A stretch of DNA of 64,000 bases. Origin: Elusimicrobiota bacterium. GTDB taxonomy: Bacteria > Elusimicrobiota > Elusimicrobia > UBA1565. Positions 1 to 64,000 of this stretch are shown here, in pieces (the stretch's first letter is position 1; every line of letters starts with the position of its first letter). The stretch lies in contig JBDRPD010000062.1 of assembly GCA_043827405.1 (NCBI GenBank), positions 73,933 to 137,932 of the forward strand, read 5' to 3'. The notes beneath the pieces are model-generated. The model was not told the DNA's origin and searched no databases. It worked only from the letters and a program-made list of their open reading frames with translations. The position numbers were made by a program, and so were the translations under genes.

Positions 1-3
1 AAT

Positions 4-47
4 GAGCCGCCCGGCTTCGCCGGGCGGCTTGTTTGTTTATTTTTTTA
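4..47 (+). terminator. Rho-independent terminator of the gene upstream of the window
   Basis: AGCCGCCCGGC-ttc-GCCGGGCGGCT hairpin followed by TGTTTGTTTATTTTTTTT. Confidence 0.8.
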
Positions 48-97
48 AAACAAAATTTCCTTTAGCGTATGCTATTCTCGGTAGGGATGTCGGGAAG

Positions 98-1828
98 GTG
101 CGGCGTTTGAAATCGCTCGTACGCCGGCTGCTTGGCGGCGTGCTCCTTGTCCCGCTGGCCTTGAGCAGGGCCGGCGCGGGGCTCTTTTATGTCGATGTGC
201 GCACGTCCACGGAAAAGTTCGAGCTCCGGCTTCCCCGTTCCGCGAACTACGAGCTGGTCAGCGGCTCGCTGAATTTTACCGTTCCGGACGGCGTCAGGAT
301 GACGGTTCTTTCGGGACAGGCGACCATGATGGTCGAGGGGACCGCGATCGTCGGCGATGCCGGAGACACCTTCAGCTTCCTGATCGCCGACGGCCGGGCG
401 CATATCGTCGTGCACGCCGGGGAGATGAGCGTCACGCTGCCGGGCTATATGACGGCCGTCATCCGTGCCGGTCAGTTCCTGCCGGTGAGAGTTTCCAAGT
501 TTGGAACCGTTACCGCTCCGCAGGCGCCCCAGGTGAAGGCGCCCCAAGTTAAGGCTCCCCAGGCAAAGGCTCCCCGGACGCGGCCCCCGATCGTTCCCGG
601 ACCGCCCGCAAGGAAGCCGTCGGTGCGGACCCCGGGCATCAATCTGAATATCCGCCTTTACCCATATTACGCCGTCACCCAATCCTACGATACGAATATC
701 TACCGGGTGCCGCGGGATAAGGCCGATGCGGGCACGGTGGGCGGCGGCGTGCTCGGCTCCTGGATAACCAGGAATACCGTCGGTTCACGGCTGCAAATCC
801 CGTTCAATAAGCAGCACCGTTTCGGGGCGGGCTATGCTTTGAGCATCGAGAACTATTCCACCCAGCCCGGGGTGAATGACACGAACGACCAGCAGTTCGA
901 CGCGCTGTACCGGTACGATATGCGCCGCCGCGTCGTCCTGCAGCTCGCCGACAAATACAAGAATACCAAGGACCCCGCCTTCAGCTCGCTCGTTGAGCGC
1001 AAGCGCCGGTATGAGAACGAGGTGTCGGCGCTGCTGGACTACGGCCGCAGCCGTCTTTTTGTGTGGGCGATCGACGCCCATTTTAACCACCACAAATATC
1101 TTGATCCCATGCTCTCCTCCCTGCTGAACCGGTACGAATCATCCTTCGGCGGCCGCGTGGGCATCAGGCTGCAGCCGCATTCGGAGCTCTACCTCCACTA
1201 CCATCGCGGCATCGTCCATTACTCCGCGGGCCGGGCGGACCATTCCAAGTCCCATGACCTCGGTCTCGGGCTTTCCGGCGAGCTCGCTCCCCGGCTCAAA
1301 GGCATGGTCTCTTCCGGCGTCGCGGTCCGGCGCTACGAGCGAGCGACCGGCGAGGAGCGGCAGACGGTGAGCCTGCTGACGACCGCCGTCGACCTTAAAT
1401 ACGAACTGTCCCGGCGTACGCGGTTCGCTCTGGTCGGCTACCGGCGCATGCAGGAATCGACTTTCGGCGGCAGCCGGTATTATGTAGCGACCGGCGCGAC
1501 GCTGAACGTCCGCCAGCGTATTAAAGCGCTGGTTGTTTCGGTGAGCGGAGGGCATGAGACCAGCGTATATCCGGTTTCGACCACTATCGGCGCCGCGGCC
1601 GCTTTCCGGCGGGACCGCCATTACACGGGAAGCGTGAGAATCGATTATGAGCTGCGCAAATGGCTGTCTTTGAGCGCGCAGTATACGAGCATGCAGCGTC
1701 TTACCAGTTTCGCCGAGGAGTTCGACTACCGTGCCGATGTGACTTCCGTAGGTCTGCGCGCCGGGTTCGGCGGACATGAGCCGAACCGCCGATATGCGGA
1801 GCCTGCTTCGTCAAACAGCGCCTTTTAG
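98..1828 (+). CDS. Exported protein: N-terminal beta-rich (FecR-like) region, Pro/Lys/Ala linker, C-terminal outer-membrane beta-barrel (BBP2/EpsL-like)
   Basis: ORF 2..1828; the ATG at 2 lies at the terminator, so GTG 98 or TTG 107 is preferred (signal-peptide-like RRLLGGVLLVPLALSRAGA follows); YDTNIY motif and alternating aromatic beta-strands in the C-terminal half. Confidence 0.65.
   Translation: MRRLKSLVRRLLGGVLLVPLALSRAGAGLFYVDVRTSTEKFELRLPRSANYELVSGSLNFTVPDGVRMTVLSGQATMMVEGTAIVGDAGDTFSFLIADGRAHIVVHAGEMSVTLPGYMTAVIRAGQFLPVRVSKFGTVTAPQAPQVKAPQVKAPQAKAPRTRPPIVPGPPARKPSVRTPGINLNIRLYPYYAVTQSYDTNIYRVPRDKADAGTVGGGVLGSWITRNTVGSRLQIPFNKQHRFGAGYALSIENYSTQPGVNDTNDQQFDALYRYDMRRRVVLQLADKYKNTKDPAFSSLVERKRRYENEVSALLDYGRSRLFVWAIDAHFNHHKYLDPMLSSLLNRYESSFGGRVGIRLQPHSELYLHYHRGIVHYSAGRADHSKSHDLGLGLSGELAPRLKGMVSSGVAVRRYERATGEERQTVSLLTTAVDLKYELSRRTRFALVGYRRMQESTFGGSRYYVATGATLNVRQRIKALVVSVSGGHETSVYPVSTTIGAAAAFRRDRHYTGSVRIDYELRKWLSLSAQYTSMQRLTSFAEEFDYRADVTSVGLRAGFGGHEPNRRYAEPASSNSAF
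524..577 (+). repeat. 15-bp coding tandem repeat (APQVK/APQAK, about 3.5 copies)
   Basis: gcgccccaggtgaag / gcgccccaagttaag / gctccccaggcaaag / gctccccgg. Confidence 0.85.
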
Positions 1829-1830
1829 CC

Positions 1831-1859
1831 TTGCAAATTCCGCGATTTCCTGCTAAACA
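1831..1859 (+). promoter_or_regulatory. Possible sigma70 promoter for amidase-valS
   Basis: TTGCAA-N17-TAAACA with TG at the extended -10 position; GGAGG RBS before ATG 1888. Confidence 0.4.
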
Positions 1860-1887
1860 ATGAGAGGTCTGCGCCGAGAGGAGGCTT

Positions 1888-2640
1888 ATGTCCTTTCGGT
1901 TGTCGCGGGCTTTTTTTATTTGGGTGCTGTTTCCCGTCTATGCGGCGGGCATGGGCCGTTCCCCCGCCGAAGAATACACGCTTGATCCGCAGACGCCGGC
2001 GGTGGTGGCCATCGATCCCGGTCACGGCGGCAAAAATGAGGGCGCCGATGTTTACGGCCGCAAGGAACGTGAAATCGTGCTCGCGGTGGCCCAGCGCCTG
2101 CAGGAAATCCTGGAAGAGCGGCCGGCCCTTTCTCCGTACCTGACGCGCTGGGACGACGATTTCGTCGCTCTGACCGACCGCGTGACCCGCGGCGAAGCCG
2201 TGGGGGGGAAAGTTTTTGTCTCCCTGCATGTCGACAACAACCGCGTGCGCAAGGGGCGCGGCGTAATAACCTATGTCTACGGCAGCAACCGCACCATCCC
2301 CAAGGGCCCCGAGCGCGAACGGGATGAGAAGATATTGCCCAAGCCGCCCCGTGGTCAGATCGCGCAGTCGCGGCGCCTCGCCGCGCATATTCAGAAATCG
2401 ATGCGGCGGCACGGCATCAACGCCGTGGAGTATGTGGACCGGGGTCCGTTTGCCGTGCTCAAGAGCGCCTGGATGCCGAGCGTCATCGTGGAGCTGGGCA
2501 ACCTGCGCGACAAGAAGGAGGCCGCCATGGTCTCCGACCCGCGGCAGCAGGCGCGCCTGGCGGAGGCGATCGCCGACAGCATCGAAGGCTACCTGCGCGA
2601 GCGCTACGGCGGGGTCGCAAAGCGCGCCGGGACCGACTAA
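1888..2640 (+). CDS. N-acetylmuramoyl-L-alanine amidase (Amidase_3 family)
   Basis: VAIDPGHGG, FVSLHVD and SVIVELG motifs; N-terminal signal peptide. Confidence 0.9.
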   Translation: MSFRLSRAFFIWVLFPVYAAGMGRSPAEEYTLDPQTPAVVAIDPGHGGKNEGADVYGRKEREIVLAVAQRLQEILEERPALSPYLTRWDDDFVALTDRVTRGEAVGGKVFVSLHVDNNRVRKGRGVITYVYGSNRTIPKGPERERDEKILPKPPRGQIAQSRRLAAHIQKSMRRHGINAVEYVDRGPFAVLKSAWMPSVIVELGNLRDKKEAAMVSDPRQQARLAEAIADSIEGYLRERYGGVAKRAGTD

Positions 2641-2663
2641 TCTAATAAGTATAATAAGCCGCT

Positions 2664-5393
2664 ATGCTGGATAAAGCCTATTCTCACGAGGACGTGGAAT
2701 CCCGTTGGACCGCGGCCTGGAAGGAAGCCAAGCTCTTTCATTCCAAGCCCTCCGACCAGCCGTCCTATACGATCGTCATCCCGCCGCCCAATATCACCGG
2801 CGCCCTGCACATCGGCCATGCGCTAAACAATACGCTGCAGGACATCCTCATCCGCTACCACCGGCTGCGCGGCCGCGAGGCATGCTGGGTGCCCGGAACC
2901 GACCATGGCGGCATCGCGACCCAGAACGTGATGGAGAAGATGCTCAAGCAGGAAGGGCTCACGCGCCATGATCTGGGGCGGGAGAAATTCCTGGGACGCA
3001 TGCAGACCTGGTCGCGGGAAACCAAGAATACGATCCTCGGCCAGCTGACCCGTCTGGGCTGCGCTCTCGATTTCAGCCGCGAAGCCTTTACTATGGATGA
3101 GACGCGGGCCGCGGCCGTCTGCCATGCCTTCAAGCAGTTCTACGACCAGGGGCTCATTTACCGCGACAAGCGCATGGTCAACTGGTGCGTGCGCTGCGGC
3201 ACCGCCCTGTCGGACATCGAAGTCGAGCACGAGGAGCGCAAGGGCGGCCTGTGGCATATCAAATACCCGGTGGTGGGCGAAGAGGGCCGTTTTCTGACCA
3301 TCGCCACGACGCGTCCCGAGACCATGCTCGCCGACACGGCGATCGCCGTCCATCCGGACGATGAGCGCTACCGGGACCTGCATGGAAAGAAAGCGATCCT
3401 GCCCCTGGTGAATATCGAGATTCCGATCATCGCCGACGCCTACGTCGACCGGTCCTTCGGCACGGGGGCGCTGAAAGTTACGCCGTATCATGACGTCAAC
3501 GATTTTGCGATTTGGCAGAGGCATAAGGACGTGATGCCCGCTCCGCCCCAGGTCATCGGCTTCGACGGCAGGATGACCGAGCAGGCGCCCGAGAAGTATC
3601 GCGGACAAACGCGCGATAAGGCGCGCGACGCGGTGGTCGCCGACCTGGAGGAATGCGGTCTGCTCGACAAGATGGAAAAATACAAGAACGCCGTCGGCAC
3701 CTGCTACCGCTGCCAGCAGGCGATCGAGACTTTGCCCTCGGAGCAGTGGTTTATGAAGATGGGAGAACTCGCCGCGAAGGCGGGCGCTGCCGTCGACGCG
3801 GGGGACTTCAAGCTGTACACGCAGTCCTGGACCAAACCCTACCGGAAGTGGCTCGCGGATATTCACGACTGGTGCCTGTCCCGGCAAATCTGGTGGGGGC
3901 ACCGCATTCCGGTCTGGTACTGTCCCGAGTGCCTGGGCGACAAGCTGGAGCTCAGCGGCGACGATGAGTACCGGCTCAAGAGCGGCGGCGAAAAGCTCGA
4001 ACGGGGCGTTCGGGTCGCCGCTTCCCGGCCGGATAAATGCGCCTGCGGCGCCGACCGCTGGGTGCAGGACGCCGACGTCCTGGATACGTGGTTCTCGTCG
4101 GCGCTATGGCCGCTGTCGGTGTTCGGCTGGCCGGAAGATACCCCAGACCTGCGGTTCTATTACCCGACCAAGGTGCTCGTTACGGGCTACGAGATCCTGT
4201 ATCTCTGGGTCGCCCGGATGCAGATGATGGGGCTTTACTTCAAGGACCGCGTCCCCTTCGACGACGCGCTCATCCATGGGATCGTGCGCGACAATAAAGG
4301 CAAGAAGATGTCGAAGTCCTTGGGCAATGTTATCGATCCGCTCGTCATGATGGACAAATACGGCACCGACGCGCTGCGCTTCGCCCTCGCCGCGCAGGCG
4401 CACCCCGGGCGGGATATCCCGTTCTCCGAAGACTCCTTGACCGGACCCCGCCATTTCGTCAACAAGATTTGGAACTCGACGCGCTTCGTCCTGATGAACG
4501 TCCCCGAGACGGCGCCCGCCGGGGGCTACGCTCTCGCGGAGCTGGATGGAAAATCTCTCGAGCTCGCGGATCGCTGGATCCTTGACGCCTTCGCCGCGGC
4601 CGTCGAGCGCGTCCACGCGCATATCCAGGTCTATAACGTGGCCGCGGCGGCCGACGAGCTTTACGGCTTCCTGTGGGATGACTTCTGCGACTGGTATGTG
4701 GAGCTGGCCAAGATCCGTCTTGAGGACAAGTCCGCCGACGGCCGGGCGGCGCGCACGATTCTCGTGCAGGTCCTGACGGCGACGATGAAGCTCCTGCATC
4801 CGTTTATGCCTTACGTAACCGAGGAGCTCTACGGGGCGCTCAAGGCGCATGCGGGCGAGAAGGCGGACTACATCCTGCGGGCCGGAGAATCCCGGTTTAC
4901 GGGGGAGCTCGCGGACCGGGAAGCGGCCGAGAAGATGGCCTTTGTGATGGGCGCGGTCCGCGCCCTGCGCGCCCTGCGCTCCCAGCTCAATGTGCCTCCC
5001 GCGATGAAGCTCAACGTGATGTTCGCCGGCGAGGACCAGCATCTCGAGACCCTGCTCAACCACGCGCACTACGTCCGGCGGCTGGCGCGGCTGGAGTCTT
5101 TCGAGAAATCGCCGGGCGAGCGCCCTCCTCAATCGGCTACCGCGGTGGTCGGCGGCCTGACATTCTATGTCCCCTTGGCGGGGGTTATCGATTTGGCCAA
5201 GGAGCGAAAACGACTGGCCAAGGAGTTCGACGCCCTGTGCCAGGAGCTCGCGCGCTGCGAAAAGCAGCTGGGGAATCCTTCGTTTGTCGAGCGGGCTCCC
5301 GCCGCCGAGGTCGAGAAGATCCGCTGCCGGCAGCAGGATTTTGCGAGCAAAAAGATTTCGCTGGAGGGGACGCTGGCGAGCCTGGGAAATTGA
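2664..5393 (+). CDS. valS: Valine--tRNA ligase
   Basis: PPPNITGALHIGH, ATTRPET, DWCLSRQIWWGHRIP, KMSKS; C-terminal coiled coil (GNPSFVERAP). Confidence 0.98.
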   Translation: MLDKAYSHEDVESRWTAAWKEAKLFHSKPSDQPSYTIVIPPPNITGALHIGHALNNTLQDILIRYHRLRGREACWVPGTDHGGIATQNVMEKMLKQEGLTRHDLGREKFLGRMQTWSRETKNTILGQLTRLGCALDFSREAFTMDETRAAAVCHAFKQFYDQGLIYRDKRMVNWCVRCGTALSDIEVEHEERKGGLWHIKYPVVGEEGRFLTIATTRPETMLADTAIAVHPDDERYRDLHGKKAILPLVNIEIPIIADAYVDRSFGTGALKVTPYHDVNDFAIWQRHKDVMPAPPQVIGFDGRMTEQAPEKYRGQTRDKARDAVVADLEECGLLDKMEKYKNAVGTCYRCQQAIETLPSEQWFMKMGELAAKAGAAVDAGDFKLYTQSWTKPYRKWLADIHDWCLSRQIWWGHRIPVWYCPECLGDKLELSGDDEYRLKSGGEKLERGVRVAASRPDKCACGADRWVQDADVLDTWFSSALWPLSVFGWPEDTPDLRFYYPTKVLVTGYEILYLWVARMQMMGLYFKDRVPFDDALIHGIVRDNKGKKMSKSLGNVIDPLVMMDKYGTDALRFALAAQAHPGRDIPFSEDSLTGPRHFVNKIWNSTRFVLMNVPETAPAGGYALAELDGKSLELADRWILDAFAAAVERVHAHIQVYNVAAAADELYGFLWDDFCDWYVELAKIRLEDKSADGRAARTILVQVLTATMKLLHPFMPYVTEELYGALKAHAGEKADYILRAGESRFTGELADREAAEKMAFVMGAVRALRALRSQLNVPPAMKLNVMFAGEDQHLETLLNHAHYVRRLARLESFEKSPGERPPQSATAVVGGLTFYVPLAGVIDLAKERKRLAKEFDALCQELARCEKQLGNPSFVERAPAAEVEKIRCRQQDFASKKISLEGTLASLGN

Positions 5394-5467
5394 GCAGGGA
5401 TGTTCGACCATTTCTATTGATTTCTGCGAACTAAGCTGATAATCTACCTCCGCGAGACTTCGGCAAA

Positions 5468-6811
5468 ATGGGCGAAAAAATTCTGGTAATAGAAGACGAT
5501 CAGGCGATCGCGGAGTACGCGGTCCTGGTGCTCGAAAAAGAGAGCTTCCAGGTCGAAAAAGCCCTGGACGGCAAAGAGGGGCTGGAGCTGGCCAGGGAGT
5601 TCATGCCGGACTTGGTCGTTCTGGACCTCATGATGCCCGGCATGCACGGCTATGAGGTCTGCCAGCACCTGCGCCAGGACGAAAAGCTGCGCGACGTCCG
5701 GATATTGATCACCTCGACCAAGTCCTACGACGCCGATGTTGCGGGCGCCTCCGGAGCCGGGGCGAACGCGTATTTGACGAAACCCTATACGGCGCAGCGG
5801 CTGGTCGAGGAAGTCAAAAACCTGCTCGCGCAGAAGCCGTCATGCGGGAAGGTCGCCGGCAACGGCTCGGCCGATGAGCCGGACGTAAAAACCGAGGTCG
5901 TGAGCGGCGCCGCGGAGCCGAAGACGGCCGGGGTGAAGCCGGAAAATTCCGCCGTATGCATCCGTTTCTGGGGCACGCGCGGGTCGACGCCGGCCCCCGG
6001 GCCGTTTACTATCCGCTACGGCGGGAATACCTCCTGCACCGAGATGCGCTTCGGCGACAACCTCTTTGTCGTCGACTGCGGCACGGGCCTGCGCGAACTG
6101 GGCGTCAAGCTGGTAGATGAGTTCAAGGAGCGGTCGATCGAAGGGCACCTTTTTGTCGGACATACCCATTGGGATCATATCCAGGGCTTCCCGTTCTTCA
6201 CGCCGTTCTACATCCCCAAGAACAACTTCCGGCTCTACAGCGTACGTGGCGCCGGCAAGAGCCTCGAGCGCGTCTTCCGGGGGCAAATGGCCGCGGACTA
6301 CTTCCCCGTGCCGCTGCGCAGCCTGGCCAGCGGGCTGACATTCGTCGAGCTGGAAGAGCCGGTGGACATCGGCGGCGTCAAGGTGAGCTACCAGCATCTG
6401 AACCATCCCGGAGTCGCCATCGGCTTCCGCTTCGAGTACCAGGGCCGGATCGTGAGCTATATCAGCGACCACGAGACTTTTTCCCGGCTGAGCGGAGTAT
6501 GCGAGATGACCCTGAAGCAGGACCGGTCCATCGCCGATTTCGCGCGCGGCAGCGACCTGATGATTTGTGAAGCGCAGTACACGGAAGAAGAGTATAAGGT
6601 CAAGAAGGGCTGGGGGCACAGCACCTTCAACGACGCCGTCGATCGCGCGATCGCGGCGGACGTGAAGCATCTCGTGCTGTTCCACCACGACCCGCTCCAT
6701 ACCGACGAGATGATGGACCGTTATCTCGCCGCCTGCCGGCGGCGGCTGCAGGACGCCGGCAGCGCCATCGAGTGCAGCGCCGCGCAGGAAATGCAGACGA
6801 TCAACCTCTAG
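5468..6811 (+). CDS. Response-regulator receiver domain fused to a metallo-beta-lactamase-fold hydrolase (RNase Z/phosphodiesterase-like)
   Basis: ILVIEDD...VLDLMMP...YLTKP receiver; FWGTRGS, YGGNTSC, HTHWDHIQG, WGHST, LFHHDP. Confidence 0.9.
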   Translation: MGEKILVIEDDQAIAEYAVLVLEKESFQVEKALDGKEGLELAREFMPDLVVLDLMMPGMHGYEVCQHLRQDEKLRDVRILITSTKSYDADVAGASGAGANAYLTKPYTAQRLVEEVKNLLAQKPSCGKVAGNGSADEPDVKTEVVSGAAEPKTAGVKPENSAVCIRFWGTRGSTPAPGPFTIRYGGNTSCTEMRFGDNLFVVDCGTGLRELGVKLVDEFKERSIEGHLFVGHTHWDHIQGFPFFTPFYIPKNNFRLYSVRGAGKSLERVFRGQMAADYFPVPLRSLASGLTFVELEEPVDIGGVKVSYQHLNHPGVAIGFRFEYQGRIVSYISDHETFSRLSGVCEMTLKQDRSIADFARGSDLMICEAQYTEEEYKVKKGWGHSTFNDAVDRAIAADVKHLVLFHHDPLHTDEMMDRYLAACRRRLQDAGSAIECSAAQEMQTINL

Positions 6812-6825
6812 CCTTCGCCGCGGCT

Positions 6826-9087
6826 TCAGCGTGCGCCGCGGGCTTGCAGCAGAAAGGAATTGTCCGTGCGAAAGGTCTGTCCGCGCAGCAGCTTGCCCAG
6901 CGGGTATTCCGTAATCGGGCGGTCGTCGGTTACCAGGCGGTAGGGGCGTACGTAGGCGCGGGCTTCCGCCGGCGTTATGCGAAATCCCTCCCGCACCTTT
7001 TCTTCGGTCAGCGAAGTGAGAATTCGGGGCTGGACGCGTTCCTTGAGCCGCCGCTCCAGAACACCGGGGGCCCACGACAATGGTTCCTGCGAGCCGAAAT
7101 ACATCACGCCGGCGCGGATATCCGGATGGCTCCAAACCGCGACATGGGGGAAGACTTCGTACATGCCCTTAAGGATGTCCCAGTAGTCGTCTTCAAACGA
7201 GGGCAGCGGCAGCCACAGGGTGAAGATTCCCTGACGGGTCAGCCGTTGGCGTACCAGCCGCATGAAGTCCACCGTATAGAGATTGGTCGTCCCCGCGGCA
7301 AACAGGGGCGGCGAACCGTCTACCAGGACCAGGTCGTAAGGCTTTCGTGAACGCAGCAGCAGGTTGCGCCCGTCCATCATGAAGATGCGGGTCTGCGGCC
7401 GCTCGTAGATCGGCCGGCGGCCGGGCTGGAACATGCCGATGCGGTCGGCGACCGGCTGCAGGAGCTCGGCCGCATGGACTTCGCCGCCGAGCAGGGAGGC
7501 GGCGACCAAGGTCGTGCCGGCGCCCACCCCGATCAGGAGCGTGCGGCGGGGGTCTTCCCGGAACACGTTGGGGATGGAGGTCATGAGGGCGCCGTTGATT
7601 CCCGTGCCCGAGATTATGATGCCGTTGATCAGGAGGGTGCTTTCGTCGGCAGATGCCACGCCGGTGGCGGTGCCCGCGGGGGCCTCGTCATGGAACATGA
7701 CGCGGGGCATCTCGCCTTTCATCCTCTCGAGCCGCCGCATGATGATGTCCAGCGAGCGGTCGCGCCGTGCCGCAAAGCCGGCAAACAGTACGAGAACGGC
7801 GAGCGCCATCGAAGCCGGCCTGAGCAGCGAAGGCTTGTGCCGCAGGAGCGCGGCGGCGCCGATGCCGGCATTGAGCGCCGCGAGGATCAGGAAGCTCTTA
7901 TGGGTGCCGAACCGGCCGATCCCCCAGAAGCCGATGACGAGCGAGCCGAGGATGCCCCCGGCCGTGTTGAAGGCATAGACGCGGCCGATCGTGGTCCCCG
8001 CCGTATCGTCGCCCGAGCTTTCCAGGCGGGCCGCGAGCGGAAAAAGGAGTCCCATTACGATCGACGCTGGAAGGACTATCATCGCGGCGTGCAGCGCCAG
8101 CCGGGGCAGGTCCTGGCGCGAGACCAGCGGAGTATAGAGGTACTCCGCCGCCGTCTGGCGCAGGCCGAGCCAGTCGCACAGCCACAGGCTCAGCAGCGCG
8201 GCCGCGGCGAGCAGCAGTTCCAGGCGGCCGAACAGTTCCCAGGCACCCCGCTCCGACGTATTCCGGCGTGCCGCCAGGGCCGAGCCCAGAGCGGTGCCGC
8301 CGAGATAGCAGATCAGCAGGAACCCGAAAGCGTATCCGGATGTGCCCAGCAGCAGAATGAGCCGGCGGGTCCACAGGACCTCATAGCCCATGGCGCAGAA
8401 CCCTGAAAGCATGAACAGCAGGCAGGCGGCGGAGGGGGTGGAGATAACGGGCAGCGAAAGGCGGTGCGGCGTCGGCGGACGAAGGAAGCGCCAGGGGAGC
8501 TTTCTGCCCGACATGGAAAACGCCGCTGTCGCCGCCGTCAGGTTGCCGGCCGCAGCGGTCAGCGCGGAAGCGGTCTCACCCCAATAGGCGATGGTCCAGA
8601 AGCTCGCGGCAATGACGCCGAGCATGGCGCCCAGCGTATTCGCGCCGTAGAGGGCTCCGGCGCCGCGGCGTAGTTCGTCAATTCGCGTGATGCCGTGGCG
8701 GCATAGTACCGGCAGCGTCGCGCCGAAGAAGAAGGTCGGCAGGAGCAGTGCCGGCCCGGCCAGGACGAAGATAATGAGCGTGTCGGCGGCCGGACCCAGG
8801 CCCGCGTCCAGGGGAGAGATCGCCGCGACGATGCGCGGCAGGGCGCTCATCCACAGGGTCGCCAGCAGCGCGGCGGCGGCTCCCGCTGTTTCCAGCAGCG
8901 CGTAGACGCCGAGCCAGTCCGTCTCGCGGCGGGTCCAGCGTGAGGCGGCGAGCGCGCCCAAAACGAGCCCGCCGAAGTAGAGGGCGATAAGAAAGCTGAC
9001 CGCGTGGATGGTGACGCCGAAGGCGCGGCTGAGCATCCGCAGCCACACTATCTCGTAGATCAGGGAGGCGGCTCCCGATAAGGCCAT
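6826..9087 (-). CDS. Fused multi-pass membrane domain/spermidine-synthase-like protein
   Basis: LSGAASLIYEIVW, LYGANTLGA and VYAFNTAGG repeated membrane modules; C-terminal SAM-fold LLIGVGAG...DGRNLL...YDLVLVD; start may lie slightly upstream. Confidence 0.85.
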   Translation of the reverse strand: MALSGAASLIYEIVWLRMLSRAFGVTIHAVSFLIALYFGGLVLGALAASRWTRRETDWLGVYALLETAGAAAALLATLWMSALPRIVAAISPLDAGLGPAADTLIIFVLAGPALLLPTFFFGATLPVLCRHGITRIDELRRGAGALYGANTLGAMLGVIAASFWTIAYWGETASALTAAAGNLTAATAAFSMSGRKLPWRFLRPPTPHRLSLPVISTPSAACLLFMLSGFCAMGYEVLWTRRLILLLGTSGYAFGFLLICYLGGTALGSALAARRNTSERGAWELFGRLELLLAAAALLSLWLCDWLGLRQTAAEYLYTPLVSRQDLPRLALHAAMIVLPASIVMGLLFPLAARLESSGDDTAGTTIGRVYAFNTAGGILGSLVIGFWGIGRFGTHKSFLILAALNAGIGAAALLRHKPSLLRPASMALAVLVLFAGFAARRDRSLDIIMRRLERMKGEMPRVMFHDEAPAGTATGVASADESTLLINGIIISGTGINGALMTSIPNVFREDPRRTLLIGVGAGTTLVAASLLGGEVHAAELLQPVADRIGMFQPGRRPIYERPQTRIFMMDGRNLLLRSRKPYDLVLVDGSPPLFAAGTTNLYTVDFMRLVRQRLTRQGIFTLWLPLPSFEDDYWDILKGMYEVFPHVAVWSHPDIRAGVMYFGSQEPLSWAPGVLERRLKERVQPRILTSLTEEKVREGFRITPAEARAYVRPYRLVTDDRPITEYPLGKLLRGQTFRTDNSFLLQARGAR

Positions 9088-9131
9088 CAGGGAGCATAAA
9101 AACGCCAGGCTCTTGGCGGCGGGACGCTTTA

Positions 9132-9749
9132 CTATTTTTTGCGACCCCGCTGCTGCATCCTTTCGCCCCGGCGGTCCATGCGCTCGCCCTTGTCGTCCAG
9201 GCGCTCGCCCTGACGCTGCATTCTCTTGCCCTTGCGCTCGAGCTTGCCGCCGGCGCGTTCGCGGCCATGCTTCTGCATGCGCTCGCCCTTGCGCTCCAGG
9301 CGCTCGCCCCGCCGCTCGCGCTTCTCGCCCTTGCGTTCCAGGCGCTCGCCCCGGCGCTCACGCTTCTCTCCGCGCTTCTCAAGGCCCTTGCCGTGCCCGC
9401 GCGGGCCTTCGCCCGCCTGCTCCTGCCGCCGCTCTCCGCGCTTCTGCATGCGCTCGCCCTGGCGGTCCAGGCGTTCGCCTTTGCGCTCCAGTTTGTCCGC
9501 TTTACGCTCGAGCTTGTCGGCGGCGCGGTCCTTGCCGTGCTTTTCCAGACGGTCGGCCTTGCGCTCGAGCTGTTCTCCCTTGCGCTCGAGCTTCTCGCCC
9601 CGGCGTTCGCGGCGCTCGCCGCGGCCCGGCCCGGCCTCCGGGCTCTCGCTGGCGGCGGCGGGAGCTTCCAGGTCTTCTTCGGCCCGGACGTCTACGGTCA
9701 AGGTGAGGGCAAGGCATGCGGCGGTGAGCAGGAACAGGCTGGTCTTCAT
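9132..9749 (-). CDS. Secreted, highly charged heptad-repeat protein
   Basis: GGAG RBS, signal peptide MKTSLFLLTAACLALTLTVDVRA, then many (R/K)GE(K/R)LER-type 7-aa repeats. Confidence 0.75.
   Translation of the reverse strand: MKTSLFLLTAACLALTLTVDVRAEEDLEAPAAASESPEAGPGRGERRERRGEKLERKGEQLERKADRLEKHGKDRAADKLERKADKLERKGERLDRQGERMQKRGERRQEQAGEGPRGHGKGLEKRGEKRERRGERLERKGEKRERRGERLERKGERMQKHGRERAGGKLERKGKRMQRQGERLDDKGERMDRRGERMQQRGRKK
9150..9610 (-). repeat. Imperfect 21-bp coding tandem repeat
   Basis: Recurrent + strand units such as gcgctcgcccttgcgctccag and cgcttctcgcccttgcgttcca; boundaries approximate. Confidence 0.75.
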
Positions 9750-9916
9750 GGCGGTCTCCTCAGAAATTGCGTTTATGATTCGGCTCCGCAGGCCAAGGGT
9801 GTAGCAGACGGATTATACCTCATTATCCGTCGTCGTCATCGGCGAAACCTTGTGCTTGACGGCTTCAACTTTGCTAACCTGTTTTTACACTTTAATTGAC
9901 CAACTAGGAGGACGTT

Positions 9917-10297
9917 ATGGGGAGCAAGACGAAGTCGTATATCGGCGCCGGCGTGAGCCTTGTGGCCGTCGCGGCCGGGGGCTATTTCCTCTACGGGAAG
10001 GACGGCCAGAAAAACCGCGACAAGATCAAGGGCTGGGCCCTGAAGGCCAAGGGCGAAATGCTCGAGCATATCGAGAAGCTCAAGCAGGTCAACCAGAAGG
10101 CCTACAACGATGTCGTCGACCGCGTTGCGAAGCGCTACAAGAAGTTCAAGCAGGTCGACAAGAAGGAACTGCAGCGTCTGGTCAAGGAGAGCAAGGGCTT
10201 CTGGAACAGCATCGCCAAGAAGGTTCCTGAGACCGAGGCCAAGATCGCCCGGGTCAACAACCGGCGCAAAAAGGCCGCGCCGCGCCCGAAGAAGTAG
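9917..10297 (+). CDS. Small membrane-anchored basic helical protein (YtxH-like)
   Basis: AGGAGG RBS; N-terminal TM helix (AVAAGGYFLYG) followed by Lys-rich helices. Confidence 0.8.
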   Translation: MGSKTKSYIGAGVSLVAVAAGGYFLYGKDGQKNRDKIKGWALKAKGEMLEHIEKLKQVNQKAYNDVVDRVAKRYKKFKQVDKKELQRLVKESKGFWNSIAKKVPETEAKIARVNNRRKKAAPRPKK

Positions 10298-10318
10298 TTT
10301 TTCGCAGCCGCAGACACC

Positions 10319-10358
10319 GCAAGCAGCCGCCCGGCAGTACCGGGCGGCTGTTTGTTTG
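10319..10358. terminator. Terminator-like hairpin between convergent genes
   Basis: GCAAGCAGCCGCCCGG-cagta-CCGGGCGGCTGTTTGT. Confidence 0.75.
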
Positions 10359-10383
10359 CGCGAGTGGGGGCAAACGCCGGGTC

Positions 10384-10722
10384 TTACTTCTTCCGGGGGA
10401 CTTCGATGACGCAGCGGTTCTCGAGCGACCGGCTGGTGCGATTGCCGCCGTTGCGGGCGCGGGCCACGATGCGGACCTTGCCCGGTTTCTCCGGCTTCCA
10501 GTCGTACCAGTAGTAGCCTGCCGCGGCGCGGCACTTGCTCCAGCCTTTTCCGTTGAACGCGACTTCCACGTCGTGGCCGGCGCTCGCGCCGATGCGGATC
10601 GTATAGTCGCCGGGACGGATTACTTCTCCGTCCTGGGGGTAGTCGATGAATACCGTGCGGGCATGCGGCTTTGCGGGCGTCTTCTTCGCGGGCGTCTTAT
10701 TGTTGGTCGTCTTTCCTGCCAT
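10384..10722 (-). CDS. Small hypothetical protein with a basic N-terminal tail and probable Ig-like beta-sandwich
   Basis: GGAGAGAG RBS before ATG 10722; IDYPQDGE...VEVAFNGKGW...WYDWKP...IVARAR pattern. Confidence 0.7.
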   Translation of the reverse strand: MAGKTTNNKTPAKKTPAKPHARTVFIDYPQDGEVIRPGDYTIRIGASAGHDVEVAFNGKGWSKCRAAAGYYWYDWKPEKPGKVRIVARARNGGNRTSRSLENRCVIEVPRKK

Positions 10723-10863
10723 ACTCTCTCCATGGTTTGACATTCCCGGGGGGATGTCGAGTGCGCGCCCATTATACATGAAGCCGTCGACGGAAACCTT
10801 GATTTAGATCAACGACGGCGCGGGGGGGTTCCCGCCCCGCATTGTAAAAGATAGAATTGCGCC

Positions 10864-12231
10864 ATGCCCGATCAGCATGAATGCCGTTATCCGAACGGCA
10901 ATGTTCTCTACCGGAGGCTGAAAAAGACCTATCCCCGGATCGTCCGGGGCGAGGGGATCATGCTCTACGACGCGGAGGGCAAGGAGTATATTGACGCCTG
11001 CTCGGGAGCGTACGTCACCAATATCGGTCATGGCGTGCGCGAGGTCGCCGACGCGCTGTCGGCACAGGCTCGCCGCTTCGCCTACGTCAACGGTACGGCT
11101 TTCACCCACGACGCGGCCGAAGAAGCCGCGTATGAGCTCGCCAAACGCTGTCCGCATGGTCTCGACAAGGTCTTCCTGCTGCTCAGCGGCTCCGATGCCG
11201 TGGAGGCGGCGCTCAAGACCGCCCGCCAGTACTGGGCCGCGCTGGGCAAGCCCGAGAAGAAGAAGCTCTTTGCCCTGACGCCGAGTTATCACGGCAGCGG
11301 CCTGTTGGCGCTGTCCGTTTCCGGCCGGCCGGAGTATCAGAAGACCTACCAGGACTGGATCGTGGATGTGGTGCGGGGCCCGGCGCCGTATCCCTACCGC
11401 TGCCTGTGCCGCGGCAAGGATCCGGTCTGCCCCTCCTGCACGGGCACCGGCATCGAAAAAAGGATTCTGGAGGAAGGGCCGGAAAAAGTCGCCGCGATCA
11501 TCATCGAGCCGATCGGGGGCTCCTCGACCGGCTGTTCCGTGCCCCGTCTTGAGTTCCTGCGCAACCTGCGCGCTTTCTGCGACAAGTACGACGTGCTGTT
11601 GATCGCCGACGAGGTGCTGACCGGCGCCGGACGCACCGGGACCTGGTCGGCGCTCGAGCACTACGGCGTGGTCGCCGACCTGCTGGTCTTCGGCAAAGGC
11701 ATTACCGGCGGCTATGCGCCGCTCTCGGCGCTGGTGACTTCGGAAAAGATCGCCGACGTCTTCGCGCGCAGCAGCGGCAGCCTGCCGCATAATCAGACTT
11801 TCTCGCACTTCTCCGTCTCCTGCGCCGCCTGCGTCGCGGCGCTGGCGTACCTCAAGGAGCATGGGCTCATCGAGCGCTGCGCACGGATGGGAGAGAAGCT
11901 GCAGGAAAAGCTGCAGATCCTGCGCGAGCACCCGAATGTCGGCGACGTTCGCGGCAAGGGCTTGCTGGCGGGCGTGGAGTTCGTGGAAGACCGGGAGTCC
12001 CGGATGCCGTTCGAGCGGCGGCGGCGCTGCGCGGAAACGTTCGCGCAGCTGGCGCAGGATATGGGGCTGGTGGTCTGGCCGAACTACGGACAGGCGGACG
12101 GGGTCAACGGGGACCTCGCGATGCTGGCGCCGCCGTTTACGGTCACGGAGAGCGAGCTCGACCGCATCATCGATTTATTCCGGGGCGCGCTCAAAGCGAC
12201 GCTTAATTCCATGCGCAAGGACGCGGCATAG
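10864..12231 (+). CDS. Class III PLP aminotransferase, YodT/BioA-like subgroup
   Basis: RGEGIMLYD, IDACSG, SGSDAVE, SYHG, IADEVLTGAGRTG, FGKGITGGY (PLP lysine). Confidence 0.92.
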   Translation: MPDQHECRYPNGNVLYRRLKKTYPRIVRGEGIMLYDAEGKEYIDACSGAYVTNIGHGVREVADALSAQARRFAYVNGTAFTHDAAEEAAYELAKRCPHGLDKVFLLLSGSDAVEAALKTARQYWAALGKPEKKKLFALTPSYHGSGLLALSVSGRPEYQKTYQDWIVDVVRGPAPYPYRCLCRGKDPVCPSCTGTGIEKRILEEGPEKVAAIIIEPIGGSSTGCSVPRLEFLRNLRAFCDKYDVLLIADEVLTGAGRTGTWSALEHYGVVADLLVFGKGITGGYAPLSALVTSEKIADVFARSSGSLPHNQTFSHFSVSCAACVAALAYLKEHGLIERCARMGEKLQEKLQILREHPNVGDVRGKGLLAGVEFVEDRESRMPFERRRRCAETFAQLAQDMGLVVWPNYGQADGVNGDLAMLAPPFTVTESELDRIIDLFRGALKATLNSMRKDAA

Positions 12232-12249
12232 TCCGCGGCGGAGGTTTTT

Positions 12250-13830
12250 ATGGCGACGGCAGCGAAGACGGACAAAATCACCTATACGTCGGCGAATGTC
12301 GACATGACGGAGTTCCATTTACAATTCGATAAAGCGCTGGCGAAGCTCCGCGCCGAGGCCGGCAGGAGCTACCCGCTTTATATCGGCGGCCGGGCGGTGG
12401 AAACGAAGAACGAGCCCGTGGTCGACGTTTCGCCGATCGATACTTCGCTGGTTCTCGGCCGGTTCGCCAGCGCCGGCCACGACGAGGTGGACGCCGCGAT
12501 CAGAAACGCCTACGGCGTGCGCAAGGAGTGGGAGCATACGCCCTGGCCGGAGCGCGTCAAGATTATGCGCCAGGCGGCGGCGCTGGTGCGCGAGCGCAAG
12601 TATGAGCTGGCCGCCCTCATGGGGCTTGAGGTCGGCAAGAATCGGATGGAGTGCATCGGCGACGCCGAGGAGTCGGCCGACCTCATCGATTACTACGCCC
12701 AGCAGATGGAAGACCACAAGGGCTACATCCAGGAGCTCAATAAGATTACGCCGATCGAAACCAATACCGATATCCTGCGGCCCTTCGGCGTCTTCGTCTG
12801 CGTCGCGCCCTTTAACTTCCCGCTGGCGCTGTCCTGCGGCATGTCGTCCGCCTGTCTGGTGGCCGGCAACGTCATCGTCTATAAGCCGTCAAAGGATACG
12901 CCATGGACGGGCCTGAAGCTCTACGAGATCTACCGCGACGCCGGCGTCCCCGCGGGCGCCTTTAACTTCATAACCGGCCGGGGCGCGGATATGGGCGATT
13001 CGCTGTGGCGGCATCCGCTGGTCGGCGGCATCGTTTTCACCGGCTCCAAGCAGGTCGGCATGCATATGTACCGGGAGTTCAGCAGCCGGTGGGTGAAGCC
13101 CTGCATGCTCGAGCTGGGCGGCAAGAACGCGACCGTGGTCATGGACTCGGCGGATCTCGACGCCGCGGCGGAGGGCATTATGAAGTCGGCCTGGGGGCTG
13201 CAGAACCAGAAGTGCAGCGCCTGCTCCCGGGTTTACGCCCACAAGAGCGTGGTGCAGGAGCTCACCGCCAAGATCATTGAGAGAACCCGGGCGATCAAGA
13301 TGGGGGATCCGACGGAGAAGGACGTCTACTTCGGCCCCGTCATCAACGGCAGCTCGATCAAAAAGTACGAGCAGGCCGTGGCGCAGGCCAAAAAGGACGG
13401 GGAGATTCTTATCGGCGGCGAGCGCCTTAAGGGCGGCGTCTTCGATAAAGGCAATTTCCTCGCGCCGACCATCGCCCGGCTTCCGCTGTCGAGCTCGCTG
13501 TTCATGGAGGAGCTGTTTGTGCCTTTTCTGGCTATCGGCGAGGTCGAGACGCTGGATCAGGCGCTCGAAGAATGCAATAAGGCCGAGTACGGCCTGACCT
13601 CCGGCATCTTCTCCAAGAACAAGGAGGAGGTCGAGCACTTCTTCGACATGATCGAGACCGGTGTGACCTATGCCAATAAGCGCACGGGGGCCACTACCGG
13701 CGCCTGGCCGGGCGCCCAGGCCTTCTGCGGCTGGAAGGGCTCGGGCTCGACCGGCAAGGGGGGGTGCGGCCCCTACTACGTCGCGCAGTTCATGCGCGAG
13801 CAATGCCGTACGGTTATCGAGGAGGTGTGA
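12250..13830 (+). CDS. Aldehyde dehydrogenase, pyrroline-5-carboxylate dehydrogenase (RocA)-like
   Basis: APFNFP, FTGS, ELGGKN, QKCSAC (catalytic Cys), EELFVP, GWKGSGSTGKGG; GGAGG RBS. Confidence 0.92.
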   Translation: MATAAKTDKITYTSANVDMTEFHLQFDKALAKLRAEAGRSYPLYIGGRAVETKNEPVVDVSPIDTSLVLGRFASAGHDEVDAAIRNAYGVRKEWEHTPWPERVKIMRQAAALVRERKYELAALMGLEVGKNRMECIGDAEESADLIDYYAQQMEDHKGYIQELNKITPIETNTDILRPFGVFVCVAPFNFPLALSCGMSSACLVAGNVIVYKPSKDTPWTGLKLYEIYRDAGVPAGAFNFITGRGADMGDSLWRHPLVGGIVFTGSKQVGMHMYREFSSRWVKPCMLELGGKNATVVMDSADLDAAAEGIMKSAWGLQNQKCSACSRVYAHKSVVQELTAKIIERTRAIKMGDPTEKDVYFGPVINGSSIKKYEQAVAQAKKDGEILIGGERLKGGVFDKGNFLAPTIARLPLSSSLFMEELFVPFLAIGEVETLDQALEECNKAEYGLTSGIFSKNKEEVEHFFDMIETGVTYANKRTGATTGAWPGAQAFCGWKGSGSTGKGGCGPYYVAQFMREQCRTVIEEV

Positions 13831-13831
13831 G

Positions 13832-15226
13832 ATGAAAACTAAAAAGAAGCCCCGGGCGAAGAAGAAAACCGGGCTGAAGCGGCCCGCGGCGTCCGCGCGC
13901 CGGGACTATCCCCGCATCGTCACGCCGCCTCCGGGTCCCAAGGCCCGGCAAATCATCGATATCGACGATCGCTATTCCTCGACGAGCTATATGAAAATCT
14001 ACCCGCTCGTCGTCTCGCACGGCGAAGGCTCGATGGTCGAGGACGTCGACGGCAACCGCTACATCGACTTCATGGCGGGCATCGCCGTGGCCACCACCGG
14101 CTATGCCCATCCCAAGGTCGTCGCCGCGGTGCGCGAGGCGGCCGGCAAGTTCTTCAGCATGTGCTCGACCGACTGGTACTACGAGAGCTTCGCGAAGCTG
14201 TGCGAGCGGCTCGCTCATCTCGCGCCCGGCGACAATAAGAAGCGTGTTTTCCTGACCAACTCGGGCGCCGAGGCGGTCGAGGGAGCGATCAAGCTGGCGC
14301 GCAACTCGACCAAGCGGACGGCCCTGATCGCCTTTCGCCGCGCTTTCCACGGCCGCACCTACGGCGCCATGAGCCTGACCTCGAGCAAGGTCGTGCAGCG
14401 CGCCTTCTTCATGCCGATGCTGCCGGGGGTGTATCACACCGACTACCCGGACCCGTACCGCGTTGTCTACGACCGCCGGCGCTTCAAGAACGTCTCGGAG
14501 TACTGCATCTGGCAGATTCATGAGGACCTGTTCCAGCGCCATGTGCTGCCGGAGAACGTGGCGGCCATCTTCATCGAGCCCATGCTCGGAGAGGGCGGCT
14601 ATGTGCTTCCCCCTAAGGAGTTCCTGGTCAGCCTGCGCAAGCTGTGCGACGAGTTCGGCATCCTGCTGGTCTTCGATGAGATTCAGTCCGGCGCCGGGCG
14701 CACCGGCCATATGTGGGCCGCCGACTACTACGGGGTCGAGCCGGACGTCCTGCTGACGGCCAAGGGGATCGCTTCGGGCATGCCCATCGGAGCGATCATC
14801 GCCAAGGAGTCGGTCATGAAGTGGAAGCCGGGTTCGCACGGCTCGACTTTCGGCGGCAACCCCGTCTGCTGCGCGGCGGCGCTCGCGACGCTCGATCTGC
14901 TCGAAGGCGGGCTGATGGAGAACGCGCGCCGGATGGGCGCGCGGTTGATGAAGGGGCTGGAGCGGCTGAAGAACAAGTTCACGATCATCGGCGACGTACG
15001 CGGCACCGGGCTCTTCATCGGCGTCGAGTTCGTCAAGAGCCGGCGTACCAAGGAGCCCGCGAAGTCCTTCGTCAACGAGCTCTACATGCGCGCTTTCCAC
15101 AAAGGCCTGCTGCTGCTGCCCTGCGGCGAGAGCGTGGTGCGCATCGCCCCGCCGCTGAACATCAGCGAGTATGATGTGGACAAGGGGCTCGAGATCCTCG
15201 AGAAATGTCTCGACGAGCTGACGTGA
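13832..15226 (+). CDS. Class III PLP aminotransferase, ornithine/lysine/GABA omega-aminotransferase-like
   Basis: PPGPKA, NSGAEAVE, AFHGRTYG, FDEIQSGAGRTG, TAKGIASG, HGSTFGGNP; GGAGG RBS before ATG 13832. Confidence 0.92.
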   Translation: MKTKKKPRAKKKTGLKRPAASARRDYPRIVTPPPGPKARQIIDIDDRYSSTSYMKIYPLVVSHGEGSMVEDVDGNRYIDFMAGIAVATTGYAHPKVVAAVREAAGKFFSMCSTDWYYESFAKLCERLAHLAPGDNKKRVFLTNSGAEAVEGAIKLARNSTKRTALIAFRRAFHGRTYGAMSLTSSKVVQRAFFMPMLPGVYHTDYPDPYRVVYDRRRFKNVSEYCIWQIHEDLFQRHVLPENVAAIFIEPMLGEGGYVLPPKEFLVSLRKLCDEFGILLVFDEIQSGAGRTGHMWAADYYGVEPDVLLTAKGIASGMPIGAIIAKESVMKWKPGSHGSTFGGNPVCCAAALATLDLLEGGLMENARRMGARLMKGLERLKNKFTIIGDVRGTGLFIGVEFVKSRRTKEPAKSFVNELYMRAFHKGLLLLPCGESVVRIAPPLNISEYDVDKGLEILEKCLDELT

Positions 15227-16131
15227 CGGGCAAGGTCGTCTCAATGCGGGAGGCCGTGGCCTCCTGCGTGCAGGACGGCGCGACGGTCGTCATCGAGGGG
15301 TTCACGCACCTCATCTGCTTCGCGGCGGCGCACGAGATCATCCGGCAGGGGCGGCGGGACCTGACCGTCTGCCGCCTGACGCCGGACCTCATCTACGACC
15401 AGTTGATCGGCGCGGGCTGCGTGAAGAAGCTGGTCTTCTCCTGGGCCGGCAATCCCGGCGCCGGCTCGCTGCATGCCTTCCGCCGGGCGCTGGAGGGCAA
15501 ATCCGATAAGCCTCTCGAGATCGAGGAGTACTCGCACTTCGGCATGGTCGCGCGCTTTCAGGCCGGTGCGGCCAACCTGCCGTTCTGGCCGCTGCGCAAC
15601 TTTATGGGCACCGATCTCCCCGTCGTCAACGACCGCATCAAGAGCGTGACCTGCCCGTTTACCGGCGAGGTCCTCGCCGCGGTGCCGGCGCTCAACCCCG
15701 ACGTGACCATCATCCACGCCCAGCGCGCCGACAAAAACGGGAACGCGCAGGTCTGGGGGCTGCTGGGGGTGCAGAAAGAAGCGGCCTTCGCCTCCAAGAA
15801 GGTGATCGTGGTCGTCGAGGAACTGGTTGACGAGCAGGTCGTGCGCTCCGATCCGAACCGGACCTTGATCCCGGGCGCCATCGTCAGCGCCGTGGTCGTT
15901 GAGCCTTTCGGCGCCCATCCTTCCTTCGCCCAAGGCTACTACGACCGCGACAACGCCTTCTACCTGTCGTGGGAGAAGATCGCGCGCGACCCCAAGGACT
16001 TCGCCAAGTACCTCGACGAGTTCGTCATGGGCGTCAGCGGCCGGGCCGAGTACATGGAAAAGCAGGAAGGGCTCGCCGCGCGGCTCAAGGCGGATCAGCG
16101 CGTCTGCGCCGGGGTGAACTATGGCTTCTGA
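15223..16131 (+). CDS. CoA-transferase subunit A (CatI/GctA family; 3-oxoadipate CoA-transferase-like)
   Basis: EGFTHLI, HEIIRQG, TPDLIYDQLIGAGC, FSWAGNPG; GTGA overlap with the upstream stop. Confidence 0.9.
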   Translation: MTGKVVSMREAVASCVQDGATVVIEGFTHLICFAAAHEIIRQGRRDLTVCRLTPDLIYDQLIGAGCVKKLVFSWAGNPGAGSLHAFRRALEGKSDKPLEIEEYSHFGMVARFQAGAANLPFWPLRNFMGTDLPVVNDRIKSVTCPFTGEVLAAVPALNPDVTIIHAQRADKNGNAQVWGLLGVQKEAAFASKKVIVVVEELVDEQVVRSDPNRTLIPGAIVSAVVVEPFGAHPSFAQGYYDRDNAFYLSWEKIARDPKDFAKYLDEFVMGVSGRAEYMEKQEGLAARLKADQRVCAGVNYGF

Positions 16132-16900
16132 GACTCTCGACTATACGCTGAGCGAGATGATGGCCGTGGTTTCGGCGCGGGAGCTCAAGGACGGCGAAGT
16201 GGTTTTCGTCGGCATCGGCCTGCCCAACTTGGCCTGCAATTTGGCGCGCGTGACGCATGCCCCCAATCTGACCTTGATCTACGAGTCCGGCGCCGTGGGC
16301 GCCGTGCCTGAGCGGCTGCCGGTCTCGATCGGCGATCCGGCCCTGGTGACGGGTTCGCTCATGGTGGCGACCATGCCCGATATTTTTCAGTATTTCCTGC
16401 AGGGCGGCAAGATCGACGCCGGATTCCTCGGCGGCGCCCAGATCGACCGCTGGGGGAATATCAATACCACGGTGATCGGGGACTACGCCAAGCCGAAGGT
16501 GCGCCTGCCGGGAAGCGGCGGCGCTCTTGAGATCGCCGTTCACTCGAAGCGGACGCTTATCATCAGCAAGTTGTCCAAGCGGGTGTTTCCGGAGGCGGTG
16601 GACTTCGTGACCAGCCCCGGCTACCGCTACCGCGGCAGGAGCCGCAAGGAGTTCGGCATGCCGGGCGCGGGACCGGTTAAGGTTATCACCGACAAGTGCA
16701 TTCTCGCAGCCGATCCGGAGTCCGGGGAGATGACGCTGTCCGCGCTTTATCCGGGGGTCGAAGCCGCGGAGGTTCGCGACAGCGTGGGCTGGGACCTTAA
16801 AGTCCGGCCGACGCTTGGCGGTGTCGAACCGCCGACCGCGGAAGAGCTGCGGCTGCTGCGCGAAGAGCTCGATCCCGATAAGCTTTTCCTCAAGGGCTGA
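16121..16900 (+). CDS. CoA-transferase subunit B (CatJ/GctB family)
   Basis: FVGIGLP, LIYESG (catalytic Glu), LQGGKIDAGFLGGAQIDRWGNINTTVIG, RLPGSGGA. Confidence 0.9.
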   Translation: MASETLDYTLSEMMAVVSARELKDGEVVFVGIGLPNLACNLARVTHAPNLTLIYESGAVGAVPERLPVSIGDPALVTGSLMVATMPDIFQYFLQGGKIDAGFLGGAQIDRWGNINTTVIGDYAKPKVRLPGSGGALEIAVHSKRTLIISKLSKRVFPEAVDFVTSPGYRYRGRSRKEFGMPGAGPVKVITDKCILAADPESGEMTLSALYPGVEAAEVRDSVGWDLKVRPTLGGVEPPTAEELRLLREELDPDKLFLKG

Positions 16901-16905
16901 GCCGC

Positions 16906-17502
16906 GTGACGCGCAACGTCTACGTCTTTCGTCACGGCGAGACGGATTGGAATGCCGAGCGGCGGCTGCAGGGGCATTCCGACGTGAAGCTCAATGCCGC
17001 CGGCCGCGAGCAGGCCCGGGACCTGGCCAAGCTTCTGCGCCCCCTGGACCTCCCAGCGGTGCTGTGCTCCGATTTATCGCGTGCGGCGGAGACCGCGCGC
17101 ATCGTCTTTTCTGACGCCCCGGAGCTGATCCAATACAAGCGCGAGCTCCGGGAAGCCTATCTCGGCAAGCTGCAGGGTACGCTGCGCAGCGAGTATGAAC
17201 GTGTTCACGGCAAGGAGCAGTTCTCCCGCTGGCTGTCGGTGAAGGACGAGGATCAGGATTTCTGCTTTCCCGGGGGCGAGACCAAGCTGCAGCATCTTGC
17301 GCGGGTGCGGACCTGCCTCGAGTCCTACCTCGCCGTTCACGACTTCGCGCGGATCGGCGTCTGCACTCACGGCGGGACCATCCGGCGCTTCGTCCATTTT
17401 GTCCGGGGGTCCGGCGCCGAGCCCGTATCCATCGCCAACTGCGCGGTCTACCACCTGAAATACGACGGTGTTCGCTGGGCTTACGTCGGGAAGCTGTCCT
17501 GA
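16906..17502 (+). CDS. Histidine phosphatase (phosphoglycerate mutase-like) family protein
   Basis: FRHGETDWN, SDLSRA, LRE, FPGGET, THGG. Confidence 0.88.
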   Translation: MTRNVYVFRHGETDWNAERRLQGHSDVKLNAAGREQARDLAKLLRPLDLPAVLCSDLSRAAETARIVFSDAPELIQYKRELREAYLGKLQGTLRSEYERVHGKEQFSRWLSVKDEDQDFCFPGGETKLQHLARVRTCLESYLAVHDFARIGVCTHGGTIRRFVHFVRGSGAEPVSIANCAVYHLKYDGVRWAYVGKLS

Positions 17503-17504
17503 AA

Positions 17505-18332
17505 TTAGTTGAAAACGACGTTCTTTTGGAAACGGCTCTTGAGGATCGCGCCTTGCGCCGGGTAGTTTTTAAGTTCGCGGTCGAGTTCCTGCAGCCGCTG
17601 CGCCAGCGGCGGGTGGCGGCTGTCAAAAGAACCCTTGCTGGGCGCGTGCTCGCCGCCGTAGAGGCGCTTGAGCGCCGCCGGCAGGCCGTCCGGGTGATAG
17701 CCGCTCGCCGCCAGTATCCCCAGCCCCTTATGATCGGACGCGGTTTCCTGCTGGCGGGAATAGCCCTTGTCGGCGATGTACTCGACGGCGAGCTCGGCGA
17801 GCCGGTGGGCGCCGCCGCCGCCATTGAGCTTCTCCAATCCCAATCCCGCGCCCTTCATTACGCGGATCCCTTGGATGGCATGCTTGTCGTCGACGTGTAC
17901 GATTTCATGCGCCAGCACGCCGGCGAGCTGGGCTTCGTTGCCCAAGCGCTGCAGCAGGCCCCGGGTTACAAAGACATAGCCGCCGGGAGCGGCATAGGCG
18001 TTGACTGAGCGGGAGTTCAGGATGCCGAAATGATAGGTCATGCCGCCGCGTTTCGCCTTGCGGATCAGCGTGTTCCCTACCAGGCCGACATAGCGCGTCA
18101 GCGCGTCGTCTTCGTAGATGCCGAAGCGGCCGATGAGCCGGGCGGCGACCTCGCGGCCGAGCTCCCTCTCGCTTTCCGGCGTCAGGTGAAACTCGGCGGC
18201 GATTTCCGCGCCCTTCTGCAGATACTTCTCCCCTTTACGGCCGAGCTCCTTGAGCTCATACTTGCGCTCAGCGCGGGAAGGGGCGAGTCCGGCAAGCAGC
18301 AGGGCGGCGGAGAGAACGGCGGCGCGCCTCAA
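17505..18332 (-). CDS. M48-family zinc metallopeptidase, exported
   Basis: Signal peptide; NAYAAPGG, LAHEIVH (HExxH), YSRQQE.ASD, SRHPP. Confidence 0.9.
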   Translation of the reverse strand: MRRAAVLSAALLLAGLAPSRAERKYELKELGRKGEKYLQKGAEIAAEFHLTPESERELGREVAARLIGRFGIYEDDALTRYVGLVGNTLIRKAKRGGMTYHFGILNSRSVNAYAAPGGYVFVTRGLLQRLGNEAQLAGVLAHEIVHVDDKHAIQGIRVMKGAGLGLEKLNGGGGAHRLAELAVEYIADKGYSRQQETASDHKGLGILAASGYHPDGLPAALKRLYGGEHAPSKGSFDSRHPPLAQRLQELDRELKNYPAQGAILKSRFQKNVVFN

Positions 18333-20305
18333 AGCATTTTCTCTTGCTCGAAGATGCGGGCGTCCTCCCAGAAGATAAAGGCGCCAAAGAGCAGAAAGAG
18401 CAGGCCCAGCGGCAGCAGCGCGCCGGTCCCCTGCAGCCGCTCTCGCAGCTTGGCGAAGGGCTGTTCGCTCATGCGTCGGAAGGCGGATTTTTTCTTCTCA
18501 GCAGCGGCCGCGGTCTTGGCGGCGGCGGCGGTCGCGCTCATCTCTACCGCGATCCCGTCGGAGGACATCATCTGGTCGACGGCCTCGCTGCGCTGCTGCT
18601 GCGCCGCGACGGGCCGGGCGCCGTCTTTCTGCTGCTTGTCCATTTCCGGCTGGTAGTTCGCGGCGGCGGCGAAAAAAAGCGCGGCAGCGCCGCAGAGGAC
18701 GAAGAAAAAGGTGCGGATAGGGACGGCCTCTTCGGGATGGGTGCTGCGGTTCTTGAACAGCGCCAGGAAGTAGAAACATGCGCCGGCCAAGGCCAGGACA
18801 GGAGCCCGTTGATGGCGGGCTTGTGCGTCAAGCAGGACGCGCCAGGTGAGGCTGTCGGGAAGGCCGAACTGAAAGGCGGCGGCGGCCGACAGCGCCGAGA
18901 ACAAGAGCACTCCGACGATCGTCAGCCGGCTCTTGCGCGACTGGGAGGCCAGGCGCACCGTCATGAGAAAGCCGAATACGGACAGCGGCAGGAATATCGC
19001 GCGGCCGGCCGCGGCCAAGGACTCCGGCGTGGGCGGTGCGCCTTGGATGCCGGCGAAATACAGCTGCGCGACGCCGAGACTCAGCAGGGCGAGCGAGACG
19101 ACGCCGAGACCGGCGGGAGCGGCGCCCGCCGAAGCGAGGGTCAAGAGGACCGGGGCGCTCAGGTAGACCAGGTCCTTCATCCCGGCGAAGACGGCGCTGG
19201 CGCCCGTCGCGAGCCACAGCACGGCGGAGACCAGCGGCTTCCAGCTGACGGGATTAAGCGCATGCGGATCGTCAGGATCATCGATCTCTTGGAAAGTTTC
19301 GCCGGGAGAATCCGCCGGCGGCAGCGGGGTGCGTAAAGTCGGCGTCATGCCGCCCGGGTTGGGCGCGGGGATCGGTACCGCCGCTCCTTCCACGTGCGTG
19401 GGAGACGGACGCTTGCCGGGCGTTATGATGCCGAGGTCGATGACTTGGCCGCCGGTCATCATTTCGTTGGCGTCGCCGACGACCATGCCCGGGGAGTTGA
19501 GCGCCTGCAGAAGTTCCGTTACGTCCTTGTAGCGCTCCGCCGGCTTCTTGGCCATCATCTTCATGATGACCTCGGCGGCCATGGTGCTCACGTCGGGATG
19601 AACCGAGCGGGCATCCGGTACCGGATTATTGCAGTGCATGGCCACGATATCCTGCGGCGTCGGGCCCATAAACGGCGGCTGCCCCGTGATCATGTGAAAA
19701 TAGGTCGCGCCCATAGCGTAGATATCGCAGCGGCCATCCACCGCCTGGCCGTATATCTGCTCCGGCGCCATGTAGAGCGGCGTGCCGATAACTTCGGCGG
19801 CCTGGGCTTTGCCCGCAGGGTCCGTCTTGAGCGCCAAGCCGAAGTCGGCGAGGCGGATAGCGCCGTCTTTGGCCAGCAGGATGTTGGAGGGTTTGATGTC
19901 GCGGTGGACGATGCCGTGCTTATGCGCTTCCTGCAGCCCTTCGAGCGAGGCTTTGATGATCTGCAGGCAGCGCAGCGGTTCGATCTTGCCCGAACGTCCG
20001 AGCAGGTCCTCGGCGGTCTCACCGTCGACGAACTGCATGACGATGTAGTTGAGGTTGTTCTCCGCTCCCACGTCGTAGACCTGGGTGATGCGGGGATGTT
20101 CGAGGCGCGCCGCCGCCCGCGCTTCCAGCTGGAAGGATTCCACCGCGCCCGGACGGGCGGCGACTTTGGGATAAAGGAACTTGATGACGACGACGCGATC
20201 GAGGCGGACATGATGGGCCTGGTAGGCGACGCCCATGCCGCCCTCGCCAAGCTTCTTGAGGATTTGGCAGCCGCCGACTGTTTTGCCAATCATGGGATCG
20301 GGCAT
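18329..20305 (-). CDS. Hanks-type Ser/Thr protein kinase with a multi-pass membrane C-terminus
   Basis: LGEGGMG, VIK, HRDIKPSN, DFG, YMAPE; Pro-rich linker; several hydrophobic helices in the C-terminal half. Confidence 0.92.
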   Translation of the reverse strand: MPDPMIGKTVGGCQILKKLGEGGMGVAYQAHHVRLDRVVVIKFLYPKVAARPGAVESFQLEARAAARLEHPRITQVYDVGAENNLNYIVMQFVDGETAEDLLGRSGKIEPLRCLQIIKASLEGLQEAHKHGIVHRDIKPSNILLAKDGAIRLADFGLALKTDPAGKAQAAEVIGTPLYMAPEQIYGQAVDGRCDIYAMGATYFHMITGQPPFMGPTPQDIVAMHCNNPVPDARSVHPDVSTMAAEVIMKMMAKKPAERYKDVTELLQALNSPGMVVGDANEMMTGGQVIDLGIITPGKRPSPTHVEGAAVPIPAPNPGGMTPTLRTPLPPADSPGETFQEIDDPDDPHALNPVSWKPLVSAVLWLATGASAVFAGMKDLVYLSAPVLLTLASAGAAPAGLGVVSLALLSLGVAQLYFAGIQGAPPTPESLAAAGRAIFLPLSVFGFLMTVRLASQSRKSRLTIVGVLLFSALSAAAAFQFGLPDSLTWRVLLDAQARHQRAPVLALAGACFYFLALFKNRSTHPEEAVPIRTFFFVLCGAAALFFAAAANYQPEMDKQQKDGARPVAAQQQRSEAVDQMMSSDGIAVEMSATAAAAKTAAAAEKKKSAFRRMSEQPFAKLRERLQGTGALLPLGLLFLLFGAFIFWEDARIFEQEKML

Positions 20306-20373
20306 AATCGATTAAGTATGAGAATAGCAGTACATTTAGCTGTTGGCAAGTCATCATTTGCTAAAATGAGCAC

Positions 20374-21732
20374 ATGAAAAAAGCGGCACGCACGAGCAAA
20401 ATGAAAGCGCAGGTTTCCGAACAGCCCTTCAAATATCCCATCGCCAAGCCCTTCGCGGAGCCGGACTGGCGTCGTTTTGCGGTCTGGAAGGATGCTTCAC
20501 GCGCGGACTGGGAGAGCGCGCTGTGGCAGCGGCGCCATTCGATCAAGAACCTCAAGGAGTTCAAGACCGCGTTCGGCGAGCATCTCGCGGACGATCTGCT
20601 GGCCGACATCGACCGGGATCAGCAGCAGTTCGCGACCATGTCGATGCTGATCCCTCCGCAGATGATCAACACCATGGATGAGAAGGATCTGCGCGCAGAT
20701 CCCGTCCGCCGCTATATGGCGCCCGCCGCCAGCGAGCGCCATCCCGAGTGGTCGAATCACCCCAAGGCTTCGCGCGACAGCCTGCACGAAGCCGACATGT
20801 GGGCCGTCGAAGGACTGACGCACCGCTATCCGACCAAGGTGCTGGCCGAACTGCTGCCGACCTGCCCGCAGTACTGCGGGCACTGCACGCGGATGGACTT
20901 GGTGGGCAATAATACGCCGCAGGTGCAGAAGGTCGGCTTCGCCATGAAACCGAAGGAGCGCTACGCGGCGATTCTCGACTACCTGCGCCGGACGAAGTCG
21001 GTGCGCGACGTCGTCATCTCCGGGGGAGATATCGCGAACCTGCCCATTCAGGTGCTCGAGCCGTTCGTAAACTCGGTCATGGAACTCCCCAATGTCCGGG
21101 ATGTCCGGCTTGCAACCAAGGGCCTGATGGGGCTGCCGCAGCACTTCCTGCAGGATGAGGTGCTTAAAGGCTTCGAGCGCATCGCCAAGAAGGCGCATGA
21201 ATGCGGCGTCGAAATCGCCGTCCATACGCACGTCAACAGCGCGCGTCAGCTGACCCCGCTGGTCGCTAAAGCCGTGCGTAAGCTCCTGGATATGGGCTAC
21301 CGCGACGTGCGCAACCAGGGGGTGCTGATGCGCGGCGTCAACGCGACCGCGAAGGATCTGCTGGAGCTGTGCTTCACTTTGCTCGACCATGCCAAGATCA
21401 TGCCGTACTACTTCTACATGTGCGACATCATCCCCAACTCCGAGCATTGGCGCCTCGCCGTATGGGAGGCGCAGCAGCTGCAGCATGACATCATGGGCTA
21501 TCTCCCGGGCTTCGCGACCCCGCGTATCGTCTGCGACGTGCCGTTTGTCGGGAAGCGCTGGGTTCAGCAGTGCGGCGGCTATGACCGGGAAAAAGGAATA
21601 TCCTGCTGGACCAAGAACTACCGCACCAGCATTGAGGCGGACGATCCCGATGCGCTGACGCGCAAGTATGAGTATTTCGATCCGATCTATACGCTGCCGC
21701 CCGCCGGACAGGAATACTGGAGCAAGCAATAG
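20374..21732 (+). CDS. kamA: KamA-family radical SAM/PLP aminomutase (probable lysine 2,3-aminomutase)
   Basis: GLTHRYPTK, CPQYCGHCTR (CxxxCxxC), VISGGD, HTHVN, NQGVLMRGVN, PYYFYMCD; start may be ATG 20401. Confidence 0.88.
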   Translation: MKKAARTSKMKAQVSEQPFKYPIAKPFAEPDWRRFAVWKDASRADWESALWQRRHSIKNLKEFKTAFGEHLADDLLADIDRDQQQFATMSMLIPPQMINTMDEKDLRADPVRRYMAPAASERHPEWSNHPKASRDSLHEADMWAVEGLTHRYPTKVLAELLPTCPQYCGHCTRMDLVGNNTPQVQKVGFAMKPKERYAAILDYLRRTKSVRDVVISGGDIANLPIQVLEPFVNSVMELPNVRDVRLATKGLMGLPQHFLQDEVLKGFERIAKKAHECGVEIAVHTHVNSARQLTPLVAKAVRKLLDMGYRDVRNQGVLMRGVNATAKDLLELCFTLLDHAKIMPYYFYMCDIIPNSEHWRLAVWEAQQLQHDIMGYLPGFATPRIVCDVPFVGKRWVQQCGGYDREKGISCWTKNYRTSIEADDPDALTRKYEYFDPIYTLPPAGQEYWSKQ

Positions 21733-21736
21733 GTTA

Positions 21737-21925
21737 ATGTTTTACCGGATGCCGAAAGGCGACGGCGCGTTTCTCGCCGGGCTCTTGGTCTTTTCCGCCT
21801 TGGCCTTTCTCATTCCGGCGCTGCGCACCGCCAAGTTTGCGGGCGTCGCATATTTCGGCTGGTGGATGGCCGCCCTGATGTTTCTGGGACCGCTGTGGGC
21901 GCTGCTGCGGATGCTTAAGAAATGA
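21737..21925 (+). CDS. Small two-TM membrane protein, probable symporter accessory subunit
   Basis: MFYRMPKGDGAFLAGLLVFS...; ATGA overlap with the symporter start. Confidence 0.7.
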   Translation: MFYRMPKGDGAFLAGLLVFSALAFLIPALRTAKFAGVAYFGWWMAALMFLGPLWALLRMLKK

Positions 21926-23346
21926 GCGTCGAAGCGGTCCTGGTCGTTCTCTATCTCGCGTGCTGCATCGCTATCGGCGTCTATTTCGCGCGTCAAGGCC
22001 TGTCCTCGCAGGAGGAATACTGGGTCGCGGGGCGCAATATCGGCGTCGCCGCCAATGCCATGGCGATCATGGCGAGCCTGGCCAGCGGCGGCTCGATCAT
22101 CGGCGTCATGGGCCTGGCCTACGCCTACGGCATCCCGTATACGCTGTCGCTGTTCGCCGGAGCGATTTTGGGATTTCCCATGGCCGCGGTGCTCGTCGCC
22201 GGGCCGCTGCGTAAGTTCGGGGGCTTCACGCTGTCCGATTTCCTGTCCTACCGCTACCCGCACGCCGCCGTGCGCTGGCTGGTCCCGCTGTTTGTCGTCT
22301 TCGCCTTCACCGTCTACATCATCGCGCAGATGAAGGCCGCCGGCATCACGGCGGAGGTCCTGCTGGGACTGCCCTACAAGCCGGCGGTGACGGCGGCGGC
22401 GATCGTCTTCATCCTCTATGTGTCGATCGGAGGCATGCTGGCGGTTACCTGGACCGATATCGTCCAGGGGTCGCTGATGCTTTGCGTCGTGCTGGGTACG
22501 GTCTGCGCGCTGATGGTGAAGCAGGGCGCGCCGCTCGCCCTGCTGGAGCGGGCGACGGCGGCGGCGCCGGAGCTCGGTGAGATGACGGATGCGCCGCTGT
22601 CGAGCCTGCTGGGAATTTTCGTGCTGTGGGCCGCCGCCATTCCGGTGATTCCGCATATCGTCATGCGGGTGTTCACCGCGAAGGATCCGCGGGGAGCGCG
22701 GCTGTCGCTGAACCTGGCGATGATCGCCTACAGCGCTATGATCCTCGGCGCTGTTTTCATCATCGTCCCGGTCGGCAAGATGATGTTCCCCGATCTCGCG
22801 GACCAGGACCGCGTCTTCCTCATGGTCATGCAGAGCGAGTTCCCTCCGGTGGTGCGCGGCCTCGCGATCGCCGCGGTCATGGCCGCCGTCATGTCCACGA
22901 CCGACGCCCTGCTGCTGGCCTGCAGTGCGGCCGTCACCCATGACCTTCTCGGCCCTTGGCTCGAGCGGTCCTCTCCCCGGGCGCGCAAGTGGGTTACGGT
23001 CGCCGTGCCGTGGGCCATCGGCCTGGCCGCGATGTGGCTGGCCTATTCGCCGCCCGCGGTCATCACCAAGTTCTACTCCGGCGCTATCGGCTTGCTGAGC
23101 GCCAGCCTGTTCGTCCCGCTGATCGCCGGCCTATGGTGGAAGCGGGCCAATACCTTGGGCGGCGTGCTGTCATTGTGCGCCGGAGCCGCGGTCTACCTCG
23201 TCGTTCAGTACGGGACGAGCGCGCCCGCGTTCTCCGCGGTCCTATACGCGCTGGGGGCGAGCGCTGCCGGCATGGGGGTCGGCGGCCGGCTGGGCGTCGT
23301 GTCCGCACCCGCCATCCTCGCGCGCATCGACGAGCTGCACGGGTAG
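21922..23346 (+). CDS. Sodium:solute symporter (SSS) family protein
   Basis: EYWVAGR, GGMLAVTWTD, PHIVMR, AAVMSTTD; about 13 TM helices. Confidence 0.92.
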   Translation: MSVEAVLVVLYLACCIAIGVYFARQGLSSQEEYWVAGRNIGVAANAMAIMASLASGGSIIGVMGLAYAYGIPYTLSLFAGAILGFPMAAVLVAGPLRKFGGFTLSDFLSYRYPHAAVRWLVPLFVVFAFTVYIIAQMKAAGITAEVLLGLPYKPAVTAAAIVFILYVSIGGMLAVTWTDIVQGSLMLCVVLGTVCALMVKQGAPLALLERATAAAPELGEMTDAPLSSLLGIFVLWAAAIPVIPHIVMRVFTAKDPRGARLSLNLAMIAYSAMILGAVFIIVPVGKMMFPDLADQDRVFLMVMQSEFPPVVRGLAIAAVMAAVMSTTDALLLACSAAVTHDLLGPWLERSSPRARKWVTVAVPWAIGLAAMWLAYSPPAVITKFYSGAIGLLSASLFVPLIAGLWWKRANTLGGVLSLCAGAAVYLVVQYGTSAPAFSAVLYALGASAAGMGVGGRLGVVSAPAILARIDELHG

Positions 23347-23351
23347 TGCGG

Positions 23352-23891
23352 CTACTGTCCGTCTACCGTATCGGCCAATGAAGATGCGACGTCGCAGTAG
23401 CTGCGTACCTGGCTCGCCTCGCTCAGTTCCGGCACCTGGATGTCGATCTTGTTGTGCAGGACGAGGATGCGCAGGTCCGGCAGCTGCAGCAGCCGCTGGC
23501 GCATCGCCGGGTCGACGGCGGACTGGCCGAACTCCAGAGGCGTCGAGCGGACCATATAGCGCGTATCGAACGCCTTGTCGCCGAAGTCGACCCGGTCCGG
23601 GACGACCATGCCCGCCGCCTGCTCGACTTCCTGCCGGGGACCGATCTCGATGCGGATATTGGTCCGGCACTGGAGGGGGGAGGTCAGGACCATGCTCTCG
23701 GGATGCGCGGTGAACGCCATCTGGCGGTTTTTCCACTGCCCGGTCATGGCCGGCGGGTTCGCGGTGAACTGAAACTCGATAATTTTCGCCAGCTCCGGCC
23801 AACGGCTGGCCGGGTTGTTGTGGCGGCTTTCCCGCCAAACATAAAAGGCGATAGGAACAGAAATACCGATCAGAATTAGCAGAATTTCCAT
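23352..23891 (-). CDS. Hypothetical membrane-anchored protein
   Basis: N-terminal TM helix MEILLILIGISVPIAFYVW; soluble domain containing FGDKAFDTRY. Confidence 0.7.
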   Translation of the reverse strand: MEILLILIGISVPIAFYVWRESRHNNPASRWPELAKIIEFQFTANPPAMTGQWKNRQMAFTAHPESMVLTSPLQCRTNIRIEIGPRQEVEQAAGMVVPDRVDFGDKAFDTRYMVRSTPLEFGQSAVDPAMRQRLLQLPDLRILVLHNKIDIQVPELSEASQVRSYCDVASSLADTVDGQ

Positions 23892-23951
23892 ATGGGCATC
23901 GTACCACATTTACTTGAAGAGTTCTCTGATGACTGCTATCCTCATTGGCGT

Positions 23952-25004
23952 ATGAGCAAGCCGCAGACTCCGCGTCCGTCGCGCGGCCGGCCGGATCCCC
24001 GGCCGATCGACTGGGAGCAGGTAACCGACGAGGAGCTCCTCGCCAAGCGCATCTGCGACCTTCCGCTCAAGATCGAGGGGACGGTCCTGGAAGAGTGGGT
24101 ACGGACCGTCTACCGGGAACTGGAGACGAAAGGGATAGGGTTTCACCCCGAGGTCTATTTGGGCGACGAGTGGTTCTCTCCCGAAGGTGATCCCATTATC
24201 AGCATCCCGTACTACTTGGCGCATCCGCGGCTCATCAAGCTGGAACGCAGCCGCGTGCTGGAAGCCGAGGGTGAATCGCGGGAGTGGTTTCTTAAGCTGC
24301 TGCGTCACGAGATGGGCCATGCTTTGTCGCATGCATACGGTCTCGGTCGCAGTAAGGGCTACCGCAGCGTTTTCGGCGACCCCGCGCAGGAGTACCCGGA
24401 CGGCTTCCGTCCCCGGCCGTACAGCCGGAAGTACGTGCAGCATCTTTTCGACTGGTACGCGCAGCTTCATCCGGACGAGGACTACGCGGAGACTTTCGCG
24501 GTTTGGCTGACCCCGGACAAGGACTGGCGCCGGGAATATGCGTCCTGGCCGGCGCTGCGGAAGCTGGAGTTCGTCGACCGTCTGATGGGCGGCATCCGCG
24601 GACGGCGGCCCAAGAAGAGCCGCGCGCCGAAGTGGCGGCACCTGCGCTCGATCCGCATGACGATCGCCTATTCGCACAAGCTCAAGCGCCGGGCGATGGA
24701 GGAGGACTTTCCCGACTACTTCGACCGGGATCTGCTGGCTATCTTCGCAAGCGGGGGGGAAGCCGAAAAAGCCGGCTGCTTTCTGCGCCGGCACCGCAAG
24801 GAGCTGGTGCGCAGCATCGCGCAGTGGACGCTGGCGAAGAAATATACGGTCAATGAGCTCGTCACGCGGCTCGCCGAGCGCGCCGACGAGCTTGCGCTGC
24901 GCGTCGCGCGGCCGGAGCTTACGACGCTGACCCGGGTGAGCGTCTGCCTGACGGCGATGGCCAAGAACTACTTCCTGACCGGCAAATTCAAGAGGCGCGT
25001 CTGA
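23952..25004 (+). CDS. Putative zinc-binding metallopeptidase (Peptidase_Mx-like)
   Basis: LRHEMGHA (HExxH), YAQLHPDEDYAETFAVWL. Confidence 0.82.
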   Translation: MSKPQTPRPSRGRPDPRPIDWEQVTDEELLAKRICDLPLKIEGTVLEEWVRTVYRELETKGIGFHPEVYLGDEWFSPEGDPIISIPYYLAHPRLIKLERSRVLEAEGESREWFLKLLRHEMGHALSHAYGLGRSKGYRSVFGDPAQEYPDGFRPRPYSRKYVQHLFDWYAQLHPDEDYAETFAVWLTPDKDWRREYASWPALRKLEFVDRLMGGIRGRRPKKSRAPKWRHLRSIRMTIAYSHKLKRRAMEEDFPDYFDRDLLAIFASGGEAEKAGCFLRRHRKELVRSIAQWTLAKKYTVNELVTRLAERADELALRVARPELTTLTRVSVCLTAMAKNYFLTGKFKRRV

Positions 25005-26026
25005 TGGGAAAATCACTGAAGGTTTTGGCGCTCTTTGACGTGGGCGAACCGGTTGAACGCGGCCATGACTTCTCCGAGGATTTCAAGCTGCCGGCGTGGA
25101 AGTCGGAAGCGCATGTGTTCCGAGGACTTAAGAGTCTCGGCCATGAAGTGCGCGCGCTGGGGCTCCACGACGATCTGCATCAGCTGGTCGATGAAATTAA
25201 GGACTTCCGGCCCGATGTCGTCTTCAACTTGATGGAAGAGTTCAATAAGGAAGCCAGCATGGTGCCCAATGTCGTGGCCGTCCTGGAGATGCTGCAGGTG
25301 CCTTACACCGGCGCCTCGCCGATGGGGCTGCGGCTGTGCAAAGACAAGGCGCTGACCAAAACCATCCTGACCCAGCAGGGCATCAGCAATCCGCCGTTTC
25401 AGGTTTTCGATCGGGACAAAATCGTCAAGAAGGCGGGCGGTCTGAACTATCCGCTCGTCCTCAAGCCGATGGTCGATGACGCCTCTTACGGCATCCATCA
25501 GACCTCGGTCGTCTACGACGACGAGCAGCTCGCCGAGCGGGCGAAGCTTATCCATGAAAAGGGCCAGGACGCTCTGGCCGAGGAGTACGTGAAGGGCCGT
25601 GAGCTCTATGTGAGCGTGCTCGGGACCAAACGGCTGCGCGTTTTTCCCATCCGCGAGGTGCGCTTCGGCCGGCTCGCGGACGACACCGCCGAGCCCGTAG
25701 CCTCCTACAAGGTAAAGTGGGACAAGAGCTACCGGCGCAAATGGAACATCACCTACGGCTACGCCAGCGATTTGGACGAGGCGCTCACTGCGCGCATCCA
25801 GGATATGGCGCGGGCGGCCTTTCGGGCGCTGCACCTGACGGGCTACGCCCGCGTGGACATGCGGCTGACTCCCGACAACGAACCCGCTATCCTCGAGGTC
25901 AATCCCAACCCCTATATCGCCAAGGATGAGGATTTCGCCCAGTCGGCGAAGAAGGGGGGGCGGTCCTGGAAGCAGCTGCTGCAGGCGATCATCAACGAGG
26001 CGCTGTCGCTGCCGGATGACGAGTAG
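25004..26026 (+). CDS. ATP-grasp amide ligase, Ddl-like but non-canonical
   Basis: PDVVFNL, VPYTG, DKALTK, KP...ASYGI, EEYVKGRE, YARVDMR, EVNPNP. Confidence 0.88.
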   Translation: MGKSLKVLALFDVGEPVERGHDFSEDFKLPAWKSEAHVFRGLKSLGHEVRALGLHDDLHQLVDEIKDFRPDVVFNLMEEFNKEASMVPNVVAVLEMLQVPYTGASPMGLRLCKDKALTKTILTQQGISNPPFQVFDRDKIVKKAGGLNYPLVLKPMVDDASYGIHQTSVVYDDEQLAERAKLIHEKGQDALAEEYVKGRELYVSVLGTKRLRVFPIREVRFGRLADDTAEPVASYKVKWDKSYRRKWNITYGYASDLDEALTARIQDMARAAFRALHLTGYARVDMRLTPDNEPAILEVNPNPYIAKDEDFAQSAKKGGRSWKQLLQAIINEALSLPDDE

Positions 26027-26900
26027 CGGCGTTCCTCTCTGGTTCGTGCTGGCGGCCGCCTGCGGCGTCTGCAATGCGTTGGAGGGCGCCTGGGTCAAGC
26101 ATCTGAGCGGCCGGGGCTTTAAGCCCGAATTTTTCGCCTGGTGCGCCGCGTCTTTTACCCTCCCCATATTATGGTTCAGCGTCAGCGTCGAGGGCTGGCC
26201 GGCGATTCAGCCGGCGTTCTACTTTCCGTTTGCCATGGCGGTCCTGGGCAATACCGTCGGGCTCATCTGCTTCTTTCGCGCCTTGTCTTACGGTCAGCTC
26301 TCCTTGGTCTATCCCCTCCTCGCCCTGACGCCGGTGTGGATGCTGCTTTCAACGGAGTTCATCACGGGCGAGTTTCCGGGCCGGCTCGGCCTCTGGGGAA
26401 TCCTATTGAGCACCGCGGGCTGCTATGCCCTGGGGCTCGACCGCACCGGCCCCCTGTCCCCCTTCCGCAACCTCTGGGGCATCCCGGGCAGCCGCTGGGC
26501 GCTGATCACCAGCGTGATATGGTCGTTTACCGCCAACTTCGACAAGGCCGCGGTGGAGGCATCGTCGGCGATGTTTCACCCGGCCGCCGCGGGTACGGCG
26601 CTGGCGGTTACGCTGTTCGCCGCCGCGCCGCGCTCCTGCGTCGACGGCCTCAAGCGGTGCGCGAAGTGGGACGACCTGTGGCGCGTTCTGGTGCTGACCG
26701 CGCTCGTGGGGGTGCTGGTGCTCACGCAGTTCGCCGCCGTGGACCGGGCGCAGGCCACCTATGTGACGGCGGTTAAGCGCGGCGGCCTGGTGGTGGGCGT
26801 GCTGCTGGGCTGGCTGCTCTACAAGGAGCCCTACGGCTTGCGCCGGCTGGCGCTCAGCTGCGTGGTGCTCGCCGGCATCCTTTGCCTGGTTTGGGCGTAG
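26016..26900 (+). CDS. EamA/DMT-family transporter
   Basis: About 10 TM helices, LSLVYPLLALTP, LYKEP; overlaps the ligase stop. Confidence 0.82.
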   Translation: MTSSGVPLWFVLAAACGVCNALEGAWVKHLSGRGFKPEFFAWCAASFTLPILWFSVSVEGWPAIQPAFYFPFAMAVLGNTVGLICFFRALSYGQLSLVYPLLALTPVWMLLSTEFITGEFPGRLGLWGILLSTAGCYALGLDRTGPLSPFRNLWGIPGSRWALITSVIWSFTANFDKAAVEASSAMFHPAAAGTALAVTLFAAAPRSCVDGLKRCAKWDDLWRVLVLTALVGVLVLTQFAAVDRAQATYVTAVKRGGLVVGVLLGWLLYKEPYGLRRLALSCVVLAGILCLVWA

Positions 26901-27181
26901 GGCCTCCCTGGATGAAATGTTGCATAATCTTTTAGGCATGCTCCTCAACTCGCGGCAGTATTCTGAAATTACAGAAGCGCGGGTCGCTTTGGATGGGGCG
27001 GTCTGCCGCTCCTCGATGAATGGGAAATGCTTAAATTAATAATGCGTTCCAGTTCAGCACAAGCAGCACGGATGGATGATTCTGGCCTGGCGGGCTGTGC
27101 CGGAATCGCCGGGGCAGAAAAACCTGTACTTACCCCCGGGGTGAGGCGGGAGTATGGGATTGAGGGGGTAGCAGAACGCCG

Positions 27182-27673
27182 ATGAAACATAATTTGGTCG
27201 ACACTACTTCAGGGAAGCGCAAGGATGGATTGATCGCCATGTTGCAGGATATCCAGGCCGAGATGGGCTATCTGCCGGAAGACGCCTTGCGGGCCGTCGC
27301 CGCGAATACCGGCCGGCCGCTCATCGACGTCTACAGCGTGGCTACCTTTTACAGCTCCTTTCGTTTTAAACCCAAGGGGAAGCACCTCATGCAGGTATGT
27401 GTGGGGACCGCCTGCCATGTGCGCGGCGGAAGCCAGGTCGCGGAAGAGATCGGCAAGCGGCTGAAAGTCGAGCCCGGCGATACGACCGAGGACGGGGAAT
27501 ACACTTTGGAAACGGTGAATTGTTTGGGCTGCTGCGCGATAGGCCCCGTTCTGGTTAAGGACGAAAAGTATCACGGCCAGGTCGCCATGAAGGACCTCAA
27601 AGCCCTCCTCTCGGACCAGAAGGCTAAACCGGCAAAACGGAAATGCCGTTGCAAGGACGGAACCAAGAAATGA
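27182..27673 (+). CDS. NuoE/HydC-like [2Fe-2S] subunit
   Basis: LQDIQAEMGYLP, VATFY, VCVGTACHVRG, ETVNCLGCCAIGP. Confidence 0.93.
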   Translation: MKHNLVDTTSGKRKDGLIAMLQDIQAEMGYLPEDALRAVAANTGRPLIDVYSVATFYSSFRFKPKGKHLMQVCVGTACHVRGGSQVAEEIGKRLKVEPGDTTEDGEYTLETVNCLGCCAIGPVLVKDEKYHGQVAMKDLKALLSDQKAKPAKRKCRCKDGTKK

Positions 27674-28071
27674 TCAAGATTAGGGTGAAGTGCCAACACT
27701 GCGGGAAATCCCTGATGGACCCGAAACATCTCATCGATTCAAAGCCGTCGATACGACTGGCGGCGATAATCGGCCGCAAGAAGGCCACCTTGCGGCTCAG
27801 CGCCTTCTACGGCAGCTACCGATTCGAGAGCTCCGTTCCCCTGCGGGAGGGGCAGCTCGTTCGAGGTTTATGCCCCCACTGCCGCAAGGAGCTTAAAGGC
27901 TCCCGAATCTGTGAGAAGTGTGAGGCGGCCATGATCCCGCTCGCGATGCAGGAGGGCGGGATGGTGCAGATATGCTCACGGAAGGGGTGCAAGAAGCATC
28001 TCATCGAGTTCGAAGATCCTGAAGCCGAAATCCGCGCATTCTACGCCAAATATTCCACATTTTTCAAGTGA
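27670..28071 (+). CDS. Small Cys-rich (probable metal-binding) protein
   Basis: CQHC, CPHC, CEKC, CSRKGCKKH; ATGA-coupled to the NuoE-like gene. Confidence 0.8.
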   Translation: MIKIRVKCQHCGKSLMDPKHLIDSKPSIRLAAIIGRKKATLRLSAFYGSYRFESSVPLREGQLVRGLCPHCRKELKGSRICEKCEAAMIPLAMQEGGMVQICSRKGCKKHLIEFEDPEAEIRAFYAKYSTFFK

Positions 28072-31000
28072 GTCCAAGCATGACCGCAAAAACACTGACC
28101 AAGAACCCGGTCGGACTGACCACGCAAAATAAGATACGCAGTGTTTCGGACTATGACGCGCTGCGGAAGGTCGTTTCCGCCGAGCGGAACTCCTATGAGA
28201 CCCGTATCAGCGTCGGCTGCTCGAGCTGCTCCGCTTCCGATGCCGAGGCTTTGCGGATTGCGCTGACAAATGCGGTGGTCAAGAATGGTCTGCAGGACCG
28301 GGTTCTGGTTCGGATTTCCGGGTGTCACGGCTTTTGCGCACAGGGCCCGCTGGTGCTGATGATCCCCGAAGGAATCTGCTATGTGCAGGTCAAACCGGAG
28401 GATGCCGACGAAATCATAGAAAAGACGGTGGCCAAGGGCAATATCATCAAACGCTTGCTGTATGTCGACCCGAAGACAAACGAAGCTTATCAGTATGAGA
28501 GAAGGATCCCTTTTTATAAAAAACAGATGCGCCTCCTCATGGACTACAACAAACGCATCGACCCCAGAGATATCCGCACATTTATAGCGATAGACGGTTA
28601 TGACAGCTTGGCCAAGGTCCTCAGCCGGATGTCTCCGGAGGACGTGATTCTTGAGGTCAAAAACTCCGGTCTGCGAGGCCGGGGCGGGGCCGGATTCCCG
28701 ACCGCGTTCAAATGGGACTTCTGCCGAAAAGCCAAGGGCGAGCCGAAATATGTGATCTGCAACGCCGATGAAGGCGACCCCGGCGCCTATATGGATCGCA
28801 GCGTCATGGAGAGCAATCCCCACAGCGTTCTCGAGGGCATGATCATCGGGGCCTACGCTATCGGGGCCCGTGAGGGCTACATTTATATCCGGAACGAATA
28901 TCCCGTGGCCGTCAAGCACATTCAAGAGGCCGTCAAACACGCCTATGAGTACGGCTTGCTCGGCAAAAACATCCTAAACACGGGGTTCGACTTCGATGTC
29001 CATGTGGAGCGGGGCGCGGGTGCCTTCGTCTGCGGCGAGGAGACGGCCCTTATCGCCGCCATTGAGGGCCGGCCGGGCGTGCCGATGCAAAGGCCGCCCT
29101 TCCCCGCCACCAATGGCCTTTGGGGCAAACCAACAAACATCAACAACGTTGAGACCTGGGCCAACGTTCCCTTGATCTTCACCCGGGGTGCGAGCTGGTA
29201 CTCCCACTTCGGCACTCGCAACAGCAAGGGCACTAAGATTTTTTCTCTGGTGGGCAAGGTGCGCAATACCGGCCTAGTGGAAGTGCCCATGGGGACGACG
29301 TTTCGGGAGATTATCTACGACATCGGCGGCGGCATCAAGGACGACCGTCAGTTCAAGGCTGTCCAGACCGGGGGGCCCTCCGGAGGATGCATCCCTGAGG
29401 AGTACCTCGATCTGATGGTGGACTATGAGAGTCTCGCCAAGGCGGGTTCGATCATGGGCTCCGGCGGCATGATCGTCATGGACGAGCAAACCTGCATGGT
29501 GGACGTGGCCAAGTATTTCATGAACTTCCTGCGCGGCGAGTCCTGCGGCAAGTGCCTGTCCTGCCGGGAAGGGACGCAGAGACTCTGGGAGCTGCTGGGA
29601 GATATCTGCGAGGGGAGAGGAACGGAGGAGCATGTCGGACTCATTGAGGAGCTGGCGCTGACGGTGAAGGAGAGTTCGATGTGCGGGCTCGGCCAGACGG
29701 CGGGCAACCCCGTGCTCAGCACTCTCCGCTACTTCCGCGAGGAATACGAAGAACATATTCGTGACGGGAAGTGCCGCGCCGGAGTATGCACAATGGGGAA
29801 GGCGCCTTGCGAGTTGGGCTGCCCGATCAGCATGAATATCCCCGCCTATATCGCGCTGACGCAGGCGGGTCGGTTGGACGATGCCTACCGGGTTCTGAAG
29901 CGGACTAATCCGTTCCCGAGCGTATGCGGCCGCGTCTGCAGCCAGCAATGCGTGAGCAAGTGCCGGCGCGCGCAGCTCGACGAGGCTCTTGCCATCAAGA
30001 ACCTGAAGCGCTTTATCACGGACCAGGGCGAGCGGCCGCGAGTCGAAAAGATTCCGACCACGCGCAAGGAGCGGATCGCCGTGGTGGGGGCGGGACCGTC
30101 CGGCCTCGCCGCCGCCTGGGAGCTGCGCAAAAGGGGCTATGCCGTCACTGTATTTGAAGAGCATAAGGATGCCGGCGGCATGATGCGCCTATGCATCCCG
30201 GCCTTCCGGCTGCCGCATGAGGTGCTGGAGCAGGAGATACAGGACATCGTGGCGACCGGCGTCGAGCTGCGGCTCGGCACAAAAGTCGGCCGTGACGTTT
30301 CCTTCGCGGAGCTTGATCAGGACTTCAAGCATATCTATCTCGCGGTCGGCGCCCAGTTCGGTGCCGTGCTCGGCATCCCCGGCGAGAAGGCGACGGGAGT
30401 TTATGACGCCCTGCGCTATCTGAAGGAGGTCAATGCCGGCAGGAAGACCGGCCTTGGCCGACGGGTCGCGGTTATCGGGGGCGGCAATACGGCGATCGAC
30501 GCGGCGCGGACCGCCGTTCGGGACGGCGCCTCGGAGGTCACCATTTTTTACCGGCGGCAGCGCCAGGAGATGCCGGCGCTCAAGGAAGAAGTCGAAGCCG
30601 CGGAAGCCGAAGGCGTCAAGATCGAGTTTCTCGCGGCGCCGGTCCAGGTCCTCGCAAATAACGACCGCGTCGCCGCCCTTGAGCTGCGCCGCATGAAGCT
30701 TGGCGACATGGATGCGAGCGGCCGTCGGCGGCCGATACCGATAGAGGGCTCGGAGTTCAAGGTGGAGGTGGATGCGGTCATTTCCGCCGTTGGGCAAGAG
30801 GCGGACCTTGGTTTCGTGCCTGCCGGGAGCGGAGTTCGGATAACCCGGAACCGCGTTTTGGTGGACGGGAAGTTCCATACGTCCATGCACAAGGTATGGG
30901 CCGGCGGAGATGTGGTAACGGGACCGGCCATGGTCATCGACGCTATCCATGCCGGAGTAGAAGCTGCCCGCGCCATCGATGCCGCGGTGCGCAAGGCCAA

Positions 31001-31292
31001 GGGAGAGGGGCCGTGGATCCCGCCGTTGGCGGAGCCGATCGCTATTCCTATGGATCCCCCCGCCGGGTCCAAAAAACAGCCCTGCGTGCATATGCCGACG
31101 CTGGCGGCCGGGAGAAGAAGAGACGGATTCCAAGAGGTCGAAACGGGCTACTCGGATGAGCAGGCCCGGCTCGAAGCGAGCCGGTGTCTGCGCTGTGATT
31201 TCAAGGCGGAGCCCCCTGTGGTGAAGAAGAAGGGGGCGGGTAAGACGGAAATCCGCAAAGGGAAGAGAGGCCGCGGAAAAAAACATGCCTAG
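28068..31292 (+). CDS. NuoF/HydB-like FMN-NADH subunit fused to a GltD/NfnB-like FAD-NADPH oxidoreductase
   Basis: GCHGFC thioredoxin-like FeS domain; GLRGRGGAGFP, CNADEGDPGAYMDR, GGPSGG, ESCGKCLSCREG, CGLG; then CELGCP, CGRVCSQQC, GAGPSG, GGGNTA, YRR, EASRCLRC; start GTG 28068 or ATG 28080. Confidence 0.93.
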   Translation: MSPSMTAKTLTKNPVGLTTQNKIRSVSDYDALRKVVSAERNSYETRISVGCSSCSASDAEALRIALTNAVVKNGLQDRVLVRISGCHGFCAQGPLVLMIPEGICYVQVKPEDADEIIEKTVAKGNIIKRLLYVDPKTNEAYQYERRIPFYKKQMRLLMDYNKRIDPRDIRTFIAIDGYDSLAKVLSRMSPEDVILEVKNSGLRGRGGAGFPTAFKWDFCRKAKGEPKYVICNADEGDPGAYMDRSVMESNPHSVLEGMIIGAYAIGAREGYIYIRNEYPVAVKHIQEAVKHAYEYGLLGKNILNTGFDFDVHVERGAGAFVCGEETALIAAIEGRPGVPMQRPPFPATNGLWGKPTNINNVETWANVPLIFTRGASWYSHFGTRNSKGTKIFSLVGKVRNTGLVEVPMGTTFREIIYDIGGGIKDDRQFKAVQTGGPSGGCIPEEYLDLMVDYESLAKAGSIMGSGGMIVMDEQTCMVDVAKYFMNFLRGESCGKCLSCREGTQRLWELLGDICEGRGTEEHVGLIEELALTVKESSMCGLGQTAGNPVLSTLRYFREEYEEHIRDGKCRAGVCTMGKAPCELGCPISMNIPAYIALTQAGRLDDAYRVLKRTNPFPSVCGRVCSQQCVSKCRRAQLDEALAIKNLKRFITDQGERPRVEKIPTTRKERIAVVGAGPSGLAAAWELRKRGYAVTVFEEHKDAGGMMRLCIPAFRLPHEVLEQEIQDIVATGVELRLGTKVGRDVSFAELDQDFKHIYLAVGAQFGAVLGIPGEKATGVYDALRYLKEVNAGRKTGLGRRVAVIGGGNTAIDAARTAVRDGASEVTIFYRRQRQEMPALKEEVEAAEAEGVKIEFLAAPVQVLANNDRVAALELRRMKLGDMDASGRRRPIPIEGSEFKVEVDAVISAVGQEADLGFVPAGSGVRITRNRVLVDGKFHTSMHKVWAGGDVVTGPAMVIDAIHAGVEAARAIDAAVRKAKGEGPWIPPLAEPIAIPMDPPAGSKKQPCVHMPTLAAGRRRDGFQEVETGYSDEQARLEASRCLRCDFKAEPPVVKKKGAGKTEIRKGKRGRGKKHA

Positions 31293-31989
31293 GATTACGA
31301 TAGACGGTATTCCGCTGGAGGCGGAAAAGGGTTGGAGCGTTCTGGAGGCCGCGCGCTTCCTGGGTCTTGAGATTCCCACCCTTTGCCACCTGGACGGGCT
31401 TTCCTCTTTCGGGGGGTGCCGGCTTTGCGTGGTTGAAACCGGGACCGGAAAGCGGGCACGCCTGGTCACCTCTTGCACTTATCCGGTCGAAGAAGGCTTA
31501 AGCGTGAGGACGAACTCCGCCCGGGTCTTGCGGAGCCGGAAGATGCTTATCGAGCTGCTGCTGTCGGTCTGCCCCAGTTCGAAGGTCATCCAGGATATGG
31601 CGGCCAAGTTCGGCGTCCAGAAGATGCGGTTCAAGCCGAGAAACGACGACTGCATCCAATGCGGGCTGTGCACCAGGATTTGCGAGGAGCAGATGATGGC
31701 GAAAGCCATCGGCTTCGTCGGCCGGGGGCAGGAGCGGCGCATCACGACGCCGTTCGATAAAACGTCGGAGCAGTGCCGGCGCTGCGGAGGGTGCATGCAT
31801 GTGTGCCCGGTCTGCACGTCGCGGTGCCACGGCTCCACCGCTGCGGGCGCCGTCTGCAACAACTGCATGCCCCTGCAGCCGACTTGTATCGAGAGCTTGG
31901 ACGACTTCGCATGCTACTTAGGACCGACGGGAAATTGCGGGACCTGCGTCAAGAAGGATGAACAGGAAAAGGCGACTCCAGGAGGATAG
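31285..31989 (+). CDS. NuoG/HydA N-terminal-like Fe-S electron-transfer subunit without a catalytic domain
   Basis: IPTLCH, GGCRLCVVE, TSC, CIQCGLCTRIC, CRRCGGCMHVCP plus extra C-terminal cysteines. Confidence 0.9.
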   Translation: MPRITIDGIPLEAEKGWSVLEAARFLGLEIPTLCHLDGLSSFGGCRLCVVETGTGKRARLVTSCTYPVEEGLSVRTNSARVLRSRKMLIELLLSVCPSSKVIQDMAAKFGVQKMRFKPRNDDCIQCGLCTRICEEQMMAKAIGFVGRGQERRITTPFDKTSEQCRRCGGCMHVCPVCTSRCHGSTAAGAVCNNCMPLQPTCIESLDDFACYLGPTGNCGTCVKKDEQEKATPGG

Positions 31990-31991
31990 CT

Positions 31992-33575
31992 ATGGCTACA
32001 AACGGCGTAAACGCCAGCGCGGCGACACTTACTAAGAACAGGACCCCGGACTCTACGAGCCCGCTCAGCGGACTCTGCTCCACCTGCGTGGACGGCTGCA
32101 TCGGGATGTGCGAGGTCGGGCGCTCGGCCATCCGGGCGCATGAGACGATATACCCGCAGCCGTTCGGGATTATCACCACGGCCAGCGAGAAGAAGTATCC
32201 GGTGGATTTTTCCCATTTCAATATTATGGGCACGGCGGTCGGAGCGCACGGGATCGCGGCCGATTCGGACAAAGCGATCTTTCCGAACGTGAAGCTCGAG
32301 ACTCGACTGGGCGCTAACGGCGGCATCAAGCTCAAGCTCCCGTTCGTGTCCGGAGGCATGGGGTCCACCAATGTCGCGGCCAATAATTGGGAGGGACTCG
32401 CGGCCGGAATGGCCATCAGCGGCGCGGGCCTCACCATCGGAGAAAACGTCTGCGGGATGGATCCCCAGAGCACCATTACGCGGGGGAAGGTCGTGGATTC
32501 CCCGGAGCTCGCCCGCCGCGTGAAGCTCTATACGCGCTGGCAGCGCGGCGGCTACGGTATCGTCGTGGTGCAGGCGAACGTGGAGGACACCCGGCTCGGC
32601 GTGCAGGAGTACGCTATCAAGAAGCTCGGCGTGAAGGCGGTCGAGCTGAAGTGGGGGCAGGGCGCCAAGAACATCGGCGGCGAGGTCAAGATCAAGAGCC
32701 TGAAGAAGGCGCAGCTCCTGGCGGACCGGGGCTATGTGGTGCTGCCGAACCCGTATGACAAAAACGTGATCCAGGCTTTTGAAAAAGGAGGATTCTCGGA
32801 GTTCGAGCGTCACTCCCGCGTGGGCATGGTCGAGGAAGAGAGCTTCCTGGACCGCGTCAAGGAACTGCGCAAGGCCGGAGCCAAATACGTGAGCCTGAAG
32901 ACCGGCGCCTATCGTCCGGCCGATCTGGCGCGGGCATTGAAGTTCGCCTCCAAGGCCAAGGTCGACTACCTTACGGTCGACGCGGCGGGCGGCGGGACGG
33001 GCATGAGCCCCTGGAAGATGATGAACGAATGGGGGATGCCCCCGGTGGAGCTTTTCTCGCTGCTCCACAAGTACTGTGAAGTGCTGGCGTCGCGGGGCGA
33101 GTATATTCCGCCCATCCTCCCGGCCAGCGGGTTTGTCTTTGAGGATCACATCTTCAAGGGCTTCGCGATGGGCGCTCCGTACGTGAAGGCCATCTGCATG
33201 GCGCGCGCTCCGCTGACCGCCGCCATGGTCGGAAAGACCATCGGCCAGAAGCTCGCTGACGGCGTTCCGCCCGTGTTCGTCGGCCGCTTCGGGGCGACGG
33301 TCGAGGAGGTCTTCGTTGAGGCGAATCATCTAAAGCGGGAGTTCGGCAAGGACTACGCCAATCTTCCCCCCGGGGCCATCGGGGTGTACTCCTATCTGCA
33401 GCGCTGCGCTCAAGGTCTGCGGCAGATGATGTGCGGCGCCCGGAAGTTCGCGCTTAACTACATAACCCGGGATGACCTGGCCGCGCTGACGCCCGATGCC
33501 GCCCGGATCAGCGGTATTAATTACGTGATGGACCTGGATCGGGATGAGGTGGATAAAATACTCACTGGATCGTAA
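31992..33575 (+). CDS. FMN-binding glutamate synthase family protein (stand-alone GltB2-like domain)
   Basis: N-terminal CSTCVDGCIGMC; MGST, ELKWGQGAK, LKTG, TVDAAGGGTG; GGAGG RBS. Confidence 0.9.
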   Translation: MATNGVNASAATLTKNRTPDSTSPLSGLCSTCVDGCIGMCEVGRSAIRAHETIYPQPFGIITTASEKKYPVDFSHFNIMGTAVGAHGIAADSDKAIFPNVKLETRLGANGGIKLKLPFVSGGMGSTNVAANNWEGLAAGMAISGAGLTIGENVCGMDPQSTITRGKVVDSPELARRVKLYTRWQRGGYGIVVVQANVEDTRLGVQEYAIKKLGVKAVELKWGQGAKNIGGEVKIKSLKKAQLLADRGYVVLPNPYDKNVIQAFEKGGFSEFERHSRVGMVEEESFLDRVKELRKAGAKYVSLKTGAYRPADLARALKFASKAKVDYLTVDAAGGGTGMSPWKMMNEWGMPPVELFSLLHKYCEVLASRGEYIPPILPASGFVFEDHIFKGFAMGAPYVKAICMARAPLTAAMVGKTIGQKLADGVPPVFVGRFGATVEEVFVEANHLKREFGKDYANLPPGAIGVYSYLQRCAQGLRQMMCGARKFALNYITRDDLAALTPDAARISGINYVMDLDRDEVDKILTGS

Positions 33576-33595
33576 ATCAGCGCCGCAAAGTTGAA

Positions 33596-33635
33596 AGCGC
33601 CCCGGCGTACGCCAACGCCGGGGCGCTGTTATTTT
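33596..33635 (+). terminator. Rho-independent terminator closing the redox operon
   Basis: 13-bp perfect stem AGCGCCCCGGCGT-acgcca-ACGCCGGGGCGCT followed by GTTATTTT. Confidence 0.8.
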
Positions 33636-33673
33636 CGGCAAGAAGGGGCGCGGCGTGTCCGGTTCGGGGGCCG

Positions 33674-35512
33674 TCAGGTGATCCGGCGGCTGTAGAGCTG
33701 CAGCAGGTCGGTACGGCTGACGATGCCGATAATTTTTCGCGAGTCTTCGCGGTCGACGATCGGCAGGTGGTCGATCCCGTCGATGTTCATGCGGCGGATG
33801 ACCTCGCCGGCGGGATCGTCGGCGTACAGCGGCTTGCCGGCGGTGCGCATGATCTTCTCGATCGGCAGATCGGACGGCGGCGGCGGCTCGTGATCGTAGG
33901 CCGCCTGCGTCTCGGCATAGGTTACCATGCCGACCAGCCGGTCGTCCTTGTCGACGACCGGGAAGCCGGTGCGCTTGGTCTTGTTGAAGTGGCGGCCGAG
34001 CTTGCCGATCGGAAAGTCGTGCTCGATGGTGATCACCTTCCGGGTCATGATCTCCGAGATCGGCGTGACATTCAAGAGCGAAGTGTCCGGGCGCTGGTTG
34101 AGCTGGATGCCGCGCCGCGCGAGCTTCATGGTGTAGATCGACTCCGGCTCAAAGGTGCGGGCCGTCATCACGGCGGCGACAACGGAAACCATCAGCGGCA
34201 GGATAATCGAGTAGTCGTTGGTCATCTCGAAGAGGATCAGGATCGCCGTTAGGGGCGCATGCGTGGCGCCGCCGACGAAGGCCGCCATGCCGACCATGGC
34301 GTAGGCTCCCGGATCGACGATGCCCGGAAAGGGGATGCTCATCACCGCGCCGAACAGGCCGCCGAGCATGGCGCCGCAGAACAGCGACGGCATGAACACG
34401 CCGCCCGAGCCGCCCGAGCCGAGCGTCAGCGAGGTCGACAGCGTCTTCGTGAGCAGCAGCAGCAGCAGGACCTTCATGGTAAAGGCGCCGGTCAGCGCCT
34501 GTTCGATGACGAGGTAGCCGGCGCCCAGCGCGCCCGGGACGAAAAAGCCGAGCGCGCCGACCAGCAGGCCGCCGACCGCCGGCTTCCAGGCGTCGTCGAT
34601 TTTGAGCCGCAGGTCGAACTCGTCCTCTATGGCGTAGAGCGCGCGCACGAACAGCTTGGAGGTTATCCCCGCCAGGACGCCGAGAATGAGGTAGAGCACC
34701 AGCTCGCCGGAATGGATGAGGCGGTAGTGCGGGACCGAGAAATAGGCCGACGCGCCGTGCAGCCCCCGGGAGACGCTTGAGGCGACGACCGTGCTCAGCA
34801 CCACCATGGCGAAGGGCGCCGCCGAGATTTCGCCGAGGATGATCTCCATGGCGAATGCCATGCCGCCGAGGGGGGCGTTGAAGGCGGCGGCGATGCCGGC
34901 CGCCGAGCCGGCGGCGGCCATGGTCTTGAGCGTTACCGGGGGCAGGCGGAAGCGCTGGGCCAGATAAGAGCCGATGGAGGCGCCGATCTGTACGATCGGG
35001 CCTTCGCGTCCGGCCGAGCCGCCGGTGCCGATCGTCATGGCGCTGCAGAAGGCCTTGAGCGCCGCCACGCGGCCCCGGATGCGGCCGCCCTGCTGGTGCA
35101 TCGCCAGCATAACCTCGGGGACGCCGTGTCCTTTCGATTCCGGCGAATAGTTCTTGATGATCGGCCCGACGATCAGCCCGCCGATCGCCGGAAAAAACAG
35201 GATCTTCCAGCGCGACCACAGGGGGACGTCGGTCAGCGAAAATGGGGAGCCGCCCAGGCCGAGGTGGGAAACTTTGCGGATCATGATATCGAAGACGTAG
35301 GTGAAGGTGCCGGTGAACAGCCCGATGAGCACCGAGAGAACGACCAGAAACTTGGTCTCGGAAGGAGCGAGCATCGGCCCGTAATGCTTGAAGGTCGACC
35401 GCGTCCATCCGCGGACCTCTATCCAGTTTCGCAGGGCGGCCTGCGCCCAAGCCGGCACCTCGGAGAGGGTCTTCTTGTTCAGGTCTTGATCCGTTCGATC
35501 GCTTTGCGCCAT
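33674..35512 (-). CDS. ClC-family chloride channel/transporter with a C-terminal CBS pair
   Basis: GHGVPE, GSAGREGP, AAFNAP, GGVFMP, ESIYT; CBS motifs FPVVD and LPIVD; ATG 35512 preferred. Confidence 0.93.
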   Translation of the reverse strand: MAQSDRTDQDLNKKTLSEVPAWAQAALRNWIEVRGWTRSTFKHYGPMLAPSETKFLVVLSVLIGLFTGTFTYVFDIMIRKVSHLGLGGSPFSLTDVPLWSRWKILFFPAIGGLIVGPIIKNYSPESKGHGVPEVMLAMHQQGGRIRGRVAALKAFCSAMTIGTGGSAGREGPIVQIGASIGSYLAQRFRLPPVTLKTMAAAGSAAGIAAAFNAPLGGMAFAMEIILGEISAAPFAMVVLSTVVASSVSRGLHGASAYFSVPHYRLIHSGELVLYLILGVLAGITSKLFVRALYAIEDEFDLRLKIDDAWKPAVGGLLVGALGFFVPGALGAGYLVIEQALTGAFTMKVLLLLLLTKTLSTSLTLGSGGSGGVFMPSLFCGAMLGGLFGAVMSIPFPGIVDPGAYAMVGMAAFVGGATHAPLTAILILFEMTNDYSIILPLMVSVVAAVMTARTFEPESIYTMKLARRGIQLNQRPDTSLLNVTPISEIMTRKVITIEHDFPIGKLGRHFNKTKRTGFPVVDKDDRLVGMVTYAETQAAYDHEPPPPSDLPIEKIMRTAGKPLYADDPAGEVIRRMNIDGIDHLPIVDREDSRKIIGIVSRTDLLQLYSRRIT

Positions 35513-36483
35513 AGGGAAGATACAAGATACCTTTTCAGGTCCTGTTCGGGAACCCAGCGGGCCGCGGCCGGCAGCCGGCCGGAGATCGCGGCGGCGCGGA
35601 CGCGGAGCGTGATGCGATGATGCGTGATGCTGTGGCGGATCGTCCGCAGCGGAACGCCCGCCTTGGCGCGGCGGAGGTGCCGCGGCTCGGGAAGCCCCCA
35701 GTGACCGCCGAGGAGGCGCTCGTCCGCGGCGCGGCGCCACAGCAGCCGCTTGCCGTTTCGCCGGATGTCCAGCCCGGTCCATTCCAGCCGGATCGTCGTC
35801 CGCCGGGCGGTCCGGCCGGGCAGCCGGTTCTGGGCGCCGTGCTGGCAGGCGAAGCAGAATTCCTGGAGCGGGCATTGCCGGCAGCGCGGGACATCCGGCG
35901 GGGGGAGGCAGACGAGCGCCCCGAGCTCCATAAGCGCCTGATTCCAATCCCCGGGACGCCGGGGATGCAGCAGCTCGCGGGCGGCCGCCCACAGCCGGCG
36001 CGATACCGCGGCCGTCTTGACGTCGCCGCGCACGCCGCGCAGGCGGGCGAGGACGCGCGCGACGTTGCCGTCCACCAGTTCATGGGGACGGCCGAAAGCG
36101 ATCGAGGCGATCGCGGCCGCCGTATACGGACCGATCCCCGGCAGGGCGCGCAGCGCTTCGAGGCGGTCGGGCAGCCGGCCGCCGTGCTCGGCGGCGACCG
36201 CACGGGCCGCGCGGCGCAGGCTGCGGGCGCGGGAATAGTAGCCGAGGCCGGCCCACAGGCGGAGGACGTCGCTCTCGCGCGCCCGCGCCAGCGCCCGCAG
36301 CGACGGGTACTTTCGCAGGAAGCGGCGGAAGTACGGCACGACCGTGACAACCTGCGTCTGCTGCAGCATGATTTCGGAGAGCCAGACGCGGTAGGGGGAG
36401 GGATTCTCCCGCCAGGGGAGGCGGCGGCGGTGCCTGTCATACCAGTCAAGAAGGCGCCGCCGCAGGGCCGCCCGCTTATTCAT
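35479..36483 (-). CDS. mutY: A/G-specific adenine glycosylase
   Basis: LPWR, VWLSEIMLQQT, WAGLGYYSRAR, LPGIGPYTA, VDGNV, C..(7)..CRQCP...C FeS cluster. Confidence 0.95.
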   Translation of the reverse strand: MNKRAALRRRLLDWYDRHRRRLPWRENPSPYRVWLSEIMLQQTQVVTVVPYFRRFLRKYPSLRALARARESDVLRLWAGLGYYSRARSLRRAARAVAAEHGGRLPDRLEALRALPGIGPYTAAAIASIAFGRPHELVDGNVARVLARLRGVRGDVKTAAVSRRLWAAARELLHPRRPGDWNQALMELGALVCLPPPDVPRCRQCPLQEFCFACQHGAQNRLPGRTARRTTIRLEWTGLDIRRNGKRLLWRRAADERLLGGHWGLPEPRHLRRAKAGVPLRTIRHSITHHRITLRVRAAAISGRLPAAARWVPEQDLKRYLVSSLWRKAIERIKT

Positions 36484-37184
36484 CGCGCGGCGCTTCGGCT
36501 AACGCCGGACCGCTCCTCGCGCAGCAGCCGTCCGTCTTTCATGTGCAGCACATGCTGTGCGCGGTCGGCGATCTCCTTGGCATGGGTGACGACGAGCAGC
36601 GTCATCCCCTCCCGGTGCAGGTCGTCGAAGAGATCGAGGATTTCAACCGCCGTGCGCGAATCGAGATTGCCGGTCGGCTCGTCCGCCAGCAGGACGGAGG
36701 GGGAGTTCGCCAGAGCGCGGGCGATCCCGACGCGCTGACGTTCTCCGCCGGAAAGCTCCAACGGGGTATTGCCGTTCTTGCCGCCCAGGCCCACGCGCGC
36801 CAGCAGTTCCGCGGCGCGGGCGCACGCTCGGTCGCGCGTGATGCCGGCGTAGTTCATCGGCAGGCAGACGTTCTGCAGGGCGGTCATGCGCGGCAGCAGG
36901 TTGAACGACTGGAAGACGAAGCCGAGCTTGCCGCGGCGCAGGCACGTGCGCTGGCCGTCGTCGAGCCCCTCTGCCTGCTGCCCGTCGAGCCGGTAGGAGC
37001 CCGAGGTCGGGGTGTCCATGAGCCCGAGCAGGTTAAGCAGCGTCGATTTGCCGCAGCCCGAGGGGCCCATGATCGCGGCATACTCGCCGGCGGGGATGCT
37101 GAACGACACGGTATCGAGCGCGCGGAAGACGTTGTCTCCCTTGCCGTATTCCTTGACGAGGTCTTGCGCTTCGATTACCGCCAT
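36480..37184 (-). CDS. ABC transporter ATP-binding protein (LolD/MacB-like)
   Basis: GPSGCGKST, FVFQSFNLL, LSGGERQR, LLADEPTGNLD. Confidence 0.93.
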   Translation of the reverse strand: MAVIEAQDLVKEYGKGDNVFRALDTVSFSIPAGEYAAIMGPSGCGKSTLLNLLGLMDTPTSGSYRLDGQQAEGLDDGQRTCLRRGKLGFVFQSFNLLPRMTALQNVCLPMNYAGITRDRACARAAELLARVGLGGKNGNTPLELSGGERQRVGIARALANSPSVLLADEPTGNLDSRTAVEILDLFDDLHREGMTLLVVTHAKEIADRAQHVLHMKDGRLLREERSGVSRSAAR

Positions 37185-38482
37185 ATCGGCTGCCCTATGG
37201 CCTTGCGATATTCCGCGCGGCTGATGTTCGTATCGTTGTAGGCGAGCATGCGCTCTCGCTGCGCGCGTACGTGGTCCAGCAGCGCCTGTGAAAGACGGAT
37301 GACGTCGGCGCTGCCCTGGCTGTACTGCTCCGCCACGATCTCGTAGTTCTGCCGGGAGATCTCTTCCTTGCGTACGGATATCTGATAGGAGCGGGTTGCG
37401 CGCAGCAAGTTGACATGCGCCCGGTAGACCTCCTCGCGCACGGCGCGGCGCTGTGCTTCGCTGTCGTGGAGGGTGGCGCGCCGGACGGCGCGGGCGGCGG
37501 CGAGGTCCTGGACCTGGGAGTAAAAGTTGAAGGACGAAGGGAGCGCCAGTTTGAGGGTGAAGCCGTAGGCGGCGGTGCCGATGCCGAAATCCTGCGTCGT
37601 CCGCTGGTAGTCGGCGGAAACCGGATGCGAGAGGTCGAAGTCCAGTGCGAGCCCGGGAAGAACATTGCGCACGGCCTGCTTGAATGCCGCGTCGGCGTGC
37701 CGGCGCCGCAGCCGGTCTTTCCGCATCTCCGGGCGGTCGCGCGGCGCGGCGCGCAGGCCGTCTTCCAGACGCGGCGCCTCGGTAGTGCCCAAGGTCAGGT
37801 CGACGTCGAACTCTACCGGGGTGTCCTCGGGCTGGGCGAGAAGGATGTTGAACTTGAAAAGAGCCAGCCGTCTTTCCGCCTCGGCCGTTTCTACCTCCAG
37901 CTCGCTCGAGCGCCAGTCGGTCTCGGTCTTCAGCAGATCGGACAGGCTTTTCATCCCGTGCCGGTAGCGGTCCTGAGTAAGCTCGTATTGCTCGCTCTGC
38001 GCCTTGCGGTTGGCCTGCGCGACAGCGAGGAGTTTATCGCGCAGGAGCAGCGCGTAGTAGGCGCGCACCGCCTCGAGCGCGCTCGCTTGCCGCGTGATTT
38101 CCAGGTCCTCGCGGGCGACTTCGCGGCTAAGGCGCGAAGTGCGAACGCTCAGCGAGTCCGCGAAACTGTTGAAGAGGTTCCATGAAGCTCCCGGCGTCAG
38201 ACGGATATCGTTGGCTGCGCCGCGCCAGGCGCCGAACGTGAAGCGGTTGTCGCGGGCGAGCTTGGCGGGCGTCAGGGTTCCGGTGAAGGAAAGGGCGGGA
38301 AAAAAGGCGGCGGCGAACTCTGATTTCCAGCGCGCCGAGGCCGTGCGCAGGTCGTCGTGGGCCTTCTTGGATTCGGGCGAGGCGGCGATAACCTCCCGGA
38401 TATAGGCATCGGGGGTGAAGCCGGTTTCCGCCGCTTGCGCGGAGCCCGCGATGAGAATAAGCAGGCAGCCCCGCGCTAGCAC
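37175..38482 (-). CDS. TolC-family outer membrane efflux protein
   Basis: Signal peptide; two repeated helical halves (RYRHG..S.SDLL / QYSQG..DVIRL). Confidence 0.85.
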   Translation of the reverse strand: MLARGCLLILIAGSAQAAETGFTPDAYIREVIAASPESKKAHDDLRTASARWKSEFAAAFFPALSFTGTLTPAKLARDNRFTFGAWRGAANDIRLTPGASWNLFNSFADSLSVRTSRLSREVAREDLEITRQASALEAVRAYYALLLRDKLLAVAQANRKAQSEQYELTQDRYRHGMKSLSDLLKTETDWRSSELEVETAEAERRLALFKFNILLAQPEDTPVEFDVDLTLGTTEAPRLEDGLRAAPRDRPEMRKDRLRRRHADAAFKQAVRNVLPGLALDFDLSHPVSADYQRTTQDFGIGTAAYGFTLKLALPSSFNFYSQVQDLAAARAVRRATLHDSEAQRRAVREEVYRAHVNLLRATRSYQISVRKEEISRQNYEIVAEQYSQGSADVIRLSQALLDHVRAQRERMLAYNDTNISRAEYRKAIGQPIWR

Positions 38483-38489
38483 AAAGGAT

Positions 38490-38795
38490 TTATTCCTGAG
38501 GGACGAGGTTGTTGACTACGGCCTGCACGCCCTGCACGCCGCGCACGATCGGGGTGATCTGGCGCTTCATCGCATAGGTCAGGATCATGCCCGACAGGTA
38601 GACGGTGCGGTTGTGGACGGATATCGACATCAGGTCGGTCTCCAGCTCCGGACGCTGTTTGAGTTCGTTTTTTACCCGCGCGCGAATGGCGGCGTCGCTC
38701 ATGTCGACGCGCTTCATCTGCCGGATGCAGCCGGTGGTGAGGGGCATGGAAAAACCGACGAAAATGGAAAGCAAAACAGCAAAACGAAAGTTCAT
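38490..38795 (-). CDS. BON-domain lipoprotein
   Basis: Lipobox LTTGC; SDAAIRARVK, VYLSG, GVQAVVNNL. Confidence 0.85.
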   Translation of the reverse strand: MNFRFAVLLSIFVGFSMPLTTGCIRQMKRVDMSDAAIRARVKNELKQRPELETDLMSISVHNRTVYLSGMILTYAMKRQITPIVRGVQGVQAVVNNLVPQE

Positions 38796-38894
38796 AGCAT
38801 GCTCCTGATATCCGTCCTGCCAGCTTGTTTGACGGAGTGTTTCATTGTACAATTTTGCCGGAAACGCCAATAGGCCCGCCGTTTCCTTTCCCAC

Positions 38895-39503
38895 ATGAAA
38901 ATCCTTCTGGCTACGGGTAATCCGCACAAGGCACGCGAGGTCGCGCCGCTGCTGTCCGGCATCGACGTCGAGCTGCTGACGCTCGCCGACCTGCCCGAGA
39001 TCCCCGCCGTCGTGGAAGACGGCGCGACACTCGACGCCAATGCCCGCAAGAAGGCGCTCGAGCCGGCCGCCGCTTCCGGGCTATGGACGCTCGCCGACGA
39101 TACCGGACTGGAGGTGGAGGCTCTCGACGGCGCTCCCGGGGTGTACTCCGCGCGCTATGCGGGGGAGGGCTGCGACTTCGCGGCTAATATCGAGAAGCTC
39201 CTGCGCGAGCTGCGGGGCGTGCCGGAGGCGCGGCGCGGCGCCGCCTTCCGTACCGTCGTGGCGTTGGCCTCCCCGTCGGGAGAGGTGCGCTGCGTCGAAG
39301 GCCGGCTGGACGGCCGTATCGCGGAAGCGGCGGCCGGCGGCGGCGGTTTCGGCTATGATCCGCTCTTTTTCGTCCCCGAGCTGGGACGAACGCTGGCCGA
39401 GATCAGCGCCGAAAAGAAGAATGAGATCAGCCATCGCGGCCGCGCGATCCGGGCTATCGTTCCCGCGCTGCGGGACGTGATCGCCGCCGCCTCAACCGCA
39501 TGA
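38895..39503 (+). CDS. rdgB: RdgB/HAM1 non-canonical purine NTP pyrophosphatase
   Basis: ATGNPHK, ADDTGL, PGVYSAR, GFGYDP, KNEISHRG. Confidence 0.95.
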   Translation: MKILLATGNPHKAREVAPLLSGIDVELLTLADLPEIPAVVEDGATLDANARKKALEPAAASGLWTLADDTGLEVEALDGAPGVYSARYAGEGCDFAANIEKLLRELRGVPEARRGAAFRTVVALASPSGEVRCVEGRLDGRIAEAAAGGGGFGYDPLFFVPELGRTLAEISAEKKNEISHRGRAIRAIVPALRDVIAAASTA

Positions 39504-41215
39504 AGATTCCCGCGGCGGGCGCACTTGCGCTTATGCTGGCGGTCGGTGCCGCCGCCTGGGCGGCGAAGACCGACGGGGTCCGGCAGCTCACCTACTGGGA
39601 TCAGATCATGCAGGCGCAGAGCCGCAAGTGGATGTCCCGCGGCTCCGAGCAGATGCGCCAGGGGAAGTATGAGGACGCCGTTGAGCAGTTCGCCAAGGCC
39701 GCGGTGGCCGACCCCGAGGATCCTCAAGCGCACCGCTTGCTCGGCGTTTCCTACTACTGGGCGGGCCGCGTCGATCAAGCGGAGATCGAGATTCGTGAGA
39801 GCCTGCGCCTGGAGCCGAAAAGCAGCCAGGGGCATCTCCTGCTCGGAATCATCCAGGCCTGGAAGGGCGAACTGGAACTCGCCTATTCATCGTTTAAGCG
39901 TGCCTCCCGCATCGAGCCCGAGCGCGCCGACATCCAGATGAATCTCGGTTCCATGGAAGAGACGCTCGGGATGTATCCCGAGGCGCTGGCGCATTTTCGC
40001 AAGGCCGCCGAACTGGACAAGAAGCACCCGCTGTATCACTTCCAGCTCGGCATGATTTACCGGCGGCTCGGGCGTGAAGAGGAGGCGATCGACTCCATGC
40101 GCCAAGCCATACGGCTTTTCCCCGGCTTCGAAGACGCCATGCTGGAGCTGGGTGCGATATACGAGCGCATCGGCCGGAAGACGGAAGCGCTGCGGATGTT
40201 CGAGAAGTCTGTTCGGCTCAAAGAGCGCGACTCGGTCGCCCGCTTCCGGCTGGCCCGGCTGTATCTTGACCAGGGGAAGACGGAGAAGGCGCGGGCGGTG
40301 CTGCGGGAGGTCTTTCACTTGACGCCCGCGGACCAGCTGGGCGGTCTGGCGCTGTCGCTTTCCTTCGGCGGCAAGCCCACTGGGGGCGGGGAGGAGGCGA
40401 AACCCAATCCCGCGGCTCCCGATGAAAGCACTCCCGGCGCCGCCGGCCCGCTTGACGTGCTCAAGCGCAACCTGGAGCGCATCCCGTTGGATCAGGATGC
40501 GGTGCTTAATGCGGATGTAGTGTTTCTGTCGCCGTCGAAGCTGGTGGAGCGTGAACGGCGGGAGGGCCCGTCCTCGCTCAAGAATGCGCTGGAGCGCGCG
40601 GGAAAGGTTCCGTCAGGGACCACGCTCGGCGCCCAGCGCGAATTTCAACTGGCGGCGGGGAGCGCCGAGGCGCGGGCGCGGCAGATCGCGGAGGTCGTCA
40701 ATGACCTGCGGGAAGTGCTGGATACCGCGCCGCCCGGAGCCGAGACGCGCTTCGGGATGAAGCTCAACTTCACCAGCGCGGCGAAAGGCGCTGCCGGCGC
40801 CAAGCAAGGGAAAAAGGCCAAGGTCGCTTATCAGCCCCGGGATGTGGGCAACGATATGGGGCTGTGGGTCAAAGGTACGGGCTGGATGATCTTGGTCGAC
40901 GAGCAGCTGACGCAGCGCGGTGAGACCATGGCGCACGCGGACAGCGCCGACTGGTGGAGCGTCGAAGGTATCGGGCTCGCCATCATGGGACGCGCGGAGC
41001 GGGCCGCGGCCGCGTTCGCGGAGGCTTTGCGGCTTGATGCCGGCAACGAGCTGGCCCATCTGGGTATCGGCGTCACCCGCGTCATTTCCGGCGACGAAGA
41101 GGGGGCGGTCGCCGCTTACCGCCGCGCGTTGGAAATCAATCCCAAAAATCGCGCCGCCGCCGACGGATTGAAATGGCTGCTGCGCAAGCCCGCCGGGGAG
41201 GAAGAGAAGCCATGA
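39500..41215 (+). CDS. Exported tetratricopeptide-repeat protein
   Basis: Signal peptide; about 7 N-terminal TPRs, a non-TPR middle domain, 2 C-terminal TPRs. Confidence 0.85.
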   Translation: MKIPAAGALALMLAVGAAAWAAKTDGVRQLTYWDQIMQAQSRKWMSRGSEQMRQGKYEDAVEQFAKAAVADPEDPQAHRLLGVSYYWAGRVDQAEIEIRESLRLEPKSSQGHLLLGIIQAWKGELELAYSSFKRASRIEPERADIQMNLGSMEETLGMYPEALAHFRKAAELDKKHPLYHFQLGMIYRRLGREEEAIDSMRQAIRLFPGFEDAMLELGAIYERIGRKTEALRMFEKSVRLKERDSVARFRLARLYLDQGKTEKARAVLREVFHLTPADQLGGLALSLSFGGKPTGGGEEAKPNPAAPDESTPGAAGPLDVLKRNLERIPLDQDAVLNADVVFLSPSKLVERERREGPSSLKNALERAGKVPSGTTLGAQREFQLAAGSAEARARQIAEVVNDLREVLDTAPPGAETRFGMKLNFTSAAKGAAGAKQGKKAKVAYQPRDVGNDMGLWVKGTGWMILVDEQLTQRGETMAHADSADWWSVEGIGLAIMGRAERAAAAFAEALRLDAGNELAHLGIGVTRVISGDEEGAVAAYRRALEINPKNRAAADGLKWLLRKPAGEEEKP

Positions 41216-42615
41216 AGGATTCGCGCATCATGGGCCGCGTCCGCCGCATCCATTTCGTCGGCATCGGCGGTATCGGGATGAGCGGGATCGCGCAGGTGCT
41301 TTTGAACCTCGGCTATCAGGTCGCCGGCTCGGATCTCAAGCCGACCGAGCTGACCCGGCGCCTGGCGGCGGGCGGCGCCCGAATATTTACCGGCCACCGG
41401 GCCGGCAACATCCGCGGCGCCGAGGTCGTGGTGGTCAGCTCCGCGGTCGCCCGGTCCAACCCGGAGGTCCGCGCCGCGCGGGCCGGAGGAATCCCCGTGA
41501 TACCGCGCGCCGAGATGCTGGCCGAGCTCGCGCGCCTCAAGAAGACCGTGACGGTATCGGGCACGCACGGCAAGACGACGACGACGGCGATGACCGCCGT
41601 GGCGCTGGCGGCCGCCGGGGCCGATCCGACCATGATCGTCGGCGGCCAGCTGGCGAACATCGGCTCCAATGCCCGCTTGGGCATGGGCGAGCTCCTCGTC
41701 GCCGAGGCCGACGAGTCGGACGGCTCATTCCTGCGCCTGCGGCCGCTGGTTACGGTGGTGACGAATATCGATTCCGATCACCTCGACCATTACGGCAGCT
41801 TCGGCGCGCTGAAGAAGGCGTTTTTGACGCATATCCATTCCGTGCCCTTTGACGGCGTCGCCGTGCTGTGCCTGGACGATCCTGTCGTGCGCGCGCTGCT
41901 GGCGCAGGTCGACCGGCCGGTCGTGACCTACGGCTTGCGCCAGGGGGCGGACTGGCGCGGCCGGATACTGCCGGACAAGCGGAGCCGGAATTGGGGGATG
42001 CGCGTCGCGCTCTATCGCAAGGGACGCAAGGCCGGCACGCTGACGCTTAAAGTTCCCGGCCGCCACAACGCGCAGAATGCCTTGGCCGCGGTCGCGGTCT
42101 GCTCGTGGCTGGGGATGGATCTTAAAAAGACGCTGCGCGGCCTGGCGTCGTACGACGGCGTCGGCCGCCGGCTCGACCGCCTGGGTGAGGCGGCCGGCGT
42201 GACCTTTATCGACGATTACGGGCATCATCCGACCGAGCTCCGGACGGTGCTGGAGACGGTGCGCTCGCGGATGACGCGGCGGCAGCGCCTGGTGGCGATC
42301 TTTCAGCCGCATCGCTACAGCCGGACCAAAGCGCTGCACCGCAGCTTCGGCCCGGCGCTGGCCCTGGCGGATAAAGCCTATGTGATGGAGATCTACGCGG
42401 CGGGAGAAAAGCCCCTGCGCGGGGTGACTTCCAGGCTCATCCTGGAGGCCGCGCGGCGCAGCGGCGCCGACGCGCATGCGTACACCCGCGTCGTGGATCT
42501 CGTTCGCGAGCTCAAGCCGGGCGATGTCGTGGTAACGCTGGGAGCCGGCGATGTCTGGAAGACCGGCCTTGATCTTCTACGGCGGCTTGATCGCCGCACT
42601 CTGGCTTCGATCTGA
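41212..42615 (+). CDS. murC: UDP-N-acetylmuramate--L-alanine ligase
   Basis: HFVGIGGIGMSG, GTHGKTTT, EADESDGSF, DDYGHHPTE, FQPHRYSRT. Confidence 0.97.
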   Translation: MKDSRIMGRVRRIHFVGIGGIGMSGIAQVLLNLGYQVAGSDLKPTELTRRLAAGGARIFTGHRAGNIRGAEVVVVSSAVARSNPEVRAARAGGIPVIPRAEMLAELARLKKTVTVSGTHGKTTTTAMTAVALAAAGADPTMIVGGQLANIGSNARLGMGELLVAEADESDGSFLRLRPLVTVVTNIDSDHLDHYGSFGALKKAFLTHIHSVPFDGVAVLCLDDPVVRALLAQVDRPVVTYGLRQGADWRGRILPDKRSRNWGMRVALYRKGRKAGTLTLKVPGRHNAQNALAAVAVCSWLGMDLKKTLRGLASYDGVGRRLDRLGEAAGVTFIDDYGHHPTELRTVLETVRSRMTRRQRLVAIFQPHRYSRTKALHRSFGPALALADKAYVMEIYAAGEKPLRGVTSRLILEAARRSGADAHAYTRVVDLVRELKPGDVVVTLGAGDVWKTGLDLLRRLDRRTLASI

Positions 42616-43397
42616 TGCCCGCGAAGCTCGACCAGCACTTCCTCATCGACGGCGCGGCGGCCGACAAAATCGTGGCGGCCGCCGAGCTGCGCGGCGGCGA
42701 GCGGGTGGTTGAGATCGGACCGGGCCGGGGCGTTTTGACGGAGCGGCTGCTCGGCGTCGGCGCCCGGGTCACCGCCGTGGAGTTCGACCCGGAGCTGGCC
42801 GACCGGCTGCGCCGCAAGTATATCGATGGGAACCTCGACGTTATCCATAGTGACTGGCTCAGGCTTGATCTGTCGTCTCTGCCGGCGCCGGCGAAAATCG
42901 TTTCCAATCTGCCGTATTCGGTGGCGACGCCGATCCTGCAGCGGCTGCTGGACTGGCCGGCCTGGACGATCGCGGTGCTGATGTTTCAGAAGGAGGTCGC
43001 CGATCGCATCCTCGCGCCGGAGGGAACCAAGCCGTACGGGATACTGAGCCTCTCGGTGCGCATCAAGGCCGATGCCGAGCGCCTCTGCGACGTCGGGCGG
43101 GAGAGCTTCCGCCCGCCGCCCAAGGTCGAGTCGTCGGTTGTCGTGCTGCGGCGCCTGAGCCGCACGCGTCTCCCCAATGAAGTGGCGGAGCGGGATTTTT
43201 TTCGCGTCGTCAAGGCGGCGTTCGGCCAGCGGCGAAAGATGGCGGCGAAAAACCTCGCCGCCGAGTTCGGCGCCGAGCGCGCGGCGGTGGAGAAGCATTT
43301 TCGCGCCTGCTCCCTGCGCAAGGACGCGCGGGCCGAGACCGTGCCCCTGAAGGCGTTTATCGAGCTCACCCAGCGGCTCTGCGAGAGCGGGGCGTAA
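42615..43397 (+). CDS. rsmA: 16S rRNA adenine dimethyltransferase (KsgA)
   Basis: QHFLID, EIGPGRG, SNLPY, MFQKEV, FRPPPKVES, QRRK. Confidence 0.95.
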   Translation: MPAKLDQHFLIDGAAADKIVAAAELRGGERVVEIGPGRGVLTERLLGVGARVTAVEFDPELADRLRRKYIDGNLDVIHSDWLRLDLSSLPAPAKIVSNLPYSVATPILQRLLDWPAWTIAVLMFQKEVADRILAPEGTKPYGILSLSVRIKADAERLCDVGRESFRPPPKVESSVVVLRRLSRTRLPNEVAERDFFRVVKAAFGQRRKMAAKNLAAEFGAERAAVEKHFRACSLRKDARAETVPLKAFIELTQRLCESGA

Positions 43398-43460
43398 AGA
43401 ACCGCGCTCCGGCCGCGGGGTAGGACGCGGCCGAAGCGCGGAGTACGGCTGAGATATCCC

Positions 43461-43574
43461 TCAGGGAGCGGGGGTCAGCGCGGTAATGGGCGCCAGGAAC
43501 GTCGCCAGCAGAAAGAGTGCGGCGCAGGCCTTCACCAGTACCGTCCATTCACGCCGAGTCCAGTTGCGGGTCAT
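43461..43574 (-). CDS. 37-aa single-TM small protein (absent from the ORF track)
   Basis: GGAGG-tctg-ATG; MTRNWTRREWTVLVKACAALFLLATFLAPITALTPAP*. Confidence 0.6.
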   Translation of the reverse strand: MTRNWTRREWTVLVKACAALFLLATFLAPITALTPAP

Positions 43575-43673
43575 CAGACCTCCACGGTTTTACCATCCCC
43601 GGACGGGGACGCTCGGCGGGTCACCAACAGCCTTGATTGTAACAGGAAAACCTTTATTTTTCCAGTGCGTCGA

Positions 43674-43928
43674 CTAACTTTCTCCCTTTACCCATTCCCT
43701 CATCAGTCGATTGACCTGCGTCTGGTAGGGCACTCCCAGTAATTCCGCTTTGCTGCGAAAAGACGAAAGCACGTTTTCTGGTATGCGAATACTGATAGGA
43801 CGGCTTTTGGCGGGGACATTTCTTACGTGCAATATGCGCACGTCATCCAGCCATTTAACAATTTGCTCCGGTGTGAGCTTGCGGCATTGCGTTAGATATT
43901 CCGGCGTGAATTTTTGGATAGCCTTCAT
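43674..43928 (-). CDS. BrnA/CopG-like antitoxin (C-terminal ribbon-helix-helix)
   Basis: RPISIRIPENVL..F..KA...GVPYQTQVNRLM. Confidence 0.8.
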   Translation of the reverse strand: MKAIQKFTPEYLTQCRKLTPEQIVKWLDDVRILHVRNVPAKSRPISIRIPENVLSSFRSKAELLGVPYQTQVNRLMREWVKGES

Positions 43929-44389
43929 GAATTTGCCTGCAAAGCCTTCACGTCTTCTATGTCCTGCTCCCTTCCGGCGGCCTTTTTCATCGCAATCAGG
44001 TCTTTCTTCGCTATAACTCGAAGCATATACTTGCCGGATTGAATCTTCTTCGATTTCATCTTCTTTAAGTCGTGCGTAATGATAATGTCAATTACTTCAG
44101 AGGAATCAGATGGGTTCTGGAAAGTCCATGCCTTAAGGTTCTTGTTGTCGATATATTCCTGGCGGAAATTGAACATTTGCTCAGCATTAATGGGCTGCCG
44201 GGACTTTAATCCGATGCTCGCAAGGGCTTCTTCGACGCCTAGGATGTTTTTTTTGTCGAGTTTTATGACAATATCGATATCGTATGTGGCCCGTAGGGCG
44301 CCGTGGAATGCGAGCGCATGTCCGCCCGCGATCGCATATGCGATTCCCCGCGATTCCAGCGCTTCAGCCATCCGGTAAATTAAAGCCAC
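43925..44389 (-). CDS. Small Pol-beta-fold nucleotidyltransferase (AbiEii/DUF6036-like)
   Basis: IAGGHALAFHG..RATYDID, KKAAGREQDIED; ATGA-coupled to the antitoxin; start GTG 44389 or ATG 44371. Confidence 0.82.
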   Translation of the reverse strand: MALIYRMAEALESRGIAYAIAGGHALAFHGALRATYDIDIVIKLDKKNILGVEEALASIGLKSRQPINAEQMFNFRQEYIDNKNLKAWTFQNPSDSSEVIDIIITHDLKKMKSKKIQSGKYMLRVIAKKDLIAMKKAAGREQDIEDVKALQANS

Positions 44390-44411
44390 TGTATATACAA
44401 GTATATACAGT
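44388..44411. promoter_or_regulatory. Perfect inverted-repeat operator overlapping a minus-strand promoter
   Basis: ACTGTATATAC-aa-GTATATACAGT; the minus strand reads TTGCAT-N16-TATACT across it. Confidence 0.75.
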
Positions 44412-44467
44412 TTGCCGAATTATGCAAGACCCAGACAATACGGCTCCCCGCGGTCCGCAAGGGGGGG

Positions 44468-45478
44468 TTAGCCGCGGCAGCGCAGGGCGCTCAGCGCGTC
44501 ACGGAAGGCGGCCAGGGCCGTTTCCACCGGGATGTCCCGGCAGGATTCCCAATCTTCGGCTACGGCGCAGAAATGCGGCGCGGCGCCCGACGGGCGGGGC
44601 ATCCACACGGTCTGCGTGTAGCGGCTCAGCAGCGAGAATGTCGGCGCTCCCGCGGCGATCGCGAGATGGGTCGTGCCGGTGCAGTTGCCGGCGAAGATAT
44701 GCAGTTCCCTGAGCAGGGCGGCGGCGGCGCCCAGCGGCAGCGCTTCGAGCACGGGAAGGGGGCGGTTCAGGCGCGCGGCGACGTCTTGTACGGCTGCCGT
44801 CTCGCCGGGTCCCGCCATGAAAAACGGAAACAGACCGTCCATTTCCTGCAGCCGCCCGGCGAAAGCCGCGAACTTCTCCCGCGGCCAGCGGTTTTCCCGC
44901 TTTTTGAAGTTTCCCGGAAAGATGCCGACGAGACGAGCCGCGGCGGGGGCGCCGATAGCCCGGAGAGCGGCGGCCGCCGCGCGCCGGTCCGCCTCCGTGA
45001 GCCTGATGCGCGGCGTGGGGGCATAGGGCGCGTCGATCGCTTGCGCCAGCCGGCCGTAGCGGTCCAGCATATGCTCTTTTTCGCCGGGGGCCTCCAATAG
45101 ATGGGAGAAGGCTCCGTTGCCGTGCTTCTTGCGGAAAGCGATTTTGACGCGGGCGGAGGCCAGGCGGGCCAGCATCCAGGCCGAGCGCGAGAACGACGGA
45201 TTCAAGTCGATGAGGAGGTCGGCCCGGCGGGCCGCCAGCCCTGCCGTCAGCGCCAGATTGGCCAGCGGGCGGTGGAAGCGTCCCAGTACGCGCACCTCGT
45301 CGACGTCGGGGATCAGGCGCGCGGCCGCGATGCCTTGTTCGCCGGTGATGAGGGTGATTCGCGCCGCGGGGAATTTGCCGCGCACGGCCGCGACGGCCGG
45401 GGTTGAAATCAGCAGGTCGCCGATCCGGCCGATCCAGAGCAGGACCACATCTTGAATATCGTCGGATAGTGCAAGCAT
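44468..45478 (-). CDS. Glycosyltransferase family 9 (ADP-heptose:LPS heptosyltransferase-like)
   Basis: RIGDLLISTP, KFPAARIT, NRWPREKF, GNCTGTTHLAIA. Confidence 0.88.
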   Translation of the reverse strand: MLALSDDIQDVVLLWIGRIGDLLISTPAVAAVRGKFPAARITLITGEQGIAAARLIPDVDEVRVLGRFHRPLANLALTAGLAARRADLLIDLNPSFSRSAWMLARLASARVKIAFRKKHGNGAFSHLLEAPGEKEHMLDRYGRLAQAIDAPYAPTPRIRLTEADRRAAAAALRAIGAPAAARLVGIFPGNFKKRENRWPREKFAAFAGRLQEMDGLFPFFMAGPGETAAVQDVAARLNRPLPVLEALPLGAAAALLRELHIFAGNCTGTTHLAIAAGAPTFSLLSRYTQTVWMPRPSGAAPHFCAVAEDWESCRDIPVETALAAFRDALSALRCRG

Positions 45479-45564
45479 GGGCGGAATATCTTATCATAAG
45501 GGGTCGTTTTGCCACTTTGAGGAAAAAGGATGATTCCGCCGAACGATTTCCGGAAGGGGCTCTT

Positions 45565-46260
45565 TTGATCAAGGGCATCATCTTCGACATCGATAATACG
45601 CTGACCGACTTCATGCGCACTAAGCGCGCGGCGGTCGACGCCGCGGTCGAGCGGATGATCGACGCCGGTCTGCGCGTCGAGCAGCAGCAGATGGTCGATA
45701 AGATCTTCGACCTGTACTGGAAGGAGGGCGTTGAGGATCAGCAGATCTTCGATAAGGTTCTTATGAAGGAGTTCGGGGAGATCGACTACAAGATCCTCGC
45801 CGCCGGCGTCGTGGGCTATCGCCGGGCCAAGGCCGGCGCCCAGGTCCTATACCCGAACGTCAGCCGGACCTTGATCGAGCTCACCCGGCGCGGCCTGGAC
45901 ATGACGGTGATCTCCGACGCGCCCAAGCTCGAGGTCTGGCTGCGTATCGCGGGGCTGGGGCTGCACCATTTTTTCGCCCATATCATCACTTCCGAGGACT
46001 TCGGCGTGCATAAGCCCGACCCTAAGCCGTTTCTACAGGCGCTGGAAGCGCTGGGCACCAGGCCGGCAGAGACCTTGATGGTCGGCGACTGGGCCGAACG
46101 CGATATCGCCGGAGCCAAGAAGCTCGGCATCCGCACCGCCTGGGCCAAGTACGGCGATACGCATGACACGCAGGTTTCCGGCGCCGACTTCGAATTGGAC
46201 GATATCTCGGATATACTTGCCGTCGTGGAGAACAGCATGCAGGAGAAAGACGGTGTTTAA
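45565..46260 (+). CDS. HAD-superfamily hydrolase (subfamily IA)
   Basis: IIFDIDNTL, KPDP, MVGD...DIAGA; TTG start after GGAAGG. Confidence 0.9.
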   Translation: MIKGIIFDIDNTLTDFMRTKRAAVDAAVERMIDAGLRVEQQQMVDKIFDLYWKEGVEDQQIFDKVLMKEFGEIDYKILAAGVVGYRRAKAGAQVLYPNVSRTLIELTRRGLDMTVISDAPKLEVWLRIAGLGLHHFFAHIITSEDFGVHKPDPKPFLQALEALGTRPAETLMVGDWAERDIAGAKKLGIRTAWAKYGDTHDTQVSGADFELDDISDILAVVENSMQEKDGV

Positions 46261-47923
46261 CGGTCGGGCGCGCGCCATGCTATTGGGAAGCTGCCTCGCT
46301 TTCGCGGGGGCGGCGAATGCGGTGCAGATCGAATACTATGACGGCGCTAAAGGTTTTGCGCCGGCGGGCGAGCCGGCGCCGCCGTTGGAAGTGGCCGCGG
46401 GCCAAGCCTTCGTTCGCTTCGCTGACGGCACGTCCGCAGCCGATAAAGAGAGCAGGGTTTCGTCGTTAAGCGCAAAGATTACAGGCGAGACGGGCGGCGG
46501 CGTCTGGACCTTGGTCGAACTGCCCGCGGGCATGCGGGTCAAGCAGGGAGTCGAAGCTCTGGCCGCTCTGCCCGGCGTGATCACGGCCCAGCCGAACCTG
46601 ATCTTCCGTCTTAACCGGCTGCCCAGCGATCCGCTGGCGCTGAGCCAGTACCACCTTAACAAGACCAACGCTTTCGCCGCCTGGGAATATGATACGGGCG
46701 GTTCGAACGAAGTCACCATAGTGGTGATTGACGCCGGAGTGGACTTCACCCATCCGGACCTTGCCGCCAAGAGGGTCGTCGGCGCCAGCCGAGCCTGTTT
46801 CAATAACCTCGCCTGCGCGGCGGAGGCGCCGGATACGGGCAATGTCGCCTGCAACCATGGGACGCGGGTCGCCGGGGTGGCGGCCGCCTCCGGCGACAAT
46901 GGGCAGTTCGGCGCCGGCCTATCATGGGGCGCCAAGGTCATCTCGGTGCGGATCTTCGATACCGCCGCCTGCAACGATGACTGCGGCCCCGGGACCTGCG
47001 TGACCACCGAAAGCGATGTCGTGCGCGCCATTGACTATGCGACGACGCTGCAAGGCGTCGGCGGCATCGGCAAGGTCGTCATCAATATGAGCATCGGCGG
47101 GCCCTGCGAATGCGGTTCGACGATCAAGCTCGTCGATAGCGCCAATTGCGCGGGCGCCAACGGGGCGATTACGACATCGATTTTCAATGCGCAGGCGGCG
47201 GGCGTGGTCCTGATCGCGGCGGCGGGTAACTATCCGGGCTCTACCAATGGCGGCCCGGTGCAGGCGCCCGGCAACTGCGAGCATGTTATCCCCGTCGGCG
47301 CCACCGACGAAAGCGACAGCGTGGCGGGATTCTCCGCCCGCGGCTCTTCGCTGGCCGCGCACGGCGTGGTCGCGCCCGGCGTTAACGTCCAGACGACCGA
47401 TATCGGCGGCGGCATGGCGGCGGCCAACGGCACCTCGTTCTCGGCGCCCATCGTGGCCGGGGTCGCGGCGCTCATTTTGTCGGCGAACCCGACGATCAGC
47501 ACCACCAGCCTCAAGGCCGCGATGCGCAATTCGGCCGACGGCATCGGGGTGTCGAGCCTGGGCCTGGCGCACGGCGCTTCGGGGACGACGGCCGGCGCCG
47601 GACGGATCAACGCCTTCAAGGCGATGCGGCTGGCGCTGGGCAAGACGACCTTCGAGGGCGACGAGCGGGCCATCGGCTTTCCCAACCCCTTCCGTCCGAC
47701 AACGCATGGGACCGCCACCCTCACGATTCCGTCCGGGCTGCAGGGCAAAAACCCCAAGATCAGGCTCTATACCATGGATGGGAAGCTGGTCCGCGATATG
47801 GGAGCCAATACAACCTGGGACGGACGCAACGACAGCGGGCTGGATGTGGCCACCGGGGTCTACCTGTTTCTGGTGGAAACGGATAAGGGGCAGGAGCGCG
47901 GCCGGATTGCCGTTATCCGTTGA
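46253..47923 (+). CDS. Secreted S8 (subtilisin-like) serine peptidase with a C-terminal FlgD-Ig-like domain
   Basis: Triad VIDAG, HGTRVAG, GTSFSAP; AAAGN; tail FPNPF...LYTMDGKLVR...WDGRN...GVY; AGGAG before GTG 46253. Confidence 0.92.
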   Translation: MFNGRARAMLLGSCLAFAGAANAVQIEYYDGAKGFAPAGEPAPPLEVAAGQAFVRFADGTSAADKESRVSSLSAKITGETGGGVWTLVELPAGMRVKQGVEALAALPGVITAQPNLIFRLNRLPSDPLALSQYHLNKTNAFAAWEYDTGGSNEVTIVVIDAGVDFTHPDLAAKRVVGASRACFNNLACAAEAPDTGNVACNHGTRVAGVAAASGDNGQFGAGLSWGAKVISVRIFDTAACNDDCGPGTCVTTESDVVRAIDYATTLQGVGGIGKVVINMSIGGPCECGSTIKLVDSANCAGANGAITTSIFNAQAAGVVLIAAAGNYPGSTNGGPVQAPGNCEHVIPVGATDESDSVAGFSARGSSLAAHGVVAPGVNVQTTDIGGGMAAANGTSFSAPIVAGVAALILSANPTISTTSLKAAMRNSADGIGVSSLGLAHGASGTTAGAGRINAFKAMRLALGKTTFEGDERAIGFPNPFRPTTHGTATLTIPSGLQGKNPKIRLYTMDGKLVRDMGANTTWDGRNDSGLDVATGVYLFLVETDKGQERGRIAVIR

Positions 47924-48286
47924 ATGGACCGAGGTTTTTTGATAGCGTTTAACCGCACGCGTGAACGCCGGATCGCCGCGAAAGTGACCCGGGCGGACAC
48001 GTTGGAAACACGCAGCCGCGGGCTTCTCGGCAAGTCGCGGATGGACCCGGAAGAGGGGCTGTGGATCGATCCGTGTCCCATGATCCACACCTTTTTTATG
48101 CGGTTTTCGATCGACGTTCTGTTTCTGGACAAGGGACTTCGTGTTCGCCGCGTAATGGAAAACTTGCGGCCGTGGCGGCTTTCCCCATGGGTGTTCACCG
48201 CGCAGAGCGTGCTCGAGCTCCCGGGGGGCAAGCTGCGGGGGTCGGTCGTCAAAGGCGACGTACTGGAGTTTCAGCACGATGAGTGA
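47924..48286 (+). CDS. DUF192 family protein
   Basis: ADT...R.RGLLG, IHTFFMRFSIDVLFLD, VLELP.G. Confidence 0.88.
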   Translation: MDRGFLIAFNRTRERRIAAKVTRADTLETRSRGLLGKSRMDPEEGLWIDPCPMIHTFFMRFSIDVLFLDKGLRVRRVMENLRPWRLSPWVFTAQSVLELPGGKLRGSVVKGDVLEFQHDE

Positions 48287-49886
48287 AGCCGAAAATGCGG
48301 AATTTATAACGCCTGCGGGCATCGAGATCCGGCGCGCCTACGACGCCGCCGATCGCGATACGCGCGACCCGCAGTACGAAGCCGCCAAGCTCGGACGAGC
48401 CGGCGAGGCGCCTTTTACCCGCGGCATCCAGAAGACGATGTACCGCGGGCGTCTGTGGACGATGCGCCAGTATGCGGGCTTCGGGACCGCCGAGCAGACC
48501 AATGAGCGCTTTCGTTGGCTGCTCGAGCAGGGCCAGACCGGCCTGTCGGTCGCTTTTGACCTGCCGACTCAGATGGGCTACGACGCCGATCAGCCGCCGG
48601 CTGCCGGCGAGGTCGGGCGCGTCGGCGTCAATATTCAGACGCTCGACGACATGGAGGCGCTGTTCGACGGCATTCCGCTCGATAAGGTTTCGACCTCGAT
48701 GACCATCAATGCGACGGCGCCGGTCCTGCTCGCGATGTACTCGGCGGTCGCCAAGAAGCAGGGCGCGGCGGTCGACTCCCTGCGCGGCACGGTGCAAAAC
48801 GATATCCTCAAGGAGTACCTCGCCCGCGGGACCTACATCTACCCTATCGACCAAGGCATGCGCCTCGCGGCGGACACCATCGAGCATGCGACGCGCCATA
48901 TGCCGCAGTGGTATCCGATCTCCATCTCCGGCTATCATATCCGCGAGGCGGGAGCGGACGCCGTCCAGGAGCTCGCCTTCACTTTGGGCGACGCCGAAGC
49001 CTATATCCGCGAGCTGCTCGATCGCGGGCTCGCCATCGACGATTTCGCGCCGCGCCTGACCTTCTTTTTCGGCTGCCACAACCACATCCTCGAAGAGATC
49101 GCGAAGTTCCGCGCGGCGCGGCGCATCTGGCATCGGATGATGACCGAAGAGTACGGCGCCAAGGATCCGCGGAGCTTCAAGCTGCGCTTTCACGTGCAGA
49201 CCTGCGGCTCGACGCTTACCAGCCGCCAGCCGCAAAACAACGTCATGCGGGTGGCCCTGCAGGCGCTGGCCGCCGCGCTGGGCGGCTGCCAATCCCTGCA
49301 TACCAACTCCTATGACGAAGCCCTCGCCCTGCCGACCCAGGAATCGGCCGAGATCGCGCTGCGTACGCAGCAGATCCTGGCGTTCGAGACCGGCATCGCC
49401 GATACCGTCGATCCGCTGGCCGGGGCCTATGCGATTGAAGCGCTGACCGATGAGATGGAGGAGAAGGTCATGGCGACCCTCAAGCGCGTGCGCGAGCTGG
49501 GCGGGATGCGGACGGCGATAGCCAAGGGCGTCGCGCAGCAGGAGATTCAGGAGTCCTCCTACCGCTATCAGATGGACATCGAGCGCCGCCGGCGCCGCAT
49601 CGTGGGCGTCAACTGCTACGAAGGCGGCGGGGAGGCGGACGTGCGCCCGGACCTGCTCAAAGTCTCGCCCAAGATCGAGCAGGAGCGGCGGGCTCATCTC
49701 GCCGCGTTCCGTCGCCGGCGCGCCGGCAAGGCGGCCGAGCGCGCGCTCAAGGAGCTCGCCGCCGCGTCCGGCGCACCGCAAGAGAACCTTTATCCGCATA
49801 TCCTCCACTGCGTAGAATCCCGCGCTTCGTTGGGCGAAATCTGCGACACACTCCGCAAGCAATTCGGGGAATACCATGGCAGTTAA
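48279..49886 (+). CDS. Methylmalonyl-CoA mutase, substrate-binding large subunit
   Basis: PFTRG, WTMRQYAGFG, GLSVAFDLPTQ, QNDILKEYLARG, SISGYHIREAG, QSLHTN; Tyr and Arg specificity residues of MCM present. Confidence 0.93.
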   Translation: MSEAENAEFITPAGIEIRRAYDAADRDTRDPQYEAAKLGRAGEAPFTRGIQKTMYRGRLWTMRQYAGFGTAEQTNERFRWLLEQGQTGLSVAFDLPTQMGYDADQPPAAGEVGRVGVNIQTLDDMEALFDGIPLDKVSTSMTINATAPVLLAMYSAVAKKQGAAVDSLRGTVQNDILKEYLARGTYIYPIDQGMRLAADTIEHATRHMPQWYPISISGYHIREAGADAVQELAFTLGDAEAYIRELLDRGLAIDDFAPRLTFFFGCHNHILEEIAKFRAARRIWHRMMTEEYGAKDPRSFKLRFHVQTCGSTLTSRQPQNNVMRVALQALAAALGGCQSLHTNSYDEALALPTQESAEIALRTQQILAFETGIADTVDPLAGAYAIEALTDEMEEKVMATLKRVRELGGMRTAIAKGVAQQEIQESSYRYQMDIERRRRRIVGVNCYEGGGEADVRPDLLKVSPKIEQERRAHLAAFRRRRAGKAAERALKELAAASGAPQENLYPHILHCVESRASLGEICDTLRKQFGEYHGS

Positions 49887-51723
49887 GGGACTGGCGCGGC
49901 GCAAGACCGTCGCGGAGATCGTACAGGAGCGCAAGCTTGTCAGCGACAAGGATTTTAAGAAGGCGCAGCTCGAAGCCGACCAGAAGAGCATGTCGCTGCA
50001 GGAAGCTCTTATCGAGCTCAAGGCGATCAATAAGGCCAAGCTCCTGAAGGTCCTGTCGGAGGACTGGCAGGTCAAGGCGGTGGATGTCAGCCAGATGGAG
50101 ATTGACGATGAGGTCGTCAAGATCCTCCCCGAGGCGGTGGCTAAACGGCACCAGGCGATCCCGTTCGCCAAGGAAGAGTCCATCCTGTTCGTCGCCATGG
50201 CCGATCCCAAAGATTTCTTTGTGACCGAAGATATCCAGCTGCGTACGGGCCTCGAGATTCAGCCCTATCTGGCGATGCCGTGGGACATTATCGCGGCGAT
50301 CGATACGGCCTACGGCCACGCCGGCGGCGGCAAGAACAGCGACGAGGCTCTTGAGACTTTGATGGAGGACGTGGGGGCGGATGGCCCGCCGGAAGACTCC
50401 GACGGCATCGAGCGGGCCGAGGAGGTCTCCGACATTTCCGACGTCGACGCCTCGGCGCCCGAGGTGGAGAAGTGGGTCAACGCGATATTTCTCGCCGCGC
50501 TTAAGGCCAAGGCCTCGGATATTCACATCGAGCCCTTTGAGGATCCATCGGGCAAGCACAACCGCATTCTCCTGCGCTTTCGCACCGACGGCGTCCTTAA
50601 GTCCGGACCGTTCAAGATCCCATGGGCCTACCGACAGGCTATTTCGGCCAAGCTCAAGATTCTAACCAACTCGATGAACCTGACCGAGCGGCGCATCCCG
50701 CAGTCGGGCCGCATCCAAATCCTCGCCGGCGGCAACCCTATCGAGTTCCGCGTTGAAATCGTTCCCACTGTTTACGGCGAATCGGCCGTGCTGCGTATTC
50801 TCGACCGCCGTTCCATTCAGGTCGACATCGAAGTCATGGGCTTTATGGACGATACCAAGGCCAACCTTCTCGGCATGCTCCAGGGCATCGGCGGCAAGAA
50901 GAACTTCGGCCTCATCCTGGTCTGCGGCCCGACGGGTTCCGGAAAATCCACGACGCTCTATTCGTGCCTCAACTACATCAACCGCCCCGACATCAAGATC
51001 CTGACCGCCGAGAACCCCGTCGAATACAACCTCGACGGCGTCATCCAGGTACCGGTCAACCCGGACTTGAAGCTCGGCGGCAACAAGTGCTTCGACTTCG
51101 CGGCGGCGCTGCGCTCATTTCTGCGTCTCGACCCGGACGTCATCATGGTCGGTGAAATTCGCGACGGTGAGACGGCGCATATCGCCATGGAGGCCGCGAT
51201 GACCGGTCACTTGGTGTTCTCGACGATTCACACCAATGACTCGACGTCGACCCTGTCGCGTATCGCCGAAATGGGCGTGCCGACCTATATGGTCGCCTCG
51301 ACGATGAAGGCGATCCTTGCCCAGCGTCTCGGCCGCCGCATCTGCAAAGACTGCAAGGTCGAGGTCGATATGAAGGCGGAGGAGGTCGAGATCTTCAAGG
51401 AGTATGGAGTCGAGCCGCCGGAGAACAGAAAGCTGTGGAAGGGCGCGGGCTGCGAAAGCTGCAAGGATTCCGGCTTTAAGGGCCGGTTGGGCTTTCACGA
51501 GCTTCTCGTTATGGTCGACGATATCCGCAAGCAGTGCCTGATCAGTTTGGCGTCGACCGATGTCCTGCCGGTCGCCATAAAGCACAGCCCCGATTTCCGC
51601 ACCATCATGCAGGACGGTCTCGAGAAGGTCAGGATGGGCTGGACCACGGTCCGTGAGGTGCTCGGCGGGCAGCAGGACGAAGAGGAAGAGGAGCCGAAGC
51701 CCGTCGAGGAGGAGAAGAAATAA
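49876..51723 (+). CDS. pilB: GspE/PilB-family secretion/pilus assembly ATPase
   Basis: ASDIHIEP, GPTGSGKSTT, AENPVE, LRLDPDVIMVGEIRD, TGHLVFSTIH, CKDC...CESC zinc motif. Confidence 0.9.
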   Translation: MAVKGLARRKTVAEIVQERKLVSDKDFKKAQLEADQKSMSLQEALIELKAINKAKLLKVLSEDWQVKAVDVSQMEIDDEVVKILPEAVAKRHQAIPFAKEESILFVAMADPKDFFVTEDIQLRTGLEIQPYLAMPWDIIAAIDTAYGHAGGGKNSDEALETLMEDVGADGPPEDSDGIERAEEVSDISDVDASAPEVEKWVNAIFLAALKAKASDIHIEPFEDPSGKHNRILLRFRTDGVLKSGPFKIPWAYRQAISAKLKILTNSMNLTERRIPQSGRIQILAGGNPIEFRVEIVPTVYGESAVLRILDRRSIQVDIEVMGFMDDTKANLLGMLQGIGGKKNFGLILVCGPTGSGKSTTLYSCLNYINRPDIKILTAENPVEYNLDGVIQVPVNPDLKLGGNKCFDFAAALRSFLRLDPDVIMVGEIRDGETAHIAMEAAMTGHLVFSTIHTNDSTSTLSRIAEMGVPTYMVASTMKAILAQRLGRRICKDCKVEVDMKAEEVEIFKEYGVEPPENRKLWKGAGCESCKDSGFKGRLGFHELLVMVDDIRKQCLISLASTDVLPVAIKHSPDFRTIMQDGLEKVRMGWTTVREVLGGQQDEEEEEPKPVEEEKK

Positions 51724-52838
51724 TGGAAACTCCCAACAACGGAGCCGCCAGCCAGGCCGACGGGTCGGTGCACGATACGGCGCTCGCGCTCGAGCTGTTC
51801 TCTATCGCCGGCTCTCTCAACTCGACTCCCGATCTGGACTATCTGCTGGAAAAGATCGGCGCCGCGGCCGAGCGGCTGCTGGATTCGGACGCCAGCGCGA
51901 CCATGCTCCTTACCGACGACAAGAAGAGCTTGTACTTCAAGGTCGCCGGCGGCGAAGCCGGCAAGAAGCTGAAAAAAATGACGCTCCCCGTCGGCCAGGG
52001 CATCGCCGGCTGGGTGGCTCAGCACGGCAAGCCCGAGATCGTTCCCGACACCACCGTGGACGAACGCTTTGCCGGGCAGTTCGACAAGAAATCCGGCTTC
52101 ATCACCAAGAGCTTGATCTGCGTGCCGATGTTCTTCCGCGGCGAGCTGATCGGCGTCGCCGAAGTGCTCAATAAGCGCAACGGAACCTATACCGAGAAAG
52201 ATGTGAGCCTGCTCTCCAGCGTCGCCAGCCTGGCTTCGGTGGCGATCACCAATACCCGCATCATCCAGGAGCAGAAGAACTTTTTCTCGCATGTGCTTGA
52301 GCTGCTGGTAAGCATGATCGAGGTCTCGCAGCCTAATATGCTCGAGCATCCCAACCGGTCCGCGCGCCTGGCGTGCGCCGTCGCCCGCGCCCTGGGCTAC
52401 GACGAGTACCAGTACCGGATGGTGTATTACGCGGGGCTCCTGCATGATATCGGCTTCGTCGGCTTCAAGAATCCGAAAATCCTCGCTGATATGGGGATCA
52501 GCAAACCCGTCATGGAGGTGCATCCGATAATCTCCTTCAAGATGCTGCAGGGCATCAAGATGCTGGAGGGCGCCCTGCCGATCATAAAGCACCACCATGA
52601 GACCTACGACGGCAACGGCTATCCCGGACGGCTCAAAGGCGAGGAGATCCCCGAAGGCGCGCGCATCCTCGGCTGCACCGAGGCTTTGGAAGACCTGCGG
52701 CTGCTGGGCGGGCTGAAGCATGCCGAGCTCTATGCGCGCGGTATCAAGGAGCTCAAGGACGGCAAAGGTGCCCGCTTCGATCCCAATATCGCTGATGTTA
52801 TGGTCCAGATTCTCGAGACGCAGGAGGGCTTGTGGTAG
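51723..52838 (+). CDS. GAF + HD-GYP domain protein (cyclic dinucleotide phosphodiesterase-like)
   Basis: GIAGWV...DERF...LICVP...[32 protein letters not shown]. Confidence 0.9.
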
Positions 52839-53302
52839 ACACAAAAAAACGCCGTATCCTGATCGCGAAACCGGGCCTGGACGGCCATGACCGCGGCGCG
52901 AAGGTGATCGTTCGCTCCCTGCGGGATGCGGGCTTTGAGGTGATCTATACCGGTATCCGTCAGACCGCGGAGATGATAGCGCGTACGGCGCTGCAGGAAG
53001 ACGTGGACGCCGTCGGACTGTCGCTGCTGTCGGGTTCGCATATGACGCTGTTTCCGAAGGTGATCGAGCTGCTGAAGAAAAGCGGACTCGACAATGTGCT
53101 GGTGCTCGGCGGCGGCATTATCCCCGATGAGGATGTTCCCCTGCTGAAGAAAAAGGGTGTCGCCGAGGTTTTTGGCCCAGGCACCTCGACCGACGATATC
53201 GTGAGCTTCCTGCGCGCTCGCTTTGCGCAGGAGGCGGCACCGTCCAAGCCACGGGCCTCCGCCAAGAAGAAGAAAAAGAAGTCCCGGAATGCCGGCCGCT
53301 AA
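52832..53302 (+). CDS. Cobalamin-binding small subunit of acyl-CoA mutase
   Basis: [10 protein letters not shown] (DxHxxG), GLSLLSG, GGIIP, FGPGT. Confidence 0.95.
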
Positions 53303-54248
53303 GGCTCAGCCTACCGATCCCGCCCGGCTGGCGGAGCGTGTATGCGCCGGCGATCCGGCGGCGCTTGCCCGGGCGCTGACTTGGGTTACCAACGAGTCCG
53401 CGGGCCACGAGCAGGTCAGCCGCGCTTTGTTCGCCAGCCACGGCCGCTCGCACAAGGTCGGCCTGTGCGGGGCGCCGGGCAGCGGCAAGTCCTCGCTCGT
53501 CAGCCGCCTGGTGAGCTGGTACCGCCGGAGCGGCCGCACGGTGGGCGTCCTCGCGGTCGATCCGACGAGTCCCTTTACCGGCGGTGCTTTTCTCGGCGAC
53601 CGGCTGCGCATTCAAGAGCATGCGCTCGACGAGGGCGTCTTCATGCGCAGCCTCGCGACGCGGGGAATGATGGGGGGGCTCAACGCCAATATTTTCGGCG
53701 CCATTCATGTGCTGGAGGCCTATGGCTTCGACGTCGTCATCATCGAGACTGTGGGTACCGGGCAGGACGAGGTGGATATCGCGGAAGTGGCCGATACTGT
53801 GGTTTGCGTTACGGCGCCCTACCAAGGGGACGAATACCAGGCGATGAAGGCGGGCGCGATGGAGATCGCCGATGTTTTCGCGGTCAATAAGGCGGACCTC
53901 GAAGAGGTGGACCGCGCGGTGGCGGCGCTGCGCGACGCCTTGAGCCTGGGCGAGCAGGATGAGAACGCGTGGTCCAGCACGGTCATGGCGGTCTCGGCGC
54001 TCACCGGGCGCGGCATCGATGAGCTGTGTGCCCGGATCGAGGAGCATCGCGAGTTTCTGGCCTCTTCCCCGGAGGGGCGGGAGCGCAAGCGCAAGCAGCT
54101 GCGCCGGGAGCTGTCGCTGCTGATTTCCAAGCGTATCTACCGCGATACGCTTGAACGCATTACCGACCGGCACCTCGAGCAGCTGCTCGAGAAGAAGACC
54201 GACCCGCACACGCTGGGGCGGCGGCTCATACGGGCGGACAAAAAATGA
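53289..54248 (+). CDS. meaB: Methylmalonyl-CoA mutase-associated GTPase
   Basis: [32 protein letters not shown]. Confidence 0.93.
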
Positions 54249-54663
54249 AGATCGACCACGTGGGCATCGCCGTCAAGGATATCGAGAGCGCCATACGGTT
54301 TTATGCCGAGTCGTTCGGAATGCGGGTTCTGCATCGCGAGGAAGTGGCGAGCCAGCAGGTGCGTGTGGCTTTTCTCGCCGGCAACGCCGGCGAAGCCTCG
54401 GTGGAGCTGCTGGAGCCCGTCGGGAGCGGCGGCGCGATCGCGCGTTTTATTGAGCAGCGCGGTCCGGGCATACACCATCTCGCGCTGCATACCGACCGGA
54501 TCACCGAGGATATGACGCGGCTGCGAGCGGGGGGGACGCCGCCCATTGAGGACGCTCCCCGTCCCGGCGCCCGCGGTCATAAGGTTTGTTTCCTGCACCC
54601 CAAGCACTGCGAAGGCACGCTTATAGAATTGGTGGACGATAGTCTGACGCCAAGAGAGGCGGC

Positions 54664-54667
<4 letters not shown>
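54245..54667 (+). CDS. mce: Methylmalonyl-CoA epimerase
   Basis: IDHVGIAV, ELLEP, GIHHLA, FLHPK...GTLIEL. Confidence 0.93.
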
Positions 54668-56197
<1,530 letters not shown>

Positions 56198-56217
<20 letters not shown>

Positions 56218-58006
56218 CGGCGGGAAGGTACTCGTCTGCGCGGCCGGCGCGGCGGTGCCTATCGCTTTTTCCCCGTGGTTGAACTCCGTATTCATCCTGC
56301 CTAAGGCCGCGGTCTGCGCGGCCGCGGTCACCGTCTTCGTCGGCCTGCTGCTGCGCGACGGCGGCTGGCGGGAGCTGCGGACTTCCGTGGACTTGCCGCT
56401 GTTCGCTTTCATCGCCGCCGCAGCGCTGTCGGCGGTCGTTTCGCTCGATCCCCGGCTGAGCTGGTTCGGACAGGAGCAGGACATTCTTTTCTGTATGGCC
56501 GGTATCGCCGGCTGCGCGGCGGCCTTCTATCTGGGAGCGTGGGCGGGGCGGCAGGGAGCGCTGCCGGCGCTCATTCTGTGGACGGTGGCGGCCGCCGTGC
56601 CGGTCGCCTTCCTGGCGGTTCTGCAAGCGGGAGATTTGGACGTTTTCCGGGCCACGATCTGGAGTACCGACCGCCGGGTCACCTCCACGTTCGGCAACCC
56701 CATGGTCCTGGGCACCTATCTCGCGTTGGTCGCTCCGTGCGCGCTGCATCTCGGAATCCAGAGCGGCGCGCGACGTTGGATGGGGGTCGCGAGCGGCGGT
56801 CTGGCCGCCGGCGCGCTGTTTCTGACCGGTTCGCGCGGTGCCTGGGCGGGAGCCGCCGGCGGGGTGGCGCTCTACTTGGTCGCGCGTCTTCTCCATCGCG
56901 GCGGCTTGCGCAGCGCGGAGCGCAGAAAATCCGCAGGCCGGTTCCTGGCGGCGACCATGGGTGCGGCGGTCCTGGCCGCAGTATTCGCCGGGGTCTTTTT
57001 TTCGGGGGCGGTCAAAATGCGGAAAGTCTCCGAAATGCGGGGAAGCGACAGCGCCCGTATGGAGATATGGAAGATGGCGCTGGCCGAGTTCGCCGCGCAT
57101 CCCCTGCTGGGCTCTGGAACGAATACTTTCGCGATAACTTTTTCTTGGCGCCAGAGCGAGGCGCTGTCTCGAATCTATACCAGCAGCGCCGGACAGAACA
57201 GCGCCCACAACGACTGGCTGCAGGTTCTCTCGACTATGGGAGCGGCGGGTGTTCTCGCTTATGCCTGGCTGCATCTGGCGCTGCTGCTGGCCGCCGCGCG
57301 CGCTCTGCGCGAAGATCCGCGGGGAGACTGGACGGCGGCGGCGGCGGCGGTGCTCGCCGTGCTGATCCAAGCGAAATTCAATACCCCGACCTTCGCCGTT
57401 GCTTGGCTGGCCGCGGTTTTCGCGGGCGGCGTCGCCGCCGGGGCGAAAATGTCCGGTTCCAAGGGTCGGGCGCGGATTCCCGTGGTGCTGCTGGCGGCGG
57501 CCGCCGTGCTGTTCGTGCTGACAACGGCCGGTATGCTTGTCGCCGACCGGCAGGATTATCTCGGACGCCGGGCGCGCTCCGAGGGGAGGATGCGCGATGC
57601 CGCCGCGCATTTTCGCCGTGCCGTGGCCTGGAATCCGGAAATGGATGAGTATCGGTTCGACCTGGCAAACCTGCTGTGGGATGTCGCGGGCGGCGGCGAG
57701 CCGCCGGTCGACCGCGCCGCCGCGAGGGTCTATCTCCTTGCCGCCGCGGAGACGGCACAGGAGGGCCTGCGCCGGCACCCGTACAGTCTCAATCTGCACC
57801 GTCTATTGGGACTGGCGGAACTGCGCCGGACGCAGTGGGGGGGGGAGGATCGCGCCGCCGAAGCGCGCGCGACGTTGGAACGGGCGCTGGATTTGGGGCC
57901 GAACTATAGGTATACCCTGTGGGACCTTAAACAGGTGACGAAGCTGCAGGGAGATAAACGGCGCACGCGAGAGCTGGAGTCGCGCCTCGAGCGCTTGGGA
58001 TATTAG
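56198..58006 (+). CDS. O-antigen ligase/oligosaccharyltransferase (Wzy_C) family protein with TPR-like tail
   Basis: STFGNP, TGSRGAW, R..IWK, PLLGSG, AHNDWLQ; many TM helices. Confidence 0.85.
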
Positions 58007-58016
58007 GGTGGGTACC

Positions 58017-58778
58017 ATGCTTCTGGCAATCGATATCGGGAATACGAACATCACCTGCGGAGTGTTTCGCGGCGCAACGTTGGTGCGCAACTGGCGGCTG
58101 ACGACCAATGTGGACCGGACGGCGCACGCCTATGAACGTGACATGCGCCGTAAGCTGGGACGGAAGCATCCCATCGATGCGGTCGTATGTGGAAGTGTGG
58201 TGCCGCGTTTGAAATCGGTATTTGTTGAGGTCGCGCGCAGCCTGTCCGGCCGGGCGCCCGCTGCGGTGACGCCGCGCAGTGCTCTCGGCATAAAGCTGCG
58301 TGTCGACCGTCCGTCCGAGGTCGGTGCCGACCGGCTCATTAATGCGCTGGCGGCGTGCCGGAAATACGGCGGTCCAGCGATCGTTCTGGATTTTGGGACG
58401 GCGACAACCTTCGACTGCATATCCCGGCGTGCCGAGTACCTGGGCGGAGCCATCCTTCCCGGACCGGACCTCTCTTCACGGGCGTTGTCGCTGCATACCG
58501 CACAGCTGCCGCGCGTCAAGATGCGCCGCACGCGGAGGGTGATTGGGAAAAATACCATTGAATGCATCCAGGCGGGGCTGTATCACGGCTATGCGGGCAT
58601 GATAACTCATGTTTTGGACCGTTCCATCGCCGAGATGCGGCCGGGCAAGGATCGCGTGCGAGTCATAGCGACCGGCGGTTTGGCGCGGATGTTTGTCAGG
58701 GAAGTACCGCGCATCGATGTCGTTGAGCCCGACCTGACGCTGCATGGTTTGCGTTTGGCGTACGAGTTAATTTGTTAA
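58017..58778 (+). CDS. coaX: Type III pantothenate kinase
   Basis: AIDIGNT, SVVP, VGADR, DFGTATT, IATGG, LTLHGL. Confidence 0.95.
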   Translation: MLLAIDIGNTNITCGVFRGATLVRNWRLTTNVDRTAHAYERDMRRKLGRKHPIDAVVCGSVVPRLKSVFVEVARSLSGRAPAAVTPRSALGIKLRVDRPSEVGADRLINALAACRKYGGPAIVLDFGTATTFDCISRRAEYLGGAILPGPDLSSRALSLHTAQLPRVKMRRTRRVIGKNTIECIQAGLYHGYAGMITHVLDRSIAEMRPGKDRVRVIATGGLARMFVREVPRIDVVEPDLTLHGLRLAYELIC

Positions 58779-58793
58779 CATGTCTTGGGTATA

Positions 58794-58814
58794 TGTGCAT
58801 AACCCTGTGGATAA
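58794..58814 (-). promoter_or_regulatory. Two tandem DnaA boxes
   Basis: TGTGCATAA-ccc-TGTGGATAA, the reverse complements of TTATGCACA and TTATCCACA. Confidence 0.55.
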
Positions 58815-58830
58815 GCCGCGGGGGGGTAAT

Positions 58831-59559
58831 ATGAAAAAATTATTATTTTTTATACTTATTTTCTTTTCCGGGAACGTCTATGCACAGGATCAATTTGGAC
58901 GTTTCCAGGAGTTTATCGATCGAGAGTCGCTGAAACCATTTACCCGCGACCTCGGCAGCATTCTCGGCGCGGCGACGTTTCACAGCGGCCGCAGCCTGGG
59001 CTTCTCCGGTTTCGATATCGGCGTTCGGGGAGGCATGCAGTTCTATCCCTCCAAGGGGAATTCGGTGCTGCGCAAGAATGGAATACGCATGTTCGGCCTG
59101 CCGTGGGCACAGGCGGAGATAGGCCTGCCGCTGCGGCTGGACGGCTATATACGCGGCATCAGTTATCAGGGATTTACCATCGCGGGCGGGGGGCTGCGTT
59201 ACGGGCTCACCAAGAAATCCGACAAGCCGCTGATGCCGCAGTTCCTGCTCGCGGCCTCGGCGCATTCGGTCTCGCATACCCACTTTTCCGCCGGCCATTT
59301 CGGTGCCAATCTTATCTCCTCGATCAGCTGGAAGATCGTGACGGTCTATCTCGGCGGAGGCTTCGACCGGACGCGCGTGGTTGTCCGCTCCGTGCCAACG
59401 CTGGACGCGACGCTGAAGGACGCGAGCGTGACGACGATGGAATCACGATTCACCGCCGGAGCGTCGTTCAGCCCCAAACCCTACCTGTACGTCCATACCG
59501 GCTACACGCTCACGCATGGACAGAGCGGGCTCGACTCCGGCGTCGGCATCAGATTCTAG
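58831..59559 (+). CDS. Hypothetical outer-membrane beta-barrel protein
   Basis: Signal peptide MKKLLFFILIFFSGNVYA; amphipathic strands; terminal GIRF. Confidence 0.75.
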   Translation: MKKLLFFILIFFSGNVYAQDQFGRFQEFIDRESLKPFTRDLGSILGAATFHSGRSLGFSGFDIGVRGGMQFYPSKGNSVLRKNGIRMFGLPWAQAEIGLPLRLDGYIRGISYQGFTIAGGGLRYGLTKKSDKPLMPQFLLAASAHSVSHTHFSAGHFGANLISSISWKIVTVYLGGGFDRTRVVVRSVPTLDATLKDASVTTMESRFTAGASFSPKPYLYVHTGYTLTHGQSGLDSGVGIRF

Positions 59560-59563
59560 CCGC

Positions 59564-59694
59564 TCGACGCCCGGATAATCCAGGCAGCTTGTCCCGCCGT
59601 AAGGCGGGGCTAGCCGCCTATTGGGAATGCGTCTTTTCGACGCCCGGATAATCCAGGCAGCTTGTCCCGCCGTAAGGCGGGGCTAGCCGCCTAT
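59564..59694. repeat. Two identical 58-bp direct repeats (59564-59621, 59637-59694), each with a GTAA-loop hairpin; REP-like
   Basis: tcgacgcccggataatccaggcagcttgtcccgccgtaaggcggggctagccgcctat twice, separated by 15 bp. Confidence 0.92.
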
Positions 59695-61341
59695 CAGCCG
59701 CCGCAGCTCGGCGTAGCGGCGGTGATCGAGAGTGCGGATCATGCGGTCGTAGGGCGCATAGAGTTCGACGCCGCCGAGAGGGCGGGCTGCCCGGCGCAGA
59801 TGCTCGGCGGCCCCGTTGCGGTTTCCCGTATGCCAAAGCGCTTCGGCTGCCAGCAGCTCTCCCGGAGGGCATACCGGTTCGAGGGTCAGCGCACGATGCG
59901 CGGCCAGCAGTACGCGATCCCACCTGGCGGCCGTGCGGAATATTTCGCCCGCCATTAGGGGATAGGTGGCATTGGTCGGGTCGCGTTTCTCGGCCTCGGC
60001 GAGCGCTTCCAGCATGGCGGCCGGGCGGCCGGCGCGCAGGTGGAGCCGCGCCATATCCGCCCACAGGTCGGCGCTGTCGGGCGCCATGGCGAGCGCGCTT
60101 CCCATCCAGCGTACCGCCTCGGCGCCTCGGCTGTGAAATGCCAGTTCGCGCCGGCGGCCGATCAGCCAGTCGGGCCAGGGAGCATAAAGGACGAGCGCCA
60201 GGCCGAGCAGCAGCAATGGCCGCGGAGCGCGGAGCCGCAAGCGCGGCGTTGAGCACTCCGTCCCCGCCGCCAAGGCGCTGAAGAATATCCACTGCAATGC
60301 GGGCAGCGCGAAGATATTGTCGTATAGCGCGGCGGTAAATAGGGAGATCACGACCGCTCGCGCGGCCAGCCGCGCCGCATCGGGTTTGGCGCGGCCGCGC
60401 AGGAAGGTCGCGGCGAAGGCGAGCAGAAACAGGATCATCCCGGGCCAGCCGGTTTCGGCGGCCATCTGCAGCGGCTCCGAATGCGCATGCCGGCTGCGCA
60501 GGCCGAATCGCGTCGGCCGGTGCCCTTCAGGGGATGGGATGTTGCGGCGCAGGAAGCCGCGCTCAAACAGGCCGGGTCCCTCGCCGAAGAGCGGATGCTC
60601 CCGCGCGATGTCCGCGGCGGCGGCCCACATGGCGGGACGCATATGCGCGCCGAGATGGTCGAGCTTGAACCGCTCCTGGAGGACGCTGTTGGGGACCAGC
60701 GTCAGCGCCAGCACGCCGGCTGCCGCGAGCAGCCCGAAAGTGCGGCGGTGTCCCGACCGCCACAATACGTAGGCGGCGCCGACGCCGGCGGCGACGAGCG
60801 CGCCGCGGGATTTCGCGGCCAGGATTACGCTGAACGCGAGCAGCGCGACCGCTGCCGGCCAGAGCCGCCGCGCCGGAAGACGGGGCTGGGCGGTGATTGC
60901 GGCCGCCGCGGCCGAGAAAACCGCCGCCAGGAAAAGGGGGGTGTAGTTGGCATAGGGATACAGCAGGCCGATCATCGGGCGGGAAGGCGTCTTGACGCAG
61001 AAGGCGGCCGCCGCGAGCACGGTTCCCGAGGTCAGCAGCAGCCACAGCCAGCGGCGCCGGTACGCCGCGTTCCAGGCGCCGGCCCAGAAATATACCAGCA
61101 GCCCGGTGGCCGGATAGGCGGCGGCGGCGGCGGCCCGCAGCGGTTCGGCGGAAAGCAGCGCGCTGCAGGCGGTCCAGCCCAGCCAGGCAAGCCATAGGCC
61201 GCTCACGGCCGGCGACGCGGACAGGGACGGCCGTTTCAGGCTGGCGGTTCCCCACAGCAGTGCGGCCGCGGCGGCGAAGGCCCAAGGGTTGCGCAGTCCT
61301 CCCGCCAGCAGGCCGCCGAAGACGACGTCCAGGAGGAACAC
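59683..61341 (-). CDS. Second O-antigen ligase (Wzy_C) family protein with TPR-like tail
   Basis: KSRGAL, RPAMW, HPLFGEGPG, HAHSEPLQMAAETG; GTG start abutting the smpB stop. Confidence 0.82.
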   Translation of the reverse strand: MFLLDVVFGGLLAGGLRNPWAFAAAAALLWGTASLKRPSLSASPAVSGLWLAWLGWTACSALLSAEPLRAAAAAAYPATGLLVYFWAGAWNAAYRRRWLWLLLTSGTVLAAAAFCVKTPSRPMIGLLYPYANYTPLFLAAVFSAAAAAITAQPRLPARRLWPAAVALLAFSVILAAKSRGALVAAGVGAAYVLWRSGHRRTFGLLAAAGVLALTLVPNSVLQERFKLDHLGAHMRPAMWAAAADIAREHPLFGEGPGLFERGFLRRNIPSPEGHRPTRFGLRSRHAHSEPLQMAAETGWPGMILFLLAFAATFLRGRAKPDAARLAARAVVISLFTAALYDNIFALPALQWIFFSALAAGTECSTPRLRLRAPRPLLLLGLALVLYAPWPDWLIGRRRELAFHSRGAEAVRWMGSALAMAPDSADLWADMARLHLRAGRPAAMLEALAEAEKRDPTNATYPLMAGEIFRTAARWDRVLLAAHRALTLEPVCPPGELLAAEALWHTGNRNGAAEHLRRAARPLGGVELYAPYDRMIRTLDHRRYAELRRLIGG

Positions 61342-61820
61342 TAGCGCTTGAACTTCCCTTTGAAGGACCTCTCCATTTCGCGGGCGGCGTCCTTTTTGCG
61401 CAGTGAGTCGCGCTTGTCCGCGTGCTTCTTGCCGCGAGCCAGAGCGATGCGGATTTTTGCCCAGCCGCGTCGAAAGTAGATTTCCAGAACGACGATAGTC
61501 AGCCGGCGGGAATCCTGCTCCTCTTTCAGCCGCCGGATTTCGCGCTTGTGCAGCAGCAGTTTGCGGGTGCGGGTGGGTGGGATATCCTCCAGGGTGTTCT
61601 GTGGGTAGGGAGCGATATAGAGCTTATGGAGAAAAATCCCGGTGTCTTCGACGCGGGCATAGGTGCCCTCAAAGCTGACTTTGCGGTCACGCAGGGATTT
61701 GACTTCAGGGCCTTTAAGCTCGATGCCGGCCTCGAAATCCTCGAGGATCTCGTAGTGAAACCGTGCCTTGCGGTTGGTCGCGATCAATATCCTGTCGGTT
61801 TTTTGAGGTTTTTTCGCCAT
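61341..61820 (-). CDS. smpB: SsrA-binding protein
   Basis: NRKARFHY, EAGIELKGPEVKSLR, RKLLLHKREI, RGKK.ADKR; ATG 61820. Confidence 0.96.
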   Translation of the reverse strand: MAKKPQKTDRILIATNRKARFHYEILEDFEAGIELKGPEVKSLRDRKVSFEGTYARVEDTGIFLHKLYIAPYPQNTLEDIPPTRTRKLLLHKREIRRLKEEQDSRRLTIVVLEIYFRRGWAKIRIALARGKKHADKRDSLRKKDAAREMERSFKGKFKR

Positions 61821-61919
61821 GCGCGGTTGGTAAATGAATTGACCGGAGAACTCTAATACGGTAGAATCCGATCTTAGCAAATTCTGCCGGCGGTCCCGGA
61901 ACGTCGGCGGCCTCATAAC

Positions 61920-62006
61920 GGGCAAGTGGCGGAACTGGCAGACGCGCACGCCTCAGGAGCGTGTGGGAGCAATCCTCTGGGGGTTCGAATCCCCCCTTGC
62001 CCACCA
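61920..62006 (+). tRNA. tRNA-Leu (anticodon CAG)
   Basis: Acceptor GGGCAAG/CTTGCCC, D-loop GGAACTGGCAGAC, anticodon arm CACGC-ctCAGga-GCGTG, long variable arm, GGTTCGAATCC, encoded CCA. Confidence 0.96.
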
Positions 62007-62062
62007 TTATTTTGACCTCACCTTTCCCATCATATCCGACCGTCCGCGAGAAGCGGGCCGTC

Positions 62063-63520
62063 ATGCTGCTTATCGCCGGCATCGCGATGCTGCAGCTGCT
62101 ATGCGTTCCCGGACATTACCTCGGCTGGGCGCATGATGACGTCCTCTATGTTCTGGCCGCGCGTTCTTTGCTGACCGGCGCCTATACGCTCGGTATCAGT
62201 CCCGGGCTGCCGCCGCTGACGGAGATCACGCCGGGTTGGCCCCTGCTGCTCGCGCCGGCTGCGCTCGCTTCCGGCGATTACCCTGCCGGCTATCAGCTAT
62301 GGTCCTGGCTGTGGCTGGTGCTGTGCAGCGCGCTGTTCTGGATGTGGCTGCGCCGACGGTTGTCGGCGCCGGGGGCCGCCGCCGGGGCGGCGCTGTTCGC
62401 GCTCAACCCTCTCGTCCTGTCCCGTTCCGGCGTGGTGATGAGCGAGATGCCTTTCCTGGCGGTGCTTATGGCCCTGCTGCTGCTGTTGGAGTCGCGGCGT
62501 GGATTGCGCGGCTGGCAGAGCGGCTGCGGCCTGGGCTTCGCCTGGCTGATCCGTCCGGGAGCGCTGGCGCTTTTTCCCGCAGTCTGGGGCTGGTATCTTT
62601 ACCGGCGACGCTATCGCGATGCGGCGCTCTCGGCGGCGGCGGCGCTGGGAACGATCCTGCTGTGGCAGCTCTGGGCCGCGCTCGCCGGACAGAATATGGC
62701 GGAGGTCGGCGAACTGGCTATGACGCTGCCCGGCCAAGGCGCTTTCGGGCTGGTCGGCACGGCGATCTGGAACGCCAGCCATGCCTTGACGCTGTGGGGC
62801 CGGACCATGCTGCCGTGGGCCGCGCCGTCGGCGTCGACCGCGGCGCTCTGCGTCGGCGTCGTCCTCGCCCTGCTCTGCGCGGCGGGCGCGAGAGTGCTCT
62901 ATGTCGAGCGCCGCTATGAGACGGCGATGGTCTATCTGGCTTGCGGCGTCGCCATGCATCTGCTCTGGCCCTGGTGGTATGAGCGCTACCTGGTCACGCT
63001 GCTGCCGTTTCTCATTTGGGGCCTGGCGCTTGCGCTTGAGCGGTTTTCCCACGGGCGGACGGCGGCGATCTTCGCCGTGCTGACGATTCTGCCGCTGCCG
63101 GTTCAGCTGCCGCGTCTTATGCGCGGCGACCGGGCCCGGCAGCGTCCCGAGCTGATTCGCACGTATGAGTGGATACGCGGCAATACTCCCGCCTCGGCGC
63201 TTATCACGAGTCCATTCTACGGCCGCGATTCCTTTTATACCGGAAGACCGTTTGTGCCGCTGCCGGTATCTCTGGCCGAGCCTTCCCGTCGCGAGAGCTT
63301 GCCGGGAGGTCTGGGGAATCGAGGTATTGATTACGTTTTGTGGCAGGGGCTGCCCGATCTCGGCTCATCGTTGGGCGAGCGCTATTACTGGAGCCGTCGT
63401 CTCAGACGGTTCGAAACGCTGCTGGGAGAAGCCGGCCTGCCGGCGGTTTTTTCCAACACTTCCGAGGGGGCGGTCTTGTACCGCGTGCCGCGCGCTGAGC
63501 GCGGACAAAAGTCACATTAA
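62063..63520 (+). CDS. Multi-pass membrane GT-C-fold glycosyltransferase (PMT/ArnT-like)
   Basis: HDD.LY...ARSL loop motif, PGWPLLL, MSEMPF, ERY; start may be TTG 62012. Confidence 0.75.
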   Translation: MLLIAGIAMLQLLCVPGHYLGWAHDDVLYVLAARSLLTGAYTLGISPGLPPLTEITPGWPLLLAPAALASGDYPAGYQLWSWLWLVLCSALFWMWLRRRLSAPGAAAGAALFALNPLVLSRSGVVMSEMPFLAVLMALLLLLESRRGLRGWQSGCGLGFAWLIRPGALALFPAVWGWYLYRRRYRDAALSAAAALGTILLWQLWAALAGQNMAEVGELAMTLPGQGAFGLVGTAIWNASHALTLWGRTMLPWAAPSASTAALCVGVVLALLCAAGARVLYVERRYETAMVYLACGVAMHLLWPWWYERYLVTLLPFLIWGLALALERFSHGRTAAIFAVLTILPLPVQLPRLMRGDRARQRPELIRTYEWIRGNTPASALITSPFYGRDSFYTGRPFVPLPVSLAEPSRRESLPGGLGNRGIDYVLWQGLPDLGSSLGERYYWSRRLRRFETLLGEAGLPAVFSNTSEGAVLYRVPRAERGQKSH

Positions 63521-63526
63521 TTCCTA

Positions 63527-63555
63527 TTGACTTCCGGGGCGGCGGCCGTTACAAT
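63527..63555 (+). promoter_or_regulatory. Sigma70 promoter of the pilin gene
   Basis: TTGACT-N17-TACAAT. Confidence 0.8.
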
Positions 63556-63610
63556 GGTGTAGTTCGTATCTGTGCATTGATTCGCCAATAATACCGGATT
63601 GATAAACTTA

Positions 63611-63642
63611 CTCCTTAAATTGATTATACCGGTATAAAGGAG
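63611..63642 (+). promoter_or_regulatory. Palindrome and anti-Shine-Dalgarno element in the pilin leader
   Basis: Perfect palindrome TTATACCGGTATAA (63624-63637); CTCCTT (63611-63616) is complementary to AAGGAG (63637-63642). Confidence 0.55.
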
Positions 63643-63652
63643 GGTAGGAAGA

Positions 63653-64000
63653 ATGCACAAGCAAAAGAAAGGTAGGCGGGGCTTCACGCTGATCGAGCTG
63701 ATGATCGTCGTTGCGATTATCGGAATTCTGGCAGCGATCGCAATCCCGAAGTTCGCCGACCTCATCCGTAAGTCGAACGAAGGCGCGACAAAGGGCAACC
63801 TGGGATCCGTACGTAGTGCGTTAAGCATCTACTATGGCGACCAGGAAGGGACTTATCCAAACACTCCGGCGGCGCTGACCACCGGCGGTGACTACTTGGA
63901 TCAAATCCCGAAAGCCAAGACGCCGAACTACCATGCGGACGGGGACACCGTCGCCCTGAGTCAGAGCACCAACGACACGGGCGGATGGGGCTACAACAAC
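63653..64000 (+). CDS. Type IV pilin (partial; runs off the window end)
   Basis: MHKQKKGRRG|FTLIELMIVVAIIGILAAIAIPKF prepilin cleavage/methylation motif; AGGAGG RBS. Confidence 0.95.
   Translation, partial: MHKQKKGRRGFTLIELMIVVAIIGILAAIAIPKFADLIRKSNEGATKGNLGSVRSALSIYYGDQEGTYPNTPAALTTGGDYLDQIPKAKTPNYHADGDTVALSQSTNDTGGWGYNN

Follow-up and report, generated by a model that had tools for sequence, protein, structure and literature searches.

What is the function of a tightly packed set of aminotransferase, aldehyde dehydrogenase (ALDH) and CoA-transferase genes that lies upstream of a KamA-like aminomutase gene? We analysed a window of 64,000 nucleotides, the whole stretch of DNA considered here, from an Elusimicrobiota genome that is 98% complete (GCA_043827405.1, contig JBDRPD010000062.1; genome G000 below). 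A sequence-only reading of the window had proposed that the operon takes beta-lysine through 3-aminoadipate to 3-oxoadipyl-CoA, and the comparisons reported here support that predicted role. The packed operon that it described was found with every gene on the plus strand (Table 1), the gaps from AT1 through the phosphatase being 18, 1, -4, -11 and 5 bases in order. AT2 starts at a genuine ATG at 13832, and the listed reading frame from 13670 is an over-extension.

Table 1. Positions in the window of the operon genes and the genes downstream of them
Gene	Position	Strand	Basis
AT1, class III aminotransferase	10864..12231	+	Pfam PF00202; near PRK07483/PRK06917
P5CDH-like ALDH, separate subfamily	12250..13830	+	PRK03137 421<648; best PDB matches are P5CDHs
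AT2, PRK05769-family omega-aminotransferase	13832..15226	+	PRK05769 599>552
CtA, CoA-transferase alpha subunit, CatI/GctA type	15223..16131	+	PF01144
CtB, CoA-transferase beta subunit, CatJ/GctB type	16121..16900	+	PF01144
Histidine phosphatase, co-operonic in G000	16906..17502	+	PF00300
M48 peptidase, outside pathway	17505..18332	-	
Membrane Ser/Thr kinase, outside pathway	18329..20305	-	
KamA-like, divergent radical-SAM/PLP aminomutase	20401..21732	+	Sole PDB match 2A5H
Small gene, 62 aa	21737..21925	+	
SSS (sodium:solute) symporter	21922..23346	+	PF00474

The KamA-like gene and the symporter do lie downstream on the same strand, as had been noted, but two genes on the minus strand intervene, so the operon and kamA are separate transcription units in G000. 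In G001 and G010 neither of these genes intervenes, and AT1-ALDH-AT2-CtA-CtB-KamA are contiguous. The sequence-only reading was not upheld on two of its members. No orthologue of the phosphatase was present in the comparison loci examined for it (best match 29%), and it is probably outside the pathway. The symporter is not a core part. Close homologues of it and of the 62-aa gene were limited to G002 (71%) and the metagenome locus L058 (58%); APC permeases occupy its place in other clusters. These two genes are a candidate importer of accessory standing.

The KamA-like protein scored below the cut-offs of both the lysine 2,3-aminomutase equivalog TIGR03820 (178 bits against 525) and TIGR00238 (170 against 199). 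The gene read as "kamA" is of a divergent type. In an alignment to 2A5H, the CxxxCxxC motif and the equivalents of the PLP lysine K337 and of R134, D293 and D330 are present, and the R/D/D/K set is retained in all 36 full-length matches at 55% identity or more. The D293 and D330 equivalents are presumably the aspartates that bind the side-chain amine of lysine. The protein is 58.6% identical to the aminomutase of a vioC/vioD/NRPS (streptothricin-type) cluster, and the same type lies near kamC/D/E in G039. It is strongly inferred from these residues and neighbours to be a lysine 2,3-aminomutase that would convert lysine to beta-lysine. Two other roles were ruled out: EF-P lysylation, as EpmA was nowhere above cut-off in G000, and osmolyte synthesis as the general role, as the acetyltransferase AblB was above cut-off in just 2 of 60 relatives. 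In G000, the protein may serve osmolyte synthesis as a side function.

AT2 was expected to resemble ornithine/lysine omega-aminotransferases, and this was borne out. It passes the PRK05769 cut-off, and its best PDB match is 7VNO, which we take to be PH1423, an Orn/Lys aminotransferase. Positions matching Asp93, the FHGR Arg and the Glu/Arg pair of PH1423 are invariant in 56/56 close matches, and the Thr92 position is T, S or A among them. We propose that AT2 may be a beta-lysine epsilon-transaminase.

The ALDH had been read as P5CDH-like, and P5CDHs are indeed its best relatives by PDB match and its nearest fold, yet it forms a separate subfamily. It missed all the P5CDH cut-offs (PRK03137, TIGR01236/7) and scored 268 against a cut-off of 730 for the P6C dehydrogenase model. 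Equivalents of E137, F185, K321, C322 and S323 are conserved. Relative to canonical P5CDH, its anchor loop carries a 3-residue insertion, observed in every aligned match of at least 43% identity and in neither match below 43%; this loop, residues 471-513, has pLDDT below 50 in the AlphaFold model. Databases label the subfamily P5C dehydrogenase. Our proposal is a putative 3-aminoadipate-semialdehyde (pyrroline-5-acetate) dehydrogenase. The wider subfamily is spread over many unrelated gene contexts. A distant subgroup has ProDH and ProC two to three genes upstream and HDAC-family genes after AT1, neighbours that, judging by synteny, are probably the actinobacterial backbone.

AT1 scored below cut-off for both PRK07483 (405 against 485) and PRK06917 (401 against 535). 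Its suggested resemblance to YodT, itself uncharacterised (PMC6522883), stands at the family level but goes no closer: AT1 is 32% identical to the Bacillaceae yod-cluster orthologue (Cytobacillus locus), which scored 627 against PRK06917. AT1 and its relatives formed their own clade in a quick aminotransferase tree, its best solved relatives are omega-amine transaminases, and the ESM Atlas returned generic aminotransferase clusters. A role as 3-aminoadipate beta-transaminase is proposed.

The CatI/CatJ resemblance of the CoA-transferase is probable, with CtA 58% and CtB 50% identical to a S. meliloti pair located between pcaR and pcaF. A haloarchaeal gene from a non-pca context is also 55% identical to the CoA-transferase, and the best solved relative of CtAB is GctAB (GctA 1POI matches CtA at E 1e-42). 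The catalytic Glu equivalent to GctB E54 is conserved in CtB in the alignment to 1POI_B. The operon's CoA-transferase genes grouped by themselves with weak support (FastTree, 25 of 58 matches). The thiolase that the proposal requires, absent from the window, was located elsewhere in G000 (C7). It is 55% identical to S. meliloti pcaF and falls below the TIGR02430 PcaF cut-off (522 against 597), which is still its best family.

Linkage was evaluated in 60 relatives, which are kin, not independent data points. A relative with AT1 or ALDH was considered a carrier, giving 52 carriers and 8 non-carriers; co-occurrence counts were based on whole-genome searches, and the presence of AT2 in other genomes was read from fetched loci. 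AT1 orthologues were found in 50/60 relatives and the ALDH in 48/60. The same divergent KamA was present in 47 of the 52 carriers, on the operon's contig and at most 31 kb away in 25 of these 47 and on another contig in 22. The PcaF-like thiolase tracks the module (49/52 carriers, 1/8 non-carriers), and in its separate locus it could be a general thiolase. KamD, searched with PF09043, was found in none of the 52 carriers and in 4 of the 8 non-carriers, the latter two lineages only, and its exclusion may reflect lifestyle. The combination that the sequence-only reading had suggested checking, the module with kamA and a PcaF-like thiolase in genomes lacking KamD, was thus observed. In G000 itself, no match to a kamD, kce, kdd pathway that might explain kamA was found anywhere in the genome. 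The lack of aromatic-degradation genes near the CoA-transferase extends genome-wide to PaaA and intradiol dioxygenase (ring cleavage).

The sequence-only reading had staked its proposal on operon and kamA occurring together elsewhere, and they co-occur and co-localise in three phyla. In Gemmatimonadota, this KamA type was observed in 4/101 genomes, beside AT2 and/or CtAB in all four. A Myxococcota cluster (G177) holds KamA, AT2, a fused ScoAB, a PcaF-like thiolase, AT1 and ALDH. Three Myxococcota have a saccharopine-dehydrogenase-family gene before the ALDH, which points to a lysine-derived C6 semialdehyde. A D. radiodurans cluster combines a classical KamA with AT2-family and P5CDH-family enzymes, and on a Rhizobium plasmid a KamA and this ALDH type occur together with HDAC, GNAT and an AT1-like enzyme. 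KamA adjacency is missing in most carriers outside the source order, 12 of 15 Gemmatimonadota genomes with the ALDH are without this KamA type, G093 of that phylum has a complete operon and no KamA match, and any KamA was nearby in just 1/80 metagenome loci. A scan of GTDB by the ALDH pattern alone gave 5 loci, too few for co-occurrence. Partial operons were also seen: G052 has no ALDH and no PcaF-like match, G012 has AT1-CtAB alone, and G017, 98% complete, has no ALDH match. CatIJ-type genes are missing in 20/52 carriers. At two loci, L065 and G177, PcaI/J-family and PcaF-like genes replace the CatIJ-type transferase, those of L065 standing together with a PcaR-like gene immediately after AT1-ALDH-AT2. 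A ScoAB fallback transferase is present in 54/60 relatives and for that reason proves little.

Based on these sequence comparisons, we give a probability of about 0.6 to a B12-free pathway from lysine to succinyl-CoA and acetyl-CoA, the intermediates and order of which we infer. The divergent KamA would convert L-lysine to beta-lysine, the most strongly indicated step, and AT2 would then take off the epsilon-amino group. The resulting 3-aminoadipate semialdehyde, in presumed equilibrium with the five-membered imine pyrroline-5-acetate, would be oxidised by the ALDH to 3-aminoadipate. AT1 would transaminate the beta-amino group to give 3-oxoadipate, the weakest step. The CatIJ-type transferase, or a PcaI/J-ScoAB-type enzyme where it is missing, would form 3-oxoadipyl-CoA, and the PcaF-like thiolase would cleave it. 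Oxidising C6 first would be the equivalent of N6-acetylation in the acetylated route considered below, keeping the 3-oxo product from cyclising. A lysine-to-3-oxoadipate route through beta-lysine and 3-aminoadipate was not found in published literature. At slightly better than even odds, this is an undescribed, modular, B12-independent route that oxidises beta-lysine at C6 to 3-aminoadipate and passes it to 3-oxoadipate enzymes familiar from aromatic breakdown, serving as the main lysine route in this order, with parts swapped in Gemmatimonadota, Myxococcota and perhaps Deinococcus.

Of the competing explanations, the one that survives best, although unlikely, has AT2 and the ALDH act on L-lysine itself, like LAT and PCD, to give 2-aminoadipate, with an aminomutase or other enzyme then producing 3-aminoadipate, or with AT1-CtAB serving another beta-amino acid. 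PH1423 and TK2101 accept L-Lys, according to a table in PMC9986279. In five Myxococcota the partner of the ALDH is either AT2 by itself or a gene of the saccharopine/lysine-6-dehydrogenase family, and an AT1 orthologue is lacking; these five also encode Asp/Asp KamAs, compatible with the beta-lysine route, and three of them join another class III aminotransferase to ScoAB, which fits that route too. Against this reading, the KamA of G000 retains both aspartates presumed to hold the lysine side-chain amine, and the company its type keeps in the streptothricin-type cluster and near kamC/D/E argues in the same direction.

A different order between the same ends, with AT1 acting on 3-aminoadipyl-CoA, like Kat, or on beta-lysine before C6 oxidation, seems quite unlikely. 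GctAB/CatIJ-type transferases accept dicarboxylates without a 3-oxo group, and the retention of AT1 and CtAB without the ALDH in G012 and G052 would suit this order. Kat is active on thioesters only (PMC3149608); however, Kat is HemL-like and AT1 is nearest PRK07483/06917. A 3-oxoacid transferase of the PcaI/J family is found in L065 and G177, and on chemical grounds free 6-amino-3-oxohexanoate should cyclise and decarboxylate.

Marginally less credible again is an acetylated route, in which AT1 converts N6-acetyl-beta-lysine to 6-acetamido-3-oxohexanoate, CoA transfer, thiolysis and deacetylation give GABA, and AT2 and the ALDH take GABA to succinate. The reported absence of beta-lysine acetyltransferase and deacetylase genes holds within the window but not for the genome: at C15, outside the window, an AblB-family beta-lysine acetyltransferase above cut-off sits beside a histone-deacetylase-family gene and an SSS transporter, unlinked to the operon. 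The YodT-like AT1, the Rhizobium plasmid and the HDAC-family genes of the distant subgroup also agree with acetylation. Yet AblB, the acetyltransferase family searched, was above cut-off in 1/52 carriers and gave a match in 0/80 metagenome loci, the ALDH is P5CDH-like rather than GabD-like, and GABA is listed as no more than a poor substrate of PH1423 (PMC9986279).

It is very unlikely that the operon handles diamines and omega-amino acids, with AT1 on cadaverine or putrescine, ALDH and AT2 leading via 5-aminovalerate to glutarate, CtAB as glutarate CoA-transferase and kamA a neighbour by shared regulation. The best solved relatives of AT1 and CtAB fit this, as do demethylase-type genes before AT1-ALDH in L058 and in the G177 cluster, but replacement by PcaI/J-family and PcaF-like genes is unsuited to glutarate and the recurrent KamA linkage would be left unexplained. 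A decarboxylase of the PF01276 fold, the fold searched, is absent from G000, and by the single glutaryl-CoA dehydrogenase model that scored, no such enzyme was above cut-off there. Ornithine/proline catabolism, with AT2 as ornithine aminotransferase and the ALDH as P5C dehydrogenase, draws on the nearest characterised relatives (PH1423 and P5CDH), the conserved ALDH residues and the ProDH and ProC of the distant subgroup, but is highly improbable, as further genes of G000 score above cut-off as OAT and P5CDH and ProDH is absent from it, the anchor-loop insertion is conserved, and AT1, CtAB and KamA go unaccounted for.

If the beta-lysine route is correct, it would add three new activities: a beta-lysine epsilon-transaminase, a pyrroline-5-acetate dehydrogenase with the anchor-loop insertion and a 3-aminoadipate transaminase. 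It would be a third fate of beta-lysine, after the B12 aminomutase and acetylated routes, and a non-aromatic source for 3-oxoadipate enzymes, which bears on annotation because CatIJ- and PcaF-like genes are taken as signs of aromatic degradation. It would also provide natural enzymes leading from lysine as far as 3-oxoadipate, one step from adipate; enzymes deaminating beta-lysine, lysine or 2-aminoadipate toward adipic acid are described as wanted and not known in PMC7241714.

Lysine fermentation (KamA, KamDE, Kdd, Kce, Kal or Kat), present in four relatives without the module, shares the lysine 2,3-aminomutase start and an ending by thiolysis-type C-C cleavage. In contrast, G000 is without the B12 5,6-aminomutase, Kdd and Kce; C6 is proposed to be oxidised rather than migrated, and the products would be succinyl-CoA and acetyl-CoA. 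Acetylated beta-lysine is the intermediate of the N6-acetyl-beta-lysine route of Pseudomonas B4. The Bacillaceae yodT-yodS-yodR-yodQ-ablB-kamA cluster (Cytobacillus locus) likewise combines KamA with a class III aminotransferase related to AT1 and with a CoA-transferase of two subunits, but has AblB and a peptidase-annotated gene, no ALDH and no second aminotransferase, and its transferase is of the 3-oxoacid ScoAB type. With the lower beta-ketoadipate pathway (CatIJ/PcaIJ, PcaF, PcaR) the operon shares its transferase and thiolase relatives in S. meliloti pcaIJF; the proposed route differs in being fed by aminotransferases, in a genome without the ring-cleavage genes searched and with a thiolase under the PcaF cut-off. 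Finally, OAT with P5C dehydrogenase, and LAT or lysine 6-dehydrogenase with P6C dehydrogenase, share omega-deamination, a cyclic imine and NAD-linked oxidation, while AT2 is PRK05769-type rather than RocD or LAT, the ALDH lies under the P5CDH and P6C dehydrogenase cut-offs, and its proposed product in the G000 operon is a beta-amino acid.

The packed five-gene operon with its phosphatase, as described in the sequence-only reading, proved real. Pfam and NCBIfam calls identified a class III aminotransferase (AT1), an aldehyde dehydrogenase (ALDH), a second class III aminotransferase (AT2), CoA-transferase subunits A and B (CtA, CtB), and a histidine phosphatase, separated by successive gaps of 18, 1, -4, -11, and 5 bases. 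Two minus-strand genes lie between the phosphatase and the KamA-like gene; downstream of the latter come a 62-aa gene and one for an SSS symporter. The contig, C62, belongs to a 4.33 Mb genome (G000) that is 98% complete. The earlier proposed route, from lysine to succinyl-CoA and acetyl-CoA, is the simplest reading with each conserved gene used once, and we put its probability at about 0.6. KamA would convert lysine to beta-lysine, which would become 3-aminoadipate semialdehyde (with a pyrroline-5-acetate form), then 3-aminoadipate, then 3-oxoadipate. A CatIJ- or PcaIJ-family transferase would yield 3-oxoadipyl-CoA, to be cleaved by a PcaF-like thiolase.

The start (KamA) and end (CatIJ or PcaIJ family, PcaF-like) of the route rest on several independent lines, and its middle steps are set mainly by carbon count and family functions. 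The only solved KamA relative found was 2A5H, and alignment to it indicates that KamA keeps equivalents of Arg134, Asp293, Asp330, and Lys337, as do 36 of 36 full-length close matches from overlapping, non-independent loci. We take these residues to be lysine-binding and different in glutamate aminomutase, roles on which the literature searched gave no paper. The window-type KamA is 58.6% identical to a Streptomyces sp. 2P-4 aminomutase beside vioC, vioD, NRPS, and carbamoyltransferase genes, a cluster read as streptothricin-type; beta-lysine is part of streptothricins. CtA and CtB are 58% and 50% identical to an S. meliloti pair located between pobA/pcaR and pcaF, in line with the suggested likeness to CatI/CatJ; S. 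meliloti pcaIJF has reportedly been characterised. AT2 exceeds the PRK05769 cut-off, and its closest structure is 7VNO, presumably PH1423. A table in PMC9986279 lists Orn and Lys as PH1423 substrates, with poor activity on GABA and 5-aminovalerate. The ALDH was rightly called P5C-dehydrogenase-like: P5CDHs are closest in sequence and fold, and catalytic and adjacent residues are kept. Its whole subfamily carries a three-residue insertion directly ahead of the anchor-loop Gly-Ala; in GSALDH this loop holds the distal carboxylate (PMC12398946). In a quick tree of 38 rows from chosen loci, AT1 orthologues form a clade within the group holding the yod-cluster enzyme and the S. meliloti PRK07483 enzyme, whose gene adjoins a Kce-family gene. 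The likeness to YodT is at group level only, with 32% identity between AT1 and the yod-cluster enzyme.

Among 60 same-order genomes, ALDH was found in 48, AT1 in 50, the window's divergent type of KamA in 49 (matches of at least 60%; classical KamA in three more), a CatI-type gene (at least 70%) in 32, a PcaI/ScoA-family gene in 54, a PcaF-like thiolase in 50, KamD in four, and AblB over cut-off in two. AT1 or ALDH was present in 52 genomes, the carriers. The operon does co-occur with kamA beyond the window: 47 of 52 carriers have same-type KamA. In 25 of these it shares the module's contig at a distance of up to 31 kb (up to 12 kb in 14), and in the other 22 it is on a different contig. The proposed check against a PcaF-like thiolase also came out positive (49/52 carriers vs 1/8 non-carriers), and this gene occupies its own conserved locus apart from the module in the 20 neighbourhoods examined among the 50. 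All 32 CatI-type genes occur in carriers, and the other 20 carriers all have a PcaI/ScoA-family gene. Two relatives show AT1-ALDH-AT2-CtA-CtB-KamA as one uninterrupted run (G001, G010), and G018 has AT1-ALDH-AT2-amino-acid permease-KamA. Partial modules occur in G052 (AT1-AT2-CtAB, ALDH missing) and G012 (AT1-CtAB only), and a genome search of G017 gave no ALDH match.

No full kamDE/kdd/kce pathway accounts for kamA anywhere in G000: a KamD profile that did match in four relatives, a Kce-family search, and tblastn with relatives' Kdd, Kce, KamD, and KamE all returned nothing. KamD occurs in 0/52 carriers vs 4/8 non-carriers, the latter from two genera; in G039, which lacks the module, kamC/D/E and a gene for a HemL-like aminotransferase are ~7 kb away from same-type KamA. 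The thiolase expected outside the window has a candidate in G000, with PcaF as best family (522 vs cut-off 597), and a stand-alone ScoAB pair is present. Searches of G000 found no PaaA or intradiol dioxygenase, and nothing over the EpmA cut-off.

An alpha-first route is unlikely, and a changed step order somewhat more so. An acetyl route, reportedly that of Pseudomonas B4, is improbable. AblB exceeds its cut-off in 1/52 carriers, and the picture of no acetyltransferase or deacetylase does not extend to the whole genome, given the C15 cluster (see table). Since AblB is rare among relatives, G000 may make or recycle N-acetyl-beta-lysine as an extra trait. A diamine-glutarate route is still more improbable; no PF01276 decarboxylase was found in G000. 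Plain ornithine/P5C catabolism is very improbable: apart from the module, G000 has an OAT (527 vs cut-off 378) and a P5CDH (772 vs 614), and no ProDH was found there.

In Gemmatimonadota (phylum of G062, named by locus L008), 15 of 101 genomes have the ALDH, and AT1, ALDH, AT2, CtA, and CtB were together in 12 of 13 fetched ALDH loci. Four of the 101 have same-type KamA, and in all four its neighbours are AT2 and/or CtAB plus a GntR-like regulator. Any KamA-family match was found in 13/15 ALDH genomes vs 35/86 others; unpublished G115 is among the 35 and enters no other result. The operon is present in G093, which gave no KamA match. In Myxococcota (phylum of G061, Kofleriaceae by L007), 7 of 151 genomes have the ALDH. 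One, G177, clusters KamA (69%), an MttB-like gene, AT2, demethylase-type genes, fused ScoAB, PcaF-like thiolase, AT1, and ALDH. A saccharopine-dehydrogenase-family gene, possibly a non-PLP substitute for AT2, precedes ALDH in G231, G236, and G276; in G275 and G296 ALDH is paired with AT2. Each of these five genomes carries Asp/Asp KamAs of other types and lacks an AT1 orthologue (36-40% at best in three, where a different class III aminotransferase is joined to ScoAB).

Among the best 80 of 594 confirmed metagenome stretches, 27 had ALDH of at least 55%, with AT1 in 20/22 having upstream room, AT2 in 19/21, and CoA-transferase in 11/12; the 53 more distant loci had AT2 in 21/47 and transferase in 12/26. 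Any KamA appeared in 1/80 of these loci and AblB in 0/80. The module also seems to run without adjacent KamA in many genomes, so its beta-lysine may be supplied by KamA enzymes of other types, come from outside, or derive from methylated or acetylated forms. The demethylase and flavoproteins beside AT1-ALDH in two loci (L058, L182) suggest that N-methylated lysine or beta-lysine may enter the same module. A Rhizobium plasmid cluster holds HDAC, GNAT, AT1-like, FAD oxidoreductase, module-type ALDH, and KamA genes.

Coordinates of features in the window, G000, and other loci
Location	Feature	Remarks
Window 5468-6811	Fusion of a response regulator receiver with a metallo-beta-lactamase/RNase Z-like domain	In several relatives (L026, L028, L029, L031), AT1 or CtA has related genes upstream
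Window 23892-26026	Peptidase_Mx and ligase-like pair	Just past SSS gene
G000 C15:14569-18097 (L125)	AblB-family acetyltransferase (over cut-off), histone-deacetylase-family gene, SSS transporter	One cluster
G000 C7:299-8392; L150-L169	PcaF-like thiolase, ~450-aa gene, thioesterase-like and GNAT-like genes	Conserved locus; second thiolase, divergent orientation
G033 C18:47443; G035 C114:8001; G040 C92:6890	ALDH match	One internal stop codon in each
L068:17160-20336; L129:15448-19395	Classical-type KamA with D-Ala-D-Ala-ligase-like genes	Gemmatimonadota
L178:8909-11670; L180:9168-11979	Saccharopine-dehydrogenase-family gene immediately before ALDH	Three Myxococcota genomes
L058:1-11569; L182:5675-9989	AT1-ALDH directly accompanied by a GcvT-like demethylase and amine-oxidase-like flavoproteins	In L058, behind SSS 58% identical to window's SSS
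L074, L078, L114	Distant version ALDH-AT2-CtA-CtB-AT1 between ProDH-ProC and HDAC-family gene	Divergent FAH-family gene
L171:4199-11018	CoA transferase, classical KamA, AT2-family and P5CDH-family cluster	D. radiodurans NZ_OV024759.1, cultured model organism

The literature searched, whose scope left aside most subscription journals, gave no description of a lysine -> beta-lysine -> 3-aminoadipate -> 3-oxoadipate route, and the four papers mentioning 3-aminoadipate included none on this pathway as judged by title and abstract start. Locus L065 reads AT1-ALDH-AT2-PcaR-like-PcaI-PcaJ-PcaF-like (267 vs cut-off 285, 239 vs 129, 250 vs 244, and 542 vs 597 for the last four), and in both Deinococcus radiodurans and D. 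wulumuqiensis, genes for a CoA transferase and classical KamA are clustered with those for an AT2-family enzyme (49-50%) and a canonical-loop P5CDH-family enzyme. The system in this operon, probably undescribed so far, is a real and conserved variant of beta-lysine catabolism made of known enzyme families.
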